Positions 1-64,000 of a DNA stretch of 64,000 bases are shown here, piece after piece. A program made the position numbers and the translations under genes. Source of the stretch: an uncultured Ignavibacteria bacterium (lineage in GTDB: Bacteria; Zixibacteria; MSB-5A5; DSPP01; RBG-1); the NCBI GenBank assembly GCA_964399055.1, contig CAYNPJ010000001.1, positions 582,935 to 646,934 of the forward strand. Reading direction: 5' to 3'. Position 1 is the first letter of the stretch, and each line of letters opens with the position of its first letter. The notes under the pieces are model-generated. The model did no database searches. It was not told where the DNA came from and was given only the letters and a program-made list of their open reading frames with translations.

Positions 1-572
1 GAGAGAGAGTCAAGGATATTTCCATTTTAGCGCACGAATTTCTAAAACAACTACAGGAAAAATATCCGGACCGACAGCCAGCCATCAGTGAGTCAGCCTT
101 GGAATTGATTATCCGCTACCACTGGCCCGGCAATGTGCGGGAGCTGAAGAATTTCATCGAGAGCGGGGTGGCCTTGTCGAGAACCGGAAGAATAGAAGTC
201 GGCACAGTTTCGGATTACATAGAGAAGCAGTCGCAGGGCAACCGCAATTTGCCGGTAGTAACCGGCAGAAGCACAACTGAAGCGGAGCATGACCTGATTT
301 TTCAGGCGCTCTCTAGTTTGAAGGCTGAAATCATCTCTTTGAAAAATCTAATCAAAGAAGGGCTGGAGATGACCGTGGGATACCCGGCCAAAAGCGAACA
401 GGCCTCGGAAACAGGTGTTGAAGTTGCGCAAGAGAGCTTAGAAGATTTGGAAAAGGAGCACATCCGAAAAGTTTTGATCCAGGTAGGAAGAAATCGCCGG
501 AAAGCCGCCAAGATTCTAGGAATAGGAGAGAGGACTCTGTACCGCAAGCTGAAGGAATACAGCTTGAGATAA
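1..572 (+). CDS. sigma-54-dependent transcriptional regulator (NtrC/Fis family), C-terminal part; 5' end outside window
   Basis: Frame is open from the window edge. Motifs DISILAHEFL and HWPGNVRELKN are typical of sigma-54 activator AAA+ domains. C-terminal Fis-type HTH: RNRRKAAKILGIGERTLYRKLKEY. Confidence 0.8.
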   Translation, partial: ERVKDISILAHEFLKQLQEKYPDRQPAISESALELIIRYHWPGNVRELKNFIESGVALSRTGRIEVGTVSDYIEKQSQGNRNLPVVTGRSTTEAEHDLIFQALSSLKAEIISLKNLIKEGLEMTVGYPAKSEQASETGVEVAQESLEDLEKEHIRKVLIQVGRNRRKAAKILGIGERTLYRKLKEYSLR

Positions 573-574
573 GG

Positions 575-2197
575 TTGAAAATGGGGAAGCTGATACTGGC
601 AGGGGTGGTTTTGATTGCCGCAACTGGATTCTGTCAGATAATCTCGCCGGAGATTTATCAGACCGAAGAGGATTTGTTAGAAGCTCTGCAATTAGGCGAA
701 ATCACTTTCGACCAGTATTTAGAGCTGCTGGATTTGATGAGGCAGAAAAATTTGTCAGCCGAGAGTGATTCCGAACTGATTACACAGATTCCGGACCTGG
801 ATTATCTTACCGAGGATTCTGTAGATAATGAAACTGAGCAGAAAATCGCCGAGTTCAGACGTACCTCGCCCGCAAAGCAGACTAAAGCTAAGGTAATTCT
901 GCAGCACCGGCAGAATATCTCCGAACCGAGCCAGCCGGAGACCTACTTCAGAATAGAGGCCGGACAGGGGAAAGACTGGAATCTCTATGTGGAAAGCGAG
1001 AATATGGAGAATCAGAATCGAATTAAAAGGAGGGCTTTGGAGGCAGGCAAGCCTCATAACTGGAACTTGGTCCTGGGGAATTTTCAACCGCGTTTCGGCC
1101 TGGGAGTAAATGTGGGTTACCGCACTTACTTAAATTTTTCCTCGCAAAATTCCCTGGAGACGGAAAATACACTTTTATTCCCTTTCTGGACCAGATATAA
1201 TGGAGTGCTGGCCGGTTATCAAAAGAGGAATAATTCCACGGCAATGTTTTATTCGCAGAATAGATTTGGAGATTACAAAGATCAGGTCTGGGGCGGAGCC
1301 GTAAATCTGCGGAGCAAACACTGGTTAATTTCACCAATCTTTTCTTATCAGGAGATTTCTAAAGGAAAAGATAGATTCCTCAGTCGGGCCGGAAGTCTGT
1401 ACGGAAAATTGTTCTGGGAGTCAGGTGAAATTGCAGCAGAGTATGTCTCAACCGATAGAAAAGAAAGCGGGCTGGTGGTGGAAGCGCTTTGGCAAAATAC
1501 CGATAGAATAAACACCTTTTTTTCATTTTGGAGCTACACCCGGGATTTTCTGCATCCCACTTCCGGGGGGAGAGCGCTGCCGGACTACCGCTTGACGGAG
1601 TTAGGGGATTTGGAGTTATCGCACCGCTCCAGGCAGGCCGGGGAGACCGGAGCATATTTTTCAACCGCGGCAAGGCTAAATCCGCGCACTAAATTAGACT
1701 TTGCCTATCAACAGTGGCAGGATGGAAATAGTTATCTGAACAAGAACAAGCTCAGATTGGGTCTGGCACACTGGTTCAAAAAGAACTTCGAGCTGCGCTT
1801 AAAAGAATACTGGGAGGATGATGACTTGAATGCAAGTTCTCCGGATAAATGGACCACGGTTGTAGTTGGAACTTACATTTTTAAAGGAAATACAAAATTA
1901 CAACTCAGGTTGAACTACCGAGTGAGTGATTCAGAATCGGGAAAGATTAATACGACCTGGGATGAGGTGATTTTTTACTTTCCGATTGCGGGAAAACTGT
2001 CCAGCAAGGTCAGACTGCGCTATCGAGATGATGACATTGCAACGGGAAGAAATTCCAGCTGGAGTTTCTACTTGAGTGAAAATTTCTGGCTGGCTGAAAA
2101 CCTGTTGCTTCTGGCGGAATTTGTCTCCAAGGAGTATCAGGATTTGGACAGAGAAGACTTACAGGTTGTAAGAGTGAGGCTGGAGTGGAGTTTATGA
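575..2197 (+). CDS. hypothetical secreted/outer-membrane protein
   Basis: 540-aa ORF with an N-terminal signal-like hydrophobic segment and aromatic-rich alternating strands. No recognisable catalytic motif. Confidence 0.4.
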   Translation: MKMGKLILAGVVLIAATGFCQIISPEIYQTEEDLLEALQLGEITFDQYLELLDLMRQKNLSAESDSELITQIPDLDYLTEDSVDNETEQKIAEFRRTSPAKQTKAKVILQHRQNISEPSQPETYFRIEAGQGKDWNLYVESENMENQNRIKRRALEAGKPHNWNLVLGNFQPRFGLGVNVGYRTYLNFSSQNSLETENTLLFPFWTRYNGVLAGYQKRNNSTAMFYSQNRFGDYKDQVWGGAVNLRSKHWLISPIFSYQEISKGKDRFLSRAGSLYGKLFWESGEIAAEYVSTDRKESGLVVEALWQNTDRINTFFSFWSYTRDFLHPTSGGRALPDYRLTELGDLELSHRSRQAGETGAYFSTAARLNPRTKLDFAYQQWQDGNSYLNKNKLRLGLAHWFKKNFELRLKEYWEDDDLNASSPDKWTTVVVGTYIFKGNTKLQLRLNYRVSDSESGKINTTWDEVIFYFPIAGKLSSKVRLRYRDDDIATGRNSSWSFYLSENFWLAENLLLLAEFVSKEYQDLDREDLQVVRVRLEWSL

Positions 2198-3885
2198 GAT
2201 TGGTGAACTTGTTAATGGCTGTTTTTGTGGCCTTGAGCCCTGCACTTTCACAAGCTCAGGTTGTTATCAATGAAGTATTGGCCAATGAACCGGGGAGTGG
2301 TACTTCTTTAGAGTGGGTGGAATTGTTTAACTCTGATTCGATTTCAGTCAATCTGGCTAACTGGAAATTCGCGGAAGGAGGAGATACAACCGTTTTCTCC
2401 GACCAGATTGTCATGCCGCCCAATGGATATTTGATTTTAGTGCGGAAGTTGGTCTCAATTCCGCCGGATGTAAACAGCTTCGAAGGGAAATGGGGGGATG
2501 GGAGCGGAGTCTGGGGAGATGCGCCATCTGAGAGTTTTCCGGCAATAGAAGCTAAGATGAGTCTAACTAATTCAGCAGGGACGGTTACTCTAATCTCGCC
2601 GATTGACTCTGTTCAGAATTTTAACTGGAATAGGGATGCTGGGGACGGGATTTCATGGGAAAAGATGGACCCTTTGGCCGGGGACGACAGCACTAACTGG
2701 AAGATCTGTGCATTATCTCAGGGCAGTACTCCCGGAAATATTAATTCTGTCACTCCGGCGGAGAATGATTTGACCATAGTAGAATTTTACAGCGAGCCGG
2801 ATAATCCGGAGGAGAATGCGGTCTTCGACCTCAAGCTGGATATTCAAAACCTGGGCCTATCAACTTCTCCGGCCAATAGCCTGACCATCTTCGATGACCT
2901 GAATTTTAACCAGATTATGGAAAGGGAGGAGGAGCTTTCCGCGGGGAGTATCCCTCAATTAGGTGTTACAGAAGTTTTTACCTTCACTGCAGCAGCAATA
3001 CTCACAGGAGGAAATCACCGATTAGTAGCCGGTTTAGATACCGATGACAAAATCTACAACAACCAGAAGTCGCTGGATTTAAGGGTGGGAGAATTTCTGA
3101 CAGACATAATCATCAATGAGATTATGGCTGCGCCGGATTTAAATCAGAATCAACCGGAATGGATGGAGCTGTACAACCGGAGCGAGCAGACGGTTAATTT
3201 GAAAAACCTGCAGTTGGGTGATGATAAAAAGCAGAGTATCATTACCGCAGAGGATATGTTCTTAGAGCCAGGGCGATTTCTTATTGCCACAGAAGACCGG
3301 AATGATTTCTTACATGCCTACCCAAGTTTCACCGGGCAATTAGTACAAATTGAAGGCTGGCAGACTTTAGATAACAGCGGGGATACGGTGATTCTGAAAG
3401 ATTCGCTCGGATTCGTGATGGAAAAAGTTGCTTATCCCTCCCAGAGTCTGAAGGGAGTCTCCTGGGAGAGGATTGATTACGAAAAAAGCTCATCTGAGCC
3501 GGACAACTGGTGGAGGAGCGTGGATTCAAGCGGCTCTACGCCTGGCAAACAGAACTCGGTGCAGGCGACTTTTACGTCCGGCATCGGGGTCAAAATAGAG
3601 CCAAACCCTTTTTCACCGGACGAAGACGGTTTTGACGACCTGACCGAAATCGAGTTCACCATTCCACTCGGAGTTGACCTGACCATGAAAATCTACGACC
3701 GAAGAGGTAGGCTGGTCAGAACTTTATTGGATAACGAGCCAAAGGTCTCCGGGAAAATCAGCTGGGATGGCAAGAATAATGACAGGAACAAGGTCAGAAG
3801 CGGAGTGTATGTTCTGTTCATTGAAGCTAAGGGAGAGGTCAGGGAAGTCAAGAAGGCGGCCATAGCAGTGACCAAGGGGAAATGA
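2185..3885 (+). CDS. lamin-tail-domain (LTD) protein with T9SS-type C-terminal sorting domain
   Basis: Signal peptide. Two LTD-like motifs: VINEVLANEPGSGTSLEWVELFN and IINEIMAAP...EWMELYN. C-terminus NPFSPDEDGFDDLTEIEFTIP...GVYVLFIEAKGEV resembles a Por secretion tail (T9SS CTD). Confidence 0.6.
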   Translation: MEFMRLVNLLMAVFVALSPALSQAQVVINEVLANEPGSGTSLEWVELFNSDSISVNLANWKFAEGGDTTVFSDQIVMPPNGYLILVRKLVSIPPDVNSFEGKWGDGSGVWGDAPSESFPAIEAKMSLTNSAGTVTLISPIDSVQNFNWNRDAGDGISWEKMDPLAGDDSTNWKICALSQGSTPGNINSVTPAENDLTIVEFYSEPDNPEENAVFDLKLDIQNLGLSTSPANSLTIFDDLNFNQIMEREEELSAGSIPQLGVTEVFTFTAAAILTGGNHRLVAGLDTDDKIYNNQKSLDLRVGEFLTDIIINEIMAAPDLNQNQPEWMELYNRSEQTVNLKNLQLGDDKKQSIITAEDMFLEPGRFLIATEDRNDFLHAYPSFTGQLVQIEGWQTLDNSGDTVILKDSLGFVMEKVAYPSQSLKGVSWERIDYEKSSSEPDNWWRSVDSSGSTPGKQNSVQATFTSGIGVKIEPNPFSPDEDGFDDLTEIEFTIPLGVDLTMKIYDRRGRLVRTLLDNEPKVSGKISWDGKNNDRNKVRSGVYVLFIEAKGEVREVKKAAIAVTKGK

Positions 3886-4676
3886 AGAAATTATTGTCAG
3901 TTATGCTAATCAGCAAGTGCTGCTGGGGAGCTTTTGAAATCACCGGAATAGATGCGCGAAGTTCGGCTTTAGGAAATTCGAGCTACGCGCTGTCAAAGGG
4001 CGTAGTGAGCAGTTTTCTGAATCCAGCAGGATTAGCAAAATTAGAAAAACCTGAGTTCTATTTGAGCTACAGTAATCAATTCAGCCTGGCTGAATTCTCG
4101 CAGGAGTGCATAGGGTTTGGCTTCAGCTATCGAAAAATAGGCATGGGTGTAGGATTTGAGAATTTCGGAAAAAGTGATTTTTATCAAGAGCAGAGAGTGA
4201 ATTTTTCAGCCGGGGCGCAAGTTATACCGAAATTAAATTTAGGGGTTGGCACGAGTTACTTAATGTTGAGAGCAGAAGGATACCCGACCCAAGATGCGGC
4301 CACGTTTGCTTTGGGTTTTCAATGGCAGAAGGGGAAATTTGAAATGGGTGGAGTGGTCAAAAACATCAATCAGCCAAAGGTAAGCGGGGATGAGGTCTTG
4401 AGAAATTATAATTTGGGAATACTTTACAAGGCACTGCCAGAGGTTAACTTAATGGTGGGATTATTTTATGACGCTGAGTTTGAGGAGCAGTTGCAGTTGG
4501 GACAGGAGATAAATGTTTCGCAGAACTTAGCCCTGCGGGCCGGATTTCAGACCGAGCCGAATCGCTATTCCTTTGGTGCGGAATTTTCCTGGAGCAGAAT
4601 TGAAATTGATTATGCTTATGTGAATCATCCGGAGTTGGGAGGGAGTCATAACGTAAGCATGAGCCTGAAGCTCTAA
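3882..4676 (+). CDS. putative PorP/SprF-family outer-membrane beta-barrel (T9SS cargo partner)
   Basis: 264 aa with a signal peptide and beta-barrel-like alternating pattern. Immediately downstream of, and coupled with, a T9SS-CTD cargo gene, as is typical for PorP/SprF pairs. Confidence 0.4.
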   Translation: MKKLLSVMLISKCCWGAFEITGIDARSSALGNSSYALSKGVVSSFLNPAGLAKLEKPEFYLSYSNQFSLAEFSQECIGFGFSYRKIGMGVGFENFGKSDFYQEQRVNFSAGAQVIPKLNLGVGTSYLMLRAEGYPTQDAATFALGFQWQKGKFEMGGVVKNINQPKVSGDEVLRNYNLGILYKALPEVNLMVGLFYDAEFEEQLQLGQEINVSQNLALRAGFQTEPNRYSFGAEFSWSRIEIDYAYVNHPELGGSHNVSMSLKL

Positions 4677-4710
4677 AGTTACAAGGTAGAACACGTTCGT
4701 ATAAAGATAT

Positions 4711-5871
4711 ATGACTGAAATCTACTTAAGAAGAGAGTCAGAGGAGCTAGAAGAAAAAATCTTAGCCCCCTACGCCACCAAGAGCAAGGACTCCCGCGGC
4801 AGAGTCCATCCGGAAGAGGAGCACCCCTATCGCACCTGCTTCCAGCGCGACCGGGACCGCATTATTCACTCCACTGCTTTCCGCCGATTAGAGTACAAGA
4901 CCCAGGTCTTTGTCAACCACGAAGGGGACCACTTCCGCACCCGCTTGACTCATACGATTGAAGTGACCCAGATCGCCCGCTCGATTGCCAGGGCCCTACG
5001 TCTGAATGAAGATTTAGCCGAAGCAGTGGCTTTAGCCCATGACTTAGGACATACCCCGTTCGGTCACGCGGGAGAAGAGGCCCTGCATGAAATTATGAAG
5101 GATAACGGAGGATTTGAGCATAATCGCCAGTCACTGCGGGTGGTTGACTACTTGGAAGAAAAATATCCGGAATTTCCCGGATTGAATTTGACCTATGAAG
5201 TCCGTGAGGGGATTGTGAAACATGAGACCGACTGGGATAAGCCCTTTCCTGAGGGATTTAATCCTGAGGAAAAGCCGGTCCTGGAAGCGCAAATTGTCAA
5301 CTTGGCCGATGAAATTGCCTATAACTGTCATGACATCGATGACGGGCTCTATTCTAAGGTTTTAAGCCAGCAGATGTTAGAAGAGGTGGAGCTGTGGATG
5401 ATTCTGTATAAAAAATTAAAAGAGAAATACACCAACCTGAGCGGGGCCAAAGTGAGGCACTTCATGGTGCGGCAGATGATAAATTGGGAAGTCTCGGATT
5501 TGCTGCAGACGACCGGACAGAAGTTAAAGGAGTTGGGAATCAACGCTATCGAAGATGTCCGCAGAGCTAAAGAACAGATTATCACATTTTCTCCTGGACT
5601 ACAGAAGCTGAATTCCGAATTGAAGAGCTTTCTGTTCCAGCATATGTATAAGCATTTCCGGATGGTGAGGATGGCAGATAAGGCCAGAAGAATTCTGACT
5701 GATTTGTTTGAAGCTTATTTGGAGAATCCGGAGCAGCTGCCCGGCTCGACCCGTGAAAAATTGAAAACGGAAGATAAAATGCGGGTGGTGTGCGACTATA
5801 TTGCCGGGATGACTGATAGGTTTGCCCAGCAGGAGTATAAGAAGCTGTTTGACCCGTTTGAGAAGGTATAG
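4711..5871 (+). CDS. dgt: dGTPase-like HD-domain deoxynucleoside triphosphate triphosphohydrolase
   Basis: HD motif HTIEVTQIARSIARAL...AHDLGHTPFGHAGEE. Length and architecture are typical of dGTP triphosphohydrolase-like proteins. Confidence 0.85.
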   Translation: MTEIYLRRESEELEEKILAPYATKSKDSRGRVHPEEEHPYRTCFQRDRDRIIHSTAFRRLEYKTQVFVNHEGDHFRTRLTHTIEVTQIARSIARALRLNEDLAEAVALAHDLGHTPFGHAGEEALHEIMKDNGGFEHNRQSLRVVDYLEEKYPEFPGLNLTYEVREGIVKHETDWDKPFPEGFNPEEKPVLEAQIVNLADEIAYNCHDIDDGLYSKVLSQQMLEEVELWMILYKKLKEKYTNLSGAKVRHFMVRQMINWEVSDLLQTTGQKLKELGINAIEDVRRAKEQIITFSPGLQKLNSELKSFLFQHMYKHFRMVRMADKARRILTDLFEAYLENPEQLPGSTREKLKTEDKMRVVCDYIAGMTDRFAQQEYKKLFDPFEKV

Positions 5872-5889
5872 TCTGATAATTTTTAGCTT

Positions 5890-6446
5890 GTAGACCCAGC
5901 TTGCCCCAAGCTGGGACAGAATAAAATGGTCAGATTAAGAAGATATAATGTGGAAAATTTAGCTTATCTAATAACTACTTCTGCTTTTCTGAATAGACCT
6001 TCGCTTTTGACAAACCAGAGAGCAGAAACAGTAGCGGATTACATCTATCGTGCCCGGCCTGACTTGATTCAATACCTTTTGGCATTTGCCATAATGCCCA
6101 GTCACATGCATATACTTTTTGTTCCCCAACCCGGAGTTACTATCTCAGGGGTTCTTCACTATATTAAAAGAGGCAGTGCCAGAGTAATTCAGGCACAAGA
6201 AAAGACAACCGGCCGGTTGTGGACCAGGAGATTTCACGACCAGGGCATCAGGACTGAGGAGCAGTTGAGAGAGTCGATTGAGTACATTCACAATAATCCG
6301 GTTAAAGCGGGGATGGTAAAGGAGGCGGAGGAGTATTTATGGTCGTCGGCGAATTCGAGGTGGAAGACGGATGTGGATTTGTATTTGGTCCCACGTTGAG
6401 GGTTCGACTCAGGCTCACCCTAAAAGGCAACGTGGGTCTACGAGCT
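5890..6446 (+). mobile_element. RAYT/IS200-like element copy 1 (left hairpin, tnpA, right hairpin)
   Basis: Left end GTAGACCCAGCTTG-CCCC-CAAGCTGGG hairpin (5890-5915). Right hairpin CCCACGTTG...CAACGTGGG-TCTACGAGCT (6390-6446). The GTAGACCCA / TGGGTCTAC termini are inverted repeats. Confidence 0.65.
5926..6399 (+). CDS. tnpA: REP-associated tyrosine transposase (IS200/IS605-like HuH TnpA)
   Basis: 157 aa. HuH motif HMHILF, C-terminal catalytic Tyr region EYIHNNPVKAG, IS200-like size. Identical to the copy at 8458-8931. Confidence 0.75.
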   Translation: MVRLRRYNVENLAYLITTSAFLNRPSLLTNQRAETVADYIYRARPDLIQYLLAFAIMPSHMHILFVPQPGVTISGVLHYIKRGSARVIQAQEKTTGRLWTRRFHDQGIRTEEQLRESIEYIHNNPVKAGMVKEAEEYLWSSANSRWKTDVDLYLVPR

Positions 6447-7349
6447 AATCCGTATTCTTATGTGAGGAATAATCCTTTGAACTACACAGACCCCAGTGGG
6501 ATGGACCCGATAGGTCTTTTCAAAGGTAGTGGTTTTCCTAGAGGAGGAATTGGAAAACCCGGTATACGCAATTTTGCAGGGCCGGAAGGGGGCACAGAAG
6601 GGGGAGGAAAATCTGTACCTTTTGGGAAATTATTCCCGGTGGCCGCAAGCAGGGGTCCTGAGGCTGCTTTTAATTATCTCGTCGGGAAAGGGATGATAAT
6701 ACATGACATGGGACCGCTAATCCTAGGTCCTAATCTGGGACCATCACGGCACGACCCATTTGATCTTTGGATGAAGATGGCCAATCAAGCTGCGGTTATA
6801 AATGATGCTAATAGGCGACAGTTAATGATTGAAGGAAACCTTCATTATTTGATGCAAGATGCTATAGATTACGCTAATAATCATCCCGAAGCTACTGAAG
6901 CAGAGATACAAGATTGGGTCAAGCAAGCAGCTCGAGCTACTGGTATACCTGAGCAAGTTGCTCTATCGGTACTCTACACGGAAAACAGAATAGGTATAGA
7001 TGATATTAAAAAAGGTGAGGATGCTAATAAGGTCAATCTGATGCAGATAGAAGACGGTCCGGGAATGGCAGGAACAGGAGAATATTTCGGTTTAAATCTA
7101 GCAGACGAAAGCGCTGTTCCTTGGCGGACTAATTGGGGCGCCAATATAGTGGCGGGTATGGCTTATTACGCACACCTGTATTATGATTACGCAATTACCC
7201 GTTATGGTTTTGAGCCAGGCTCTAGGCAGGCTTATCAGTCTGCCTATTCTATGTACAATGGTGGCCCAAAAGCTTGGTATCGATTCTTATTTATGATGGA
7301 TAAACGCGACCAGAATTTTCAAAACGAGCTAAACTATTGGGGTTTTTAA
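6339..7349 (+). CDS. orphan RHS C-terminal toxin module (RHS core end plus lysozyme/SLT-like tip), 5' truncated at the transposon boundary
   Basis: Homology begins exactly at the element end (6444) with ANPYSYVRNNPLNYTDPSGM, the conserved end of the RHS repeat-associated core (DPxG autoproteolysis motif). The tip carries SLT/lytic-transglycosylase-like motifs (NLMQIEDGPG, YSMYNGGPKAW). No RHS/YD repeats upstream. Confidence 0.55.
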   Translation: MVVGEFEVEDGCGFVFGPTLRVRLRLTLKGNVGLRANPYSYVRNNPLNYTDPSGMDPIGLFKGSGFPRGGIGKPGIRNFAGPEGGTEGGGKSVPFGKLFPVAASRGPEAAFNYLVGKGMIIHDMGPLILGPNLGPSRHDPFDLWMKMANQAAVINDANRRQLMIEGNLHYLMQDAIDYANNHPEATEAEIQDWVKQAARATGIPEQVALSVLYTENRIGIDDIKKGEDANKVNLMQIEDGPGMAGTGEYFGLNLADESAVPWRTNWGANIVAGMAYYAHLYYDYAITRYGFEPGSRQAYQSAYSMYNGGPKAWYRFLFMMDKRDQNFQNELNYWGF

Positions 7350-7411
7350 TACGCTCACTACCATTTTTGCACTAAGTCACAAACCAAAGAGTAGAAAGGA
7401 GGATAAAGACG

Positions 7412-8140
7412 ATGAGAATCAAATACGTAATCACTTTGTTAACTTTAATCTCTATTTTAACTGGGCAGAGCAATTCGAATAAAGCAGCTAAACCGGAGAG
7501 GGGAGAATTATACACTATCATTGGTCAGCTCTATGGTTATAGAGAAAGCCCAATTATAAAACCGGGAGTAGTTATGTGCTATGATTCAATGGATTGGGAC
7601 ATAAGAGACACCATTAATGCCCCAGGTGATTGGAAGGGAGAGAAATATGAGGTGAGGGAATATAGGTGGAAGGATTCGAGTTTTGTCTTTGAACGCAGAT
7701 ATTACACGAATGAAACCGGCAAGAAGCAGATCCATCGAGAGGATTATGATTATTCAAGAACCAGAAATTTAGAACTACCAGAGGTATTTTTTCAAATTCC
7801 ACAGATGGCCTTCATTGCAGGGATGAGGACGACAAAAGCTTATGCAGAAGGGGACTTCAATTCTGATGGAAGAAAAGACTTAGTAATCGTAATGGGAGAT
7901 ACTACGAGAGCAAAATATCCGAAATTTATAGACTACTATTTAGAGATTTGGGAGCAGAAAAATGATGGTGGATTCTCCAGAAAATTCCGTTACGATTTTA
8001 GCGATATTGATGTTGGAAAAGTAACGATACAAGATGCCACAGGTGATGGGAGACCAGAGGTTATACTTTGGACATTTAGTGGTGGTGCCAGTGGTTGGAC
8101 TGAGTTTGTGGATATTTTTTCAAGAGTAAAGGATAAATAA
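7412..8140 (+). CDS. secreted FG-GAP-like protein, candidate immunity protein for the upstream RHS-CT
   Basis: Signal peptide MRIKYVITLLTLISILTG. FG-GAP-like motifs GDFNSDGRKDLVIV and DATGDGRPEVILW. Sits directly downstream of a periplasm-acting toxin tip. Confidence 0.4.
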   Translation: MRIKYVITLLTLISILTGQSNSNKAAKPERGELYTIIGQLYGYRESPIIKPGVVMCYDSMDWDIRDTINAPGDWKGEKYEVREYRWKDSSFVFERRYYTNETGKKQIHREDYDYSRTRNLELPEVFFQIPQMAFIAGMRTTKAYAEGDFNSDGRKDLVIVMGDTTRAKYPKFIDYYLEIWEQKNDGGFSRKFRYDFSDIDVGKVTIQDATGDGRPEVILWTFSGGASGWTEFVDIFSRVKDK

Positions 8141-8421
8141 GCAGTTTCCTTAAAAATGAGGAGGATACTATCCTAAGCACTGGAGTAGAGAAGTATCGCT
8201 TTTTTGCTTTCTGCGTTGGGATTCTTGTTTACATATCTTTTTTACCAGATTCAGGCCTTGCTCAGATACCCCAGATTCAGGAAAACCAAATTATAAATGA
8301 CCCAGCTATAATCCCTCAAGGGGAATTCATTCTGGATACCACCATTAAGATTCCTCAACTCTCCTTCCGTAACGCCGACCTCCGCGATATCTTCGACGCT
8401 TTAGCCAAAACCTACAAGCTT
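8138..8421 (+). pseudogene. 5' fragment of an STN/secretin-N-domain protein, paralog of 34625-35506, truncated by the RAYT element
   Basis: Translates to ...IPQLSFRNADLRDIFDALAKTYK, near-identical to IPQLSFRNADIRDIFDALAKTYN in the 34625 gene. No ATG. The frame runs in-frame into tnpA copy 2. Confidence 0.5.
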
Positions 8422-8978
8422 GTAGACCCAGCTTGCCCCAAGCTGGGACAGAATAAAATGGTCAGATTAAGAAGATATAATGTGGAAAATTTAGCTTATC
8501 TAATAACTACTTCTGCTTTTCTGAATAGACCTTCGCTTTTGACAAACCAGAGAGCAGAAACAGTAGCGGATTACATCTATCGTGCCCGGCCTGACTTGAT
8601 TCAATACCTTTTGGCATTTGCCATAATGCCCAGTCACATGCATATACTTTTTGTTCCCCAACCCGGAGTTACTATCTCAGGGGTTCTTCACTATATTAAA
8701 AGAGGCAGTGCCAGAGTAATTCAGGCACAAGAAAAGACAACCGGCCGGTTGTGGACCAGGAGATTTCACGACCAGGGCATCAGGACTGAGGAGCAGTTGA
8801 GAGAGTCGATTGAGTACATTCACAATAATCCGGTTAAAGCGGGGATGGTAAAGGAGGCGGAGGAGTATTTATGGTCGTCGGCGAATTCGAGGTGGAAGAC
8901 GGATGTGGATTTGTATTTGGTCCCACGTTGAGGGTTCGACTCAGGCTCACCCTAAAAGGCAACGTGGGTCTACGAGCT
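8422..8978 (+). mobile_element. RAYT/IS200-like element copy 2 (identical to copy 1)
   Basis: Identical left hairpin (8427-8447), tnpA, and right hairpin with the same 29-nt loop insertion; ends in GGGTCTACGAGCT. Confidence 0.65.
8458..8931 (+). CDS. tnpA: REP-associated tyrosine transposase (identical copy 2)
   Basis: Protein is 100% identical to the 5926-6399 product. Confidence 0.75.
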   Translation: MVRLRRYNVENLAYLITTSAFLNRPSLLTNQRAETVADYIYRARPDLIQYLLAFAIMPSHMHILFVPQPGVTISGVLHYIKRGSARVIQAQEKTTGRLWTRRFHDQGIRTEEQLRESIEYIHNNPVKAGMVKEAEEYLWSSANSRWKTDVDLYLVPR

Positions 8979-9149
8979 TACCGGAGTAGGAATGGGGTTA
9001 AGTGCGCCAACATATATAGATTGGATTAATGATAATATTATGCCAATAATTAATGAATATTGTCCAGCATGCGGAGTTTATCCCATGGGTCCTTAGGTCG
9101 TTATTGTTTGTGGATGTCAAGCAGTGAAAAGAGAATCTAAAGGAAAATC

Positions 9150-9494
9150 ATGATACTAGACCTAGCACAAATTGCAATAGGGTTATTTTTCCTGCTAGTT
9201 GTATTTGTTTATCTTAAGAGATATCATTCCTTTCCCCTCAGCCCTCTCTACGCTTTAGGTTGGGGCATATTCATATCCATTGAATTGGGAATATATCTCT
9301 ACTCAAAACGGGTCGACTTCACTAATAGACTATTTATCATTCTTATGTTAGGACTTTATCTATTAGCACTATTCAGCCTATTAAATCACCTTGGAGAGAG
9401 AGATGACCAAGAATGGAAGAGGTTTCTCCATAGCCCAAATTTTTGGGGGTTGACCCTCATCAACTTTGCCATAGCATTAGCATTCGTATTATAA
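9150..9494 (+). CDS. hypothetical small membrane protein
   Basis: 114 aa with three hydrophobic helices, in an AT-rich patch. No homology recognised. Confidence 0.3.
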   Translation: MILDLAQIAIGLFFLLVVFVYLKRYHSFPLSPLYALGWGIFISIELGIYLYSKRVDFTNRLFIILMLGLYLLALFSLLNHLGERDDQEWKRFLHSPNFWGLTLINFAIALAFVL

Positions 9495-9811
9495 TTTTTC
9501 TAAATTTACATAGAATGAATTGCACTTGCGCATACAACCATTAAGAGCAGAACAGTTAAGTGATGTGAACTAACTCCACTTCAAGTAACTTTAGCAAGAC
9601 ATACAAGACAGTATGAACAATCAACAAATAAATCCCACTGCAGTCGTAATCAAGCCCGTCGGATTAATGGTTATTCTTACTATCTGTACATCTCTAGTGA
9701 AGTTTATTCTTGAACCATATCTTGGAATGTACTCATATGGTTACACTTCGTTCGTCTTACAGAATTTGGTGGATAGTGCTGGTGTAGTGAACCCCATTTG
9801 TCAAGACACGT

Positions 9812-9984
9812 TCAAGCTGCTTTTTCTATGCGGTTTTGGGCCTCAAACTCCTCCGGACTTTTGTAACCCAAAGCCGAATGGGGGTAGTGGTGATTGTAAT
9901 CTTCTACCCACCTTTTTAGTTTAGTCTCCACCTCCTCTAAGCTTTTAAATTCATTGACCCAGACTAGTTCCTCCTTGATAGCTT
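9812..9984 (-). pseudogene. C-terminal fragment of an IS3/IS481-family (rve integrase-core) transposase
   Basis: ...WVEDYNHHYPHSALGYKSPEEFE matches the conserved DDE-transposase C-terminal motif (N..RPHS.LGY.TP.EF). The N-terminal part of the ORF is encoded by the REP hairpin, so it is truncated. Confidence 0.5.
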
Positions 9985-10011
9985 GTAGACCCAGGTTGCC
10001 CCCAACCTGGG
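9985..10011 (+). repeat. solo REP-like hairpin of the RAYT family
   Basis: GTAGACCCAGGTTG-CCCC-CAACCTGGG. Same architecture as the RAYT left ends, with a compensatory GC>GG / GC>CC change that preserves the stem. Confidence 0.55.
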
Positions 10012-10281
10012 CATAGTTTCGCACCTTGGCTCGATTTCGCTCACCATCGAATTATGAGGACAGGGTAGGTCTCCATTTTCTCTTTTTATACTTGCACCAA
10101 ATATGAAGACTGATGCACAAAGAGACGGCAGCAGTCTCTCCGCTTAAACCTAACAGCAGTTACGCCCTTTTTGTCATTTATTTATGCACTCCTAACTTAT
10201 AGCCAGATAGAAAGTTAGCAGGCCATTTCACCACCTTATCCGACGCATTGAGTAAACCCTCACTGGCACAGGGTTTGCTCG

Positions 10282-10695
10282 ATGGTCTATCAGAAGACAA
10301 AAGGAAAAACGATGAACTGCTACTTTTACGGAACCGCCAGAGAGAGCCAGTCAATCTTAGGACACAACAGCGTGGTGGCCTTTTCCATCCCGGAGCTGAA
10401 TCTAATCTTCAAGGCCCAGATTAAAGGGAATCAGGCTCAGGCCGAATATGCCAGCCTGATAGCTCTCTTAGAGTTCATCGAGCTTAATCCCCGACTTTTT
10501 GACAAGAAGAAGATTCAGATTTACGGGGACAGCCCCACGGTAGTTCATCAGGTCAATTTTCAGGAAGGCTGCTCCAAAGAATTGGAGCCCTACCGCAATT
10601 TAGCCCTGCAATATAAAAGGAGAATCTCCTACACCTTAGGCTGGGTCTCCAAAGACGAAAACCGGGCCTTTCGGCTTACCTCTCCGGCTTTCTGA
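10282..10695 (+). CDS. RNase H-like domain protein (possibly inactive)
   Basis: Pattern ...GNQAQAEYASLIALLEFI...IQIYGDSPTVVHQV...DENRAFRL matches the RNase HI/RVT_3 Glu/Asp/Asp cores, but the first catalytic Asp is absent (YFYGTA). Confidence 0.4.
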   Translation: MVYQKTKGKTMNCYFYGTARESQSILGHNSVVAFSIPELNLIFKAQIKGNQAQAEYASLIALLEFIELNPRLFDKKKIQIYGDSPTVVHQVNFQEGCSKELEPYRNLALQYKRRISYTLGWVSKDENRAFRLTSPAF

Positions 10696-10787
10696 TTGAC
10701 AAACGGAAAGCCTGACCTATCTTAGCATTTAATAATTCAAATATTCTGATTCTACGTTTGTTTTGCTAACCAATCTTAAGAAATTAC

Positions 10788-11834
10788 TTGGCTAAGAAAA
10801 ATGTTGAAAAGTTCCGGCAAGAGATAAGTAAGAAGAAATTTGCCCGAGTTTATCTCTTCTCCGGGCCGCAGGAGGATTTGAAAAGGGAGGCGCTGAAGAT
10901 TCTGACCGAGGCGCTTTTGCCTTCAGGCTCGAAATCTTTCAACTTGGATAAAAGAGAAGCAGGTCAATTCGCAGTCCCGGACTTGGGCAATTTGATTTCC
11001 ACTCTGCCCTGGGGAGCGCCTCAAAGAATTGTAGTTCTCTCCGGGGTTGACGAATTGCAATTAGAGCAGAAACACGAATTAGCTAAATTAGTTGAGAAAA
11101 TCCCCCAAACCACCTGCTTAATTTTAACCGCAGTAAAAATTCCTGAGTCGGAAATACTTTACAAAGCCATAGATAAAAACGGAGAAGTGATTGAGTTTGC
11201 CACGCTACGGGAGGAGAAGTTAGTCGAAAGAATAATAGAAAAAGTACAGACTTCGGGAAAAGTAATAGATACACAGGCCGCAGAAAGGCTGGCTTTGGCG
11301 ATTGGCTCAGATTTGTCCGGCTTGGAGCAGGAAGTTGAGAAGCTGGTTACGTTCATAGGCGAGAAAAAGAGTATTACTGGAGAAGAAGTGGAGCAGCTGA
11401 TTTCCGCCAGTCCGGAATACAAGGTCTATGAGTTAATCGAGCAGATTTCCAAGGGAGAAGTTCAAAAATCCGTTGAGATTGTAAGAGAGGTTCTGTTCAC
11501 TCAGAAATATGCCGGGATTGTCACCAATCAATTGTTGCAAGATTTTTTCTTTTTATGGAGGTTGTTCACCTATACCGGCTCCAGAAGCGATTTCAAGGGG
11601 CTGACCGCCCATCTGGGTCTGGAGAGGCAGGCATTCAGAGTCTCCAAATATTTGAATTGTTCTCGAAATTACAATCAGGCTAAGGTTGAACAGTCGTTAA
11701 AGAAAATAACTGAAGCTGACCGGGCTCTACGTTACAACCCGCTCTCGCCAGAGATTCTGGTGGAGCAATTAGTCGTGGAGTTGTGCCAGATTGCATCAGG
11801 TAAGGCGACAGTCTTTACAACTGCCAAGATTTAG
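10788..11834 (+). CDS. holA: DNA polymerase III delta subunit
   Basis: TTG start. Length and N-terminal pattern KKFARVYLFSGPQEDLKREALKIL are typical of HolA. Confidence 0.65.
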   Translation: MAKKNVEKFRQEISKKKFARVYLFSGPQEDLKREALKILTEALLPSGSKSFNLDKREAGQFAVPDLGNLISTLPWGAPQRIVVLSGVDELQLEQKHELAKLVEKIPQTTCLILTAVKIPESEILYKAIDKNGEVIEFATLREEKLVERIIEKVQTSGKVIDTQAAERLALAIGSDLSGLEQEVEKLVTFIGEKKSITGEEVEQLISASPEYKVYELIEQISKGEVQKSVEIVREVLFTQKYAGIVTNQLLQDFFFLWRLFTYTGSRSDFKGLTAHLGLERQAFRVSKYLNCSRNYNQAKVEQSLKKITEADRALRYNPLSPEILVEQLVVELCQIASGKATVFTTAKI

Positions 11835-11934
11835 CCTGTTACACTTATACATTTCCAATCTCAGATATCCTGCCGAGCAAAGTCGAAATTAGAGCTTGAC
11901 TTGACCCTTTAGGAGAATAGTTTAATCTCCGGAG

Positions 11935-12669
11935 ATGGTTGTAAGGTCGTACGCTTTGGTTTTAGTTTTGGCCGCGTGCTTATTGCCAGACTGTGGCCGG
12001 AGAAAGGCGGACGTGAAAGAACAGAGTCCGGAAGAAATCTGGAGGGCCCGAAGAGCCAAGATGGTCAAGGAGCAGATCGAAGACCGGGGGATAAAGGACA
12101 GTTTAGTCCTGGCGGCCATGCGCAAAGTCCCCCGGCATAAATTCATTCCCGAAGAATATGTTGAATTAGCCTACGTGGACGGACCTCTTCCAATTGGCAG
12201 CGAACAGACCATCTCCCAGCCTTACATCGTGGCGGTGATGACCGAACTCTTAAAACTCAAAAAAGGGGATAAAGTTCTGGAAATCGGGACTGGCTCTGGC
12301 TATCAATGTGCCGTGCTGTGTGAAATTGCAGATTCTGTCTACACCATTGAAATAGTCGAACCCTTGGGTTTGAAGGCAAATCAAACTTTAAAGCGCTTAG
12401 GTTACAAAAACTTTGAACTTAAGATTGGTGACGGCTACCAAGGCTGGCCGGAAAAAGCTCCCTTTGAGGGCATAATCGTCACCGCTGCGCCCGATCATAT
12501 TCCGGAGCCGCTCTACGAACAGTTAAAGATGGGAGGGAGAATGGTCATTCCAGTGGGGGAAGCAAACCAGGAGTTGTTGGTAATTACCAAGACCGAAAGA
12601 GGAATGGTTACCGAATCGGTTTTGCCGGTTAGATTCGTGCGGATGACCGGGGAAGCGGAGGAAAAGTAA
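11935..12669 (+). CDS. pcm: protein-L-isoaspartate O-methyltransferase
   Basis: Motifs GSEQTISQPYIVAVMTELL and VLEIGTGSGYQ (SAM-binding). Confidence 0.85.
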   Translation: MVVRSYALVLVLAACLLPDCGRRKADVKEQSPEEIWRARRAKMVKEQIEDRGIKDSLVLAAMRKVPRHKFIPEEYVELAYVDGPLPIGSEQTISQPYIVAVMTELLKLKKGDKVLEIGTGSGYQCAVLCEIADSVYTIEIVEPLGLKANQTLKRLGYKNFELKIGDGYQGWPEKAPFEGIIVTAAPDHIPEPLYEQLKMGGRMVIPVGEANQELLVITKTERGMVTESVLPVRFVRMTGEAEEK

Positions 12670-12766
12670 TTTCTGAAGTTTTGCAGGCTGTTGTACACAT
12701 CACTTCAACTTCTGAGATTTTTGAACCCTTTTCAATTTTTGCTCGTAAATAACAATCAGGAGGTGT

Positions 12767-13003
12767 ATGATGGCTAAAAGAATCTATCGCTCGAGAAAAG
12801 AAAAAGTGATAGCCGGAGTTTGCGGAGGTTTGGGCGACTATCTGGGAATTGATCCGGTTCTTATCAGAATAGTCTGGGTGGTGACGGTAATCTGTGCTGG
12901 CACCGGAATCTTGGCTTACATCTTAGCCTGGATTTTTATCCCCAAGGAGCCGGTCTTTCAACACAGATCAGAACCAGAGGCCCGGGCAGCGGCCAACGTC
13001 TAA
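12767..13003 (+). CDS. PspC-domain membrane protein
   Basis: IYRSRKEKVIAGVCGGLGDYLGIDPVLIRIVWVV is the canonical PspC domain, followed by a TM helix. Confidence 0.7.
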   Translation: MMAKRIYRSRKEKVIAGVCGGLGDYLGIDPVLIRIVWVVTVICAGTGILAYILAWIFIPKEPVFQHRSEPEARAAANV

Positions 13004-13024
13004 TCTTTCAAGAAAGAGGAAATT

Positions 13025-13471
13025 ATGAATCATAGAATCTACCGCAGTAGAAAAGAGTCGCTGATAGCCGGGGTGTGCGGCGGTTTAGGCGAATATTTTG
13101 ACATTGACCCGGTTATCATTCGGCTGATTTTCGTCCTGCTGATTTTTGCCGGAGGAGCAGGTTTAATCGGCTATATCATCGCCTGGATAATCATTCCCCA
13201 GGCGCCGGCAACCGGTACAGCCGAAAGCGCTGAAGTTCCTCCTCCGCCGGCACAAGGAGAAGCTCCCTCCACACCAGCGGCAGAGCGGAGAGAAAAAGGA
13301 GCCTATTTGACCGGATTGATACTAATCGTAATCGGAGGGGTTTTTCTCTTCAGCAATCTATTCCACTGGTTCGAATTCTGGGAGCTGTGGCCAGTGATTC
13401 TAATCGTCATCGGCGCGGTGATTGTGATAAAAGCCAAGGGGAGTAAAGATGAAGATCCAGCATCTGCGTAA
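13025..13471 (+). CDS. PspC-domain membrane protein (second copy, Pro/Ala-rich linker)
   Basis: IYRSRKESLIAGVCGGLGEYFDIDPVIIRLIFVL PspC domain plus two TM segments. Confidence 0.7.
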   Translation: MNHRIYRSRKESLIAGVCGGLGEYFDIDPVIIRLIFVLLIFAGGAGLIGYIIAWIIIPQAPATGTAESAEVPPPPAQGEAPSTPAAERREKGAYLTGLILIVIGGVFLFSNLFHWFEFWELWPVILIVIGAVIVIKAKGSKDEDPASA

Positions 13472-14366
13472 CGGAGTCATCTTAATCTCGGTCGGCCTGG
13501 TCTTTCTTTTCAACAACTTGGGTTATGTAGACTGGGAAGTGTGGGAGACAATTCTATCCTGGTGGCCGGTCTATTTAATCGCCATAGGCATAGAGATAGT
13601 CTTCCGCAATAGCGCCTTAAAACCCTTAGCCCTGATTTCGCCTTTAGCTTTCGCTTTTTTCATCTTGGGCCCGGCCTGGTGGCAGTGGGAGGGGAGGGAT
13701 GAAGACAGATTAGTGCAAAGAATAGAGTGGAACCAGCCTCTTTCCGAGCAAATCAATTCACTCCAGGCGAATTTAGAGTTCAGACTGGGATGTCTGAAAG
13801 TAGAAGATTCAGATAACCGTGTTGTAAACTGCATGATGGAATATCAGTCCAGAGAGCCTTATGTCGATTTTAGCGAAACAGAGGGGAAAGCCAAGTTGAC
13901 ACTGCAGGACAGGAGCAAAAAATACTGGGGAATCAGGGTTAATGAAGCAGGAGTAGAGTCAAACTGGGGAAGCCCTAAAGATAAAGACTGGAATGTAGCA
14001 TTCGATACGATAACTACCTTAGAGTTAGATTTGAGCTCTCAATTATCCAAGAATGAAATGGATTTGACTAAGATTAAAGCCGGCAAGTTAAAATTCTCTT
14101 TCCAGCTGGCCAAGGGAGATATTAAATTAGGTGATAAAATTGATACGTTGACAGTCGATTTAGACCTGGAGCTCTCGAAAGTGAATCTTTGGGTGCCGGA
14201 AGAGGCTGTGGTCTTTCTGGAAAAACACCTCTCCCTTTCTGGATTCTCTGATTCGAATGTGAAAATAGTCAGAGGCGAGAATAATGCTTCAAACATCTCA
14301 GGCCAGCCGGTAATCTTTGTCAACTATGAAGGGGCGCTCTCCAAACTGAATCTGAAGGGTTATTGA
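13449..14366 (+). CDS. LiaF-like membrane protein with beta-rich C-terminal domain (DUF4097/DUF2154-like)
   Basis: N-terminal multi-TM region and beta-rich C-terminal domain. Coupled with the PspC-domain genes, an envelope-stress module architecture. Confidence 0.4.
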   Translation: MKIQHLRNGVILISVGLVFLFNNLGYVDWEVWETILSWWPVYLIAIGIEIVFRNSALKPLALISPLAFAFFILGPAWWQWEGRDEDRLVQRIEWNQPLSEQINSLQANLEFRLGCLKVEDSDNRVVNCMMEYQSREPYVDFSETEGKAKLTLQDRSKKYWGIRVNEAGVESNWGSPKDKDWNVAFDTITTLELDLSSQLSKNEMDLTKIKAGKLKFSFQLAKGDIKLGDKIDTLTVDLDLELSKVNLWVPEEAVVFLEKHLSLSGFSDSNVKIVRGENNASNISGQPVIFVNYEGALSKLNLKGY

Positions 14367-15128
14367 TTGAGTTTGTCAAAGTTTTCATTTCTACTCCTAC
14401 CTTCTCTAATCTTAGCGTGCTCTTCTCCGCAGGTTGATACCTTAGACAAAATCAAGGAGTCGGGTAAATTTCTAATCGGCACTGATGCCACTTATCCGCC
14501 TTTCGAGAGCCAGGACCTGCAAACCGGTGAAGTAGCCGGGTTCGACATAGATTTGATGAAAACAATCTGCCAAAAGTTGGGCGTCCAGCCAGAATTCATA
14601 GTAGTTCCCTTTGACGGAATAATTCCGGGCTTAAACAATCATAAATACGATGCCATCATCTCGGCCTTCACCATCACCGTGGCCAGAGAAGAGGCAGTCG
14701 ACTTCACCGATCCCTATTACGTAGCCGGGCAGGTGATTGCCGTGCCTGTGCGAGATACAGTCATCAGAAACATGGGTGATTTGGAGGGAAAGAGAATCGG
14801 AGCCCAGTTAGGCACCACGGGTGAGATGTTAGCCAAGCAGATTACCAGAGGAGAGGTCATCAGCTTCGACAACATCTCAGCCGCCTTCATTGATATGGAG
14901 AATGGAAAGTTAGATGCTATTATCAATGACAAACCCACCACGCAGATGATTATCAAGGTGCGCAGGTCTGCCAAAATTGTGGGTCCGCTTTTGACTAAGG
15001 AGTCTTACGGAATCGCAGTACGGCAGGGGGATAATAAGCTTTTGGAAGTGTTAAATTCGGCTCTACAGCAGTTGAAGGAAGAGGGGGTGTTGGAGGAGTT
15101 GAATAAGAAGTGGATTAGTCGCCAGTAA
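14367..15128 (+). CDS. amino-acid ABC transporter substrate-binding lipoprotein
   Basis: Lipobox LILACSS. SBP_bac_3-like sequence with GTDATYPPFE and FDIDL. Confidence 0.8.
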   Translation: MSLSKFSFLLLPSLILACSSPQVDTLDKIKESGKFLIGTDATYPPFESQDLQTGEVAGFDIDLMKTICQKLGVQPEFIVVPFDGIIPGLNNHKYDAIISAFTITVAREEAVDFTDPYYVAGQVIAVPVRDTVIRNMGDLEGKRIGAQLGTTGEMLAKQITRGEVISFDNISAAFIDMENGKLDAIINDKPTTQMIIKVRRSAKIVGPLLTKESYGIAVRQGDNKLLEVLNSALQQLKEEGVLEELNKKWISRQ

Positions 15129-15267
15129 AAAGCGAGGTTATTGGCCCCTCCCTGCCCTCACCTCTAGGGGAGGGATTTGAACCATTCTCCTTCACTTAAT
15201 ATAATCAGCTTGACTTAGAAGCAATTCTCCAGCTAACTTGGGTTTTATTTTGAAACTGGAGGATTGA

Positions 15268-15945
15268 TTGGACTGGGTATCCCAGCAGTTAAACATCTGT
15301 CTGGAGATTCTGAAGTATTTGGCGCCGGCAGTGCCGATGACCATCAAGGTCACTCTGCTGTCGTTTGCCTTAGCTTTAATTTTAGGAACGATTATTTCCC
15401 TGCTCAGAATCTCGCATATTGCACCGTTGAAGTGGCTGACCAAGATTTATGTGGACGTTATTCGGGGGGTGCCGCTTTTGGTTCAGATTTTCTTCATTTA
15501 CTTCGGACTGGGGAAGGTTTTAAACTTAGACCGCTTTTTGGCCGGGGTGATTGCCATTGGAGTCTGTTACTCCGCTTATTTAGCAGAAATTATCCGGGCC
15601 GGAATTCAATCAGTGAGCAAGGGGCAGTACGAGGCCGCCTTATCCTTAGGCATGACCTTTCCTCAGACCATGCGCTATGTTATTTTTCCCCAGGCCTTAA
15701 GAGTCATTCTTCCTCCCACGGCCAATGAGTTTATCGCCAGTTTGAAAGACAGTTCTTTGGTCTCCATAATCGGTTTAAGAGAGTTAACCAGGGCGGGAAG
15801 AGAATATTACTCCCAGTATTTTGTGGATTTTCAGACGTGGCTGATGGTAGGCTTAATCTACTTGGCCTTAACTTTGAGCCTGTCGCGATTGGTAGCCTGG
15901 TTGGAGAAAAAATATAAAGTCTTGGGCTACGAGGCAGCGCACTGA
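15268..15945 (+). CDS. amino-acid ABC transporter permease
   Basis: EAA-loop [28 protein letters not shown]. Polar amino acid permease family. Confidence 0.85.
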
Positions 15946-16673
15946 TGATTGTTCAGGCTAAAAATGTTTCCAAGAGATTCGGCCACCTAAGGGCAGTCGA
16001 TTCGGTTTCCTGCACGGTAGATAGAGGGGAAGTAGTGGTCATCCTAGGTCCTTCCGGCTCCGGGAAAAGTACTTTCCTGCGCTGTTTAAATGGTCTGGAA
16101 AAAACTGATTCCGGAGAAATCATAATTGACGGCATAAAATTAGACCATGACAAAAGCGCCGTCCACCGAGTCAGGCAGAAAATCGGCATAGTATTTCAAC
16201 AGTTCAATCTCTTTCCCCATCTGTGTGTTCTGGATAATCTGACTTTAGCTCAGACCGTGGTTTTAGGCCGGCAGAAAAAAGAGGCCCTGAAGATTGCCGG
16301 CGAATATCTGCGCAAAGTCGGCCTGAAAGAGAAGGACAAAAATTTTCCGGCCCAGCTCTCTGGGGGACAGCAGCAGAGAGTGGCCATTGCCCGGGCCTTA
16401 GCTCTTAATCCGCAGATAATGTTATTCGATGAACCCACTTCCGCTTTGGACCCGGAGATGATAGGGGAAGTTTTAGAGGTGATGAAGAATTTAGCCCGGG
16501 AAGGGATGACCATGATAGTCGTCACCCATGAGCTGGGCTTTGCTGCAGAGGTGGCTGACCGGATGATTTTTATGGACCAGGGTAAAATCGTGGAAGAAGG
16601 CAAAGCAGAGAAGATTCTGAACAATCCTCAACAGGAGCGAACCAGACTATTTTTAAGCAAGGTGCTGAGATAG
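15945..16673 (+). CDS. amino-acid ABC transporter ATP-binding protein
   Basis: Walker [10 protein letters not shown], signature [15 protein letters not shown], Walker [12 protein letters not shown]. Confidence 0.9.
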
Positions 16674-19600
16674 TGGAGGTGACAGTGAAGAAGGCTTTGT
16701 TTTGTTGCATAATACTAGTATGGAGTTGGACCGGGGCACAGGCTTACTGGCAGCAGGAGGTGCATTACAAAATTGAGGCTGAATTCATTCCGAAAGAGGA
16801 CAAAATAGTAGGGCAGGAAACCCTGATTTACACCAACAACTCTCCGGATACTTTAAATAAAGTTTACTTTCATCTATATTTGAACGCCTTCCAGCCTGGG
16901 AGTCCAATGGATATCAAGTCCAGACAGGAAGAAGACTACAGCATCGCTGAGCTTGCGCCCAGGCAGTGGGGGAAGATGGAAATTAAGAAAGTCAAAATTA
17001 ATGGGAAAGAAATCGATAAATTTGAAATTGACTATACCGTAATGGAAATAATCTTGCCGTTGCCACTGCTTCCGAACCAAGAAACCGAAATCTACCTGGA
17101 GTTTGAAGACCAGATTCCCGTTTTCGGCGCCCGAACTGGCAAGCAGGGAAAGCACTATGATATCGGGCAGTGGTATCCCAAGATTGCGGTTTATGACCGC
17201 TATGGCTGGCATAATGAACAGTATTTAGGCACCGGGGAGTTTTACGGAGACTTTGGAAAGTTTGAAGTGACTTTCACGGCGCCGGAAGAGTACATTCTGG
17301 GTCATACGGGAGAATTGTTAAACCAGGAAGAACTGTTCCCCGGTCTGCCCAAAGCGGCTGAGGATACGGTTCTGGTGGACATCTTAAAAAAATATAAAGA
17401 GGACCAGGACAGCACCAAGTTAGAAATAATAGCGGGTAAGAATGCCAAGGGTGGAAATAATAAGAGGGAGGACAAATCTGATGAGGCGGATACGACTATA
17501 AAGAAAAGACCCTGGAAGATGCAGGCTGAAAATGTGCATGATTTCTTCATTGCTGCCAATCCGGATTTCATCTGGGACCGGGCTCAGTTGGGCGATATCA
17601 CTATCAATACCCTCTATCCAAAGGATGCTGCCAGAATTTGGCAGAAAAAAGCGGCTGAGGAGACCAAATTCTGTCTGCAATTCATGAGTGAAAAATTCGG
17701 CCAGTATCCTTACACTCAGTTTACCTCAGTGGCCGGAGCAGTCCGCGGCGGAATGGAGTATCCCCAGATTATCACCATGAGCAAGAAAATCGGGGACCCG
17801 GTCAGCCACCGTTTTTTTTCGGTCCTGGCGCACGAGATTGCCCACAACTGGTTTTACGGCTTAATCGGCAATAATGAGACCAGGCAGGCCTGCCTGGATG
17901 AGGGTTTTACCTCCTTTGCCACGATTTTGATGATGGAGGAGCGGTTCGGCAGATACAACAACTCCTACGAGTGGCAGAACTGGATTCAGAAGACTTTTTA
18001 CTCCAATGACGATGAGCGAACCGGCTATGCCCGAAGTTACTTAAAGCGAGCCAATCGCAAAGAGGAGGAGCCGATTGATACCCATTCGGACCGCTTTGTC
18101 AATCCGCGCAACTATCGTCTGGCTGTCTATAACAAGACCGCCAGCGTACTCTTTATGCTGCAATATGCTTTGGGAGACTCCCTCTTCGATTCAGCCATGC
18201 AGGAGTACTTCAACTGGTGGCACTGGAAACATCCTTATTTAGGTGATTTTCAAACTGTGATGGAGGATATGTCCAAACAGAGTCTAGAGTGGTTCTTTGA
18301 CGAGTGGTTTGAGAAGACCCGCAGGCTGGATTTCGGGATTGCCTCAGTCAAAAGTAAGAAGATAGAAGAATCGGGAAGAGGGTATCTGACTCAGGTCAAA
18401 GTCAAGAAAGAAAAAGAAGCGGTGATGCCTCTGGATTTGCAGTTTAAGCTAGCAGATGGAACGTTGCATACGGAAAAAATCCCGGTGGAGGTCTGGCTGG
18501 AAGAGAGGAAGGAATATGTGGCTTCCGTGGAGCTGCCAACGAAACCGAAGTCAGTGGAAATAAATCCAGACCAGAGGCTTCTAGATGTGAACCGGTTGAA
18601 TAACTACTTCGTTCCGGGCTTACCCTCACCGTTGCCAAAATTACGGTTCGACTATAACTATCTAAATAAGTATAATCCGGTGCCAGTAGATGCCTATCAG
18701 TTTCTCTTTAATCCCAGTTTTTGGTATAATGATGTAGATGGATTAAAATCCGGACTCAGGCTGAAAGGCTCCTACTTAGAGTGGAGCCATAATTCAAACT
18801 TAGCCCTGTGGATGGGGCCGATGAGCGGGAGATTTCATTATGACGTCTCCTGGAAAGAGCCGAGCTTCTGGCTGGGGCCGGTGACTTACTTAAATCTCAG
18901 GAGCTTCTACTCAGAGGGGAGACAGGGGGAAGAGGCCAGTCTCGAAAAGGTCAATCTAAGGATTCCAGGCTACCGGGAGTATTTCGAGCCGCAGGGAAGC
19001 AGGTACGGAGTTGGCATCTACACCTATAGACTGAAGAGTGAACGCTGGCTTCCTCCAGCTATCAGCTGGGATAGTGGTGATTTAAATCTAATCAAGGCTC
19101 ACTATTTGGGGATGTTTCCGGGAAGGTACTATGACCAGGAGTTTTCCGCAGAATTCTCAACCGATTTTTACCGCACTGATTTTAATTTGCATAAACTCTG
19201 GCTGGAATATAAGGGGGAATTGGATTTAAAAATCTCTCAGGTCTGGTCCTGGAGAGTCTCTTTCGGCTATGCCAACGGGAAATTGCCGGTTCAGGATAGA
19301 TTTTACCTGGCTTCGGCCTCTCCCTTAGAAGAATTTGCCAACAGCTGGTATAGAAGCAGAGGAAGTCTGCCCAATAAATGGCGAGAAGAGGGGAATTTGT
19401 ATATGCCAGGAGGAGGGAATGTCCGTGGCTATACCGAGATGATTCTCTCCGGCCAGAAGCTCTTCAGCCTGAATTTCAAATGGGCCTTTCCTAATTATCT
19501 GAAGTTAATTCCAGCAAGAGTTCCCTATCTATCCGAGCAGATTAATTCACTGAAATGGGACCTATTTTACGATTTCGGCTCAGTCTGGAATTCAGACGAC

Positions 19601-19789
19601 CCGCCTCCCTGGAAGGACTTCTTTCACGATGCCGGAATAGGATTGGTCTATGAGATTCCCTATCTTGACCAGATTTTTTCCGACAGCCGGGTCAGATTAG
19701 ATTTTCCTTTCTGGCTGGATAAACCCCAGGTTGGTGAAAAACATTTTAAATTCCGCTGGTTGTTTTCCATGGGCGGGGGAATCTTGTAA
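16673..19789 (+). CDS. M1-family zinc metallopeptidase fused to a C-terminal Omp85/surface-antigen-like beta-barrel
   Basis: Signal peptide. Gluzincin motif VLAHEIAHNWFYG...LDEGF (HExxH plus E at 18 aa). The C-terminal roughly 400 aa are aromatic-rich and carry the GGNVRGY motif reminiscent of the Omp85 L6-loop VRGY/F. Confidence 0.55.
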   Translation: MEVTVKKALFCCIILVWSWTGAQAYWQQEVHYKIEAEFIPKEDKIVGQETLIYTNNSPDTLNKVYFHLYLNAFQPGSPMDIKSRQEEDYSIAELAPRQWGKMEIKKVKINGKEIDKFEIDYTVMEIILPLPLLPNQETEIYLEFEDQIPVFGARTGKQGKHYDIGQWYPKIAVYDRYGWHNEQYLGTGEFYGDFGKFEVTFTAPEEYILGHTGELLNQEELFPGLPKAAEDTVLVDILKKYKEDQDSTKLEIIAGKNAKGGNNKREDKSDEADTTIKKRPWKMQAENVHDFFIAANPDFIWDRAQLGDITINTLYPKDAARIWQKKAAEETKFCLQFMSEKFGQYPYTQFTSVAGAVRGGMEYPQIITMSKKIGDPVSHRFFSVLAHEIAHNWFYGLIGNNETRQACLDEGFTSFATILMMEERFGRYNNSYEWQNWIQKTFYSNDDERTGYARSYLKRANRKEEEPIDTHSDRFVNPRNYRLAVYNKTASVLFMLQYALGDSLFDSAMQEYFNWWHWKHPYLGDFQTVMEDMSKQSLEWFFDEWFEKTRRLDFGIASVKSKKIEESGRGYLTQVKVKKEKEAVMPLDLQFKLADGTLHTEKIPVEVWLEERKEYVASVELPTKPKSVEINPDQRLLDVNRLNNYFVPGLPSPLPKLRFDYNYLNKYNPVPVDAYQFLFNPSFWYNDVDGLKSGLRLKGSYLEWSHNSNLALWMGPMSGRFHYDVSWKEPSFWLGPVTYLNLRSFYSEGRQGEEASLEKVNLRIPGYREYFEPQGSRYGVGIYTYRLKSERWLPPAISWDSGDLNLIKAHYLGMFPGRYYDQEFSAEFSTDFYRTDFNLHKLWLEYKGELDLKISQVWSWRVSFGYANGKLPVQDRFYLASASPLEEFANSWYRSRGSLPNKWREEGNLYMPGGGNVRGYTEMILSGQKLFSLNFKWAFPNYLKLIPARVPYLSEQINSLKWDLFYDFGSVWNSDDPPPWKDFFHDAGIGLVYEIPYLDQIFSDSRVRLDFPFWLDKPQVGEKHFKFRWLFSMGGGIL

Positions 19790-19851
19790 TATTTTACTTG
19801 ACTTAAGACAGTCAATCCCTATTTTACCGGCACAAACGGAGGATGGAAAAA

Positions 19852-19929
19852 ATGTGCAAGACCTGTGCGGCCCACAATCCCGGCAAGAAGGGAAGCAAGA
19901 AGGGAATGAAGGGGACTAAGAAGAAATAA
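19852..19929 (+). CDS. possible 25-aa Cys/Lys-rich small protein
   Basis: RBS GGAGGA 8 nt upstream of the ATG. Product is MCKTCAAHNPGKKGSKKGMKGTKKK and is followed by an intrinsic terminator. Speculative. Confidence 0.25.
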   Translation: MCKTCAAHNPGKKGSKKGMKGTKKK

Positions 19930-19954
19930 TAGCCCCCAGCAAAGGATGGCCTTG

Positions 19955-19986
19955 AGCCCCGATTGAATCGGGGCTCATTTTTTTTG
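19955..19986 (+). terminator. rho-independent terminator
   Basis: GAGCCCCGATT-GAAT-CGGGGCTC stem-loop followed by T8. Confidence 0.6.
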
Positions 19987-20157
19987 TAGGCCCCTACTGC
20001 TTACCTAGTTTTCCTCCTCCGCTTATTGACTTGATATTGGAGGGGTAAATAGTTATAATTTTCACAAGTGAGACAGAGGAAAATGGACCGGCAGATGAAT
20101 TATTTAGCCAGAGATGTTGGAAATAAGATAGCTCAAAAAATAATTTAAGGAGGATTT

Positions 20158-21006
20158 ATGGAGATTAAAAAGGTTGGATTAGTGGGCTGCGGTCTGATGG
20201 GCTCAGGAATCGCCGAGACCTGCGGCAAGGCCGGCTACGGTGTCACGGTCACCGAAGCCAATGAGCAGGCCTTAAAGAAGGGGCAGGAGAGAATCACCAA
20301 ATCGCTGGATAGAGCGGTAGAAAAGGGCAAAGCCACTGCCGAGCAGAAGCAGAAGACCCTGGAGCTTTTGACATTTACGCCGAAGTTAGAAGATTTGAAA
20401 GACAGCGACATCGTTATCGAAGCCGTGGTGGAAAACATGGAGGAGAAGAAAAAAATCTGGAAGACCCTTGACCCTCTCTGCCGGCCAGAGGCTATTTTTG
20501 CATCCAACACCTCCTCTTTATCCATTGTAGAGATGGCTTCAGTCACCAAGAGAGCCAGCCGGATGTTAGGCTTGCATTTTTTTAATCCGGTGCCGGTGAT
20601 GAAGTTAGTGGAGATGGTAAAACCAATCACAGTGGACGAAGAAGTTTTCACCACCACCCGGAAATTCGCCGAATCCTTGGGCAAGACCGTCATAGTGGCC
20701 AAAGACACGCCCGGATTTATCGTCAATCTGCTTTTAATCCCCTATTTACTTGACGCGATACGCGCCTTAGAGAAGGGAATCGGCACCAAGGAAGACATTG
20801 ATGCCGGCATGACCTTGGGCTGCGGACATCCGATGGGACCCCTTACCCTGACCGACTTTATCGGCTTAGACACCACTTACTTCATTGCCGAAGCCATGTA
20901 TAAAGAATTCAAAGACCCGCGCTATGCCTCTCCCCCTTTGCTAAAGAGCATGGTGATTGCCGGCTATCATGGTCGAAAGAGTGGCCGAGGATTTTACACT
21001 TACTAA
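20158..21006 (+). CDS. hbd: 3-hydroxybutyryl-CoA dehydrogenase
   Basis: NAD-binding VGLVGCGLMGSGIAE. 3-hydroxyacyl-CoA dehydrogenase N- and C-terminal domains. Confidence 0.85.
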   Translation: MEIKKVGLVGCGLMGSGIAETCGKAGYGVTVTEANEQALKKGQERITKSLDRAVEKGKATAEQKQKTLELLTFTPKLEDLKDSDIVIEAVVENMEEKKKIWKTLDPLCRPEAIFASNTSSLSIVEMASVTKRASRMLGLHFFNPVPVMKLVEMVKPITVDEEVFTTTRKFAESLGKTVIVAKDTPGFIVNLLLIPYLLDAIRALEKGIGTKEDIDAGMTLGCGHPMGPLTLTDFIGLDTTYFIAEAMYKEFKDPRYASPPLLKSMVIAGYHGRKSGRGFYTY

Positions 21007-21009
21007 GGG

Positions 21010-21798
21010 ATGGATATGAATTACCAGAACATCTTATTGGAAAAGGAAGATAGGTTAGCGGTCATAACCATCAATCGTCCCAATGTTTTGAATGCCCTAA
21101 ATGACCAGACCATATCCGAGCTGCATCAGTGTCTACGAGAGATTTCCAGAGAAGCAGATGTCAGAGTCGTCATCCTCACCGGGGCAGGAGAGAAGGCCTT
21201 TGTGGCCGGAGCTGATATTAACGAGCTAAAGGTCTGCGACTCCCTTTCCGGGCATAGAAAATCTGTAAATGGCCAGAGCTTGTTAAACCATATCGAGAAT
21301 ATGGAACAGGTGGTGATTGCCGCCATTAATGGCTTTGCCTTAGGCGGTGGGTGTGAGTTAGCTTTGGCCTGCGATATCAGAATTGCCTCGGAGAACGCTA
21401 AATTAGGGCAGCCGGAAGTTAATTTAGGTATAATCCCGGGTTACGGAGGCACCCAGAGATTATCTCGCCTGGTCGGCAGAGGAAAAGCCAAGGAGCTGAT
21501 TTTCACCGGCGATATGGTAGATGCCCAAGAGGCTTTAAGAATCGGTCTGGTGGAAAAAGTCGTTCCTCTGCCGGAGCTTTTGAAAACCGCCAAAGAGATA
21601 GCCCAGAAGATTATTTCCAAGGGTCCCTTGGCCATTAAGGCGGCCAAGCGGGCGATTAATTTGGGTCTGAACGTGGATTTGAAATCTGGCTTGGATTATG
21701 AAGCCATGGAGTTCTCAGCCATCTGCGCCACAGAAGACAAGAGCGAAGGAACCTCGGCATTTTTGGAAAAGAGGAAGCCGGATTTTAAGGGAAAGTAG
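21010..21798 (+). CDS. enoyl-CoA hydratase (crotonase family)
   Basis: Crotonase fold motifs AAINGFALGGGCELALACDIRIA and ...GGTQRL. Confidence 0.85.
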   Translation: MDMNYQNILLEKEDRLAVITINRPNVLNALNDQTISELHQCLREISREADVRVVILTGAGEKAFVAGADINELKVCDSLSGHRKSVNGQSLLNHIENMEQVVIAAINGFALGGGCELALACDIRIASENAKLGQPEVNLGIIPGYGGTQRLSRLVGRGKAKELIFTGDMVDAQEALRIGLVEKVVPLPELLKTAKEIAQKIISKGPLAIKAAKRAINLGLNVDLKSGLDYEAMEFSAICATEDKSEGTSAFLEKRKPDFKGK

Positions 21799-21848
21799 AA
21801 GATTCCGTCAGTTACTGTTTCGCCTATTATTACAATGATAAATTCTCA

Positions 21849-21877
21849 GGGGCTGGTTGCAAAGCCAGCCCTTTTTA
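21849..21877 (+). terminator. rho-independent terminator
   Basis: GGGGCTGG-TTGCAAA-GCCAGCCC followed by TTTTT. Confidence 0.55.
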
Positions 21878-21962
21878 TTATTCAATTTGAATTTTTAATT
21901 ATAATTCTTAATTTAATGTCCCTGATTTAACGGGAAAAAGACTGAATCTTTAAGGAGGAAAA

Positions 21963-22541
21963 ATGGCAGGCGAGATAAAGATTACCAAGAAGTTCATCGC
22001 TTTCTTTTTCGGTGGAATTGTCCTGGCGGTATTTCTGGGTATCGTGGCCGGGCAGTATTTCAATGAGTGGAGGTTAAAGCGGGCACAAGAGAAGTTGATG
22101 AAGGAAAACCCTCCTATTACTTTGAAGGAAGGGGACATTATTCCCAATTTCACCTTTGCCAACCTGGATGGAAAACAGGAGGGAATCTACCAGATTCTGC
22201 AGTATGACAAGGCGGTGCTGATGCTGATGAGCACCTCTTGCGGTTTCTGCGCCAAGGAGATTGAAAAGTGGAAGGCCGAGCTAGCCACCCTGCCGGAGGA
22301 TGTGCAGTTAATCGGAATCTCCGCGGACTCGCTTGACAAATTAGTTTCTTACAGCCAGGAGAAGCAGATTTCTTTCCCCATGCTGTGCGATATGGCGGGC
22401 AAGTTCTTTGAGCAGTATCAGGTGAAGAGCTTTCCGGTTTTGGTCTTGGTGGACGCCAATAAAAAAGTGGTCAAGATTATGTCCGGCTATGACGCCAAGA
22501 AGAAGGTCAAAGATTACGTCAAGATGCTGGCCATGAAGTAG
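21963..22541 (+). CDS. membrane-anchored TlpA/ResA-like thiol-disulfide oxidoreductase
   Basis: N-terminal TM helix. Thioredoxin-fold CxxC motif STSCGFCAKE. Confidence 0.7.
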   Translation: MAGEIKITKKFIAFFFGGIVLAVFLGIVAGQYFNEWRLKRAQEKLMKENPPITLKEGDIIPNFTFANLDGKQEGIYQILQYDKAVLMLMSTSCGFCAKEIEKWKAELATLPEDVQLIGISADSLDKLVSYSQEKQISFPMLCDMAGKFFEQYQVKSFPVLVLVDANKKVVKIMSGYDAKKKVKDYVKMLAMK

Positions 22542-22581
22542 TTCCGTTTTCAGGCAGAACAAATTTAAGACAGAATTCAAG

Positions 22582-22609
22582 CACTCCGACAAAATCGGAG
22601 TGTTTTTTT
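22582..22609 (+). terminator. rho-independent terminator
   Basis: CACTCCGA-CAAAA-TCGGAGTG followed by T7. Confidence 0.55.
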
Positions 22610-22650
22610 CAAATGGATTAACCCGGAAATTTGTAGTATCTTTAGTTAAT

Positions 22651-24045
22651 ATGAGTGAGATCAAAGAAAAAGAGATTTTAGATGCCCTGCGCTCGGTCAA
22701 AGACCCGGATTTGGGCCGGGACATTGTCGAGTTGGGCTTCGTCAAGAATCTTAAGATTGTAGGTGAGAAAGCTTCCTTCACCATTGAGCTAACCACTCCG
22801 GCCTGTCCGGTCAAGGATCGACTGAAAGAGGAAGCCAGAGGAGCCGCCCTTTCAGTTCCTGGAATAAAAGAGGCTGAAATCCAGATGACCGCCAGAGTCC
22901 GCCCCAGTCTGTCAAGACAGAAAGAAGAGTTGATTCCCCGGGTCAAGAATGTCATTCCCATAGCCAGCGGCAAAGGAGGAGTGGGAAAATCGACAGTCAG
23001 CGCCAATTTAGCCGTGGCTCTGGTGCAGATGGGCGCTAAAGTGGGTTTAATGGACGCAGATGTTTACGGGCCCAGCATCCCCAGAATAATGGGAGTCACC
23101 CAGAGTCCGCAGGTCTTACCCGGCAACAAAGTAATTCCGCCGGAAGAGCAGGGAGTGAAAATTATCTCTATGGGTTTTTTCTTAAGGGAAGGAGAGGCAG
23201 TGGTCTGGCGGGGACCGATGCTGCACAAAACCATTCAGCAATTCTTAGGTGACGTGGAATGGGGGGAGTTAGATTACCTAATCGTCGATTTACCGCCTGG
23301 CACCGGAGACGTTCAGTTAAGCATCTGCCAGACCATCCCTTTAACCGGAGCAGCCATAGTCTCCACTCCTCAGGATGTGGCTTTAAAAGTGGCTGAAAAG
23401 GCCATTGTCATGTTCAAGAAGCTCAACACTCCAATTCTGGGAATGATTGAGAACATGAGCGGATTTGTCTGCTCTTCTTGCGGCCAGAAAAATGACATCT
23501 TCGGAAGCGGAGGAGCCAGAGAATACAGTCTGGAAAACGGCATTCCCTTTTTAGGAGAAATTCCCCTGGATACTAATCTGCGTCTGAGTTCAGATGCAGG
23601 CATACCCATAGTCAAAAGCTCCCCTGATTCAGCAGTGGCCAAAGCTTTCCAGCAGATAGCCCGGAATTTAGCCGCCCAGGTGAGCATCAAGAATTTAGGT
23701 GGAACTGTTGCCCGCTTAGCCCCCAGGCAGGTCAGCCAGCCGGATGTCAGTCACCTGAAAATTGTCTGGAATGACGGGCATGAAAGTATTTACTCAACTT
23801 ATGCACTAAGAACAGCCTGCCAGTGTGCGGTCTGCGTGGATGAGATGAGTGGACATAAAAAACTAAAACCGGAAGAGGTTGACCCTAAGATTCTCATTTT
23901 AGGAATCAATCCAGTAGGACAATATGCACTGCAGTTCCGCTTCAGTGACGGACATTCCACCGGCATATATGCTTTTGATTATCTGCGCTCTTTATGTAAT
24001 TGCTCCGAATGTCAGTCTAAAGCCAATGTAAAGATTTCAGGCTAG
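22651..24045 (+). CDS. apbC: Mrp/NBP35-family Fe-S cluster carrier ATPase with N-terminal DUF59 and C-terminal DUF971 domains
   Basis: P-loop IASGKGGVGKST and CxxC SSCGQ. N-terminal MIP18-like region. C-terminal Cys-rich DUF971-like tail. Start moved to the ATG after the upstream terminator. Confidence 0.8.
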   Translation: MSEIKEKEILDALRSVKDPDLGRDIVELGFVKNLKIVGEKASFTIELTTPACPVKDRLKEEARGAALSVPGIKEAEIQMTARVRPSLSRQKEELIPRVKNVIPIASGKGGVGKSTVSANLAVALVQMGAKVGLMDADVYGPSIPRIMGVTQSPQVLPGNKVIPPEEQGVKIISMGFFLREGEAVVWRGPMLHKTIQQFLGDVEWGELDYLIVDLPPGTGDVQLSICQTIPLTGAAIVSTPQDVALKVAEKAIVMFKKLNTPILGMIENMSGFVCSSCGQKNDIFGSGGAREYSLENGIPFLGEIPLDTNLRLSSDAGIPIVKSSPDSAVAKAFQQIARNLAAQVSIKNLGGTVARLAPRQVSQPDVSHLKIVWNDGHESIYSTYALRTACQCAVCVDEMSGHKKLKPEEVDPKILILGINPVGQYALQFRFSDGHSTGIYAFDYLRSLCNCSECQSKANVKISG

Positions 24046-24275
24046 CAAATGAAATCTCTTTACTGTCTTCTTTCTTGAAGTAACGGTTCGAGTTGCGTCC
24101 GGGCAATTCTGCCAAACATAGGACTATTCTGCCCGTAAAAACTCAGAGAAAAAGGTTGACTTTTGAAAATTAAAGAGAAATATTAAATATTTATTATTCT
24201 GAATGCCTGTCAGGATTGATTTCCTTGCCAAGCAAGATAGAAGCATAAAATAGCATAAGAGGAGAGAAAAAATTT

Positions 24276-25337
24276 ATGCCTGTAAACGCCAAGTTGGCGA
24301 CCAAGCCCAAGCAGGAGACCAGCCTGCCCTTTACCTCGGTAGAGGAGGCCAGAAAGCTCTATTACCTCCTGCTTAAGTGCCGGCTGGTGGACGAAGCCAA
24401 CCGCAAGCACTTCCGCACCGGGAAGTTCTTAGGGACCTATTATTCCGCAGTTGGGCAGGAAGCCACTACCGTAGTTCCGGCCTTTCTACTTAAACCTGAA
24501 GACGTGATTGCCCCCCAGCACCGAGAGATTGGCTGCAGTATCGGGCGGCAGGTCCCCTTGAAGCTGATGTTAGCCCACAACATGGGGCGCAGAGCTGGAT
24601 TTGACAAAGGAAAGAATCACCCTTGCCACTATGGCGGCAGTCAGTGGAATATTATTAACCCGGCTTCCACGATGGCGGCCCAGACTGTAGTGGGAAGCGG
24701 CTGCGCCCTGGCTTTCAAATTACAGAAGAGAGATAACGTTGTCATCGCCTTCACCGGCGAAGGCGGAACTTCCCAGGCCGGCTGGCATGAGGCCTGCAAC
24801 TTGGCCGGAGTTCACAAGCTCCCCATGATTTTCATCTGTCAGAATAACCTCTGGGCAGAATCGGTGCCAGCCAGCCTTCAGGCCGGGATAACGGATTTTT
24901 CCGACCGGGCCAAGGCCTACGGCTTTCCCGGAATCACTATTGACGGCAATGACGTAATTGCGGTTTACACCACGGTCAAGGAGGCCATAGCCCGGGCCAG
25001 AAAAGGAGAAGGTCCCACCTTAATCGAGATGAAGACTTACCGCTGGTACGGCCACTCGGAAATCGACCCGGCTGATTACCGGACCAATGATGAGGTAGAG
25101 GAGTGGAAGAAGAAAGACCCTTTGCCCCGCTTTGAAAAATTTCTGCTGGAGCGGGGAGTCATTACTCAGGCTGAAGTCGAAGAGCTGACCGCTCAGATTA
25201 AAAGAGAGCATGAAGAGGCTTCGGATTGGGCGGCCAACTCCCCCTTGCCGGCCCCGGAAGAAGCCATCGAAGACGTTTACGTACCCGGCACCAGAGTAGA
25301 GGAGATGCACCGTGAGCAGAACCGTAACTTTCATTGA
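24276..25337 (+). CDS. 2-oxoacid dehydrogenase E1 component alpha subunit (TPP-dependent)
   Basis: TPP-binding region GEGGTSQAGWHEACNLAG...IFICQNN. Operon position upstream of E1beta-E2-E3. Confidence 0.8.
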   Translation: MPVNAKLATKPKQETSLPFTSVEEARKLYYLLLKCRLVDEANRKHFRTGKFLGTYYSAVGQEATTVVPAFLLKPEDVIAPQHREIGCSIGRQVPLKLMLAHNMGRRAGFDKGKNHPCHYGGSQWNIINPASTMAAQTVVGSGCALAFKLQKRDNVVIAFTGEGGTSQAGWHEACNLAGVHKLPMIFICQNNLWAESVPASLQAGITDFSDRAKAYGFPGITIDGNDVIAVYTTVKEAIARARKGEGPTLIEMKTYRWYGHSEIDPADYRTNDEVEEWKKKDPLPRFEKFLLERGVITQAEVEELTAQIKREHEEASDWAANSPLPAPEEAIEDVYVPGTRVEEMHREQNRNFH

Positions 25338-26298
25338 TGCCATAACCGAGGCGATGAGAGAGGAGATGGAGCGGGATGAAACCGTCTATCTCATCGGCGA
25401 GGACATAGGAATTTATGGCGGAGTCTTCAAAGCCACCAAAGGCTTACAGAAACAATTCGGCGAATACAGAGTAATAGACTCGCCCTTATCCGAAAACGTA
25501 ATAGTCGGCTCCTCCATCGGCGCGGCGATACAGGGCATGAGGCCGGTGCCGGAGATTCAGTTCTCCGATTTTATCACCCCGGCTATGGACCAGATTGTCC
25601 AGCAAGCGGCCAAGCTGCGCTACCGCTCCGGCGGGGATTACAAGATTCCCATGACCATCCGGGTCTGCTGCGGCGGAGAAGTGGGGGGCGGCCTGTATCA
25701 CTCCCAGATTAACGAAGCCTGGTTTGTCCACACGCCCGGATTAGTGGTGGTGGCTCCTTCCACCCCTTATGATGCCAAGGGCCTGCTCAAAGCCTCTATC
25801 AGAGACGACAACCCGGTAATCTTCTTCGAGCACAAAAAACTCTACCGCTCCATTAAGGCTGAAATTCCAGACGGAGACTACACCATCCCCTTGGGCTCTG
25901 CTGATATCAAGCGACCGGGCAAGCATGTCACCATCATTACCTACATGCTAATGCTGCACAAGTCCCTTAAGGCGGCCGAAGAGTTAGCCCAAGAGGGGAT
26001 TGAATGCGAAGTGATTGACCTGCGGACAATTTACCCGATTGACAAACAGACCATTTTGGAATCGGTCAAAAAGACCGGCAAAGTTGTAATAGTGGTAGAA
26101 GCTCCCAAGACCGGCTCAGTGGCCGGAGAGCTTTCTGCCATTATCTCCGAGGAGGTCTTTGAATATCTGGATGCCCCCATCATCAGGGTTTGCGGACCGG
26201 ACACACCGCCGATTCCCTTCTCCCCACCCATGGAGCACTTTTGGCTTCCCAGCCCGGAGAGGATCATCAAGGCGGTCAAGCACGTGGTCAATTATTAG
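25312..26298 (+). CDS. 2-oxoacid dehydrogenase E1 component beta subunit
   Basis: Transketolase-like pyrimidine-binding and C-terminal domains, with typical E1beta conservation (IGEDIG.YGGVFK). Confidence 0.85.
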   Translation: MSRTVTFIDAITEAMREEMERDETVYLIGEDIGIYGGVFKATKGLQKQFGEYRVIDSPLSENVIVGSSIGAAIQGMRPVPEIQFSDFITPAMDQIVQQAAKLRYRSGGDYKIPMTIRVCCGGEVGGGLYHSQINEAWFVHTPGLVVVAPSTPYDAKGLLKASIRDDNPVIFFEHKKLYRSIKAEIPDGDYTIPLGSADIKRPGKHVTIITYMLMLHKSLKAAEELAQEGIECEVIDLRTIYPIDKQTILESVKKTGKVVIVVEAPKTGSVAGELSAIISEEVFEYLDAPIIRVCGPDTPPIPFSPPMEHFWLPSPERIIKAVKHVVNY

Positions 26299-26306
26299 GA
26301 GGACCG

Positions 26307-27599
26307 ATGGCAATAGAGATAGTGATACCCCAGTTAGGCGAGTCGGTAGTAGAGGGGACCATTTCCAAATGGCTCAAGAAGGAAGGGGATAAAATCGACA
26401 AGGATGAGCCGCTGGTCGAAATTGCCACGGATAAAATCAACATCGAGATTCCTTCACCCAAGGCCGGCACTTTAGGAAAAATCATTGTTAAAGAAGGCAC
26501 AGTGGTTCCGGTCGGCGAGTTGATAGGCTTATTAGCCGAGCCGGGAGAATCTTTAGATTCGCTCAAGGCTCCGGCTGGAGTCAAAACCGAGAAGGGAGTA
26601 GAAAAGCCTTCTTCCGCACCAACCACTTCTGGAGCTGCCTCAGAAACAGAAGCAGTTGAGACAGACCACAAACGTCTCTCTCCGGCGGTCAGACGGCTGG
26701 TGAAGGAACATAACTTAGATGTCAACAGGATAAGAGGGACCGGCTCCGAAGGCCGCATCACCCGAGACGATGTCTTAGCTTACATTGAGCAGTCGAAATC
26801 CGCTCCGGCACCTGCCAGGGCCGAGACCGCTCCCAAACCAGCTCCCAAGACAGTTCCCACATATGCCCCTTCGGCTCCAGCAGGGCCACGAGAAGAGATT
26901 ATCCCCATGACCCAGGTGCGAAGAATCATTGCCGAGCACATGACAAAAAGCGCCTACACGGCCCCGCATGTCACCACCTGGGATGAATTCGACTGTACCA
27001 AATTGGTAGAAATACGGGAGAAGCTAAAAATCATTGCTCAGGAAAAATACAACATCAAGCTGACTTATATGCCTTTGATTGCCAAGGCCTCGGTGATGGC
27101 ATTGAAGGAATATCCCTTGGTAAACGCTTCCCTTGAGGGTGAGAATATCCGCCTGAAAAAATTCTACAACATCGGCATGGCCGTGGGCCGTGACTCCGGT
27201 CTTATCGTGGTAGTGGTCAAGGACTGCGACAAGAAGTCGCTCTTGCAGATTGCTTCGGAGATGACCCAATTGGGTGAGAAAGCCCGGACCGATAAGCTGA
27301 CCTTAGATGAGATTCAGGGAAGCACTTTTACCCTGACCAATGCAGGGATGTACGGCGCACTGGCCTCTACTCCGATAATTAATTACCCCGAGGTAGCCAT
27401 CTTAGGACTGCATATGATTCAGAAGCGTCCGGCGGTGGTTGACAACCAGATTGTGATCCGGGAGATGATGACCGCCTGTTTATCTTTTGACCACCGTCTG
27501 ATTGACGGCCACTATGCAGTCCAATTTTTACACCGCATTAAATACTTCATAGAGCATCCGGATGAGTGGCTCTTGAGCGCGGTCTTGGATGCAGTTTAG
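26307..27599 (+). CDS. dihydrolipoamide acyltransferase E2 component
   Basis: RBS AGGAGG precedes the ATG at 26307. Lipoyl domain IATDKINIEI, E3-binding LSPAVRRLVKEHNLD, catalytic DHRLIDG. Confidence 0.85.
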   Translation: MAIEIVIPQLGESVVEGTISKWLKKEGDKIDKDEPLVEIATDKINIEIPSPKAGTLGKIIVKEGTVVPVGELIGLLAEPGESLDSLKAPAGVKTEKGVEKPSSAPTTSGAASETEAVETDHKRLSPAVRRLVKEHNLDVNRIRGTGSEGRITRDDVLAYIEQSKSAPAPARAETAPKPAPKTVPTYAPSAPAGPREEIIPMTQVRRIIAEHMTKSAYTAPHVTTWDEFDCTKLVEIREKLKIIAQEKYNIKLTYMPLIAKASVMALKEYPLVNASLEGENIRLKKFYNIGMAVGRDSGLIVVVVKDCDKKSLLQIASEMTQLGEKARTDKLTLDEIQGSTFTLTNAGMYGALASTPIINYPEVAILGLHMIQKRPAVVDNQIVIREMMTACLSFDHRLIDGHYAVQFLHRIKYFIEHPDEWLLSAVLDAV

Positions 27600-27673
27600 G
27601 TAGAAAATATGCCTTGCTTTCAGAAGAGTGGTAGGGGTCTGCCACTCTTTTTAATTCCCTAGAAAGGAAGAAT

Positions 27674-29089
27674 ATGTCTGCTGAGATTAGAACCGAAGCT
27701 TTAGTCATCGGCGCCGGGCCCGGCGGATACGTAGCCGCCATCAGGCTGGGGCAGTTAAAAAAGAAAACCGTCATTGTGGAGAGAGACAAAGTCGGCGGCC
27801 TGTGCCTGAATTACGGCTGTATCCCCTCCAAAGCGCTTTTATACGCGGCTGAGTTAATCAAGAATTTTAAGAAAGCGGAAAAATACGGAATCACTGCTGA
27901 AAATATAAAAATCGATATCAATGTTCTGCGCAACAAGAAGCAGCAGGTGGTAAATCAATTAGTCAACGGAGTGGGTATTCTGCTGAAAGGAAATGGGGTT
28001 CAAACTATGATGGGGGAGGCGAAGTTTACAGACCAGAAAGTGGTGGAAGTGAAATCGGCAACCGGAGAAGTTACCCGGATAATAGCCGACAGCCTCATCA
28101 TCTCAACTGGCTCGGCCCCTTTTTCATTTCCATTTCTGCCCTTAGACGGCAAAAAAGTGATTACCAGCAAAGAGGCCCTGGAAGTTCCCTTTATCCCCAA
28201 AGAGATGGGAGTTGTAGGCGGCGGCTATGTGGGGATGGAGATGGCTTCGGTCTATCATGCTTTAGGCGCGCATGTCACTGTGATTGAGATGTTGGACATG
28301 GTCTGCGCCAATGCGGATAAGCAGATTGCCCAGTTAGTCAATATGAAATTCAAAAGAGATGGAATTGTTCTTTTGACCTCTACCAAGGTGACTGGTTCGA
28401 AGACGTTGTCCGACGGTAAGATAGAATTGACTGTCACCGGTCCGGAAGGAGAAAAGAAATTGGCTTTTGATTTGGTGATGGTGGCAGTGGGGCATAAGCC
28501 GGTTACCAATGGGCTGGGTCTGGAAAAGACCGGAGTCAGATTAGACCAGAAAGGATTCATCCAGGTAGACTCGCAGATGAAGACCAATGTGCCGGGAATT
28601 TATGCGGTTGGCGATTGTGTTGGGCATCAACTCTTAGCCCACAAAGCTTTCAAGGAAGGCGAAGTGGCCGCAGAAGTGATTTCCGGCAACAATGAGGCGG
28701 AGATGAATTACCGGTTGGTCCCCTGGGCGGTCTTTACCCATCCGGAGATTGCCGGAGTCGGTCTCACTGAAGAGGAGGCCAAACAGAACGGCTATCAGGT
28801 TAAAATCGGCACCTTTCCTTTCAGAGCCATAGGCAGGGCCATCGGGATGGACGAAAGCGATGGCTTAATCAAAGTTGTAGCCAACGCTACTAACGATGAA
28901 CTTTTAGGAGTGCATATGTTCGGAGCCAGCGCCGGAGAGCTGATTGCCGAGGCAGCGGTGGCTTTGGGATTTGAAGCCACTGCGACTGAATGGGGAGAAA
29001 TCATTCACGTGCATCCCACCCTATCGGAGGCGGTGATGGAGGCGGCTTTAGGCGTCAACAAACGTTCGGTTCACATGATAAACAAATGA
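27674..29089 (+). CDS. lpdA: dihydrolipoyl dehydrogenase (E3)
   Basis: FAD motif GAGPGGYVAAIR, redox disulfide GGLCLNYGCIPSKAL, C-terminal HVHPTLSE. Confidence 0.9.
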   Translation: MSAEIRTEALVIGAGPGGYVAAIRLGQLKKKTVIVERDKVGGLCLNYGCIPSKALLYAAELIKNFKKAEKYGITAENIKIDINVLRNKKQQVVNQLVNGVGILLKGNGVQTMMGEAKFTDQKVVEVKSATGEVTRIIADSLIISTGSAPFSFPFLPLDGKKVITSKEALEVPFIPKEMGVVGGGYVGMEMASVYHALGAHVTVIEMLDMVCANADKQIAQLVNMKFKRDGIVLLTSTKVTGSKTLSDGKIELTVTGPEGEKKLAFDLVMVAVGHKPVTNGLGLEKTGVRLDQKGFIQVDSQMKTNVPGIYAVGDCVGHQLLAHKAFKEGEVAAEVISGNNEAEMNYRLVPWAVFTHPEIAGVGLTEEEAKQNGYQVKIGTFPFRAIGRAIGMDESDGLIKVVANATNDELLGVHMFGASAGELIAEAAVALGFEATATEWGEIIHVHPTLSEAVMEAALGVNKRSVHMINK

Positions 29090-29790
29090 AAAAGGAATGC
29101 TGGGCCTTTAATTTAGGCCGGGTTGATTACGCCGAGGCTCTGAATTTGCAGAGAGAGTTAGTTTCTCTGCGCCAGAGAGAGTCATTGCCAGAATTGCTGC
29201 TGCTGGTCGAACACGACCATGTCATCACCTTCGGCAGGGCAGGGAGAGAAACAAATTTGCTTTCTGACGAAGAGGCTCTAAAAAGAGCCAGTGTAGAGGT
29301 TCATTACATAGAGCGGGGAGGGGATGTAACCTATCATGGGCCCGGCCAGTTGGTGGCTTATCCGATTTTTGACTTAAATTACTGGAAGAAGGACTTACAT
29401 TTGTTCCTGCGCAATTTGGAAGATGTGATAATTCAGACTTTATCTGAGTACGACTTAAAGGCCGAAAGAATAAAGGGCTTGACCGGCGTGTGGGTGGAAG
29501 GCGAGAAAGTAGCTGCCATCGGGGTGGCAGTTAAGAAGTGGATTACTTTGCACGGCTTTGCTCTAAACGTCAACACCGACTTGAGCTATTTTACATTCAT
29601 TCATCCGTGCGGGATTACGGACAGGCCGGTGACCTCGATGCAGGAGTTGTTAGGAGAAAAAGTTGATTTTGAAGAAGTAATCAAGATTGTGCAGGAAAAG
29701 TTTGCCGAAGTATTCGGACTGAAGATAGAAATTGGCGCCCCAAATTTTCTTCATAAGATATTAGTTGCTCAGCCCACTCTTTCTACCTAA
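29086..29790 (+). CDS. lipB: lipoyl(octanoyl) transferase
   Basis: ATGA overlap with the lpdA stop. LipB-like core RGGDVTYHGPGQLVAYPI. Confidence 0.8.
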   Translation: MKKECWAFNLGRVDYAEALNLQRELVSLRQRESLPELLLLVEHDHVITFGRAGRETNLLSDEEALKRASVEVHYIERGGDVTYHGPGQLVAYPIFDLNYWKKDLHLFLRNLEDVIIQTLSEYDLKAERIKGLTGVWVEGEKVAAIGVAVKKWITLHGFALNVNTDLSYFTFIHPCGITDRPVTSMQELLGEKVDFEEVIKIVQEKFAEVFGLKIEIGAPNFLHKILVAQPTLST

Positions 29791-29873
29791 ATCGGAAAAT
29801 ACCTCTTCTAAAAGAAAGAGGAACTAAATCCCCTCTCCTATGAGGGGAGGGTTAGGGAGGGGTTAGTTATTTT

Positions 29874-29977
29874 CGTCATTGCGAGGAGAGCCGATATATC
29901 GGCTCGACGTGGCAATCCCCCAGAATAAACGCTCGGTATCCATTCACTGGAATCACCACGCCCCGAGTGGCCGGGGC
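29874..29977 (+). repeat. MITE-like element with terminal inverted repeats CGTCATTGCGAG / CTCGCGATGAC
   Basis: 11/12-nt TIR in a 104-nt non-coding unit. The same left TIR recurs at 35604. Confidence 0.4.
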
Positions 29978-30113
29978 TCGCGATGACTGCTGACATTATT
30001 GTTTCATCTCTCGATGTAAAAAGGTTTAGTTCGGTTAACGTCTGTGGATTGCTTGACTTGCCGCCAGAAAGCTGATAGATTGCCTCTTGTGATTTTCTTC
30101 ACCAGAAGCAGTT

Positions 30114-30503
30114 ATGTCCAAGAAAATTATTTCCACCGATAGAGCGCCCCAGGCAGTAGGTCCTTATTCTCAGGCGGTAGTGTTGGAGAATCTGAATCTG
30201 GTCTTTGTCTCCGGGCAGATTGCCATTCCACCGGGGTCAAAAGAGTTAATCCGGGGAGGAATCGTCGAAGAGACTAAGCAGGTTTTGGAGAATCTTAAGA
30301 ATATCTTGGAAGCGGCGGGGAGTTCCCTCGACAAAGTGGTCAAGACCACGGTCTTCTTGCGCAGTATGGATGACTTCGGCCTGATGAATGAAACTTACAA
30401 TCAGTATTTAAAGACTAATTTTCCGGCGCGCTCCACGGTCCAGGTGGCCGCGCTCCCCAAGGGAGCCAGAGTAGAAATAGAAGCTATAGCATATCTAGAT
30501 TAA
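30114..30503 (+). CDS. ridA: RidA/YjgF-family reactive intermediate deaminase
   Basis: 129 aa with typical RidA conservation (APQAVGPYSQAV, VFVSGQI, PARS.VQV). Confidence 0.85.
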   Translation: MSKKIISTDRAPQAVGPYSQAVVLENLNLVFVSGQIAIPPGSKELIRGGIVEETKQVLENLKNILEAAGSSLDKVVKTTVFLRSMDDFGLMNETYNQYLKTNFPARSTVQVAALPKGARVEIEAIAYLD

Positions 30504-30515
30504 AAAGGAGAAGAG

Positions 30516-31724
30516 ATGATTGATTTCAGCTGGAGCGATGAACATATAGCAGTCAGAGAATTGGTGCGGGAATTCTGTCAGAAGGAAGTTGCCCCCAATT
30601 TAGTCGAAAGAGACCGGACCCAGAAATTCGACCCGGATATACTGAAAAAGATGGCCGAGAAAGACATCTTAGGCATTTGCATTCCGGCCAAATACGGCGG
30701 AGCAGGTTTTGACTACATCAGCCTAGGGGTCTGCTGCGAAGAGTTGGAATACTGTGATACTTCACTCAGAGTAATATTGTCGGTGCATATCGGCTTAAAC
30801 AGTCTGACTTTACTCTCCTGGGGAACTGAGGAACAGAAACAGAAATATTTAGTCCCTAATGCCAAGGGAGAAAAAATCGGGACCTTCGGATTAACCGAGC
30901 CAAATGCCGGCTCAGACGTGGTCGGTATCCTGAGCACTGCAGATGATAAGGGAGACCATTATCTCTTGAACGGCGAGAAGATGTGGATTTCCTTAGCTGA
31001 GGTGGCTGATAATTTCTTGATTTTTGCCTGGACCGACCGGGAGAAGATGAAAAAAAGAGACCACTCCGGCATTACCGCTTTTATTGTCGAACGCCACTGG
31101 AAAGGGATAACCACCGGAGCTATTCACGGCAAATTAGGTATTCGGGCCGGTAATACCGGTTGGATTTCGATGCAGGACGTGAAAGTCCCCAAAGAAAATC
31201 TTCTCGGAAAAATCGGAGAAGGTTTTCACATAGCTATGTTCTGTTTGGACCAGGGTAGATACACAGTGGCTGCCGGCGCAACCGGTCTGGTCAAAGCCTG
31301 CTTGGACGCCTCGATTAACTATTCCAAGACCAGAAAAACTTTCGGACATCTGATTGCCGAACATCAGTTAGTCAAAGAGATGATTGCCGGCATGGAGTCA
31401 GATTATCATGCGGCTCAGTTGCTATGGTTAAAAGCTGGCTGGCTAAAGAATATGGGTATTCGCAACACCAAAGAGACTTCCTTAGCCAAGTGGTATGCCA
31501 CAGTTGCTTCAGAGCGGGCCGCGTCAGATGCGGTCCAGGTCCATGGCGCTTATGGCTACTCAGATGAATATCCGGTGGAGAGATTCTATCGCAACTGCAA
31601 AGGGGCGGTTATCTACGAAGGCTCGCGGGAGATTCACAAGCTGATGCAGGCGGATTATGTGCTGGGCTACCGTCAGGATAAGCCGACCAGGTGTACTCTG
31701 CCGAAGTACGGGGAGATAAAGTAA
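30516..31724 (+). CDS. acyl-CoA dehydrogenase
   Basis: ACAD N-terminal, middle and C-terminal domains ([22 protein letters not shown]). Confidence 0.85.
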
Positions 31725-31760
31725 TTCTATGAATAGTAGATTAATCTAAATGTAAAAATC

Positions 31761-32292
31761 GTAGACCCAGCTTGTCCCCAAGCTGGGATAAGATAAGATG
31801 GTGAGATTACGACGATATAATGTCGAAAACTTGGCATACTTTGTCACAACTTCTTCGTTTTTGAGCCAGCCCGTTCTCCTGACAAATAAAAGAGCCGACG
31901 CAATCGCGAACCATATTTATGCGGCTAAAGAGGAATTGATTGAGTATCTTTTGGCATTTGCCATTATGCCTAATCATTTGCATTTGTTATTTGTACCGAT
32001 GCCGAACGTAACTATTTCTCAAGTTTTGCATTATATTAAGAAGGGGAGTTCCAGGGTTATACACGAACAGGAAAAAGGCAGCGGGAGGTTGTTGACCAGG
32101 CGATTTCATGACAGAGGGATTAGGAGCCAGGAGCAACTGAGGAAGGCCATTGAGTATATTCATTTTAATCCGGTGAAGGCGGGATTGGTTAAGGAAGCGG
32201 AGGAGTATTTATGGTCGTCAGCGAATTCGAGGTGGAAGACGGATGCGGATTTGTATTTAGTCCCACGTTGAGGCAACGTGGGTCTACGAGCT
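31761..32292 (+). mobile_element. RAYT/IS200-like element copy 3 (diverged)
   Basis: Same GTAGACCCAGCTTG...CAAGCTGGG left hairpin and CCCACGTTG-AG-GCAACGTGGGTCTACGAGCT right hairpin, but without the 29-nt loop insertion. Confidence 0.65.
31798..32271 (+). CDS. tnpA: REP-associated tyrosine transposase (copy 3, about 70% identical to copies 1 and 2)
   Basis: HuH motif HLHLLF and catalytic region EYIHFNPVKAG. Same length as the other copies. Confidence 0.7.
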   Translation: MVRLRRYNVENLAYFVTTSSFLSQPVLLTNKRADAIANHIYAAKEELIEYLLAFAIMPNHLHLLFVPMPNVTISQVLHYIKKGSSRVIHEQEKGSGRLLTRRFHDRGIRSQEQLRKAIEYIHFNPVKAGLVKEAEEYLWSSANSRWKTDADLYLVPR

Positions 32293-32516
32293 TGGGGAAG
32301 TATCCAAACTTTTTGGATACTCAAAAGAAGTTGCTTTGACTAAAAGCTTATTATATCATTTCTTTATTTACGAATCATCTGTCGAGACTTGGGAGCCATG
32401 GGAATATTGGGACCTTTATTCTGACATGTATGGAGTAACAAGTGCGTACTCAAGATGAGAACTTTTTGTTTACACGAATTAGAGCCAAAACGATCTAACA
32501 GTTAAAGGACCCAAGA

Positions 32517-33365
32517 GTGAAGAACAGTGGATGGTATTTCTTTACTGGTTTCCTAGTCTTTCAGTCTTTTGGAACATCTGTAACTAGCGGCTACGATGAA
32601 ATACTAACTAATAGTTATTCTTTTCTAGTGCAGCAGGTGACATTCAAGATTGACACACCTCTTGCGGAAAGTAGAAAGAAGCAGTCAAAGCTTGGCTTCA
32701 ACTCATTTGCTCTGATAGGACTTGGGCATCATGATAACTTGACTAAATTTAAGCGCACTGCCTTACCCAAACTAAAAACTGGAGTGGTATATGTTCGATT
32801 GGACCTTGGAATTGGACTACACTATAACTCAGCTTTGTTAATCCCTATTATGTCAATTAGCAAACCCATAACCGGCACAAGCCGTGATAGCGGTCTCATA
32901 CATAACAGCGAAATACTTGAGGTTGGAATTCCGTTCCAGTTTAGGCTGCTTCCCCAGGAATCACGCATCAGCATGGTTCCAATGGTGGGCCATAAGTGGT
33001 TGTGGGAATTAGCGAAAATCAGTGACAACGATGATCAAACTCCTGATGTGTTGAATAAAAAATACAAGGATAATGGGTTGCTTGTTGGTTCAGGATCAAG
33101 CTTTAGAATACTCAGGAAAGTGAATAGCGAGGTTAAACTAACGTTTACTTTTGTCTATGAATTCCTAAGAAATCAGGTGCAAAGATATAGACTTGAATGG
33201 CGAAACATGTGGTTTGATTCTTTTGAGGTTGATTCTAACTCAAGGCAGTTATCTGTATCTGAGATTATGAATTATTGGTCTTTTGGAGTTGAGTATATTT
33301 CAAGGTCTGGCGGGAGAGTTGATTGGTATTTTCTTGGGTCGGTTTCCTTTGGATACGGATTTTAA
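32517..33365 (+). CDS. hypothetical outer-membrane beta-barrel protein
   Basis: Signal-like N-terminus, alternating aromatic strands, C-terminal ...SFGYGF (terminal Phe). Low GC. Confidence 0.35.
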   Translation: MKNSGWYFFTGFLVFQSFGTSVTSGYDEILTNSYSFLVQQVTFKIDTPLAESRKKQSKLGFNSFALIGLGHHDNLTKFKRTALPKLKTGVVYVRLDLGIGLHYNSALLIPIMSISKPITGTSRDSGLIHNSEILEVGIPFQFRLLPQESRISMVPMVGHKWLWELAKISDNDDQTPDVLNKKYKDNGLLVGSGSSFRILRKVNSEVKLTFTFVYEFLRNQVQRYRLEWRNMWFDSFEVDSNSRQLSVSEIMNYWSFGVEYISRSGGRVDWYFLGSVSFGYGF

Positions 33366-33540
33366 TTGATGCCTTCAGCTTGTGTCAAAAACATCAATAC
33401 ACAGACATGCATAAGTTCTTGGCAACTTGTTAAAAGTAAATTTATAGATATGTTATTTAATTTACAGAATGGATCAATAGGTTTGGCTTACATTGATTTT
33501 TTCAATCAAAATCCTAACATTCTTTGACTGAGGAGGTGGA

Positions 33541-34101
33541 ATGAAACGAATAATCTTCTCACTTGGGATAGTATGGGTTATTTACTCTTTTGGTTGGTCT
33601 GTCCAGAACCCCAAACGAATAACAGAATTCTCCATAGCTGCCTCTTTTCAGCTTTTGCAAAGTGGAGGAGAGACAGAAAGCTTCCTTAATATTCCTATTA
33701 GAGCGGGATACTTTTTTAAAAGAAATATAGAAATAGAGGCCGAATTCACCTTAACCGCACCTGAGAATGCAGACGCGGGCTACATTTTATCGGGCATTGC
33801 CTCCTATAATTTTATAACACCAGGTGGACTTATGCCATTTATCTCAGCTGGATACGGTGTTACTAACTCCTATCCAGTTGTCAGCAATCAGGTGGTTACT
33901 AATGCTGGCGGAGTAACCTTAGGCGTGTTAAACTTGGGCGGAGGTCTGAAAGTACCCATGGGGACAAAGGCAGCTCTGAGAGCTGAGTACCGCTTTCAGA
34001 ACTTTACCGGAAAACGTGATGTGACAGGGCCTTTCCAGCAAAATGAGATAAGCTTTCGAGCACATTCCATTTTCACAGGCGTCAGTTTATTTTTACCTTA
34101 G
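33541..34101 (+). CDS. small outer-membrane beta-barrel protein (OmpW/OmpA-beta-barrel-like)
   Basis: Signal peptide and eight-strand-like pattern with Gly/aromatic alternation. Confidence 0.45.
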   Translation: MKRIIFSLGIVWVIYSFGWSVQNPKRITEFSIAASFQLLQSGGETESFLNIPIRAGYFFKRNIEIEAEFTLTAPENADAGYILSGIASYNFITPGGLMPFISAGYGVTNSYPVVSNQVVTNAGGVTLGVLNLGGGLKVPMGTKAALRAEYRFQNFTGKRDVTGPFQQNEISFRAHSIFTGVSLFLP

Positions 34102-34132
34102 ACGAAAAGTGAACAAATTGTAGATCGAAAAG

Positions 34133-34618
34133 ATGAAAAGAGTATTGATAAGCCTATTGTTCATAGCGGTATCCCCGCTTTTCATAATTTTTCATTTGAT
34201 AGGTTGTAATAAATCAACAGTTCCGTTGCCATTTACAGATATAACCGTAACTGATTCGTTGGGTAACGTAATATCCGGTGACCGCTATGATTGGTGTGGG
34301 GGATGTGGAGGTTTAATACCAAGCTGCTACTCTTTCTACCCGGCCTATCCGAACCCTGCCACTGATAGTATCATTCTTTGGTATGGCATACCCCAGCTTT
34401 CCCTAGTCAGTCTGACAATTCGCAACATCTATGGTCAGAAGGTCATAACTCTTTTGGATTATGAACAGCAGGACCCGGATTATCATTTTGTGACATGGTA
34501 TCTTCAAGATTGGATGTCAAATAAAATTCCCTCAGGAATTTACAGGGCTAGGCTCGAATGTTTTTCAAGTGATAAGAAACTAATTTTTGACTGTGAGGGT
34601 GACATAGAAGTAAAGTAG
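34133..34618 (+). CDS. hypothetical lipoprotein
   Basis: Signal peptide with lipobox LIGC, Cys-rich (WCGGCGG). Confidence 0.35.
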   Translation: MKRVLISLLFIAVSPLFIIFHLIGCNKSTVPLPFTDITVTDSLGNVISGDRYDWCGGCGGLIPSCYSFYPAYPNPATDSIILWYGIPQLSLVSLTIRNIYGQKVITLLDYEQQDPDYHFVTWYLQDWMSNKIPSGIYRARLECFSSDKKLIFDCEGDIEVK

Positions 34619-34624
34619 TGGTTA

Positions 34625-35506
34625 GTGAGGCAAGTATACATGGAAGGCTCATCTCGCTTCTTAAAATGGCTATTCTTGATGCAGGTGATAATATGTTTAG
34701 TAGCGAGTCTTAAGGCACAGCCACTTTTACTCTCACTTACTCAAGTCGTAGAGGATACTTCTCAATCGCAGGTCGATACTGTCGATTTCAAGCAATCCTT
34801 AGTAAGCCCCGATACGATAATCCCACAGCTCTCTTTCCGTAACGCAGACATTCGTGATATCTTTGATGCTTTGGCTAAAACCTACAATCTCAACCTCTGG
34901 ATAGATGAAAAAGTTCAAGGGAAAACCACTCTCCACTTGGTCAATGTCTCACTCAACAGCGTGTTTGAATTCTTGGCTCAGCAGAATCAATTAGTCTATG
35001 AAAAATCGGACAACATAATCAAGGTATACAAGGCTCCTCCTCCGCCTCCTGAGCCTCTGAAGATTTTCTATTCGCTCAGTTTCCTTTCGGTTGACTTGAA
35101 GGATGCAGACCTGGCTGAAGTTATCAGGACTCTGGTTAAGGAGAGTAAAGAAAACATAGTCATAGAGGCCGGGGTTATAGGCAGAATAAGTGGCACCCTT
35201 GAGTCAATAGAGTTTGAAAAGGGTTTAAAAGCCCTGATGATTTCCAATGGTTATGTGGTCAGAAAGATTGAGGGGATTTACCACATTGACCGGCTGCCCA
35301 CCGAGCAGCAGGCCCCTACTTTCAAAGGGGTTTATTCAGTCAGCTACAAAGATGACAAGCTCAATATAGATATCGGCAATGCCCAACTATCCAACCTTGT
35401 CCGCCAGATAGCCGAGATGGCCAAGCTGGATATTTTCGTATATGGAGACCTGCAAGGGCAGATTTCGGTCTTTCAGCCGGAGATTCCGTGTCTTCGTCAC
35501 TTGTGA
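34625..35506 (+). CDS. STN/secretin-N-domain protein
   Basis: LSFRNADIRDIFDALAKTYNLNLWIDEKVQGKTTLHLVNVSLNSVFEFLAQQNQLVY fits the secretin/TonB short N-terminal (STN) domain. No secretin barrel domain present. Confidence 0.45.
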   Translation: MRQVYMEGSSRFLKWLFLMQVIICLVASLKAQPLLLSLTQVVEDTSQSQVDTVDFKQSLVSPDTIIPQLSFRNADIRDIFDALAKTYNLNLWIDEKVQGKTTLHLVNVSLNSVFEFLAQQNQLVYEKSDNIIKVYKAPPPPPEPLKIFYSLSFLSVDLKDADLAEVIRTLVKESKENIVIEAGVIGRISGTLESIEFEKGLKALMISNGYVVRKIEGIYHIDRLPTEQQAPTFKGVYSVSYKDDKLNIDIGNAQLSNLVRQIAEMAKLDIFVYGDLQGQISVFQPEIPCLRHL

Positions 35507-35603
35507 ATCAAATCACAAAAAGCTCCTTCTCAAGCGGAAAAATAACCCCCTTTTTACTACCAAAAACCAGCATTTTACCCCTTTTTTGCTATACGAGTGA
35601 ACC

Positions 35604-35680
35604 CGTCATTGCGAGGAGTCCCGTCTTCGACCCTGAGGAGCTCAGACCCGAAGGGAGCTTGTCGAGGGACGACATGGTAA
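35604..35680 (+). repeat. MITE-like repeat sharing its core with the insertion at 46345-46444
   Basis: Starts with CGTCATTGCGAGGAG (same as 29874). Core GTCTTCGACCCTGAGGAGCTCAGACCCGAAGGGAG (35623-35657) is nearly identical to 46367-46399. Confidence 0.4.
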
Positions 35681-35865
35681 TCTGTTTTTAAAACCTCACC
35701 CATCCCTCTCCTAGTAGGAGAGGGTGTAAGATTTCCTCCCCTAAGAGGGGAGGGCTAGGGAGGGGTTTTTTCTACTGAAAGGGGCTTTCTTATTTTGAGT
35801 TTCGTTTTATAACCCTTTGCCTGAACTAATGTTCAGAGAAATGTTTCACGTGCAACAATTTTGCC

Positions 35866-35899
35866 TAATAAAAAAGGCGTCCCGACTTGTCGGGACGCC
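35866..35899 (-). terminator. rho-independent terminator for the minus-strand operon
   Basis: GGCGTCCCGAC-TTGT-CGGGACGCC followed, on the minus strand, by a T-run. Confidence 0.5.
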
Positions 35900-35920
35900 C
35901 TTCACACTGATTGTTGCTAA

Positions 35921-36481
35921 TTAACCGCGTTTCACCCCATATTCCCTTTCATCGTCGTCGCGGTCCTTCTTCTCCTTGGATTTAACCTTCTTGCTGACTC
36001 TTTCCCAGCGCTCAGAGGCCTCTTTGTTTTTGGGGTTGAGGGTCATGGCCATCTGGTACTCTCTTTCAGCATCCCGATATCTTCCAATGTATTCCAGGGA
36101 GATGCCGATGTGCAGTCTGACCCTGGAGAGCCAGACTTTATCGCCAGAATTATACTCAATGGCCAGGCGGAAGTGCTCAATGGAGTCGTTGTATTTTTTC
36201 CAGCGCTGATAGGTCAGCCCCAGGTAGAAGTAAGCCTCCCAGTTGCGGGGGTCTTTGTCAATGGCCAAGCGGAACTGTTCAGTAGCCTGTTTATAGTGCC
36301 CTTTGTTTAACTGTTTGAGCCCGTTGTCCACATGCTTCTGGGAAGCAATGGCCTGGCCTTTGTTCTTGGCCGGGGGCGGAGCCGGTTTCTCGGTCTCAAC
36401 GATGACCACCTTGCGGGTAGTGCAGCCGGAGAAGGCGGCTAAGGTTGCTAAGGATAACAGCAGGACGGCAAATCTTTTCAT
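35921..36481 (-). CDS. TPR-repeat lipoprotein
   Basis: Lipobox AFSGC. TPR-like repeats (AYFYLGLTYQRWKKYNDSIEHFRLAIEYN...). Confidence 0.65.
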   Translation of the reverse strand: MKRFAVLLLSLATLAAFSGCTTRKVVIVETEKPAPPPAKNKGQAIASQKHVDNGLKQLNKGHYKQATEQFRLAIDKDPRNWEAYFYLGLTYQRWKKYNDSIEHFRLAIEYNSGDKVWLSRVRLHIGISLEYIGRYRDAEREYQMAMTLNPKNKEASERWERVSKKVKSKEKKDRDDDEREYGVKRG

Positions 36482-36533
36482 ACTTGCTCCTCTCTTTTAT
36501 TATCCTATATATCGGCAGAAGGTTTTGAAGAAT

Positions 36534-37688
36534 TTACGGCTGATTGCGGCGCAGGATTTGGACTAGTAGCTCAATTTCGTCAGAGGTGTTGTAAAAATGG
36601 GGCGAGAGGCGCAGGCACTTTTCCCGGAAGGAGCAGATGATTTTGTTTTTCATCAACTTCCGGTGCAACGCCTCTGCATTAGGGCAGGTGAAGGAGAGGA
36701 TGGCGGAGCGATGTTCTGATTTAAGGCTGGATTTGATTTCGTAAGGAGAGTCCTGCAGATATTCAATTAGAGGGTCGAGTAGCTGCCGGGTATGTCTTTC
36801 AATATTAGAGACTCCGATGCCGCTAATCAGTTTCAGAGAGTTCGCTAGAATGTAAAGCAGGGCATAGGGGTAGGTGCCGATTTCAAATTTTCTGGCTGAG
36901 AGAAAAGGGGGCTTGTCATAATGACTCAATTCTTCAAATTTCTCTTTCCAGTCCACTCCCAGCCAGCCGAAGAAGACCGATTTCAATCTCCTCTGAAGTT
37001 TTTCCGAGGCATAGAAGAAGGCTGTTCCAGGAGAGGACAAAAGCCATTTGCTGGCGCCACAGGAGAGGAAGTCTATCCGGCATTTATTGACATCCAGAAT
37101 CTGATTACCCACGCCTTGAATGCCATCCACCACAAAAATGATTCCTCTTTCCTGGCAGATTTTTCCGATGGCCTCCAAGTCATTCTTATAGCCGTTGAAA
37201 TATTGAACGAAGCTCAAAGAGAGAACTCTAACAGTTTGGTCAATTGCCTTTAGAAAGTCATCAATCGAAAAGAATCCGTTTCTGCTCTTGATAAATTTAA
37301 CTTTAACGCCGTCCTGCCGGAGATTGAGCCAGGGGTAGACATTGGCCGGGAATTCGATGTCGGATAACAAGACGGTGTCACCCCTTTTCAATTTCAATCC
37401 CTGAGCTACTACATTTAAGCCATAAGAAGTGTTGGGAGCGATGCCGATTTCGGAAGCCTTAGCCTTTATCAGGCTGGCAGCTAAGTTCCGCGATTCCTCC
37501 AGAACTGAGAATTGATATTTGTGGCTGGTGGGTATGTTTTCCAGAAGAAGATAACGATAATAGTCCTGTATAGCTTTATAAGAACTCAAAGGAATTGGAC
37601 CATCTGAGGCGTGGTCGAAATAAATCACATTTTTGACGAAAGGAAATTCTTTACGATAAAATGCGGGACTAAATCTCTTAGCCTTCAA
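36534..37688 (-). CDS. class V aminotransferase-fold PLP-dependent enzyme (cysteine desulfurase/SufS-like)
   Basis: PLP-lysine region SCGASKWLLSSPGTAFFYAS. Aminotransferase class V architecture. Confidence 0.7.
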   Translation of the reverse strand: MKAKRFSPAFYRKEFPFVKNVIYFDHASDGPIPLSSYKAIQDYYRYLLLENIPTSHKYQFSVLEESRNLAASLIKAKASEIGIAPNTSYGLNVVAQGLKLKRGDTVLLSDIEFPANVYPWLNLRQDGVKVKFIKSRNGFFSIDDFLKAIDQTVRVLSLSFVQYFNGYKNDLEAIGKICQERGIIFVVDGIQGVGNQILDVNKCRIDFLSCGASKWLLSSPGTAFFYASEKLQRRLKSVFFGWLGVDWKEKFEELSHYDKPPFLSARKFEIGTYPYALLYILANSLKLISGIGVSNIERHTRQLLDPLIEYLQDSPYEIKSSLKSEHRSAILSFTCPNAEALHRKLMKNKIICSFREKCLRLSPHFYNTSDEIELLVQILRRNQP

Positions 37689-38113
37689 TTGAAGAAGTAG
37701 CCGAAGGTGCCAAAAATCAAAAAGAGTTTAAGCAGGCGCCAGAGAAGTTGATGCAGCCAGAAAGTCAGGGATAGTTTCACTGAAGTAGCCAGCCAGAGCA
37801 TGTCCGGAAAAGAGCCCAGCATAAAGACCAAAAGAGCCACAAATAGGCCGGCTTTGATTCCGGAAAAAGGGATGAAGGAGAAAATCAGGCTGTAGATAAA
37901 ACCCGGGAGAATGACTTCCCACAAGATCGACTGCAGAATCAGTTCAAAAATATCTACCGGGTGAGTGCGGGCCGGCTTGATTACCACAGCCGGAACTGTC
38001 TCTGATACTTTCAGAGCCCGGGCGGTCAGGCGCGACAGAAAAATCGAGAGGGTCAAAAAAAGACTGGCCAAAAGAACGGAGAGAACAAAGGGCTGGATTA
38101 ACATCAAATCCAC
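37685..38113 (-). CDS. hypothetical polytopic membrane protein
   Basis: 142 aa with four hydrophobic helices. Overlaps both neighbours by 4 nt, indicating an operon. Confidence 0.35.
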   Translation of the reverse strand: MDLMLIQPFVLSVLLASLFLTLSIFLSRLTARALKVSETVPAVVIKPARTHPVDIFELILQSILWEVILPGFIYSLIFSFIPFSGIKAGLFVALLVFMLGSFPDMLWLATSVKLSLTFWLHQLLWRLLKLFLIFGTFGYFFN

Positions 38114-39087
38114 TTCTGCTCTCTATACCACAAAATTGTCTCTTGGGCGCCGGTTTTGAAATCATACTCAGGCTGAAAACCGAGTTCCTGCCTGGCCTTG
38201 GTGATGTCGCAGACCCAGAGCTGATAATTTAGCTCTTTAATCTTGCGCCGGGTGAGGTAAAAACTTTTCCTGGAAACTCTCGCCAAGATGTCGGCGCCTG
38301 CTGCCAGAATATACAAAATCCATTTGGGTACAGTCAGGTTGCGAAATTTTTTCCCCTGCACTTCAGCTAAAACTTTTCCAGCCTCCAGCCAGGTGTAAAC
38401 CTGACCGTCGCTTAAGAAATAAGGTTGTCCTAATGCTCGCCTGGATTCAGCGGCCAGGATGATGCCTTTGACCAGGTCTTTGACATGAATTAAGGAGAAA
38501 CGGTAGTCCCCTTTGCCCAAGACCGGCATAATCCCCCATTGAATGACCTTGAAAATGCTCAGAAGCTGTTTATCCCTGGGCCCGTAAATACCCGGCGGCC
38601 TAATCACCGTGACCGGAAATTTCTCCGAATAGTGAAAGGTCTCTCTTTCCCCGGCCAGCTTGCTCTGTCCATAAACCGAAGTGGGATTGCACAGGTCAGA
38701 TTCCTTTTTAGGCTTTCCATTAAGACTGGGCCCGGCAGCAGCCAGACTGGAGATGTAAACAAATCTCTTCAAAGGGAGATGATTTTCCCAGGCCACTTCC
38801 AAGAGATTTCTAGTCCCTTCATAGTTCACTTTGAGAAAAAGGGCCGGGTTATGGCTCTTAATCAAACCGGCGGTGTGAAAAATGTACTCGTAATCAACCA
38901 GAATTTTTTTCAGCGACTCTTTGTCCTGTATATCTCCGAAGACAAATTCTACTCCCTTGTCAACCAGCCAGTTCAGATTACTGCTCTTTCTGACCAGACA
39001 GTGGACTCTATAGCCCCGACGGACCAATTCTTCAGCCAGGTGGCTGCCTACAAAACCACTGGCGCCAGTTACCAGACAGAGAGACAT
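38104..39087 (-). CDS. NAD-dependent epimerase/dehydratase (extended SDR)
   Basis: Rossmann motif LVTGASGFVGSHLAEELVRRGYRV and catalytic YGQSK. Confidence 0.85.
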   Translation of the reverse strand: MSLCLVTGASGFVGSHLAEELVRRGYRVHCLVRKSSNLNWLVDKGVEFVFGDIQDKESLKKILVDYEYIFHTAGLIKSHNPALFLKVNYEGTRNLLEVAWENHLPLKRFVYISSLAAAGPSLNGKPKKESDLCNPTSVYGQSKLAGERETFHYSEKFPVTVIRPPGIYGPRDKQLLSIFKVIQWGIMPVLGKGDYRFSLIHVKDLVKGIILAAESRRALGQPYFLSDGQVYTWLEAGKVLAEVQGKKFRNLTVPKWILYILAAGADILARVSRKSFYLTRRKIKELNYQLWVCDITKARQELGFQPEYDFKTGAQETILWYREQKWI

Positions 39088-39169
39088 AATCCGCTTGACA
39101 AAAGTGTTTGTTTAGCCTAAGATAGGCAAGTTTTGCCGAAATGTAAACTGTCTTAACTTACTAAAATAT

Positions 39170-40357
39170 ATGGACATATTTCAGAAGTGCTACGGCTTTA
39201 CCGCAGCCAGGGAGGTGATGGCCTTAGGACTCTATCCTTACTTCCATCCCCTCTCCTCCGGGCAGGACACCGGCGTGGTCATTGACGGCAAGCCGATGAT
39301 AATGATCGGCTCCAACAATTACCTGGGCCTGACCTCCCATCCGGAAGTAAAAGAGGCGGCCATGAAAGCCGTGGAGACGTACGGCTCAGGCTGTTCCGGC
39401 TCCCGTTTTTTAAACGGCACTTTGGACCTGCACGTAGAATTAGAAGAAAAGTTGGCCAGATTTGTCAGAAAAGAGGCGGCTCTGGTCTTCTCCACCGGGT
39501 TCCAGACTAATCTTGGGACCATCTCCGCCTTGGTCACCAAGCATGATTACGTCATCACTGACCGGGCCGACCACGCCTCGATTTTCGACGCCTGCCGGCT
39601 CTCTTTCGGCGATACGATTAAATATAGGCACAACGACATGGAGGATTTAGAAAGGGTTTTAGCAGGCTTAGAAGAAGAAGCCGGCAAGTTAATCGTGGTC
39701 GACGGCGTATTCTCCATGGAAGGAGATTTAGCCAATCTGCCGGAAATCGTGCGCATAGGCAAAAAGTACGGGGCCAGAATCATGGTGGACGACGCGCACG
39801 GTATTGGCGTCATGGGGAAAAATGGCCGGGGAACTGCCGAGCACTTCGGCGTGGAAGATAAAGTTGATTTAATCATGGGAACCTTCTCCAAGTCTTTTGC
39901 CTCCTTGGGCGGATTCATTGCCGGAGAAGAGGCGGTCATCCACTATCTCAAACACATTTCCCGGGAGCTGATTTTTTCGGCCTCCATGCCTCCGGCTGCA
40001 GTGGCCGCCACTCTCAAGGCCCTGGAAATCATCCAGAAAGAGCCGGAGAGAAGAGCCCGTTTATGGGAAATTACTCACCGGATGCACCGGGAGTATCGCA
40101 AATTAGGTTTCGACATCGGCCCGACCGAAACCCCGGTTATCCCCATTCTAATCGGAGAGGATATGGACACCTTCCGCTTCTGGAGGGAGCTGTTCGACAG
40201 CGGAATCTTTGCCAACCCCATCATCTCTCCGGCAGTCCCCAAAGGCAAGGCTTTAATCCGCACCAGCTATACTGCTACCCACACTGACCAGCAGATGGAC
40301 AAGGTTCTAAAGGTCTTCGCCTGCGTGGGAAAGAAATTAGGCGTACTGCGCAATTAG
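39170..40357 (+). CDS. alpha-oxoamine synthase family PLP enzyme (8-amino-7-oxononanoate synthase / serine palmitoyltransferase-like)
   Basis: Class II aminotransferase with GTFSKSF PLP-lysine region. Typical BioF/Kbl/Spt length and conservation. Confidence 0.8.
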
Positions 40358-40363
40358 ACTTGC

Positions 40364-41482
40364 GTGCCGATTCGAGAAGTCCGCAATAAATTAGACCTAA
40401 GGAAATTCACTCTCCTCCCCTGGAAAATCTATAAGAAAGACCCACACTGGGTGGCGCCCTTAATCTCAGAGCGCCTGAGATTTTTCAGCCCTAACAGAAA
40501 TCCCTTTTTCAAGCACGCGGAGGTAAAATATTTCTTAGCCGAGAAGAACTCTAAAGTTGTGGGCCGCATCGCCGGCATAGTCAATCACGCGCACAATCAG
40601 TATCACCAGGATAAGGTAGGCTTCTTCGGACATTTTGAGTGCACCGATGACTATGAAGTCGCCTTAGAACTCTTCGATGCTGCTAAAGAATTTCTTAAGT
40701 CCAAGGACATGGAATACATGCGGGGCCCGGCCAATTTCTCCTCCAATGACGATATGGGCTTCTTGGCCGAAGGGTTTGATTCGCCGCCGGTCTTGATGAT
40801 GCCTTACAATCCGCCTTACTATTTAGAGTTTGCGGAAAGATACGCCATGAACAAGGTCAAGGACTTATACGCCCTGTACATGCACAAGGAGAGCCTACCC
40901 CCGGAGAGAATGAATGCCATAGCAGAGAGAATCAAAAGAAATGAAAAGATTACCATTCGGAAGATTGACCCCAAGAATCTGGAAAAAGAAATCACTTTAA
41001 TCAAGGAAATCTACAACTCGGCCTGGAGCAAGAACTGGGGCTTTGTCCCCATGACTGAAGAGGAGATTGATTTCTTGGCTGACGACCTGAAGAAGGTTTT
41101 AGACCCGGATATCGCTTATTTAGCTTTCGTGGAAGATAAACCTGCCGGATTCTCTTTATCCCTGCCGAACATCAATCCGGTCTTGCAGAAACTGAAAGGG
41201 AGCATCTTGCCTTTGGGGTGGCTGAAGTATCTCTGGTACACCAAGGTCAATAATTTAGTCGATGGACTGCGGGTGATTACCTTAGGGGTGAAGCCGGAGT
41301 ATCAGAAAAAGGGGATTGACGTGGTCTTCTATGTGGAGACTTTTCAAAAGGGGATAGCAAAGGGATACAACTGGGGGGAGTTTAGCTGGATTTTGGAGGA
41401 CAACTACCTGATTATTAAGCCCTTGGAGGCGATGGGGGCGAGGGTGTATAAGGTGTATAGGATGTATGAGATGAGGATTTAG
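40364..41482 (+). CDS. hypothetical protein, possibly a GNAT-fold (FemAB/BioF2-like) acyltransferase
   Basis: 372 aa, coupled to the alpha-oxoamine synthase. Weak resemblance to FemAB-like acyltransferases. Assignment uncertain. Confidence 0.3.
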   Translation: MPIREVRNKLDLRKFTLLPWKIYKKDPHWVAPLISERLRFFSPNRNPFFKHAEVKYFLAEKNSKVVGRIAGIVNHAHNQYHQDKVGFFGHFECTDDYEVALELFDAAKEFLKSKDMEYMRGPANFSSNDDMGFLAEGFDSPPVLMMPYNPPYYLEFAERYAMNKVKDLYALYMHKESLPPERMNAIAERIKRNEKITIRKIDPKNLEKEITLIKEIYNSAWSKNWGFVPMTEEEIDFLADDLKKVLDPDIAYLAFVEDKPAGFSLSLPNINPVLQKLKGSILPLGWLKYLWYTKVNNLVDGLRVITLGVKPEYQKKGIDVVFYVETFQKGIAKGYNWGEFSWILEDNYLIIKPLEAMGARVYKVYRMYEMRI

Positions 41483-41588
41483 AGATGGCAAGTCCGAGCT
41501 TATACTCTCGTACCGCTCACGTTATCTTCTTGTAAAACAATAACATAGCACTGACGTCTTCTAGATCTAAAAATATAATAGATTTTTC

Positions 41589-41617
41589 TTGACAGTTCGT
41601 ATATGTTAGGTATATTT
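41589..41617 (+). promoter_or_regulatory. sigma70-like promoter for the AT-rich three-gene operon
   Basis: TTGACA, 16-nt spacer, then TATATT, about 40 nt upstream of the 41659 start. Confidence 0.3.
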
Positions 41618-41658
41618 GTAATAGTTAACGATATTTCAAAATATAGCACATATTTATT

Positions 41659-41874
41659 ATGGATGAAAACAAAAGAGACAGGTTCTTAAGATTAGCAGCA
41701 AAACGAACGAATTCGATCTTAAAAAAGATTCGCGTATTAGGTAACTGTGCTAATAGAAATTACTACGAATACACAGAAGAGGACTTGCGGAAAATATTCG
41801 CGGCTATTGAGAAGCAGCTTCAAGCTGTAAAGTCGAAATTTCAGCCTTCAGGGGAAAGGGAGTTCAAACTCTGA
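41659..41874 (+). CDS. hypothetical small protein (first gene of island operon)
   Basis: 71 aa, helical and basic (FLRLAAKRTNSILKKIRVLGN). Stop overlaps the next start (TGATG). Low GC. Confidence 0.4.
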   Translation: MDENKRDRFLRLAAKRTNSILKKIRVLGNCANRNYYEYTEEDLRKIFAAIEKQLQAVKSKFQPSGEREFKL

Positions 41875-42572
41875 TGCAGCCGATACATGAAATGTTCCCG
41901 GGGTTACCTGAGTTTTCACCAGATACCTACTTGAAGATTGGCATGGATGATTTGGTAACTGTATCGCTTCACTTTCTATTGGAATCAGGAAAGCCACCCA
42001 CTTTTGAGAACTTAGTTGCGCTTGCTTACTCATTGTTTCCCCAACGATTTTCGATGGTTGGTTATGCTCAGTGGCCCGATTCTGCAATTATTAACAAATG
42101 TTGGCTTAGGTGCAGGACTGATAAGAAGCTGATTTCTGGAAACGTTGCATCCGGTTTTCAACTCACGCCAAAGGGCAAGTTCGTTACAGAAAAAACGCTC
42201 GCGAAACTTCTACCTTCGTTGGAATTTGACAAAGACGGAAAAGGAAAACTTCAGAGAAAAGGCGGAGACAGAAGGACAGCAGCCGGGCGAGTGGTTTCTA
42301 GGGTCGAAAAAAGTACTGCATTCAATAAGTACAAGTCTGATGGTCACGTTGAAAACGTATCAGAGTACGAACTCTGTGATATTCTGTACTGCACTTTAGA
42401 AAGTTCCGCAGAGACTCTTAAAAAAAATTATGAGTTGGTCAGCCAATATTTAAAGGAGTATTCCAGAGATGACTTGGTCAAATTCATCGACATGCTCAAA
42501 GTAAAATTCAGCAGTAAATTTCTGGCCTCTAAAATTCGTGGCGGAATGCTTCCAAAGAAAGGGCATTGTTGA
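41874..42572 (+). CDS. hypothetical protein (second gene of island operon)
   Basis: 232 aa, no recognisable motif. Translationally coupled on both sides. Confidence 0.45.
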   Translation: MQPIHEMFPGLPEFSPDTYLKIGMDDLVTVSLHFLLESGKPPTFENLVALAYSLFPQRFSMVGYAQWPDSAIINKCWLRCRTDKKLISGNVASGFQLTPKGKFVTEKTLAKLLPSLEFDKDGKGKLQRKGGDRRTAAGRVVSRVEKSTAFNKYKSDGHVENVSEYELCDILYCTLESSAETLKKNYELVSQYLKEYSRDDLVKFIDMLKVKFSSKFLASKIRGGMLPKKGHC

Positions 42573-42583
42573 AGGAGTATAGC

Positions 42584-44467
42584 ATGGTAATACTTCAAAA
42601 GAAGAAACTCCAAGCGAGTTCAAGGGCGTTTCAAACTCTAGCATCTCAAGCAATAGGAAATGACCTTCTAAAGGGCTTAGTTGAACTTATAACAAATAGT
42701 GATGATAGTTATTTTCGACTTGAGAAAAATGGTGTAACGACTTCCGGTAAAATAGAGATCGAAATTGAGAGACGGCCCAGAAGTAGACAAACTTTGGTGC
42801 GAGTTCGGGACTTCGCACAGGGTATGGATAATCAGCAGATGGATGAATGTATTGCTCATAATGGTGATGATGTTAGTGGCGACACTGGACGAGGCTTTTT
42901 TGGTATGGGTTTAAAAGATACGATCATAAATTTTGGCAAAGGAGAAATTTATTCAGTCAAAGACGGTAGATATTATAAATGTCGACTTGAAGGAGATGAT
43001 TTTACTCCATTTCTACCACAAAGGGTTGATGCCAAGCTAAGGAAGGAACTCGGCATTGCAAATAATGGTACTCTCGTCTCGATTTTAGTCATGAATCCTA
43101 GAGTGAGGATACCTCAATTCGATACCTTGCGCGAAGATTTACAAAACCATGTTCTATTAAGATTGATAATGAAGGATCCAAATAGAACTATAATCCTCCG
43201 CGACCTGCGTACCGGCACAGAAAATACCTTATTCTACCAGGAACCAGAAATAGAAGAGATTTTGTACGACGATAATTTTGGATTGGATGACTATCCTGAG
43301 GCGGACCTCCATCTTACAATTAAAAAGGCTAGGGGAGCTTTCCAATTGAGTCAAAATGGCTCTTGTAGAACAGGTGGAATATTATTTACAACTAGAAGAA
43401 CGGTTCATGAATCTACGATGTTGGAATATGATTCAGACCCTTTTGCGGCGAAACTATTTGGGGAGCTGAGATGTGAATACATTTACGAATTGCAAAAAAC
43501 AGCCGAACCAGTCGTAGACCGAAATAGGGATGGACTGAGAAGAAATCATCCTTTCACTAGATCCTTATTTAGGAAAATATTTCAGATATTAAAATTGATA
43601 GTTGATGACGAGAAACAAAAGCAAAAAGACCGTGAACGTGAATTAGAAAATGAAAACACGCGACGTCGATTTCGAGAAGCAGTACGTGAGTTGAATCAAA
43701 TTGCTTCAGTAGAGCTAGAGGATATCGGTGGTCTCGGTCCTGGCCCTGGCCCGATTACGAAAAAGCCGAAGTTTCCTGCAAATGATTTTGAATTCATTCC
43801 CGATACGTATAGGATAGTTGTTGGAAAACGCCAGGATTTGAATCTCAGGTTAATGCTGGGCCCGCTTCTGCGCACTGGTTCTATTGTAAATTTCTCGACG
43901 GAATGTACGGGTCTAACTGTGATTAATCCGGTAGAGAAAATACCAGAATCGGACGATTCGACATTGCCGGTTAATATGAAGGTGACAATAGAGGCTCATA
44001 GGCATGGGGCAGAGGGGTTTGTGGCTGCCTCCTGCGGCGACAAAAAAGCCGTTGCTCTCGTTGAGGTAGTTTCTCTTCCAGACGATATTGAAAGACCCCA
44101 TCAACCGAGGAGAGCTGGACTATTCAGAGATATCAAGTACGAGAACCAGGACAATGTTCAACGGGCAAGATTTGAACAAGCTACAGGGATTATCTACATA
44201 AATACATCTGCGCCGTCGGTAAGGCTGTATTTTGGCCCTGAGGGTGAGGGTCAAGACCTAGGTCCTAATAGAGTATTACAGGCTGAGCTTGTAACTGAGC
44301 TCGCATGTAGAGAGATAGCCAAGATTAAGCAGTCAAAATCGCTTATTGATCTCCCGCCCGGCATTGAGCCAATAGACGCGTTTTACAATGAGATCAACAG
44401 GCTAAAGGGAGCATACGCGGAAAAAATTCATGAATGTCTTGTCGATTCAAAATTCAGAAGAAGTTGA
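42584..44467 (+). CDS. GHKL/Bergerat-fold ATPase-domain protein (HATPase_c-like N-terminus, large unknown C-terminal region)
   Basis: RBS AAGGAG before the ATG at 42584. N-box-like LVELITNSDDS, then G1/G2-like HNGDDVSGDTGRGFFGMGLKD. Roughly 450 aa of uncharacterised C-terminal sequence. Confidence 0.55.
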   Translation: MVILQKKKLQASSRAFQTLASQAIGNDLLKGLVELITNSDDSYFRLEKNGVTTSGKIEIEIERRPRSRQTLVRVRDFAQGMDNQQMDECIAHNGDDVSGDTGRGFFGMGLKDTIINFGKGEIYSVKDGRYYKCRLEGDDFTPFLPQRVDAKLRKELGIANNGTLVSILVMNPRVRIPQFDTLREDLQNHVLLRLIMKDPNRTIILRDLRTGTENTLFYQEPEIEEILYDDNFGLDDYPEADLHLTIKKARGAFQLSQNGSCRTGGILFTTRRTVHESTMLEYDSDPFAAKLFGELRCEYIYELQKTAEPVVDRNRDGLRRNHPFTRSLFRKIFQILKLIVDDEKQKQKDRERELENENTRRRFREAVRELNQIASVELEDIGGLGPGPGPITKKPKFPANDFEFIPDTYRIVVGKRQDLNLRLMLGPLLRTGSIVNFSTECTGLTVINPVEKIPESDDSTLPVNMKVTIEAHRHGAEGFVAASCGDKKAVALVEVVSLPDDIERPHQPRRAGLFRDIKYENQDNVQRARFEQATGIIYINTSAPSVRLYFGPEGEGQDLGPNRVLQAELVTELACREIAKIKQSKSLIDLPPGIEPIDAFYNEINRLKGAYAEKIHECLVDSKFRRS

Positions 44468-44585
44468 TTCCCTAGCTTGGCCGGATAATAAAAATCTTAA
44501 AATTGCTGCGACAATACATAAAGCCAGCCCTTATTTATAGTTCAACAAGTTCACTATAAGAGGACTGGCCTTCGGTCAGCATCCT

Positions 44586-44634
44586 TCGACTGCGCTCGGT
44601 ATATGCTGAGGCGGTAGGATTCGAACCTACAATC
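44586..44634 (-). repeat. direct repeat of the tRNA-Asn 3' end plus downstream flank (att-like remnant A)
   Basis: TTCGACTGCGCTCGGTATATGCTGAGGCGGTAGGATTCGAACCTACAATC matches the 3' 29 nt and flank of the tRNA at 48457-48528. Confidence 0.55.
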
Positions 44635-44703
44635 CTTCCCCAGAGCTTGCTATTGTATTCAAGACCGAGTAACTTACCCCCCAGACCATTCAAATTGAGA
44701 GAC

Positions 44704-46332
44704 ATGAAAAACGCCTTACTAATCTGTCCTGAATTCTCGCCCCTGGGATTCTGGAACTACAAGGGCGTTTGCAGATTAGTCGGGGCCAAATATCCGGCTG
44801 CGCCTCTGGGGATCATAACTCTGGCGGCGCTTCTGCCGCAGGAATGGGATATCAGGCTGATCGACATGAACGTAACCGAATTACATGATTCTGATATCGA
44901 ATGGGCCGACCTGGTTTTTATCGGGGGCATGCTGCCGCAGCAGGTTGCGTTTTTGAAGCTGATTGACAGGGTTCACGCCCGCGGTAAGAGAGTTGTTTCC
45001 GGCGGGCCTGACCCAACCTCACAACCCGAAGTCTATAAGAGTTCTGATTATCTGGTTTTAGGTGAAGCCGAAGATACTATCCATTCATTCCTGAATGATC
45101 TATACCGGGGCGCGCAGAAAGGGGTATATTTCCCATCTGAGAATAGACCTGACCTTAGCAGCAGTCCTGTTCCACGGTTTGATTTACTCACTTTTAATGA
45201 TTACCTGATGGTCGGCATCCAGTTTTCCCGGGGCTGTCCCTATAACTGTGAATTCTGCGATATAATTGAGCTTTACGGCCGGGTACCGCGTACAAAATCA
45301 CCTCAGCAAATTGTAAACGAGCTTGGTGTACTTTACGACCTGGGGTACAGAGGTCATATTGATTTTGTAGATGACAATTTCATAGGCCATAAAGGAAAAG
45401 TAAAACAGACTCTGAGAGAGCTCAAGAAATGGTCGCAGGCACATAATTATCCATTTTTCTTCTCGACCGAGGCGTCTGTTAATCTCGCAGATGACCAGGA
45501 GCTTCTCGGACTGATGCGGGATATAGACTTCAGGTACGTATTCATTGGCATAGAATCGGTAAGCGAGGAAGTACTGCGATCCAATCAGAAAAGACAGAAC
45601 CTCAATCGAAAGCTCTCTGACGATCTTCATAAAATCTACAATTATGGAATGGTGGTTAACGGGGGCTATATCGTCGGATTCGATAATGAAACCAGCCAGA
45701 CCACCAGGCTAATTGCCGACTCTATCGAACAGAGTAAGATATGTATGGCTATGGTAGGTTTGCTATACGCCCTCCCCGGTACTCAGCTGACTCGTAGACT
45801 GGAACAAGAAAACCGGCTATCTGAGCATAGCAACCGGTTGGATCCAGGCAACCGGGATAACGTTGACCAGGGCACCAGCGGACTTAATTTTGCCACCCAA
45901 AGACCCAGAAATGAGATAATAGATGATTTTGTGTACATACTGAAGAAAACATACAATGCAAGGAAATACTTCAATAGATGTTTGAGGCTGGGCCGGGCCT
46001 TGAAAGTCAGTAGGAAACACCGGCCTCCATTTTCCAGGAAAGTGATCGCCGCGCGTGCCTTAATCCGGCTGGTCAGACAGCTGGGGTTCTGGCCTTCGAC
46101 CGCTTACTATTTTTGGAGAAACAGCCTGATCATGTTGCTGGTCCGCCCGTCCGCTTTAGCTGAAGTAGTCAATCTTATGGCGATGTACATTCATTTTAGC
46201 AAACAATCAGAATATATCATTGAGCTGATGGCTCGTAATTCGCGGAATGGCGATGAACTGGATAAAGCGGCCACTGCCGCTGTGGCGAAGGAAGCAAAAG
46301 AGATTCTCAGCGGTCAGCCTAACCATCACTGA
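44704..46332 (+). CDS. B12-binding domain radical SAM protein
   Basis: N-terminal cobalamin-binding-like domain (ALLICPEF...IGGMLP). Radical SAM CxxxCxxC SRGCPYNCEFCDI. Start set at the internal ATG 44704. Confidence 0.8.
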   Translation: MKNALLICPEFSPLGFWNYKGVCRLVGAKYPAAPLGIITLAALLPQEWDIRLIDMNVTELHDSDIEWADLVFIGGMLPQQVAFLKLIDRVHARGKRVVSGGPDPTSQPEVYKSSDYLVLGEAEDTIHSFLNDLYRGAQKGVYFPSENRPDLSSSPVPRFDLLTFNDYLMVGIQFSRGCPYNCEFCDIIELYGRVPRTKSPQQIVNELGVLYDLGYRGHIDFVDDNFIGHKGKVKQTLRELKKWSQAHNYPFFFSTEASVNLADDQELLGLMRDIDFRYVFIGIESVSEEVLRSNQKRQNLNRKLSDDLHKIYNYGMVVNGGYIVGFDNETSQTTRLIADSIEQSKICMAMVGLLYALPGTQLTRRLEQENRLSEHSNRLDPGNRDNVDQGTSGLNFATQRPRNEIIDDFVYILKKTYNARKYFNRCLRLGRALKVSRKHRPPFSRKVIAARALIRLVRQLGFWPSTAYYFWRNSLIMLLVRPSALAEVVNLMAMYIHFSKQSEYIIELMARNSRNGDELDKAATAAVAKEAKEILSGQPNHH

Positions 46333-46477
46333 GGCGGTAGGATTGGCCTGTTCCGCCTTCGGCTCTGTCTTCGACCCTGAGGCTCAGACCCGAAGGGAGG
46401 TCCTCGACTCGAAGAGAGCCAGCCGAAGGCTACGTCGAGGAAAACCTACAATCTTCCGGTTAACAGCCGGCTGCACT
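46329..46477 (-). repeat. tRNA-Asn fragment (3' end through D-arm), interrupted by a roughly 100-nt MITE-like insertion in the T-loop (att-like remnant B)
   Basis: CTGAGGCGGTAGGATT [insert 46345-46444] CCTACAATCTTCCGGTTAACAGCCGGCTGCACT is identical to the tRNA at 48457-48528 over 16 plus 34 nt, but diverges in the acceptor 5' strand. Confidence 0.5.
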
Positions 46478-46624
46478 CCCCTGGTGCCAATTAGAGCGAG
46501 ATCAAAGCCGGCTCTACATTAGCAAGCTCAAAAAAAGCGTTGACATTCCCAATATTCGGCCTAAATTTCAATAGAGGTCGTTTCAGCCTATTTAGATAGT
46601 AAACTAACAGCCAAGGAGGAATAT

Positions 46625-48259
46625 ATGTCAATGTCTTCATTAAGGCTGGGGTTAATCTTAGTCATCGCATTAATCCACGCATCCGTAATTTTCAGCCAGG
46701 AAGAGGTGTACGAAGCCTGGGTAGCCCGCTACAACGGCCCGGGTAATTCTGACGACCAGGCCACAGCCCTGGTCCAGGATAACAGCGGGAACGTATACGT
46801 GACAGGTTTTAGCAGAGGAAATGGGACAGGCTGGGATTATGCAACCATAAAGTACTCTCCTGCCGGAGAGGAGTTATGGGTAGCCCGCTACAACGGGCCG
46901 ATAAGCTTTAACGATTTGGCCTACGCATTAGCAGTAGACCAGAGCGGAAATGTGTACGTTACCGGTGGAAGCTTTGACAGCAGCGGGCTCGATTATGCCA
47001 CGATTAAATATTCTCCCTCCGGGGAGAGTCTGTGGGTGAGAAGATATAACGGGCCGGGTGATTCGGCTGACTGGGCCAATGACCTGGCAGTTGACCAGGA
47101 GGGCAACGTATACGTGACCGGTCAGAGCGGCGGAATCGGCAGCCAGGATGATTATGCTACCATTAAATACTCTCCTAATGGAGACAGTCTCTGGGTGAGA
47201 AGATACAATGGCATGGGTAATGAGAACGACGTTGCTAAGGCTTTAGCAGTGGATGACAGCGGAAATATTTTGGTAACTGGCTATAGCGTTGATAGTGTCC
47301 GCTCAGCCGATTTCCTGACCATTAAATATTCCCCTAGCGGGGATACTCTGTGGGTGAGAAGATTAAACGGTCCGGGAAACATGTCCGACAACGCGAATGA
47401 TATAGCCTTGGATGACAGCGGCAATGCGTATGTGACAGGTCATAGCTGGGGTGTCGGCACTTCGCACGACTATCTCACGGTCAAGTACTCGGCTGCCGGG
47501 GCGATGTTGTGGGCCAGCAGATATGACGGTCCGGATGGCAATACGGAATCCGCCTATGCCATATCGGTTGACCCTTATTACAATGTCTGTGTGACCGGTT
47601 ACAGCCTGGGCAGTACCAGCTCAATGGACTATGCCACCGTAAAATATTCCTCTGACGGAGACACCGTCTGGGTAAGAAGGCATAATGGTTCAGACAATGC
47701 TGCCGACCTTGGCAATGCCATAGAGGCAGACCATCTCGGCAATGTCTATGTGACCGGTGAGAGCCCTAACAGTGGTTCTTTCACCGATTTTGTAACCATA
47801 AAATACAGCTCATCAGGCAACAGCACATGGTTGAAACGTTACAACGGCCCTGGAAATGGTAGCGATCGAGCCGAAGATTTGGAATTAGACGACAGTGGTA
47901 ATGTGTATGTAACTGGCCACAGCGCTGGTGATGAATCTTCCGATGATTATGCCACTATTAAGTATTCTCCCTGCTCTGCTGAGAGCCCCTTAGCAGGTGA
48001 TGCCAGCTCGGACCAAACTTATACTTTGGTAGATATCATTGCCACCGTGAACTATATTTTCAATAGACCCGGTTTCGCGGCCTGTTCCTCTAACTCCGCC
48101 ATTTGCTGGTTATCCGACAGATTGTGTCGGGGGGACTGGAATGGCTCTGGTGATGTGACCTTAGGGGATGTGATTCAGGGAGCAAACTTCATTTTTGATA
48201 AATCCGGCGGTCCTTGGTCTCCGGTTTCTTCCTTGGGCTGCTGTCCTTATTCTCCTTAA
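46625..48259 (+). CDS. secreted SBBP beta-propeller-repeat protein with dockerin-like Cys-rich C-terminal domain
   Basis: Signal peptide. At least 8 tandem roughly 50-aa repeats with the YVTG / DYATIKYS / LWVRRYNGPGN motifs (SBBP type). Conserved C-terminal roughly 90 aa ending in CCPYSP. Confidence 0.6.
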   Translation: MSMSSLRLGLILVIALIHASVIFSQEEVYEAWVARYNGPGNSDDQATALVQDNSGNVYVTGFSRGNGTGWDYATIKYSPAGEELWVARYNGPISFNDLAYALAVDQSGNVYVTGGSFDSSGLDYATIKYSPSGESLWVRRYNGPGDSADWANDLAVDQEGNVYVTGQSGGIGSQDDYATIKYSPNGDSLWVRRYNGMGNENDVAKALAVDDSGNILVTGYSVDSVRSADFLTIKYSPSGDTLWVRRLNGPGNMSDNANDIALDDSGNAYVTGHSWGVGTSHDYLTVKYSAAGAMLWASRYDGPDGNTESAYAISVDPYYNVCVTGYSLGSTSSMDYATVKYSSDGDTVWVRRHNGSDNAADLGNAIEADHLGNVYVTGESPNSGSFTDFVTIKYSSSGNSTWLKRYNGPGNGSDRAEDLELDDSGNVYVTGHSAGDESSDDYATIKYSPCSAESPLAGDASSDQTYTLVDIIATVNYIFNRPGFAACSSNSAICWLSDRLCRGDWNGSGDVTLGDVIQGANFIFDKSGGPWSPVSSLGCCPYSP

Positions 48260-48456
48260 TGAGAATTCTTATCTGAAATTTCAAGGTTCAGAGAATAGGT
48301 ACAGAAACGGCAGGATTGGCCTTGTCCGAGCCAGCGGAGGTTGTTCGGGGGAAACTTCTTGTATTAGGTACAGCCATCCCTCCACTCATTTCATTCGCTC
48401 GGGATGAATTTCTCGCTGCGCTCGAAATTCAATGCCTCGACTTCGCTCGGCACAAG

Positions 48457-48528
48457 CTGAGGCGGTAGGATTCGAACCTACAATCTTCCGGTTAACAGCC
48501 GGCTGCACTGCCCTTGTGCTACGCCTCA
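48457..48528 (-). tRNA. tRNA-Asn (anticodon GTT)
   Basis: Cloverleaf folds by hand. Acceptor TGAGGCG/CGCCTCA, U8, D-stem GCAC/GTGC, anticodon loop CTGTTAA, T-arm GTAGG-TTCGAAT-CCTAC. One G-A mismatch at the base of the anticodon stem. No encoded CCA. Confidence 0.6.
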
Positions 48529-48542
48529 ATTTTCAAAGGGCA

Positions 48543-49370
48543 TTAAAAAATCTGTTCTCCCCGTTTGCTCTGACACCTAGGGCAAAAATGAGTCGACCTC
48601 TGCCCTACTAAGATTCTCTTAATTTTCGCTCTACATCTGGAACAGGGTTTCCCCTCTTTGCCATAGGCTTTATGATAAATCTGAAAATGACCGGGATTGC
48701 CCTCCACGTCCACATAATTGTCCACTGAGGAGCCGCCGGTTTTAATGGCTTTGGTCAGGACCTTCTTGATAGCCTTATATAAGCGCAGAAGTTCAACTTT
48801 ACTTAAGCTATAAGTCTTCCTCAAGGGGTGGAGTTTGGCCTCAAATAAAGACTCGTCCGCATAAATGTTACCAATGCCTGCTAAAAAGCTCTGGTCTAAA
48901 AGAGCGGGTTTTAGCAATCTCTTTCTATTGCGGAAAAGTTCAACAAATTCATCAAAACTTATCTGCAAAGGCTCCGGGCCTAATTTTTGAATTGGCTCCT
49001 GGCCATTGGTCATAAGAGCAAGTTTTCCGAATTTGCGGATGTCGTGGAAATGAAGCTCTCCTTGAGCATCTTTGAATCTGAACAGAGCCACGTCATGCTT
49101 GTTGCCTTGGGCTCTCTTACTATAGTAAAAGAGATGGCCGGTCATTCCCAGATGAGCCACAAGAGTTTTATTGTCCGATAGTAAAAAGAGGATATTTTTC
49201 CCCCGCCGGTTTATCTCTTTGATTCTCTTTCTGGGCAGGGAGACTGTTAATTCGCGCAAATCGGATTTAACGATCTTGGGAGAGAAAATCTTGACCTCCT
49301 GGATAGTTCGACCCAGGACAGTCTTTTTCAGCCCGGCCACTACGGTTTCAACTTCAGGTAGTTCAGGCAT
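48543..49370 (-). CDS. mutM: formamidopyrimidine-DNA glycosylase
   Basis: N-terminal MPELPEVETV (catalytic Pro2/Glu3) and C-terminal zinc finger CSRCRAKI...FCPRCQ. Confidence 0.85.
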   Translation of the reverse strand: MPELPEVETVVAGLKKTVLGRTIQEVKIFSPKIVKSDLRELTVSLPRKRIKEINRRGKNILFLLSDNKTLVAHLGMTGHLFYYSKRAQGNKHDVALFRFKDAQGELHFHDIRKFGKLALMTNGQEPIQKLGPEPLQISFDEFVELFRNRKRLLKPALLDQSFLAGIGNIYADESLFEAKLHPLRKTYSLSKVELLRLYKAIKKVLTKAIKTGGSSVDNYVDVEGNPGHFQIYHKAYGKEGKPCSRCRAKIKRILVGQRSTHFCPRCQSKRGEQIF

Positions 49371-49371
49371 G

Positions 49372-49947
49372 CTATTTCTTCAAATCAGACAGAGCTTTTT
49401 TCAAATCCTCGAAATCGTTCTGGTCTCTGACCGAATACTCCAAATCTTGGTAGGCAATCTTTCCCTGATTGTCAATCAAAAAGACGGTGCGTTTGCACAT
49501 GCCGTAGTCTTCGTTCCAGGAAGCATACTGCTTGGCCACCTTGCCTCCATAGTCAGACACCAGGGTGAAAGGGAGATTGTGATGCTTGGCCCATTCGTGA
49601 TGAGAATAGGCATAGTCGCCGGAGATAGCCACAATCTGAGCATTCAATTCCTGCAGGGCGGAGAAATTGTCCCGAAAAGTGCACATCTCTTTGGTGCAGC
49701 CGCCGGACCAATCAGCCGGATAAAAGGCCAGGACTATGGGGCCCTTGCCAAATAAATTAGAGAGCTTTAAACCTTCGCGGGCAAGGCTGTCTTTAGTGGC
49801 ATAAGGTAAGGTGAAATCGATGGATTTCTCTCCAACGTCCGGGGTCTTGATTTGAGTCATTTTTTCTCCTTGGGCTTGGTTTTCGTAAGCAAAGGTTAAG
49901 CCGGTCATGAGAAAAGAGGCTGCCACAAACAGACATTTTATTTTCAT
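49372..49947 (-). CDS. secreted peroxiredoxin (AhpC/TSA, Bcp-like)
   Basis: Signal peptide. Peroxidatic Cys motif FYPADWSGGCTKEMC. Confidence 0.8.
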   Translation of the reverse strand: MKIKCLFVAASFLMTGLTFAYENQAQGEKMTQIKTPDVGEKSIDFTLPYATKDSLAREGLKLSNLFGKGPIVLAFYPADWSGGCTKEMCTFRDNFSALQELNAQIVAISGDYAYSHHEWAKHHNLPFTLVSDYGGKVAKQYASWNEDYGMCKRTVFLIDNQGKIAYQDLEYSVRDQNDFEDLKKALSDLKK

Positions 49948-50063
49948 ATCTCCTCCACCGCTTCAAATAATATTTAACTTTATACGACTAAAAAGTCAAT
50001 TTCAACGGAGAATCGCTTGATGAATTTTCAATTTCTGATATCTTGGACGCACTGGAGTAAAAC

Positions 50064-52205
50064 TTGACAGATTTCTTAAAGGAGCTGAACCCACCACAGA
50101 GGGAGGCGGTTACCCATCCAAAAGGACCGCTGCTCATTTTAGCCGGAGCAGGCTCAGGCAAGACCAGAGTTTTGACTTACCGCATCGCCTTCCTGATAGC
50201 AGAGAAATTGGCCAATCCGGAAAACATTTTGGGCGTCACCTTCACCAATAAGGCGGCGGGTGAAATGAAAGAGAGAGTGGCCAATTTAGTTGGGGTGAAA
50301 TCGGCCAGTATCTGGCTCTCCACTTTTCACTCTTTCTGCGCCAGGCTGTTGCGCCAATACGCGCAGCATATAGGCTACAGCCAGCATTTCACCATCTATG
50401 ACGAGGATGACCAGAGCGCTCTAATCAGCGAATGTATAAAAGAAAGAGATTTGCCCAGACAGAGATTTGCACCCTCTTTAGTGCTGAATAAAATCTCGGC
50501 CTGCAAGAATGTGTTGATAGATTATCAGAGCTATTTCCAGCACGCGCATGATTACTTTGAAAAGACCGTAGCTGAACTCTACCAGAGTTACCAGACCAGA
50601 TTAGAAAAAGCCAATGCGCTCGATTTCGATGACTTGCTCATGCAAACCGTCAGATTACTACAGAGGCAAGAGAAAGTTCTGGCACAATTACAGGAAAGAT
50701 TTCAGCATATCTTAGTAGATGAATACCAGGATACTAATCATGCCCAGTACGTTCTGGTCAAATCATTATCCGGCCAGAGCAGAAATTTAGCGGTGGTTGG
50801 GGATGACGACCAGTCCATCTACGGCTGGAGAGGGGCGGATTTGAAGAACATTTTGGATTTTGAGAGAGATTATCCGGAGTGCAAGGTGGTCCGCCTGGAG
50901 CAGAACTACCGCTCTACGCAGAATATTTTAGAGGCGGCCTGGTCAGTGGTGAAGAACAACTTCTCCCGCAAGGAAAAGAAGCTGTGGACAGAGAATGTGT
51001 CCGGAGAAAAAATTAAATTACTGGAAGGCTACGACGAGAAACAGGAAGCGCAGTCGGTAGTAGAAAAAATCCGAGAGCTGAGATCAAGAAACGAGTGGTC
51101 TGATTTCGTGATTCTGTACAGGACCAATGCGCAATCGCGGGTGTTAGAGCAGGCTCTGCGGGATGCAGGGATGCCTTACGTGATAGTGGGGGGTGTGCGA
51201 TTTTACGAAAGAAAAGAAATCAAGGACATATTGGCTTTCTTGAAAATCTTAGCCAATCCCAAAGATGATTTGAGCTTGAAGAGAATTATAAAAACGTTTG
51301 GCGAAGGAATCGGAGAGAAAACGATTTCCGTATTGGAGAAGAAAGCGCTGACGGAAGGGTTATCACTCTTAGAAGCGTTGCAGGATAAGACATTTATAAG
51401 TGAACTTTCTACCAAGGCTAAAAAATCATTTGAGAAACTCATAGGTTGGCAGAAGGAATTTGAAGAGGCAAAAGATGGAATCTCATTGCCAGAACTTACT
51501 GAAAGAATTCTGGAAAGGACCGGCTATTTGGAAGAGTTGACGCTGGAGAGGAGCGAGGAATCTTTAAACAGAGCGGAAAACCTCAGAGAATTAGTCTCAG
51601 CAGTCAGGGAATTTACGGAGCGGAGTGAGAATCCGAGTCTGGAAAGTTTCCTGGAAGAGGTGGCGTTAATCACCGACATCGACCAGTGGGACAATGCCAA
51701 AGAGGCGGTTAGCCTGATGACCCTGCATTCGGCCAAAGGGTTGGAATTCTCAGTAGTTTTTTTGGTCGGTTTGGAAGAAGGACTTTTTCCACTCTCGCGT
51801 TCCTTAGAGAGTGTGGAGCAGACTGAGGAAGAGAGAAGATTGTTTTACGTGGGCTGCACCCGGGCCAAGCAACTCTTGTTCTTAAGCTATGCTAGAATGA
51901 GAAACAGATTCGGACAAACTTATAACCTGCGCTCGCGATTCTTAGATGAAATTCCAGAGGAGCTGATTGAAATTCAAAGGCCGGAGCAGGTTTTGTGGGA
52001 GAAAGTTGAAAAGTTGGCGGAGATGGAGTCCAGGCTGGATTCGATGTTACGGGTTGGTAGCCGGATAATACATCCTACTTTCGGGTACGGGCAGGTGGTG
52101 GCTAAGGAGGGGAGTGGGGAAAACCTACGGCTGACAGTGGTATTTAATAGAGGGATGAAGAAGAGGCTCTTGGCCAAATATGCGGATTTGGAGATAGTGG
52201 GGTAA
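50064..52205 (+). CDS. pcrA: ATP-dependent DNA helicase PcrA/UvrD
   Basis: LNPPQREAV, Walker A AGAGSGKT, UvrD motifs (VDEYQDTN, LEQNYRST). Confidence 0.85.
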   Translation: MTDFLKELNPPQREAVTHPKGPLLILAGAGSGKTRVLTYRIAFLIAEKLANPENILGVTFTNKAAGEMKERVANLVGVKSASIWLSTFHSFCARLLRQYAQHIGYSQHFTIYDEDDQSALISECIKERDLPRQRFAPSLVLNKISACKNVLIDYQSYFQHAHDYFEKTVAELYQSYQTRLEKANALDFDDLLMQTVRLLQRQEKVLAQLQERFQHILVDEYQDTNHAQYVLVKSLSGQSRNLAVVGDDDQSIYGWRGADLKNILDFERDYPECKVVRLEQNYRSTQNILEAAWSVVKNNFSRKEKKLWTENVSGEKIKLLEGYDEKQEAQSVVEKIRELRSRNEWSDFVILYRTNAQSRVLEQALRDAGMPYVIVGGVRFYERKEIKDILAFLKILANPKDDLSLKRIIKTFGEGIGEKTISVLEKKALTEGLSLLEALQDKTFISELSTKAKKSFEKLIGWQKEFEEAKDGISLPELTERILERTGYLEELTLERSEESLNRAENLRELVSAVREFTERSENPSLESFLEEVALITDIDQWDNAKEAVSLMTLHSAKGLEFSVVFLVGLEEGLFPLSRSLESVEQTEEERRLFYVGCTRAKQLLFLSYARMRNRFGQTYNLRSRFLDEIPEELIEIQRPEQVLWEKVEKLAEMESRLDSMLRVGSRIIHPTFGYGQVVAKEGSGENLRLTVVFNRGMKKRLLAKYADLEIVG

Positions 52206-52339
52206 ACTGGCTTCAATTTGAGCAGGCAGGGATTTTTTCTACCTTTTAGAATTTGAGAATCGGTCTCAGTTATTAAATAATTGTCCTTGACTGGAACTGA
52301 TTATAAGCTAGATTTAATTAGTAGGCAAAGGGAAAAAAT

Positions 52340-53878
52340 ATGGGGAAGAGACCGCTGGCCATTCTTCTGTGGGTAGGATTCATCCTATTTTTAGTCTCAG
52401 CGGCAAAGGCCGAAGTGTCAGCGGAAATTGGAGATGACATCCCGGTGGATATTGCAGTTGACCAGAATGGGAATGCGTATGTGACTGGTCTTAGTTACGC
52501 TCCGATTACTGGATTGGATTTTGCCACTTTAAAATATTCATCCGTAGGAGAGCTACTATGGAAAAGGCGTTATCCAGTCCAGGGACATGGTGATGATGTT
52601 CCGGTCAAGTTGGCCCTGGATTATGCGGGGAACTTATATCTCACTGGATATACCGATGATTACCCTACCAGTAATAATTATGCCACTATCAAATACTCTC
52701 CTGTGGGTGGTCTTTTGTGGTCAAAAAGTTATGGCGGGCCTGGCGGTGGCAGCGATGCTCCAACCGATCTGGAGTTAGATGACTCAGGCAATGTTTTTGT
52801 AACCGGTTATGCTTATTTTAATCCAGGTGGCAAAAATTATGTCACAGTGGCTTATACTTTTACAGGGCTCACGATTTGGGGTGCCATATATGATGGGCCG
52901 ATAAATTCAGAAGACCGAGCTGTAGCTTTAGAAGTTAGTCCAGACGGCAATATCTATGTTACGGGTACCAGTGTTAGCCGCCTTCTCTGGTACGATAATC
53001 CATGGGGACCTGGTTATATGGGTCCGGATTATGATTATGCTACAATAAAACTGAATTCTCAAGGCGATACAGATTGGGTGCGGAGGTTCGGCAATTATTA
53101 TGATTATGATTCGCCTAATGACATGGCGCTAGATGATTCTGGGAATATCTTTATAACTGGCATTTCAGGAACTATCAGTTATAAACCAGATGGTAGCGTA
53201 AGATGGACAAATAAAAATCTTCAAGGCAATTTAATAGTTTGTGACACTTCCGGCAATATCTACATACTTAATAAGGAAAGCGTCTCCAAGTATTCCGCGT
53301 CTGGAAGCTTCATTTGGTTTGCGAACCACGGAGGGAATGACTTAGCCTTAGACAAGAACGGCAATGTATATATAGCTGGAGGGAGTTCTGATTTTTTAAC
53401 GGTCAAACTCCCTTCTGGCGGAAGTAATGCTTGGGTAAGACATTATGATGGGCCAGCCGGTGGAACTGACCAAGCCACGGCCATTGCAGTGGACGACAGC
53501 GGGAACGTTTATGTTACTGGAAAAAGCCAGGGGATAGGAACATGTTACGATTATGCCACGGTAAAATACTCGGCAGATGGAAATCAACTCTGGATTAATC
53601 GTTTCAATAATTACTGTCTGGCAATTCCAGGTGATGCCGATGCTAGTAGCGATTTTACCTTAGGAGATATAATAGCCATAGTCAATTATTATTTCAACAA
53701 GCCGGGCTGTTCTCCTCAGCCTTTGTGTTGGTTGTCAAATTTACTATGTCGCGGAGATTGGAATGGTAGCGGCACTATATCTCTGGGAGACATAATTCGG
53801 GGCGTAAATTATTTTTTCAACAAGCCGGGCGGCCCCTGGAATGCACTTCCCAGCGGACCATGCTGCCTAGTGCCGTAG
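52340..53878 (+). CDS. secreted SBBP beta-propeller-repeat protein with dockerin-like Cys-rich C-terminal domain
   Basis: Signal peptide. YVTG and DYATIKYS-type repeats. C-terminal domain homologous to those at 47972-48259 and 62965-63231, ending in CCLVP. Confidence 0.6.
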   Translation: MGKRPLAILLWVGFILFLVSAAKAEVSAEIGDDIPVDIAVDQNGNAYVTGLSYAPITGLDFATLKYSSVGELLWKRRYPVQGHGDDVPVKLALDYAGNLYLTGYTDDYPTSNNYATIKYSPVGGLLWSKSYGGPGGGSDAPTDLELDDSGNVFVTGYAYFNPGGKNYVTVAYTFTGLTIWGAIYDGPINSEDRAVALEVSPDGNIYVTGTSVSRLLWYDNPWGPGYMGPDYDYATIKLNSQGDTDWVRRFGNYYDYDSPNDMALDDSGNIFITGISGTISYKPDGSVRWTNKNLQGNLIVCDTSGNIYILNKESVSKYSASGSFIWFANHGGNDLALDKNGNVYIAGGSSDFLTVKLPSGGSNAWVRHYDGPAGGTDQATAIAVDDSGNVYVTGKSQGIGTCYDYATVKYSADGNQLWINRFNNYCLAIPGDADASSDFTLGDIIAIVNYYFNKPGCSPQPLCWLSNLLCRGDWNGSGTISLGDIIRGVNYFFNKPGGPWNALPSGPCCLVP

Positions 53879-53991
53879 GCAGTTATAATTTGGGACTTAC
53901 CCCTTCCTTATTCGCCATCGATCAGTCGTAGGGACAATTCGCCTTTGGCGATACCCATCTCTGACTCACCCTCCTCTAAGAGGAGAGGGTA

Positions 53992-54023
53992 ATAAAAAAG
54001 GCAGGCCGAGGTGACCTGCCTTT
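53992..54023. terminator. bidirectional intrinsic terminator hairpin
   Basis: A-run, then GGCAGG-CCGAGGTGA-CCTGCC, then T-run. Lies between convergent genes. Confidence 0.4.
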
Positions 54024-54048
54024 GAAAAACTTTTTCCTCCTTGTCTTC

Positions 54049-54189
54049 TTAGCCGCCGATTCGAAACATCTTGGTGCCGCACTTGGGGCAGACACCCTGC
54101 ACGGCTTTCTTCTTGTTCTTCATGGTGACAGTCTTGGGATTCTTCATCTCTCTTTTGGCCTTACACTTCACGCAGTAAGCCTGTGGCAT
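54049..54189 (-). CDS. small zinc-ribbon protein (DUF5679-like)
   Basis: MPQAYCVKCKAKREMKNPKTVTMKNKKKAVQGVCPKCGTKMFRIGG with two CxxC pairs. AGGAGA RBS 7 nt upstream of the internal ATG. Confidence 0.45.
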   Translation of the reverse strand: MPQAYCVKCKAKREMKNPKTVTMKNKKKAVQGVCPKCGTKMFRIGG

Positions 54190-54402
54190 CTGGTTCTCCT
54201 TTCGGTTAGGTTTGCAGGAGTATAGTGATTTATTCCGGTTTGTCAAAGGAAATCTTGCTGGCTACTAACAATTTCTGCCACTTGTAAGATTGTGACCCCA
54301 CCTTAATCCTCCCCTCTGGTTCGACTTCGCTCACCATAAATAGGGGAGGAAATAAACAGGAGTTGGGCTTGACAATCAATTCAACAGAGCTAAGATTGAG
54401 CC

Positions 54403-54699
54403 ATGGCTATTTCACGGGAAAAAGTGGAGCATATTGCCAAGTTAGCGCGTCTGCAACTGACCGAGGACGAAATAACGCGCTTTCAGGTTGAGCTGGGTAA
54501 GATTATCGAGTATTTCGACCAGTTGAAGAAGCTGGATACGGAGAATGTCCCTCCAATGACTCATGCGGTGCCATTGGAGAATGTTTTAAGAGAGGATCAG
54601 TCAGAGAAAAGTCTAACAATCGAAGAAGCCCTGCAAAATGCTCCGGAAAAGAAGGATAGCTATTTCCAAGTCCCGAAAGTAGTTGGGCAGGATTCTTGA
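54403..54699 (+). CDS. gatC: Asp-tRNA(Asn)/Glu-tRNA(Gln) amidotransferase subunit C
   Basis: MAISREKVEHIAKLARLQLTEDEI...ENVPPMTH matches the GatC consensus. Confidence 0.8.
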   Translation: MAISREKVEHIAKLARLQLTEDEITRFQVELGKIIEYFDQLKKLDTENVPPMTHAVPLENVLREDQSEKSLTIEEALQNAPEKKDSYFQVPKVVGQDS

Positions 54700-54780
54700 G
54701 GAAAACCCCTCGGGTCAAAATATTTTTTTGAATTTTGGTTGACAGTTTGAAAGCTTTCTTGTAAGATTGCTTTCGATGTT

Positions 54781-57178
<2,398 letters not shown>

Positions 57179-57261
57179 GCAATTCCGACACAAGCGGGGA
57201 TATACTGAGGTCAGGGTTCAGAATCATTCGGGCCGCTAGTAAATTCTAACAAACATCTGCC

Positions 57262-58041
57262 ATGAAACTTCCCCTATATCTGATTGACGCCTTCACGAGC
57301 AGAGCGTTCACCGGCAATCCGGCTGCGGTCTGTCCTCTGACGGAGTGGCTGCCTGAGAAAACCATGCAGGCTATTGCTGCAGAGAATAATCTCTCTGAGA
57401 CTGCATTTTTCATCAAAAAGGGAGAAGACTATGAACTGCGCTGGTTTACTCCTACTACGGAAGTAGATTTATGCGGACATGCCACGTTAGCCTCCGCCTA
57501 CCTGATATTGAATAAAATTGAGCCAGATAAATCAGCCGTGCATTTCCACAGCAAGAGCGGAATCCTTAACGTAACTAAAGAGGGGAAGCTGTTAGCCTTG
57601 GATTTTCCCTCCCGTCCGGCTGAGCCTGCTCAAGCGCCGTTTGAGCTATTAAACGGACTGGGAATACAACCTAAAGAGGTTTTAAAAGCCAGGGATTACT
57701 TAGTGCTGCTCGAATCTGAGAAAGCCGTAAAGAATCTGAAGCCCGATTTCGCAGAACTCTCCAGATTAGAACAGGCCAGCGTGATTGTAACCGCTCCAGG
57801 AGAGGGAGTTGACTTTGTCTCCCGCTTTTTTGCGCCGGGTTTTGGAATTCCGGAAGACCCGGTCACCGGCTCGGCCCACTGTACCTTGATTCCCTTCTGG
57901 TCAAAGAGATTGAACAAAACTAAGTTAATTGCCAGACAGGTCTCTGCCAGAGGAGGGGAACTTTTTTGCGAGGATAAAGGAGAGAGGGTCAAAATAGCCG
58001 GTGAAGCGGCGCTCTATTTAGAAGGGGAGATTACAATCTAA
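57262..58041 (+). CDS. PhzF-family isomerase
   Basis: PhzF/DapF-fold conservation (LPLYLIDAFT...GNPAAV, ...TGSAHC). Confidence 0.8.
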   Translation: MKLPLYLIDAFTSRAFTGNPAAVCPLTEWLPEKTMQAIAAENNLSETAFFIKKGEDYELRWFTPTTEVDLCGHATLASAYLILNKIEPDKSAVHFHSKSGILNVTKEGKLLALDFPSRPAEPAQAPFELLNGLGIQPKEVLKARDYLVLLESEKAVKNLKPDFAELSRLEQASVIVTAPGEGVDFVSRFFAPGFGIPEDPVTGSAHCTLIPFWSKRLNKTKLIARQVSARGGELFCEDKGERVKIAGEAALYLEGEITI

Positions 58042-58923
58042 GTGAGGAGCACAACTATCATCAGCAGCAAAATTGTCAAGGTAGGCAAAATTAAAATCGG
58101 AGGCGGAAACCGTCTGGCTCTGATTGCCGGGCCCTGCGTGATTGAGTCGGAGAAATTAGTGATGCGGACGGCTGAAGCGATTAAAAAGCGCACTGAGCGT
58201 TGCCGCATCTCTTTCATCTTCAAATCTTCTTATCTCAAAGCTAACCGGTTGAGCATTGATTCATTTACCGGGCCGGGAATAAAAAGAGGACTTAGGATTT
58301 TGGAAAAAGTAAGAAAGGAATTTGAGGTTCCGGTTTTAACAGACGTGCATTCTGTTGAGGAGTCTAAAATAGCCGGAGAAATAGTTGATGTAGTGCAAGT
58401 CCCGGCTTTCCTGTGCCGTCAGACCGATATCGTCTTAGCCGCAGGCAGAACCGGTAAAGTGGTCAATTTGAAAAAAGGGCAATTTATGGCGCCGGAAGAT
58501 ATGGCTGCCATTGTCAAGAAGGTTGAGTCAACCGGAAATAAGAATATTCTGCTGACCGAAAGAGGGACTACTTTTGGTTATCACAACTTAGTGGTAGATA
58601 TGCGCTCGTTACTAATTATGCGTGAATTCGGTTATCCGGTGGTCTTCGATGCCACCCATTCACTTCAGTTACCAGGAGGCGGCGGAAAAGTCTCCTCAGG
58701 TCAGCCAGAGTTTATTATCCCTCTGGCAAGGGCGGCAGTAGCCTGCGGATGTGATGCACTCTTTGTCGAAACCCACCCGGATGTAAAGAATGCTCTCTCG
58801 GATGCCAGGAGCATGCTGCCTTTGGACCAGTTAGATATGTTACTCAGACAGGTTACAGAGATTGACCAATTGATGAAAGAGAATCTTTCTAGTGAAAGAA
58901 AGTCTGCAAAAAAAACTAAGTAA
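58042..58923 (+). CDS. kdsA: 3-deoxy-8-phosphooctulonate synthase
   Basis: KDO8P synthase motifs (LIAGPCVIES, FKSSYLKANR, DATHSLQLPGG). Confidence 0.85.
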   Translation: MRSTTIISSKIVKVGKIKIGGGNRLALIAGPCVIESEKLVMRTAEAIKKRTERCRISFIFKSSYLKANRLSIDSFTGPGIKRGLRILEKVRKEFEVPVLTDVHSVEESKIAGEIVDVVQVPAFLCRQTDIVLAAGRTGKVVNLKKGQFMAPEDMAAIVKKVESTGNKNILLTERGTTFGYHNLVVDMRSLLIMREFGYPVVFDATHSLQLPGGGGKVSSGQPEFIIPLARAAVACGCDALFVETHPDVKNALSDARSMLPLDQLDMLLRQVTEIDQLMKENLSSERKSAKKTK

Positions 58924-59398
58924 GGTTAAATTACTCATCTTAGATGTGGATGGTGTGCTGACTGACAATGGAGTGTATGTTGGCTCAGATGGGAATGAGT
59001 TTAAGAAATTCAATATTCAGGATGGATTTGGAATATATTTGGTGCAGAAAGCCGGAGTGCAGGTAGCTCTTTTATCCGGAAGATATTCTAAGGCGACTGA
59101 GTTTAGGGCGCAAGAGTTGAAGATTGAGCACGTTTACAACGGGTACACAGACAAGTTAAAAATATATCAGGAGCTGAAAGAGAAATTGTCACTTCAGGAT
59201 GAAGAGATTGCTTTTGTGGGAGACGACTTACCGGACATTCCAGTGTTGGAAAATGTCGGTGTGCCGATGACGGTAGCCAACGCTCAGCCAGAGGTGAAAA
59301 AAGTTGCCGAATACCTTACCAAGACTCCGGGCGGTCAGGGGGCGGTCAGAGAAATTATCAACTTGATTTTGAAGGCGAAAAAATTCAAATATGAATAA
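58892..59398 (+). CDS. kdsC: KDO 8-phosphate phosphatase (HAD-IIIA)
   Basis: GTG start overlapping kdsA. HAD motif I LLILDVDGVLTD, motif IV GDDLPD. Confidence 0.75.
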   Translation: MKESLQKKLSKVKLLILDVDGVLTDNGVYVGSDGNEFKKFNIQDGFGIYLVQKAGVQVALLSGRYSKATEFRAQELKIEHVYNGYTDKLKIYQELKEKLSLQDEEIAFVGDDLPDIPVLENVGVPMTVANAQPEVKKVAEYLTKTPGGQGAVREIINLILKAKKFKYE

Positions 59399-59401
59399 AA
59401 T

Positions 59402-60358
59402 ATGAAGGAAAAAGCTAAACAGGTCATCCGCAAGCAGGCGCAAGCCATCTTAGACTTAGAGAATCGCATCAATGAGCAGTTCACGAAGGCCGTTGAAATC
59501 ATACTCAACTGCAAAGGGCGGGTCATTGTCACCGGCATGGGAAAATCCGGCATCATCGCCAGAAAGATTGCCGCAACTTTAGCTTCCACCGGAACAGCGG
59601 CTCTGTATCTACATCCGGCAGAAGGGGTGCATGGAGATTTGGGGATCGTCCGCAGAGAAGATGTCGTGATAGTAGTCACCAAATCCGGAGATACAGACGA
59701 AGTCTATCAGCTCTTTCCTTTATTCAAGAGATTCGGGATTCCCATCATCTCCCTTCTCGGCAATGTCAACTCGCCGGTGGCCGAAAAGTCGGACGTGGTG
59801 ATTGACGTCTCTGTTTCCGAAGAGGCAGGCGGGGATAATCTCATACCAACTTCATCGACTACTGCGGCATTAGTGATGGGAGATGCCTTGGCCTTAGCGC
59901 TTTTAGAAGAAAGACACTTTTCACCGGAGGATTTTGCATTATTACATCCGGGCGGGACGATTGGCAGACAGTTATTACTCCGGGTGGAGGATGTGATGCA
60001 CACCGGGGAGGAGGTGCCGATTGTCAAAGAGTCCGATTCAATGAAGGAAGTGATATTGGAGATGACCTCCAAGAGGTTCGGGGCCACTTCAATAGTGAAC
60101 CAGCAGGGGCAATTGACCGGAATCTTCACGGACGGGGACCTGCGGCGCCTGGTGGAAAAGAGTTCGGATATATTTTCGCTTTCGGCTAAGGATGTGGTTC
60201 AACTGAACCCGAAGATTATTTCCAAGGAAGCTCTGGCGGCGAGGGCTTTGAATCTGATGGAGTTTTTTAATATAACTTGTTTGCTGATAATAGATAAGGA
60301 GAGGAAGCCGGTGGGGATTGTGCATCTGCATGATTTGTTGAAGGCGGGGGTGGTGTAG
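59402..60358 (+). CDS. kdsD: arabinose-5-phosphate isomerase
   Basis: SIS domain (GRVIVTGMGKSG) followed by tandem CBS domains. Confidence 0.85.
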   Translation: MKEKAKQVIRKQAQAILDLENRINEQFTKAVEIILNCKGRVIVTGMGKSGIIARKIAATLASTGTAALYLHPAEGVHGDLGIVRREDVVIVVTKSGDTDEVYQLFPLFKRFGIPIISLLGNVNSPVAEKSDVVIDVSVSEEAGGDNLIPTSSTTAALVMGDALALALLEERHFSPEDFALLHPGGTIGRQLLLRVEDVMHTGEEVPIVKESDSMKEVILEMTSKRFGATSIVNQQGQLTGIFTDGDLRRLVEKSSDIFSLSAKDVVQLNPKIISKEALAARALNLMEFFNITCLLIIDKERKPVGIVHLHDLLKAGVV

Positions 60359-60471
60359 ATTTAAGATAAGTCCAGAGCATTCAGTATATAACCGTCTAGA
60401 TGTGTCTTGACAAAGGGAGTGTGCTATAGTAGAATTAGTACTAATTCACTCTACAAGTAACGGAGGTAGCC

Positions 60472-63231
60472 ATGAGGCTCGAAAACTTGCAGTTAACTGG
60501 AATCTCAATCCTCATACTTATGATAATTATTACCACACCCGTACGTGCTGGATTCGAACCACGCGTAGATTATCCCACAGGCATAGCTCCCCAATCAGTA
60601 GTTGCAGAAGACCTAGATGGGGATGGACTGAAGGACATTGCAATTGGACAGAATGAGTTATTTATTACGGTGCTAAAGAACAACGGAAATGCGAATTTCG
60701 GTACCAGGGTCGATTATCCCGTCTCAGGAGACGCTCCTCGTGAAATTGTTGCTGGCGATCTTGACCAGGACGGCAATACAGATTTAGCGGTAACACAAAC
60801 GTATGATAATGCGATTTCCATAATGTGGAACAATGGTGACGGTTCCTTTTCTCAAATTACCTATAATACGGGAGCATATCCGACCGGCATTGTTCTTGTA
60901 GATTTGGACAGCGACGGCCTTTTGGATGTTGTGACATCCAATGTAAATGGCCACTCGATATCAATCCATGTAAATGCCGGAAACAGGGCTCTCTACCAAC
61001 ATATAGACTACAAAGTAGGCATCAACCCACGATCGCCGTTCGCCTCTGATCTGGATAATGACGGGGATCAAGACCTTGTTGTGGCCGACCCTACGTCTGA
61101 TAGTATCTTCGTACTACTAAACGATGGCAGTGGCAGTTTGGGCTTACCAGTTGGTTATGAGTCTGGTGATAAACCTGCTGATGTCGTAGCTTCTGATTTT
61201 GATGGTGATGGAGATTTTGATTTAGTGGTCCCAAATAATGGTACAAATCCTAATTTTGGAACATCAGTATCAGTATTCAAAAATAGAGGGGACGGGACAT
61301 TTGAAGGAAGAATAACTTTCCAAACGGGTATTGCTCCTCGCAGCGTCGTTGCAGTGGATTTTGACGGAGACGGGGATCAAGATCTAGGAATAGCCTGCGG
61401 AGTGGGAGGAATTTTGTCTATTCTTTACAATGATGGGGTCGGTGTATTTGCTGAAAGAATCGATTATGTTACCGGTCAAGGACCTTGGTCAGTTTTTGCT
61501 GCAGATCTCGATGGAGATGGCGATCAAGATATAATAGTACCAAATCAGAACGCAGCATCAGTGTCAGTATTCCTAAATCATGGCCACGGGGGCTTTAGTG
61601 AAAAACAAGACTACCGAACGGGTTTGGAACCGTTGTCCGTTGCTCCTGCAGATCTAAATGGAGATGGGTTTAAGGATTTAGCAGTTGCAAACTATAACTC
61701 AGCCGGTACTGGATCTATCTCAATATTTATGAATCGAGGTAATGGAACATTTCTGCCAAAAGTTGACTACTTAGTTTATAGTCCTGTTTCCATAATTGCG
61801 ACAGACATAGATGGTGATGCAGATTTCGATGTAGTAGTAGCTAATGACTTCAGTTCTACCTTATCCATACTAAAGAATAATGGCGAGGGAACTTTCGCAA
61901 CTCCAGTTGAATATAGTACAGGATCGTGGCCGAGTTCAGTCTCCGCTTCAGACATAGACAATGACAATGATCAGGACCTAGTTGTTACAAACGCGGGGGG
62001 CAACACCGTTTCTGTTCTCAAGAACTACGGCAATGGGACTTTTGCTCCGAAAGTCGACTATGAAACAGGCTTAAGACCTAGCTCAGTATTTGTCTCAGAC
62101 ATGAATAGTGATGGTGATGAGGACCTAATTGTAGCGAATCCAGGGACCGCAGAATCGTCAGGAGATAAGGTTTCCATATTAGAGAATAACGGAAATGGCA
62201 CGTTTGCTCCGAAAGTCGACTACAGTGCTGGCCCATATCCCTTCTCGTTGTATGTTGCAGACCTCAATGGAGATGGTGCCAAAGACATCCTGGTGACAAA
62301 CGTTTTGCAGAACTCTATTTCTATATTAAAGAACAACAAGAACGGGACTTTCACATGGTCAGCTGTAGGGACTGGTCATTACCCCTACTCCGTATTTGCT
62401 TCTGACGTGGATGGAGACCAGGACCTGGACCTGATGACAGCCAATTTTTATGGCAATACATTCACACTCTTAAAGCAAACGTCAACCCTCTCTTTCGACG
62501 AGAGGCGGTACTATGTCACTGGTATCACACCCAAGTCAATTGTGGCATCTGATATTGATAATGATGGCGATCCGGATTTGATCGTAGCAAACAGCCGGAG
62601 TAATACAGTTTCCGTGTTTAGAAACCTATCTAACAACTTTCGCTGGATTACAATTCAAGCATACTCCCCTGTTGACCTTATAGTTACTAACCCCAATGGC
62701 GATAGTATAGGACCGTCCTTTAGCAGTATTGAAAATGCTACATACAATATTTCTAATGACAGTATTTACATACCTAATGCTGTAATCGGGCCATACAAGA
62801 CCAGAATTGTAAGGGACACACTAGACCAATCTGGTCAGACAATCTATTCTCTGGGAGTTCAGATTGGAGTAAATCCTGAGAATATGATTATCTCCGATGC
62901 TTCGGTTCCTGGCGTGGGCCAGAGCAATGAATTTGTAACTGGATACAATCCTGCCTCTCCGGAGTGTTTATCTACACCTGGGGACGCAAATGCTGATGGC
63001 TCTCTTACTCTTGCGGACATAATTTCGACTGTTAACTACATCTTTGGTAAAAGCGGGTGCATCCCTGTTTCCATTTGTTGGCTCAAGGGTATCTCGTGTC
63101 GAGGGGACTGGGACGGCTCCAGCACAGTTACGCTTTCAGACGTCATCCGCGGCGTCAACTACATCTTCAACAAGCCCGGCGGCCCCTGGGCTCCTTTACC
63201 CTCTGGCGCCTGTTGTCTCCCTGTCCCCTGA
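60472..63231 (+). CDS. secreted FG-GAP/VCBS-repeat beta-propeller protein with dockerin-like Cys-rich C-terminal domain
   Basis: Signal peptide. More than 12 FG-GAP-like DxDxDGxxD repeats (DLDGDGLKDIAIG, DFDGDGDFDLVV, ...). C-terminus homologous to the other two CC-tail domains, ending in CCLPVP. Confidence 0.6.
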   Translation: MRLENLQLTGISILILMIIITTPVRAGFEPRVDYPTGIAPQSVVAEDLDGDGLKDIAIGQNELFITVLKNNGNANFGTRVDYPVSGDAPREIVAGDLDQDGNTDLAVTQTYDNAISIMWNNGDGSFSQITYNTGAYPTGIVLVDLDSDGLLDVVTSNVNGHSISIHVNAGNRALYQHIDYKVGINPRSPFASDLDNDGDQDLVVADPTSDSIFVLLNDGSGSLGLPVGYESGDKPADVVASDFDGDGDFDLVVPNNGTNPNFGTSVSVFKNRGDGTFEGRITFQTGIAPRSVVAVDFDGDGDQDLGIACGVGGILSILYNDGVGVFAERIDYVTGQGPWSVFAADLDGDGDQDIIVPNQNAASVSVFLNHGHGGFSEKQDYRTGLEPLSVAPADLNGDGFKDLAVANYNSAGTGSISIFMNRGNGTFLPKVDYLVYSPVSIIATDIDGDADFDVVVANDFSSTLSILKNNGEGTFATPVEYSTGSWPSSVSASDIDNDNDQDLVVTNAGGNTVSVLKNYGNGTFAPKVDYETGLRPSSVFVSDMNSDGDEDLIVANPGTAESSGDKVSILENNGNGTFAPKVDYSAGPYPFSLYVADLNGDGAKDILVTNVLQNSISILKNNKNGTFTWSAVGTGHYPYSVFASDVDGDQDLDLMTANFYGNTFTLLKQTSTLSFDERRYYVTGITPKSIVASDIDNDGDPDLIVANSRSNTVSVFRNLSNNFRWITIQAYSPVDLIVTNPNGDSIGPSFSSIENATYNISNDSIYIPNAVIGPYKTRIVRDTLDQSGQTIYSLGVQIGVNPENMIISDASVPGVGQSNEFVTGYNPASPECLSTPGDANADGSLTLADIISTVNYIFGKSGCIPVSICWLKGISCRGDWDGSSTVTLSDVIRGVNYIFNKPGGPWAPLPSGACCLPVP

Positions 63232-63244
63232 GTTTATAATCATG

Positions 63245-63440
63245 CCACCCTCTCCTAAGAGGAGAGGGCTAGGGTGAGGTTTAATTAAACCCCACCTTAA
63301 TCCTCCCTTCAGGGTGAACCTTCAGGATGAACCCCTCTTAGGGGAGGAAAATGAAACTGACCCCTCCCTATCCCTCCCCTTAAAGGAGAGGGGATTTGAC
63401 TCTCTCCCCTTTTAGGGGAGAGGTGGAGAGGGGTAAGTAA
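63245..63440. repeat. cluster of GGGGAGAGG-type palindromic (REP-like) units
   Basis: At least four imperfect palindromes: CCCTCTCCTAAGAGGAGAGGG, CCCCTCTTAGGGGAGG, CTCCCCTTAAAGGAGAGGGG, CTCTCCCCTTTTAGGGGAGAG. The same family occurs at 29830, 35704, 35735 and 53968. Confidence 0.45.
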
Positions 63441-63549
63441 GAAATTTTTTTATAAGTTCCGTCAGGAGCTACTCCTGACGCAACCACAGATGTCCATCAC
63501 ATCAAAGCCCAAGTTGACTCCTAACTCCCCTGAGTATTAAATTCAGGGG

Positions 63550-64000
63550 GTGAGCCTTAAAAGAATCCGCAAGTCCCTCAAAAACAGTTTCATCTTCTAT
63601 TTCCTCTGGTCTGTCATCTTTTTTCTGCTCCTTCTCCCCCGCAAAGTCTCTTTAGCGCTCGGTGGCTGGTTAGCTTGCTTAGCCTATCTGTTACTCCCCA
63701 AAGAACGAAAAATCACCCATCAAAATCTCAAAACTTTTTATTCCCCTCAAAACTTATCTCAACTTCGCTCTCTCTCCCGTTCAGTCTTCATCAACATAGG
63801 CAAATCAGCCGCGGATGCGGTCCGCCTCCCCAAGTGGAAGGATAAAGATTTCAGAGAGTTAGTCTGGGTGGAGGGCTTGACCAGATTTGAATCTGCCTAC
63901 AAAAGGAGGAAAGGTTTAATCGCGGTCACCGGGCACATCAGCAATTTTGAACTGATTCCGGCTTATTTTTCCTGGCTGGGTTTCAAAACTGCGGTGATTG
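63550..64000 (+). CDS. lipid A biosynthesis acyltransferase (LpxL/HtrB family), 3' end outside window
   Basis: GTG start. N-terminal membrane anchor and LPLAT H(X)4D motif region AVTGHISNFEL. Frame is open to the window edge. Confidence 0.55.
   Translation, partial: MSLKRIRKSLKNSFIFYFLWSVIFFLLLLPRKVSLALGGWLACLAYLLLPKERKITHQNLKTFYSPQNLSQLRSLSRSVFINIGKSAADAVRLPKWKDKDFRELVWVEGLTRFESAYKRRKGLIAVTGHISNFELIPAYFSWLGFKTAVI

What the first reader, a model, noticed from the sequence alone, without database searches (positions are those of the whole stretch)
62965..63231. Undescribed dockerin-like Cys-rich C-terminal domain ending in a CC motif, shared by three beta-propeller surface proteins
The last roughly 90 aa of the proteins at 46625, 52340 and 60472 align throughout: GDA(N/D)xxxxxTLxDII..VNY.F(N/G)KPG - C..(P/S)..CWL....CRGDW(N/D)GS...TL.D(V/I)I.G.N(Y/F).F(N/D)K.GGPW...(P/S).G.CC(L/P)..P. 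The two DxxxDG..T(L)xD(I/V)I..(V)NY(I/F)F segments look like the paired EF-hand calcium-binding repeats of dockerins. They are joined by a Cys-containing linker and followed by a GGPW...CC tail, with 5-6 conserved Cys in total. The passenger domains differ (SBBP versus FG-GAP propellers) while the tail is conserved. That pattern suggests a sorting or anchoring module (a cohesin-like partner, or a new C-terminal secretion/attachment signal) distinct from the T9SS CTD seen at 3600-3885
Basis: seen in the sequence. Interest (0 to 1): 0.65.

Follow-up and report, generated by a model that had tools for sequence, protein, structure and literature searches.

The report
Cysteine-clasped dockerin tail of Zixibacteria proteins
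Three secreted beta-propeller proteins of a Zixibacteria genome end in the same ~90-residue calcium-binding "dockerin" plug, a cysteine-stapled variant that standard domain libraries miss, and relatives in this phylum also encode an unrecognised cohesin-like socket, which suggests a cellulosome-style protein docking system.

Summary
Three ORFs (46625-48259, 52340-53878, 60472-63231) share an 87-95 aa C-terminal tail (56-64% identity, z>23 against shuffles) behind different passengers (SBBP x2, FG-GAP).

The tail is a divergent dockerin, not a new fold:
- AlphaFold model has pLDDT 88, and the top 27 PDB matches are all dockerins.
- Calcium-ligand positions 1/3/5/12 are kept in both repeats.
- It aligns end to end (hhalign 99.7%) with simpler Zixibacteria tails ending in CCL that pass Pfam PF00404.
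- The window tails themselves fail PF00404 (at best 15 vs 22.9 bits) and match no NCBIfam model.

What is special is a six-cysteine framework:
- a Cys five residues before the first loop;
- a Cys pair in a linker insert (C..CW);
- a Cys before repeat 2;
- an invariant CC 1-7 residues from the stop.

The family has about 90-280 clusters at 50% identity, almost always C-terminal, on signal-peptide proteins with many passenger types. All named close hits are Zixibacteria.

I also found a Pfam-invisible cohesin-like module in this lineage (pLDDT 93, top 45 PDB hits all cohesins). It is fused to this tail, or to a T9SS CTD, including in a close relative of the window's organism.

Most likely role: calcium-dependent docking to cohesin-like partners. 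This is a new variant of a known kind.

The parts
60472..63231 (+). Gene W3: signal peptide, FG-GAP beta-propeller repeats, an unassigned ~110-aa pre-tail domain, and the C-terminal dockerin-like tail (919 aa)
   Evidence: ORF. FG-GAP_3 E 5e-93 and FG-GAP E 7e-55. Tail HMM hit at aa 837-928 of the stop-to-stop frame, E 2.8e-52.
62965..63231 (+). W3 tail, the finding itself: 88 aa plus stop, from the N-terminal clasp Cys to the CCLPVP end
   Evidence: AlphaFold2 model of this sequence with alignment A2 has pLDDT 88 and pTM 0.79. Foldseek against the PDB: the top 27 hits are all dockerins.
62980..63045 (+). Repeat 1: calcium-binding loop plus helix (GDANADGSLTLAD-IISTVNYIF)
   Evidence: Loop positions 1, 3, 5 and 12 are D, N, D and D. 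Across 147 family members the counts are D 145, N 127, S/D/N 141 and D 147. Helix at model residues 20-30.
63046..63096 (+). Linker with the Cys-pair insert (GKSG-C-IPVSI-C-WLKGIS), absent from simpler dockerins
   Evidence: The hhalign alignment shows this as a 7-residue insertion relative to PF00404-positive tails. Linker cysteines number two in nearly all of the 147 members, none in 3, and three or four in 2. C42 is present in 143/147 and W43 in 145/147.
63097..63168 (+). Repeat 2: Cys, then calcium-binding loop plus helix (C-RGDWDGSSTVTLSD-VIRGVNYIF)
   Evidence: C49 147/147, R50 143, D52 143, N/D54 136, S/D/N56 133, D63 147/147. Helix at model residues 61-71.
63169..63231 (+). C-terminal clasp segment NKPGGPW...G.CC-LPVP plus stop
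   Evidence: W79 142/147, C87 147/147, C88 146/147. The protein ends 1-7 residues after CC in 139/147 members. The model pairs residues 88-89 with residues 4-5 next to the N-terminal Cys (DSSP).
46625..48259 (+). Gene W1: signal peptide, SBBP beta-propeller and the same tail (tail at 47972-48259, with the longer linker variant FAACSSNSAICW)
   Evidence: The sequence is identical to P0094, which is in NCBI on a 1,435,403-bp contig.
52340..53878 (+). Gene W2: signal peptide, SBBP/NHL beta-propeller and the same tail (tail at 53615-53878)

Best explanation
The tail is a dockerin module: two tandem calcium-binding loop-helix repeats that fold into the dockerin three-helix bundle. It belongs to a Zixibacteria-specific subfamily reinforced by three probable disulfides. 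One is a local loop in an insert between the repeats (C..CW). The other two tie the N-terminal Cys and the Cys before repeat 2 to the invariant C-terminal CC, forming a covalent version of the N/C-terminal 'clasp' that stabilises classical dockerins.

It sits at the extreme C-terminus of Sec-exported proteins with many different passengers. It most likely works as a plug that binds, in a calcium-dependent way, to cohesin-like modules encoded elsewhere in the genome. Some of those modules carry a T9SS C-terminal domain and would be fixed on the cell surface. Others carry their own dockerin and could act as adaptors or chains. The three beta-propeller proteins of the window would thereby be held on the cell surface or in an extracellular protein assembly.

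Shown here: the shared tail, the dockerin fold (predicted), the conserved Ca ligands, homology to PF00404 dockerins, C-terminal position, passenger diversity, and the existence of cohesin-fold modules in the lineage that are fused to this tail.

Inferred: disulfide pairing, calcium binding, the cohesin-dockerin interaction itself, and surface location.
For: Fold
- AlphaFold2 model: pLDDT 88, pTM 0.79, two 11-residue helices after the two loops.
- Foldseek against the PDB: ranks 1-27 are all dockerins, probability 0.44-1.00 (0.84 or higher for ranks 1-26), TM to target 0.34-0.82.

Sequence
- Profile search against the PDB: 8 of the 10 weak hits are dockerins.
- 19 of 24 family tails give sub-threshold PF00404 hits, best E 3e-6.
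- hhalign against simpler Zixibacteria tails: probability 99.7%, E 1.7e-25, covering the N-terminal Cys, the middle Cys and the CCL end. All 12 of those simpler tails pass PF00404, with E down to 1e-14.
- Ca-ligand positions 1, 3, 5 and 12 are conserved in both repeats across 147 members.

Modularity
- 4232, 283 and 92 clusters at E below 1e-3, 1e-10 and 1e-30 respectively.
- The match ends 1-7 aa after CC in 139/147 members.
- Passengers include SBBP, FG-GAP, DUF7450/7451, Laminin_G_3, peptidases M28/M4/M23/M20, lipases and beta-helix.
- N-termini look like signal peptides.

Cysteines
- The canonical count is six (88/147). Linker Cys are two in nearly all members and none in 3. Extra post-repeat-2 Cys are mostly none or two.
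- The model pairs residues 4-5 with 88-89.
- Classical dockerins use a non-covalent N/C clasp that is needed for stability and cohesin binding (PMC3821032).

Partner
- A ~165-aa domain found in small Zixibacteria proteins (signal peptide, domain, dockerin) models at pLDDT 93. Its top 45 PDB matches are all cohesins, E 4e-6 to 6e-4. Pfam sees no cohesin in it.
- This domain is fused to window-type tails in P0027, P0072, P0104, P0125, P0145 and P0153.
- It is fused to a T9SS CTD in P0196, inside a tandem array of paralogues.
- P0027 lies on the same 1.64-Mb contig as a PyrG 89% identical to the window's. That contig is syntenic with window 39-60 kb at 64-97% amino-acid identity.

Precedent
- Cloacimonadota have C-terminal dockerin enzymes plus a cohesin scaffoldin with a T9SS CTD (PMC8542988).
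Against: - No cohesin-like gene lies in the 64-kb window, and the rest of this genome could not be read. A partner in this organism is therefore inferred from a close relative.
- The window tails fail the Pfam dockerin cut-off.
- The three genes are scattered among housekeeping genes, with no operon partner.
- The cell is a diderm: KDO genes, Omp85 and T9SS parts are present. The tail proteins have no T9SS CTD, so their route across the outer membrane is unexplained.
- The cohesin assignment rests on a predicted fold, with TM about 0.6 and 6-16% identity.
- No binding, calcium or disulfide experiment exists, and the model coordinates could not be inspected.
Confidence: 0.6

Rival explanations
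1. The tail is primarily a sorting or secretion signal. A dedicated machinery would recognise the folded Cys-clasped module, or its CC(LPVP) end, to move the protein across the outer membrane or to attach it covalently, in the way the T9SS CTD works.
For: - Strict C-terminal position on many unrelated passengers.
- An invariant CC 1-7 residues from the end.
- The same cohesin-like passenger is found with either this kind of tail or a T9SS CTD, so the two C-terminal modules are exchanged in evolution.
- The outer-membrane route of these proteins is otherwise unexplained.
Against: - The fold and the Ca ligands are those of a dockerin, a binding module.
- There is no transmembrane or hydrophobic end and no known sorting motif, and no NCBIfam sorting-signal model hits.
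- No candidate processing enzyme is conserved next to the genes.
- C-terminal position and passenger diversity are equally typical of classical dockerins.
- Dockerin-like modules of the same kind also occur internally in related proteins (P0027, P0028).
Confidence: 0.12
2. The tail is a dockerin-fold calcium-binding module that does not use a cohesin. It would bind a non-protein ligand of the envelope or the environment (LPS or capsule sugars, mineral or metal surfaces), or it would simply stabilise the passenger.
For: - No cohesin-like module of either type was found in the window.
- Cargo is dominated by beta-propellers and peptidases rather than CAZymes.
- Many non-cellulosomal dockerin-like modules have no known partner (general knowledge, Peer et al. 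2009, as cited in PMC8542988).
Against: - Cohesin-fold modules are abundant in the same lineage and are physically fused to this tail.
- The helix faces are near-invariant and symmetric in both repeats (VNYIFNKPG, N28/N69, F31/F72). This fits one common protein partner, as in species-wide dockerin conservation (inference from the cellulosome literature).
Confidence: 0.15
3. The similarity is a chance or compositional artefact, or a recent local duplication without function.
For: None beyond the fact that all three copies lie within 17 kb.
Against: - z above 23 against shuffles.
- DNA identity is only 59-66%, so these are old paralogues.
- There are hundreds of homologues in other genomes with invariant columns.
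- The structure model is confident.
Confidence: 0.01

Closest known systems
Type I dockerin modules of cellulosomes (Pfam PF00404; for example PDB 4dh2, 5nrk, 2ccl, 6kge)
   Same: - Two tandem ~22-residue calcium-loop plus helix repeats with D/N at loop positions 1, 3, 5 and D at 12.
- The same predicted fold (TM to target 0.7-0.82).
- C-terminal position on secreted proteins.
- N and C termini brought together (clasp concept, PMC3821032).
- Near-symmetric repeats.
   Different: - Fails the PF00404 cut-off.
- Ser rather than Asp is commonest at loop position 5, and Trp follows the first Asp of loop 2.
- There is a 7-11 residue Cys-pair insert between the repeats.
- It has a conserved KPGGPW...CC extension and six conserved cysteines; no Cys or disulfide is mentioned in the clasp paper.
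- The host is a diderm Zixibacteria organism.
- Cargo is propellers, peptidases and lipases rather than CAZymes.
Simple Zixibacteria dockerin tails ending in ...GVCCL (for example RBG-1 proteins RBG1_1C00001G0575-0577, P0166-P0168)
   Same: Homologous end to end, including the N-terminal Cys, the Cys before repeat 2 and the terminal CC (hhalign 99.7%). Same phylum and same C-terminal position.
   Different: These pass PF00404. They lack the C..CW linker insert and the GGPW motif, and they have four rather than six cysteines.
Cloacimonadota (Ca. Stygibacter) cellulosome-like system (PMC8542988)
   Same: A diderm bacterium of a candidate phylum, with signal-peptide enzymes that carry C-terminal dockerins, plus cohesin-bearing proteins with a T9SS CTD for surface attachment. 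The same logic is inferred here from P0196 and the tail family.
   Different: There the domains are recognised by standard InterPro models and the scaffoldin has tandem cohesins plus CBMs. Here both the dockerin (window type) and the cohesin-like module escape Pfam. The cohesin-like modules seen are mostly single, in small proteins. No CBM or CAZyme theme was seen.
NCBIfam NF041540, GC-type dockerin domain-anchored protein
   Same: A curated dockerin-derived C-terminal domain that NCBI names as an anchoring domain.
   Different: Best scores are 12.7-24.6 bits on other Zixibacteria-type tails against a 29-bit cut-off, and there is no hit at all on the window tails. The window tail is not a member.
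T9SS C-terminal domains (PF18962 Por_Secre_tail, PF13585 CHU_C)
   Same: A C-terminal module on diverse secreted proteins of the same group of bacteria. It is present in the same window (2185-3885) and is swapped with the dockerin tail on the same passenger family.
   Different: A beta-sandwich fold and a known translocon signal. The tail is helical and calcium-loop based, and it shows no sequence or fold similarity.

Membership tests
Dockerin (Pfam PF00404 Dockerin_1) | Score at or above the Pfam gathering cut-off (22.9 bits) | tested here: not met
   W3 tail scores 15.0 bits (E 0.029), on the first repeat only. W1 and W2 tails give no hit. 19 of 24 family tails give hits at E below 1, best 3e-6.
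Dockerin (Pfam PF00404 Dockerin_1) | Two tandem F-hand repeats with Ca2+ ligands at loop positions 1, 3, 5 and 12 | tested here: met
   Among 147 members: D11 145, N13 127 (D 12, S 6), S/D/N15 141, D22 147. In repeat 2: D52 143, N/D54 136, S/D/N56 133, D63 147.
Dockerin (Pfam PF00404 Dockerin_1) | Dockerin fold (two antiparallel loop-helix motifs with a connecting segment) | tested here: met
   Predicted only. pLDDT 88. Foldseek PDB ranks 1-27 are all dockerins, probability up to 1.00, TM to target up to 0.82.
Dockerin (Pfam PF00404 Dockerin_1) | Homology to accepted members through intermediates | tested here: met
   hhalign of A2 against A6: 99.7%, E 1.7e-25. All 12 members of A6 pass PF00404.
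Dockerin (Pfam PF00404 Dockerin_1) | A cohesin partner encoded in the same genome | tested here: inconclusive
   No hit in the 64-kb window with two HMMs. A cohesin-fold module is present in a close relative, on the contig that carries an 89%-identical PyrG. The rest of the window's genome was not available.
Dockerin (Pfam PF00404 Dockerin_1) | Ca2+-dependent binding to cohesin | not testable with these tools
   Needs biochemistry or complex prediction.
NCBIfam NF041540 dockerin_GC | Score at or above the 29-bit cut-off | tested here: not met
   No hit for the three window tails at E up to 10. Related simpler tails reach only 12.7-24.6 bits.
T9SS C-terminal domain (type A PF18962 / type B PF13585) | HMM match and beta-sandwich fold | tested here: not met
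   No hit in the tails. The model is helical. A true CHU_C domain is detected elsewhere in the window, so the method works on this genome.
EF-hand pair (PF13499 and related) | HMM match above cut-off; helix-loop-helix with Glu at loop position 12 | tested here: not met
   Only one weak EF-hand_1 hit among 24 tails, E 0.048. Position 12 is Asp, and there is no entering helix, as in dockerins.
Cys-Cys-COOH proteins (NCBIfam NF040734 SaoC) | HMM match; CC at the very C-terminus | tested here: not met
   The only hit is 18.1 bits against an 80-bit cut-off, and it lies in the FG-GAP region (aa 386-456), not the tail. CC is followed by at least one more residue in all 147 family members, 1-7 in 139 of them.

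The most novel reading that the evidence does not exclude
Zixibacteria may run a previously unrecognised, Pfam-invisible cohesin-dockerin network adapted to a diderm envelope. Disulfide-clasped dockerins would sit on dozens of non-CAZyme cargo proteins per genome. Cohesin-like modules would be anchored through the T9SS. Abundant small cohesin-plus-dockerin proteins, encoded in tandem arrays, could polymerise head to tail into a surface lattice or fibre. In the stronger version, the clasped tail is also the signal that takes folded cargo across the outer membrane.
Probability: 0.2. Interest if true: 0.7.

Novelty: new variant of a known kind. Interest (0 to 1): 0.45.

Why it matters
Cohesin-dockerin pairing is best known from Gram-positive cellulosomes, where it is a workhorse of synthetic biology. 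This work gives three things.

1. A naturally disulfide-stapled dockerin subfamily. This covalent form of the N/C clasp could be more stable, and it is directly testable.
2. Evidence that a whole candidate phylum uses dockerin tails on tens of secreted propellers, peptidases and lipases per genome. Standard annotation leaves both the tails (in the window type) and the cohesin-like partners as hypothetical.
3. A concrete hypothesis for how uncultured Zixibacteria organise their cell surface, namely T9SS-anchored cohesins that capture Sec-exported dockerin cargo.

It also shows that Pfam-based surveys undercount cohesin-dockerin systems outside Firmicutes. It does not reveal a new principle.

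Tried and rejected
- Pfam and NCBIfam scans of the isolated tails found nothing above cut-off.
- A PDB sequence-profile search gave only weak dockerin hits.
- A PDB sequence search with the cohesin-like profile found nothing, and phmmer of P0027 found only its internal dockerin. The fold search was needed to see the cohesin resemblance.
- Literature searches for Zixibacteria with dockerin, cohesin or type IX secretion, and for 'GC-type dockerin', returned no papers.
- I looked for the window's own genome. Exact look-ups show it is in NCBI on a 1.435-Mb contig, but only short Logan contigs could be fetched. A genome-wide count of tails and cohesins in this organism was therefore impossible.
- I considered a relation to Cys-Cys-COOH (SaoC) proteins and rejected it, because the hit is in the FG-GAP region and far below cut-off.
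- I considered recent gene conversion between the three tails and rejected it, because DNA identity is only 59-66%.
- The 'M domain' that follows internal dockerins is only weakly similar to the cohesin-like domain (hhalign 37%).
Full report
OBSERVATION

The stretch 62965-63231 encodes the last 88 residues, plus stop, of a 919-aa ORF at 60472-63231. Equivalent tails end the ORFs 46625-48259 (tail 47972-48259) and 52340-53878 (tail 53615-53878).

The three tails align throughout with 39 invariant columns. They are 56-64% identical in protein and 59-66% in DNA. Alignment scores lie 23-28 standard deviations above shuffled tails. An HMM of the tails finds only these three copies in the six-frame translation of the window.

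The passengers differ. Two are SBBP propellers and one is an FG-GAP propeller. All three proteins begin with signal-peptide-like sequences. Each tail has six cysteines.

WHAT THE TAIL IS

Neither Pfam nor NCBIfam assigns the isolated tails. The only hit is PF00404 (Dockerin_1) on the first repeat of one tail, at 15.0 bits against a cut-off of 22.9. Four independent lines nevertheless place it in the dockerin superfamily.

1. An AlphaFold2 model built on a 24-sequence alignment (A2) is confident (pLDDT 88, pTM 0.79). It has two 11-residue helices, each following a loop. In a Foldseek search of the PDB, ranks 1-27 are all dockerins, with probability up to 1.00 and TM to target 0.34-0.82. Nothing else scores above noise.
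2. A sequence profile of the family against PDB sequences gives ten weak hits, eight of them dockerins. In addition, 19 of 24 family tails give sub-threshold PF00404 hits.
3. In 147 family members, the calcium-ligand positions of an F-hand loop are conserved in both repeats. Position 1 is Asp (145 and 143 of 147). Position 3 is Asn or Asp. Position 5 is Ser, Asp or Asn. Position 12 is Asp in all 147 members, in both repeats.
4. Simpler Zixibacteria tails ending in ...GVCCL (alignment A6) all pass PF00404 (12/12, E down to 1e-14). They align with the window-type family end to end at hhalign probability 99.7% (E 1.7e-25). That alignment includes the N-terminal Cys, the Cys before repeat 2 and the terminal CC.

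The window type differs from those simpler tails by a 7-11 residue insert between the repeats that carries a Cys pair (C..CW), and by the KPGGPW motif after repeat 2.

CYSTEINE FRAMEWORK

The canonical count is six cysteines (88 of 147 members). C42, C49, C87 and C88 are present in 143-147 of 147.

Cysteines in the linker number two in nearly all members and none in three. Extra cysteines after repeat 2 are mostly none or two. This pattern is what local disulfide loops would produce.

Some members duplicate the C..CW loop after both repeats (for example P0157). This shows that the unit is loop-helix-KPG-(C..C)W-...-C, repeated twice.

The model pairs residues 4-5, next to the N-terminal Cys, with residues 88-89, at the CC. 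Classical dockerins hold their termini together by a non-covalent 'intramolecular clasp' that is needed for stability and cohesin binding. The paper describing it mentions no cysteines (PMC3821032).

I therefore read the N-terminal Cys, the pre-repeat-2 Cys and the CC as a covalent clasp. This is an inference. I could not inspect the coordinates.

DISTRIBUTION

An exhaustive profile search of 1.84 billion representative proteins gives 4232, 283 and 92 clusters at E below 1e-3, 1e-10 and 1e-30 respectively.

In 139 of 147 members the protein ends 1-7 residues after CC. The commonest endings are CCLPVP, CCLP and CCL.

Passengers are very diverse: SBBP (22 of 85), FG-GAP, DUF7450/7451, Laminin_G_3, TSP_3, peptidases M28/M4/M23/M20, lipases, CarboxypepD_reg repeats and beta-helix. 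Full-length members start with signal peptides.

All named close relatives are Zixibacteria MAGs. In the fragments fetched alone, RBG-1 has at least 17 ORFs with dockerin-type tails and one other MAG has at least 35.

The window itself is from Zixibacteria. All named best hits of its CTP synthase belong to that phylum, at 68-81% identity.

The organism is a diderm with T9SS parts:
- KDO genes at 54.8-60.4 kb;
- an Omp85-domain protein;
- a CHU_C type-B T9SS CTD protein at 2185-3885;
- a PorP/SprF-like gene at 3882-4676.

THE PARTNER QUESTION

No cohesin (PF00963) appears in Pfam scans of tail-bearing proteins. However, several of those proteins share a ~165-aa N-terminal domain. That domain also makes up a family of small Zixibacteria proteins with the layout signal peptide, domain, dockerin ending in CCL, encoded in tandem arrays in RBG-1.

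Its AlphaFold2 model is very confident (pLDDT 93, pTM 0.88, all-beta). Its top 45 PDB matches are all cohesins of types I, II and III, including the non-cellulosomal Archaeoglobus cohesin (E 4e-6 to 6e-4, probability 1.00). Sequence methods do not see this.

This cohesin-like module occurs in three relevant contexts:
- It is fused to canonical window-type tails in P0027, P0072, P0104, P0125, P0145 and P0153.
- It is fused to a T9SS CTD in P0196, which lies in a tandem array of cohesin-like paralogues.
- P0027 lies on a 1.64-Mb JGI contig that also carries a PyrG 89% identical to the window's. That contig is syntenic with window 39-60 kb at 64-97% protein identity. Within 11 kb of P0027 there are two more tail-bearing genes.

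A very close relative of the window's organism therefore has both the plug and the putative socket. The 64-kb window contains no cohesin-like module of either type searched, and the rest of its genome could not be fetched.

MECHANISM

The best-supported reading has four steps.

1. The three propeller proteins are exported by Sec.
2. The tail folds around two calcium ions and is locked by disulfides in the oxidising periplasmic or extracellular space.
3. The tail then docks onto cohesin-like modules.
4. Some of those modules are surface-anchored through a T9SS CTD. Others carry their own dockerin and could serve as adaptors or form chains.

The near-invariant and symmetric helix faces in both repeats (VNYIFNKPG, N28/N69, F31/F72) fit a single common partner. 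By analogy with type I dockerins they may also fit a dual binding mode; that is an inference from the cellulosome literature and was not tested.

A published precedent exists in another candidate phylum of diderm bacteria. In Cloacimonadota, signal-peptide enzymes with C-terminal dockerins and a cohesin scaffoldin with a T9SS CTD were interpreted as a cellulosome-like complex (PMC8542988).

WEAK POINTS

- No partner is shown in this genome.
- The cohesin call rests on a predicted fold.
- It is unexplained how CTD-less dockerin proteins cross the outer membrane.

The last point, together with the evolutionary swapping of dockerin tail and T9SS CTD on the same passenger, keeps alive the rival that the tail is itself a sorting signal. 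No sorting motif, machinery or processing enzyme was found to support that rival.

GENOMIC CONTEXT

The three genes are not in an operon with one another or with any obvious partner. They sit between housekeeping genes:
- a radical-SAM gene, then fpg and ahpC on one side of W1;
- uvrD before W2;
- the gatC, kdsB, pyrG, phzF, kdsA, kdsC, kpsF run before W3.

In the syntenic region of the close relative all three are missing. The W1 region is replaced by a single 446-aa FG-GAP-like protein with a simple ...SGVCCLP dockerin tail. The tail genes are therefore a fast-turning accessory set inserted at variable spots.

COMPARISON AND NOVELTY

- The tail works like a dockerin and is a remote homologue of one.
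- It is not a member of PF00404 by Pfam's own threshold.
- It is not a member of NCBIfam's GC-type dockerin model.
- It is unrelated to T9SS CTDs.
- No paper in the searchable library links Zixibacteria with dockerins, cohesins or the T9SS.

The kind, non-cellulosomal cohesin-dockerin modules, is known. New here are:
- the six-cysteine clasped and loop-inserted variant;
- its scale and restriction to Zixibacteria;
- the Pfam-invisible cohesin-like partner family;
- the largely non-CAZyme cargo.

I rate it a new variant of a known kind, of moderate interest (0.45). The upside case is that the small cohesin-plus-dockerin proteins turn out to build a surface lattice, or that the tail also serves export.

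Noticed in passing
window 16673-19789 (+): A 1038-aa ORF combines a Peptidase_M1 domain (aa 327-545) with an Omp85-superfamily barrel (aa 813-1026). This is an unusual fusion of an aminopeptidase-type domain to an outer-membrane barrel.
   Followed up: no
window 2185-3885 and 3882-4676 (+): A Lamin-tail-domain protein with a CHU_C type-B T9SS C-terminal domain, immediately followed by a PorP/SprF-like gene. The organism therefore has the type-B T9SS cargo/partner arrangement alongside the dockerin tails.
   Followed up: partly
window 41874-48259, 52340-53878 and 60472-63231, compared with L057: In the syntenic region of a close relative (JGI Ga0395807_0000001, 64-97% protein identity for the flanking genes), all three tail genes are absent. 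So are two hypothetical ORFs (one of 633 aa, with GHKL-ATPase-like motifs by eye) and the radical-SAM/DUF4070 gene. A single 446-aa FG-GAP-like protein with a simple CCLP dockerin tail sits in place of the first block.
   Followed up: partly
A5 alignment; for example L004 2591-6234, L056 997-4672, P0166-P0196: A ~165-aa domain (DPxG..DT.YI.C...) with no Pfam hit is predicted to have a cohesin fold (pLDDT 93; top 45 PDB hits all cohesins). It occurs in tandem arrays of small proteins with the layout signal peptide, cohesin-like domain, dockerin, and once with a T9SS CTD.
   Followed up: yes
P0026 aa 524-668, P0027 aa 251-400, P0132, P0153, P0098; L045 6149-6901: A second recurrent ~140-aa domain ('M domain') follows an internal PF00404 dockerin in several tail-bearing proteins. 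It is only weakly similar to the cohesin-like domain (hhalign 37%), and its fold was not tested.
   Followed up: partly
window ~62630-62960 (W3 aa ~720-830): A ~110-aa segment between the FG-GAP propeller and the tail is shared with P0026 and P0050 (IQA(Y/F)SPVDLIVT.P.GDSIG...), read from the sequences. It has no Pfam match.
   Followed up: no
window 34625-35506 (+): A 293-aa ORF with only secretin N0 and STN domains and no secretin barrel.
   Followed up: no
window 20158-31724 (+): A housekeeping block: 3-hydroxyacyl-CoA dehydrogenase, enoyl-CoA hydratase, an Mrp/NUBPL-type ATPase, a 2-oxoacid dehydrogenase complex (E1 alpha, E1 beta, E2, E3) with a lipoate ligase, and an acyl-CoA dehydrogenase. 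Ordinary, and unrelated to the finding.
   Followed up: no
NCBIfam NF045500 (Omp28-related selenoprotein), model positions ~316-376: The C-terminal ~60 positions of this model weakly match Zixibacteria-type dockerin tails (E 8e-4 to 0.25). This hints that the selenoprotein family also ends in a dockerin-like module.
   Followed up: no
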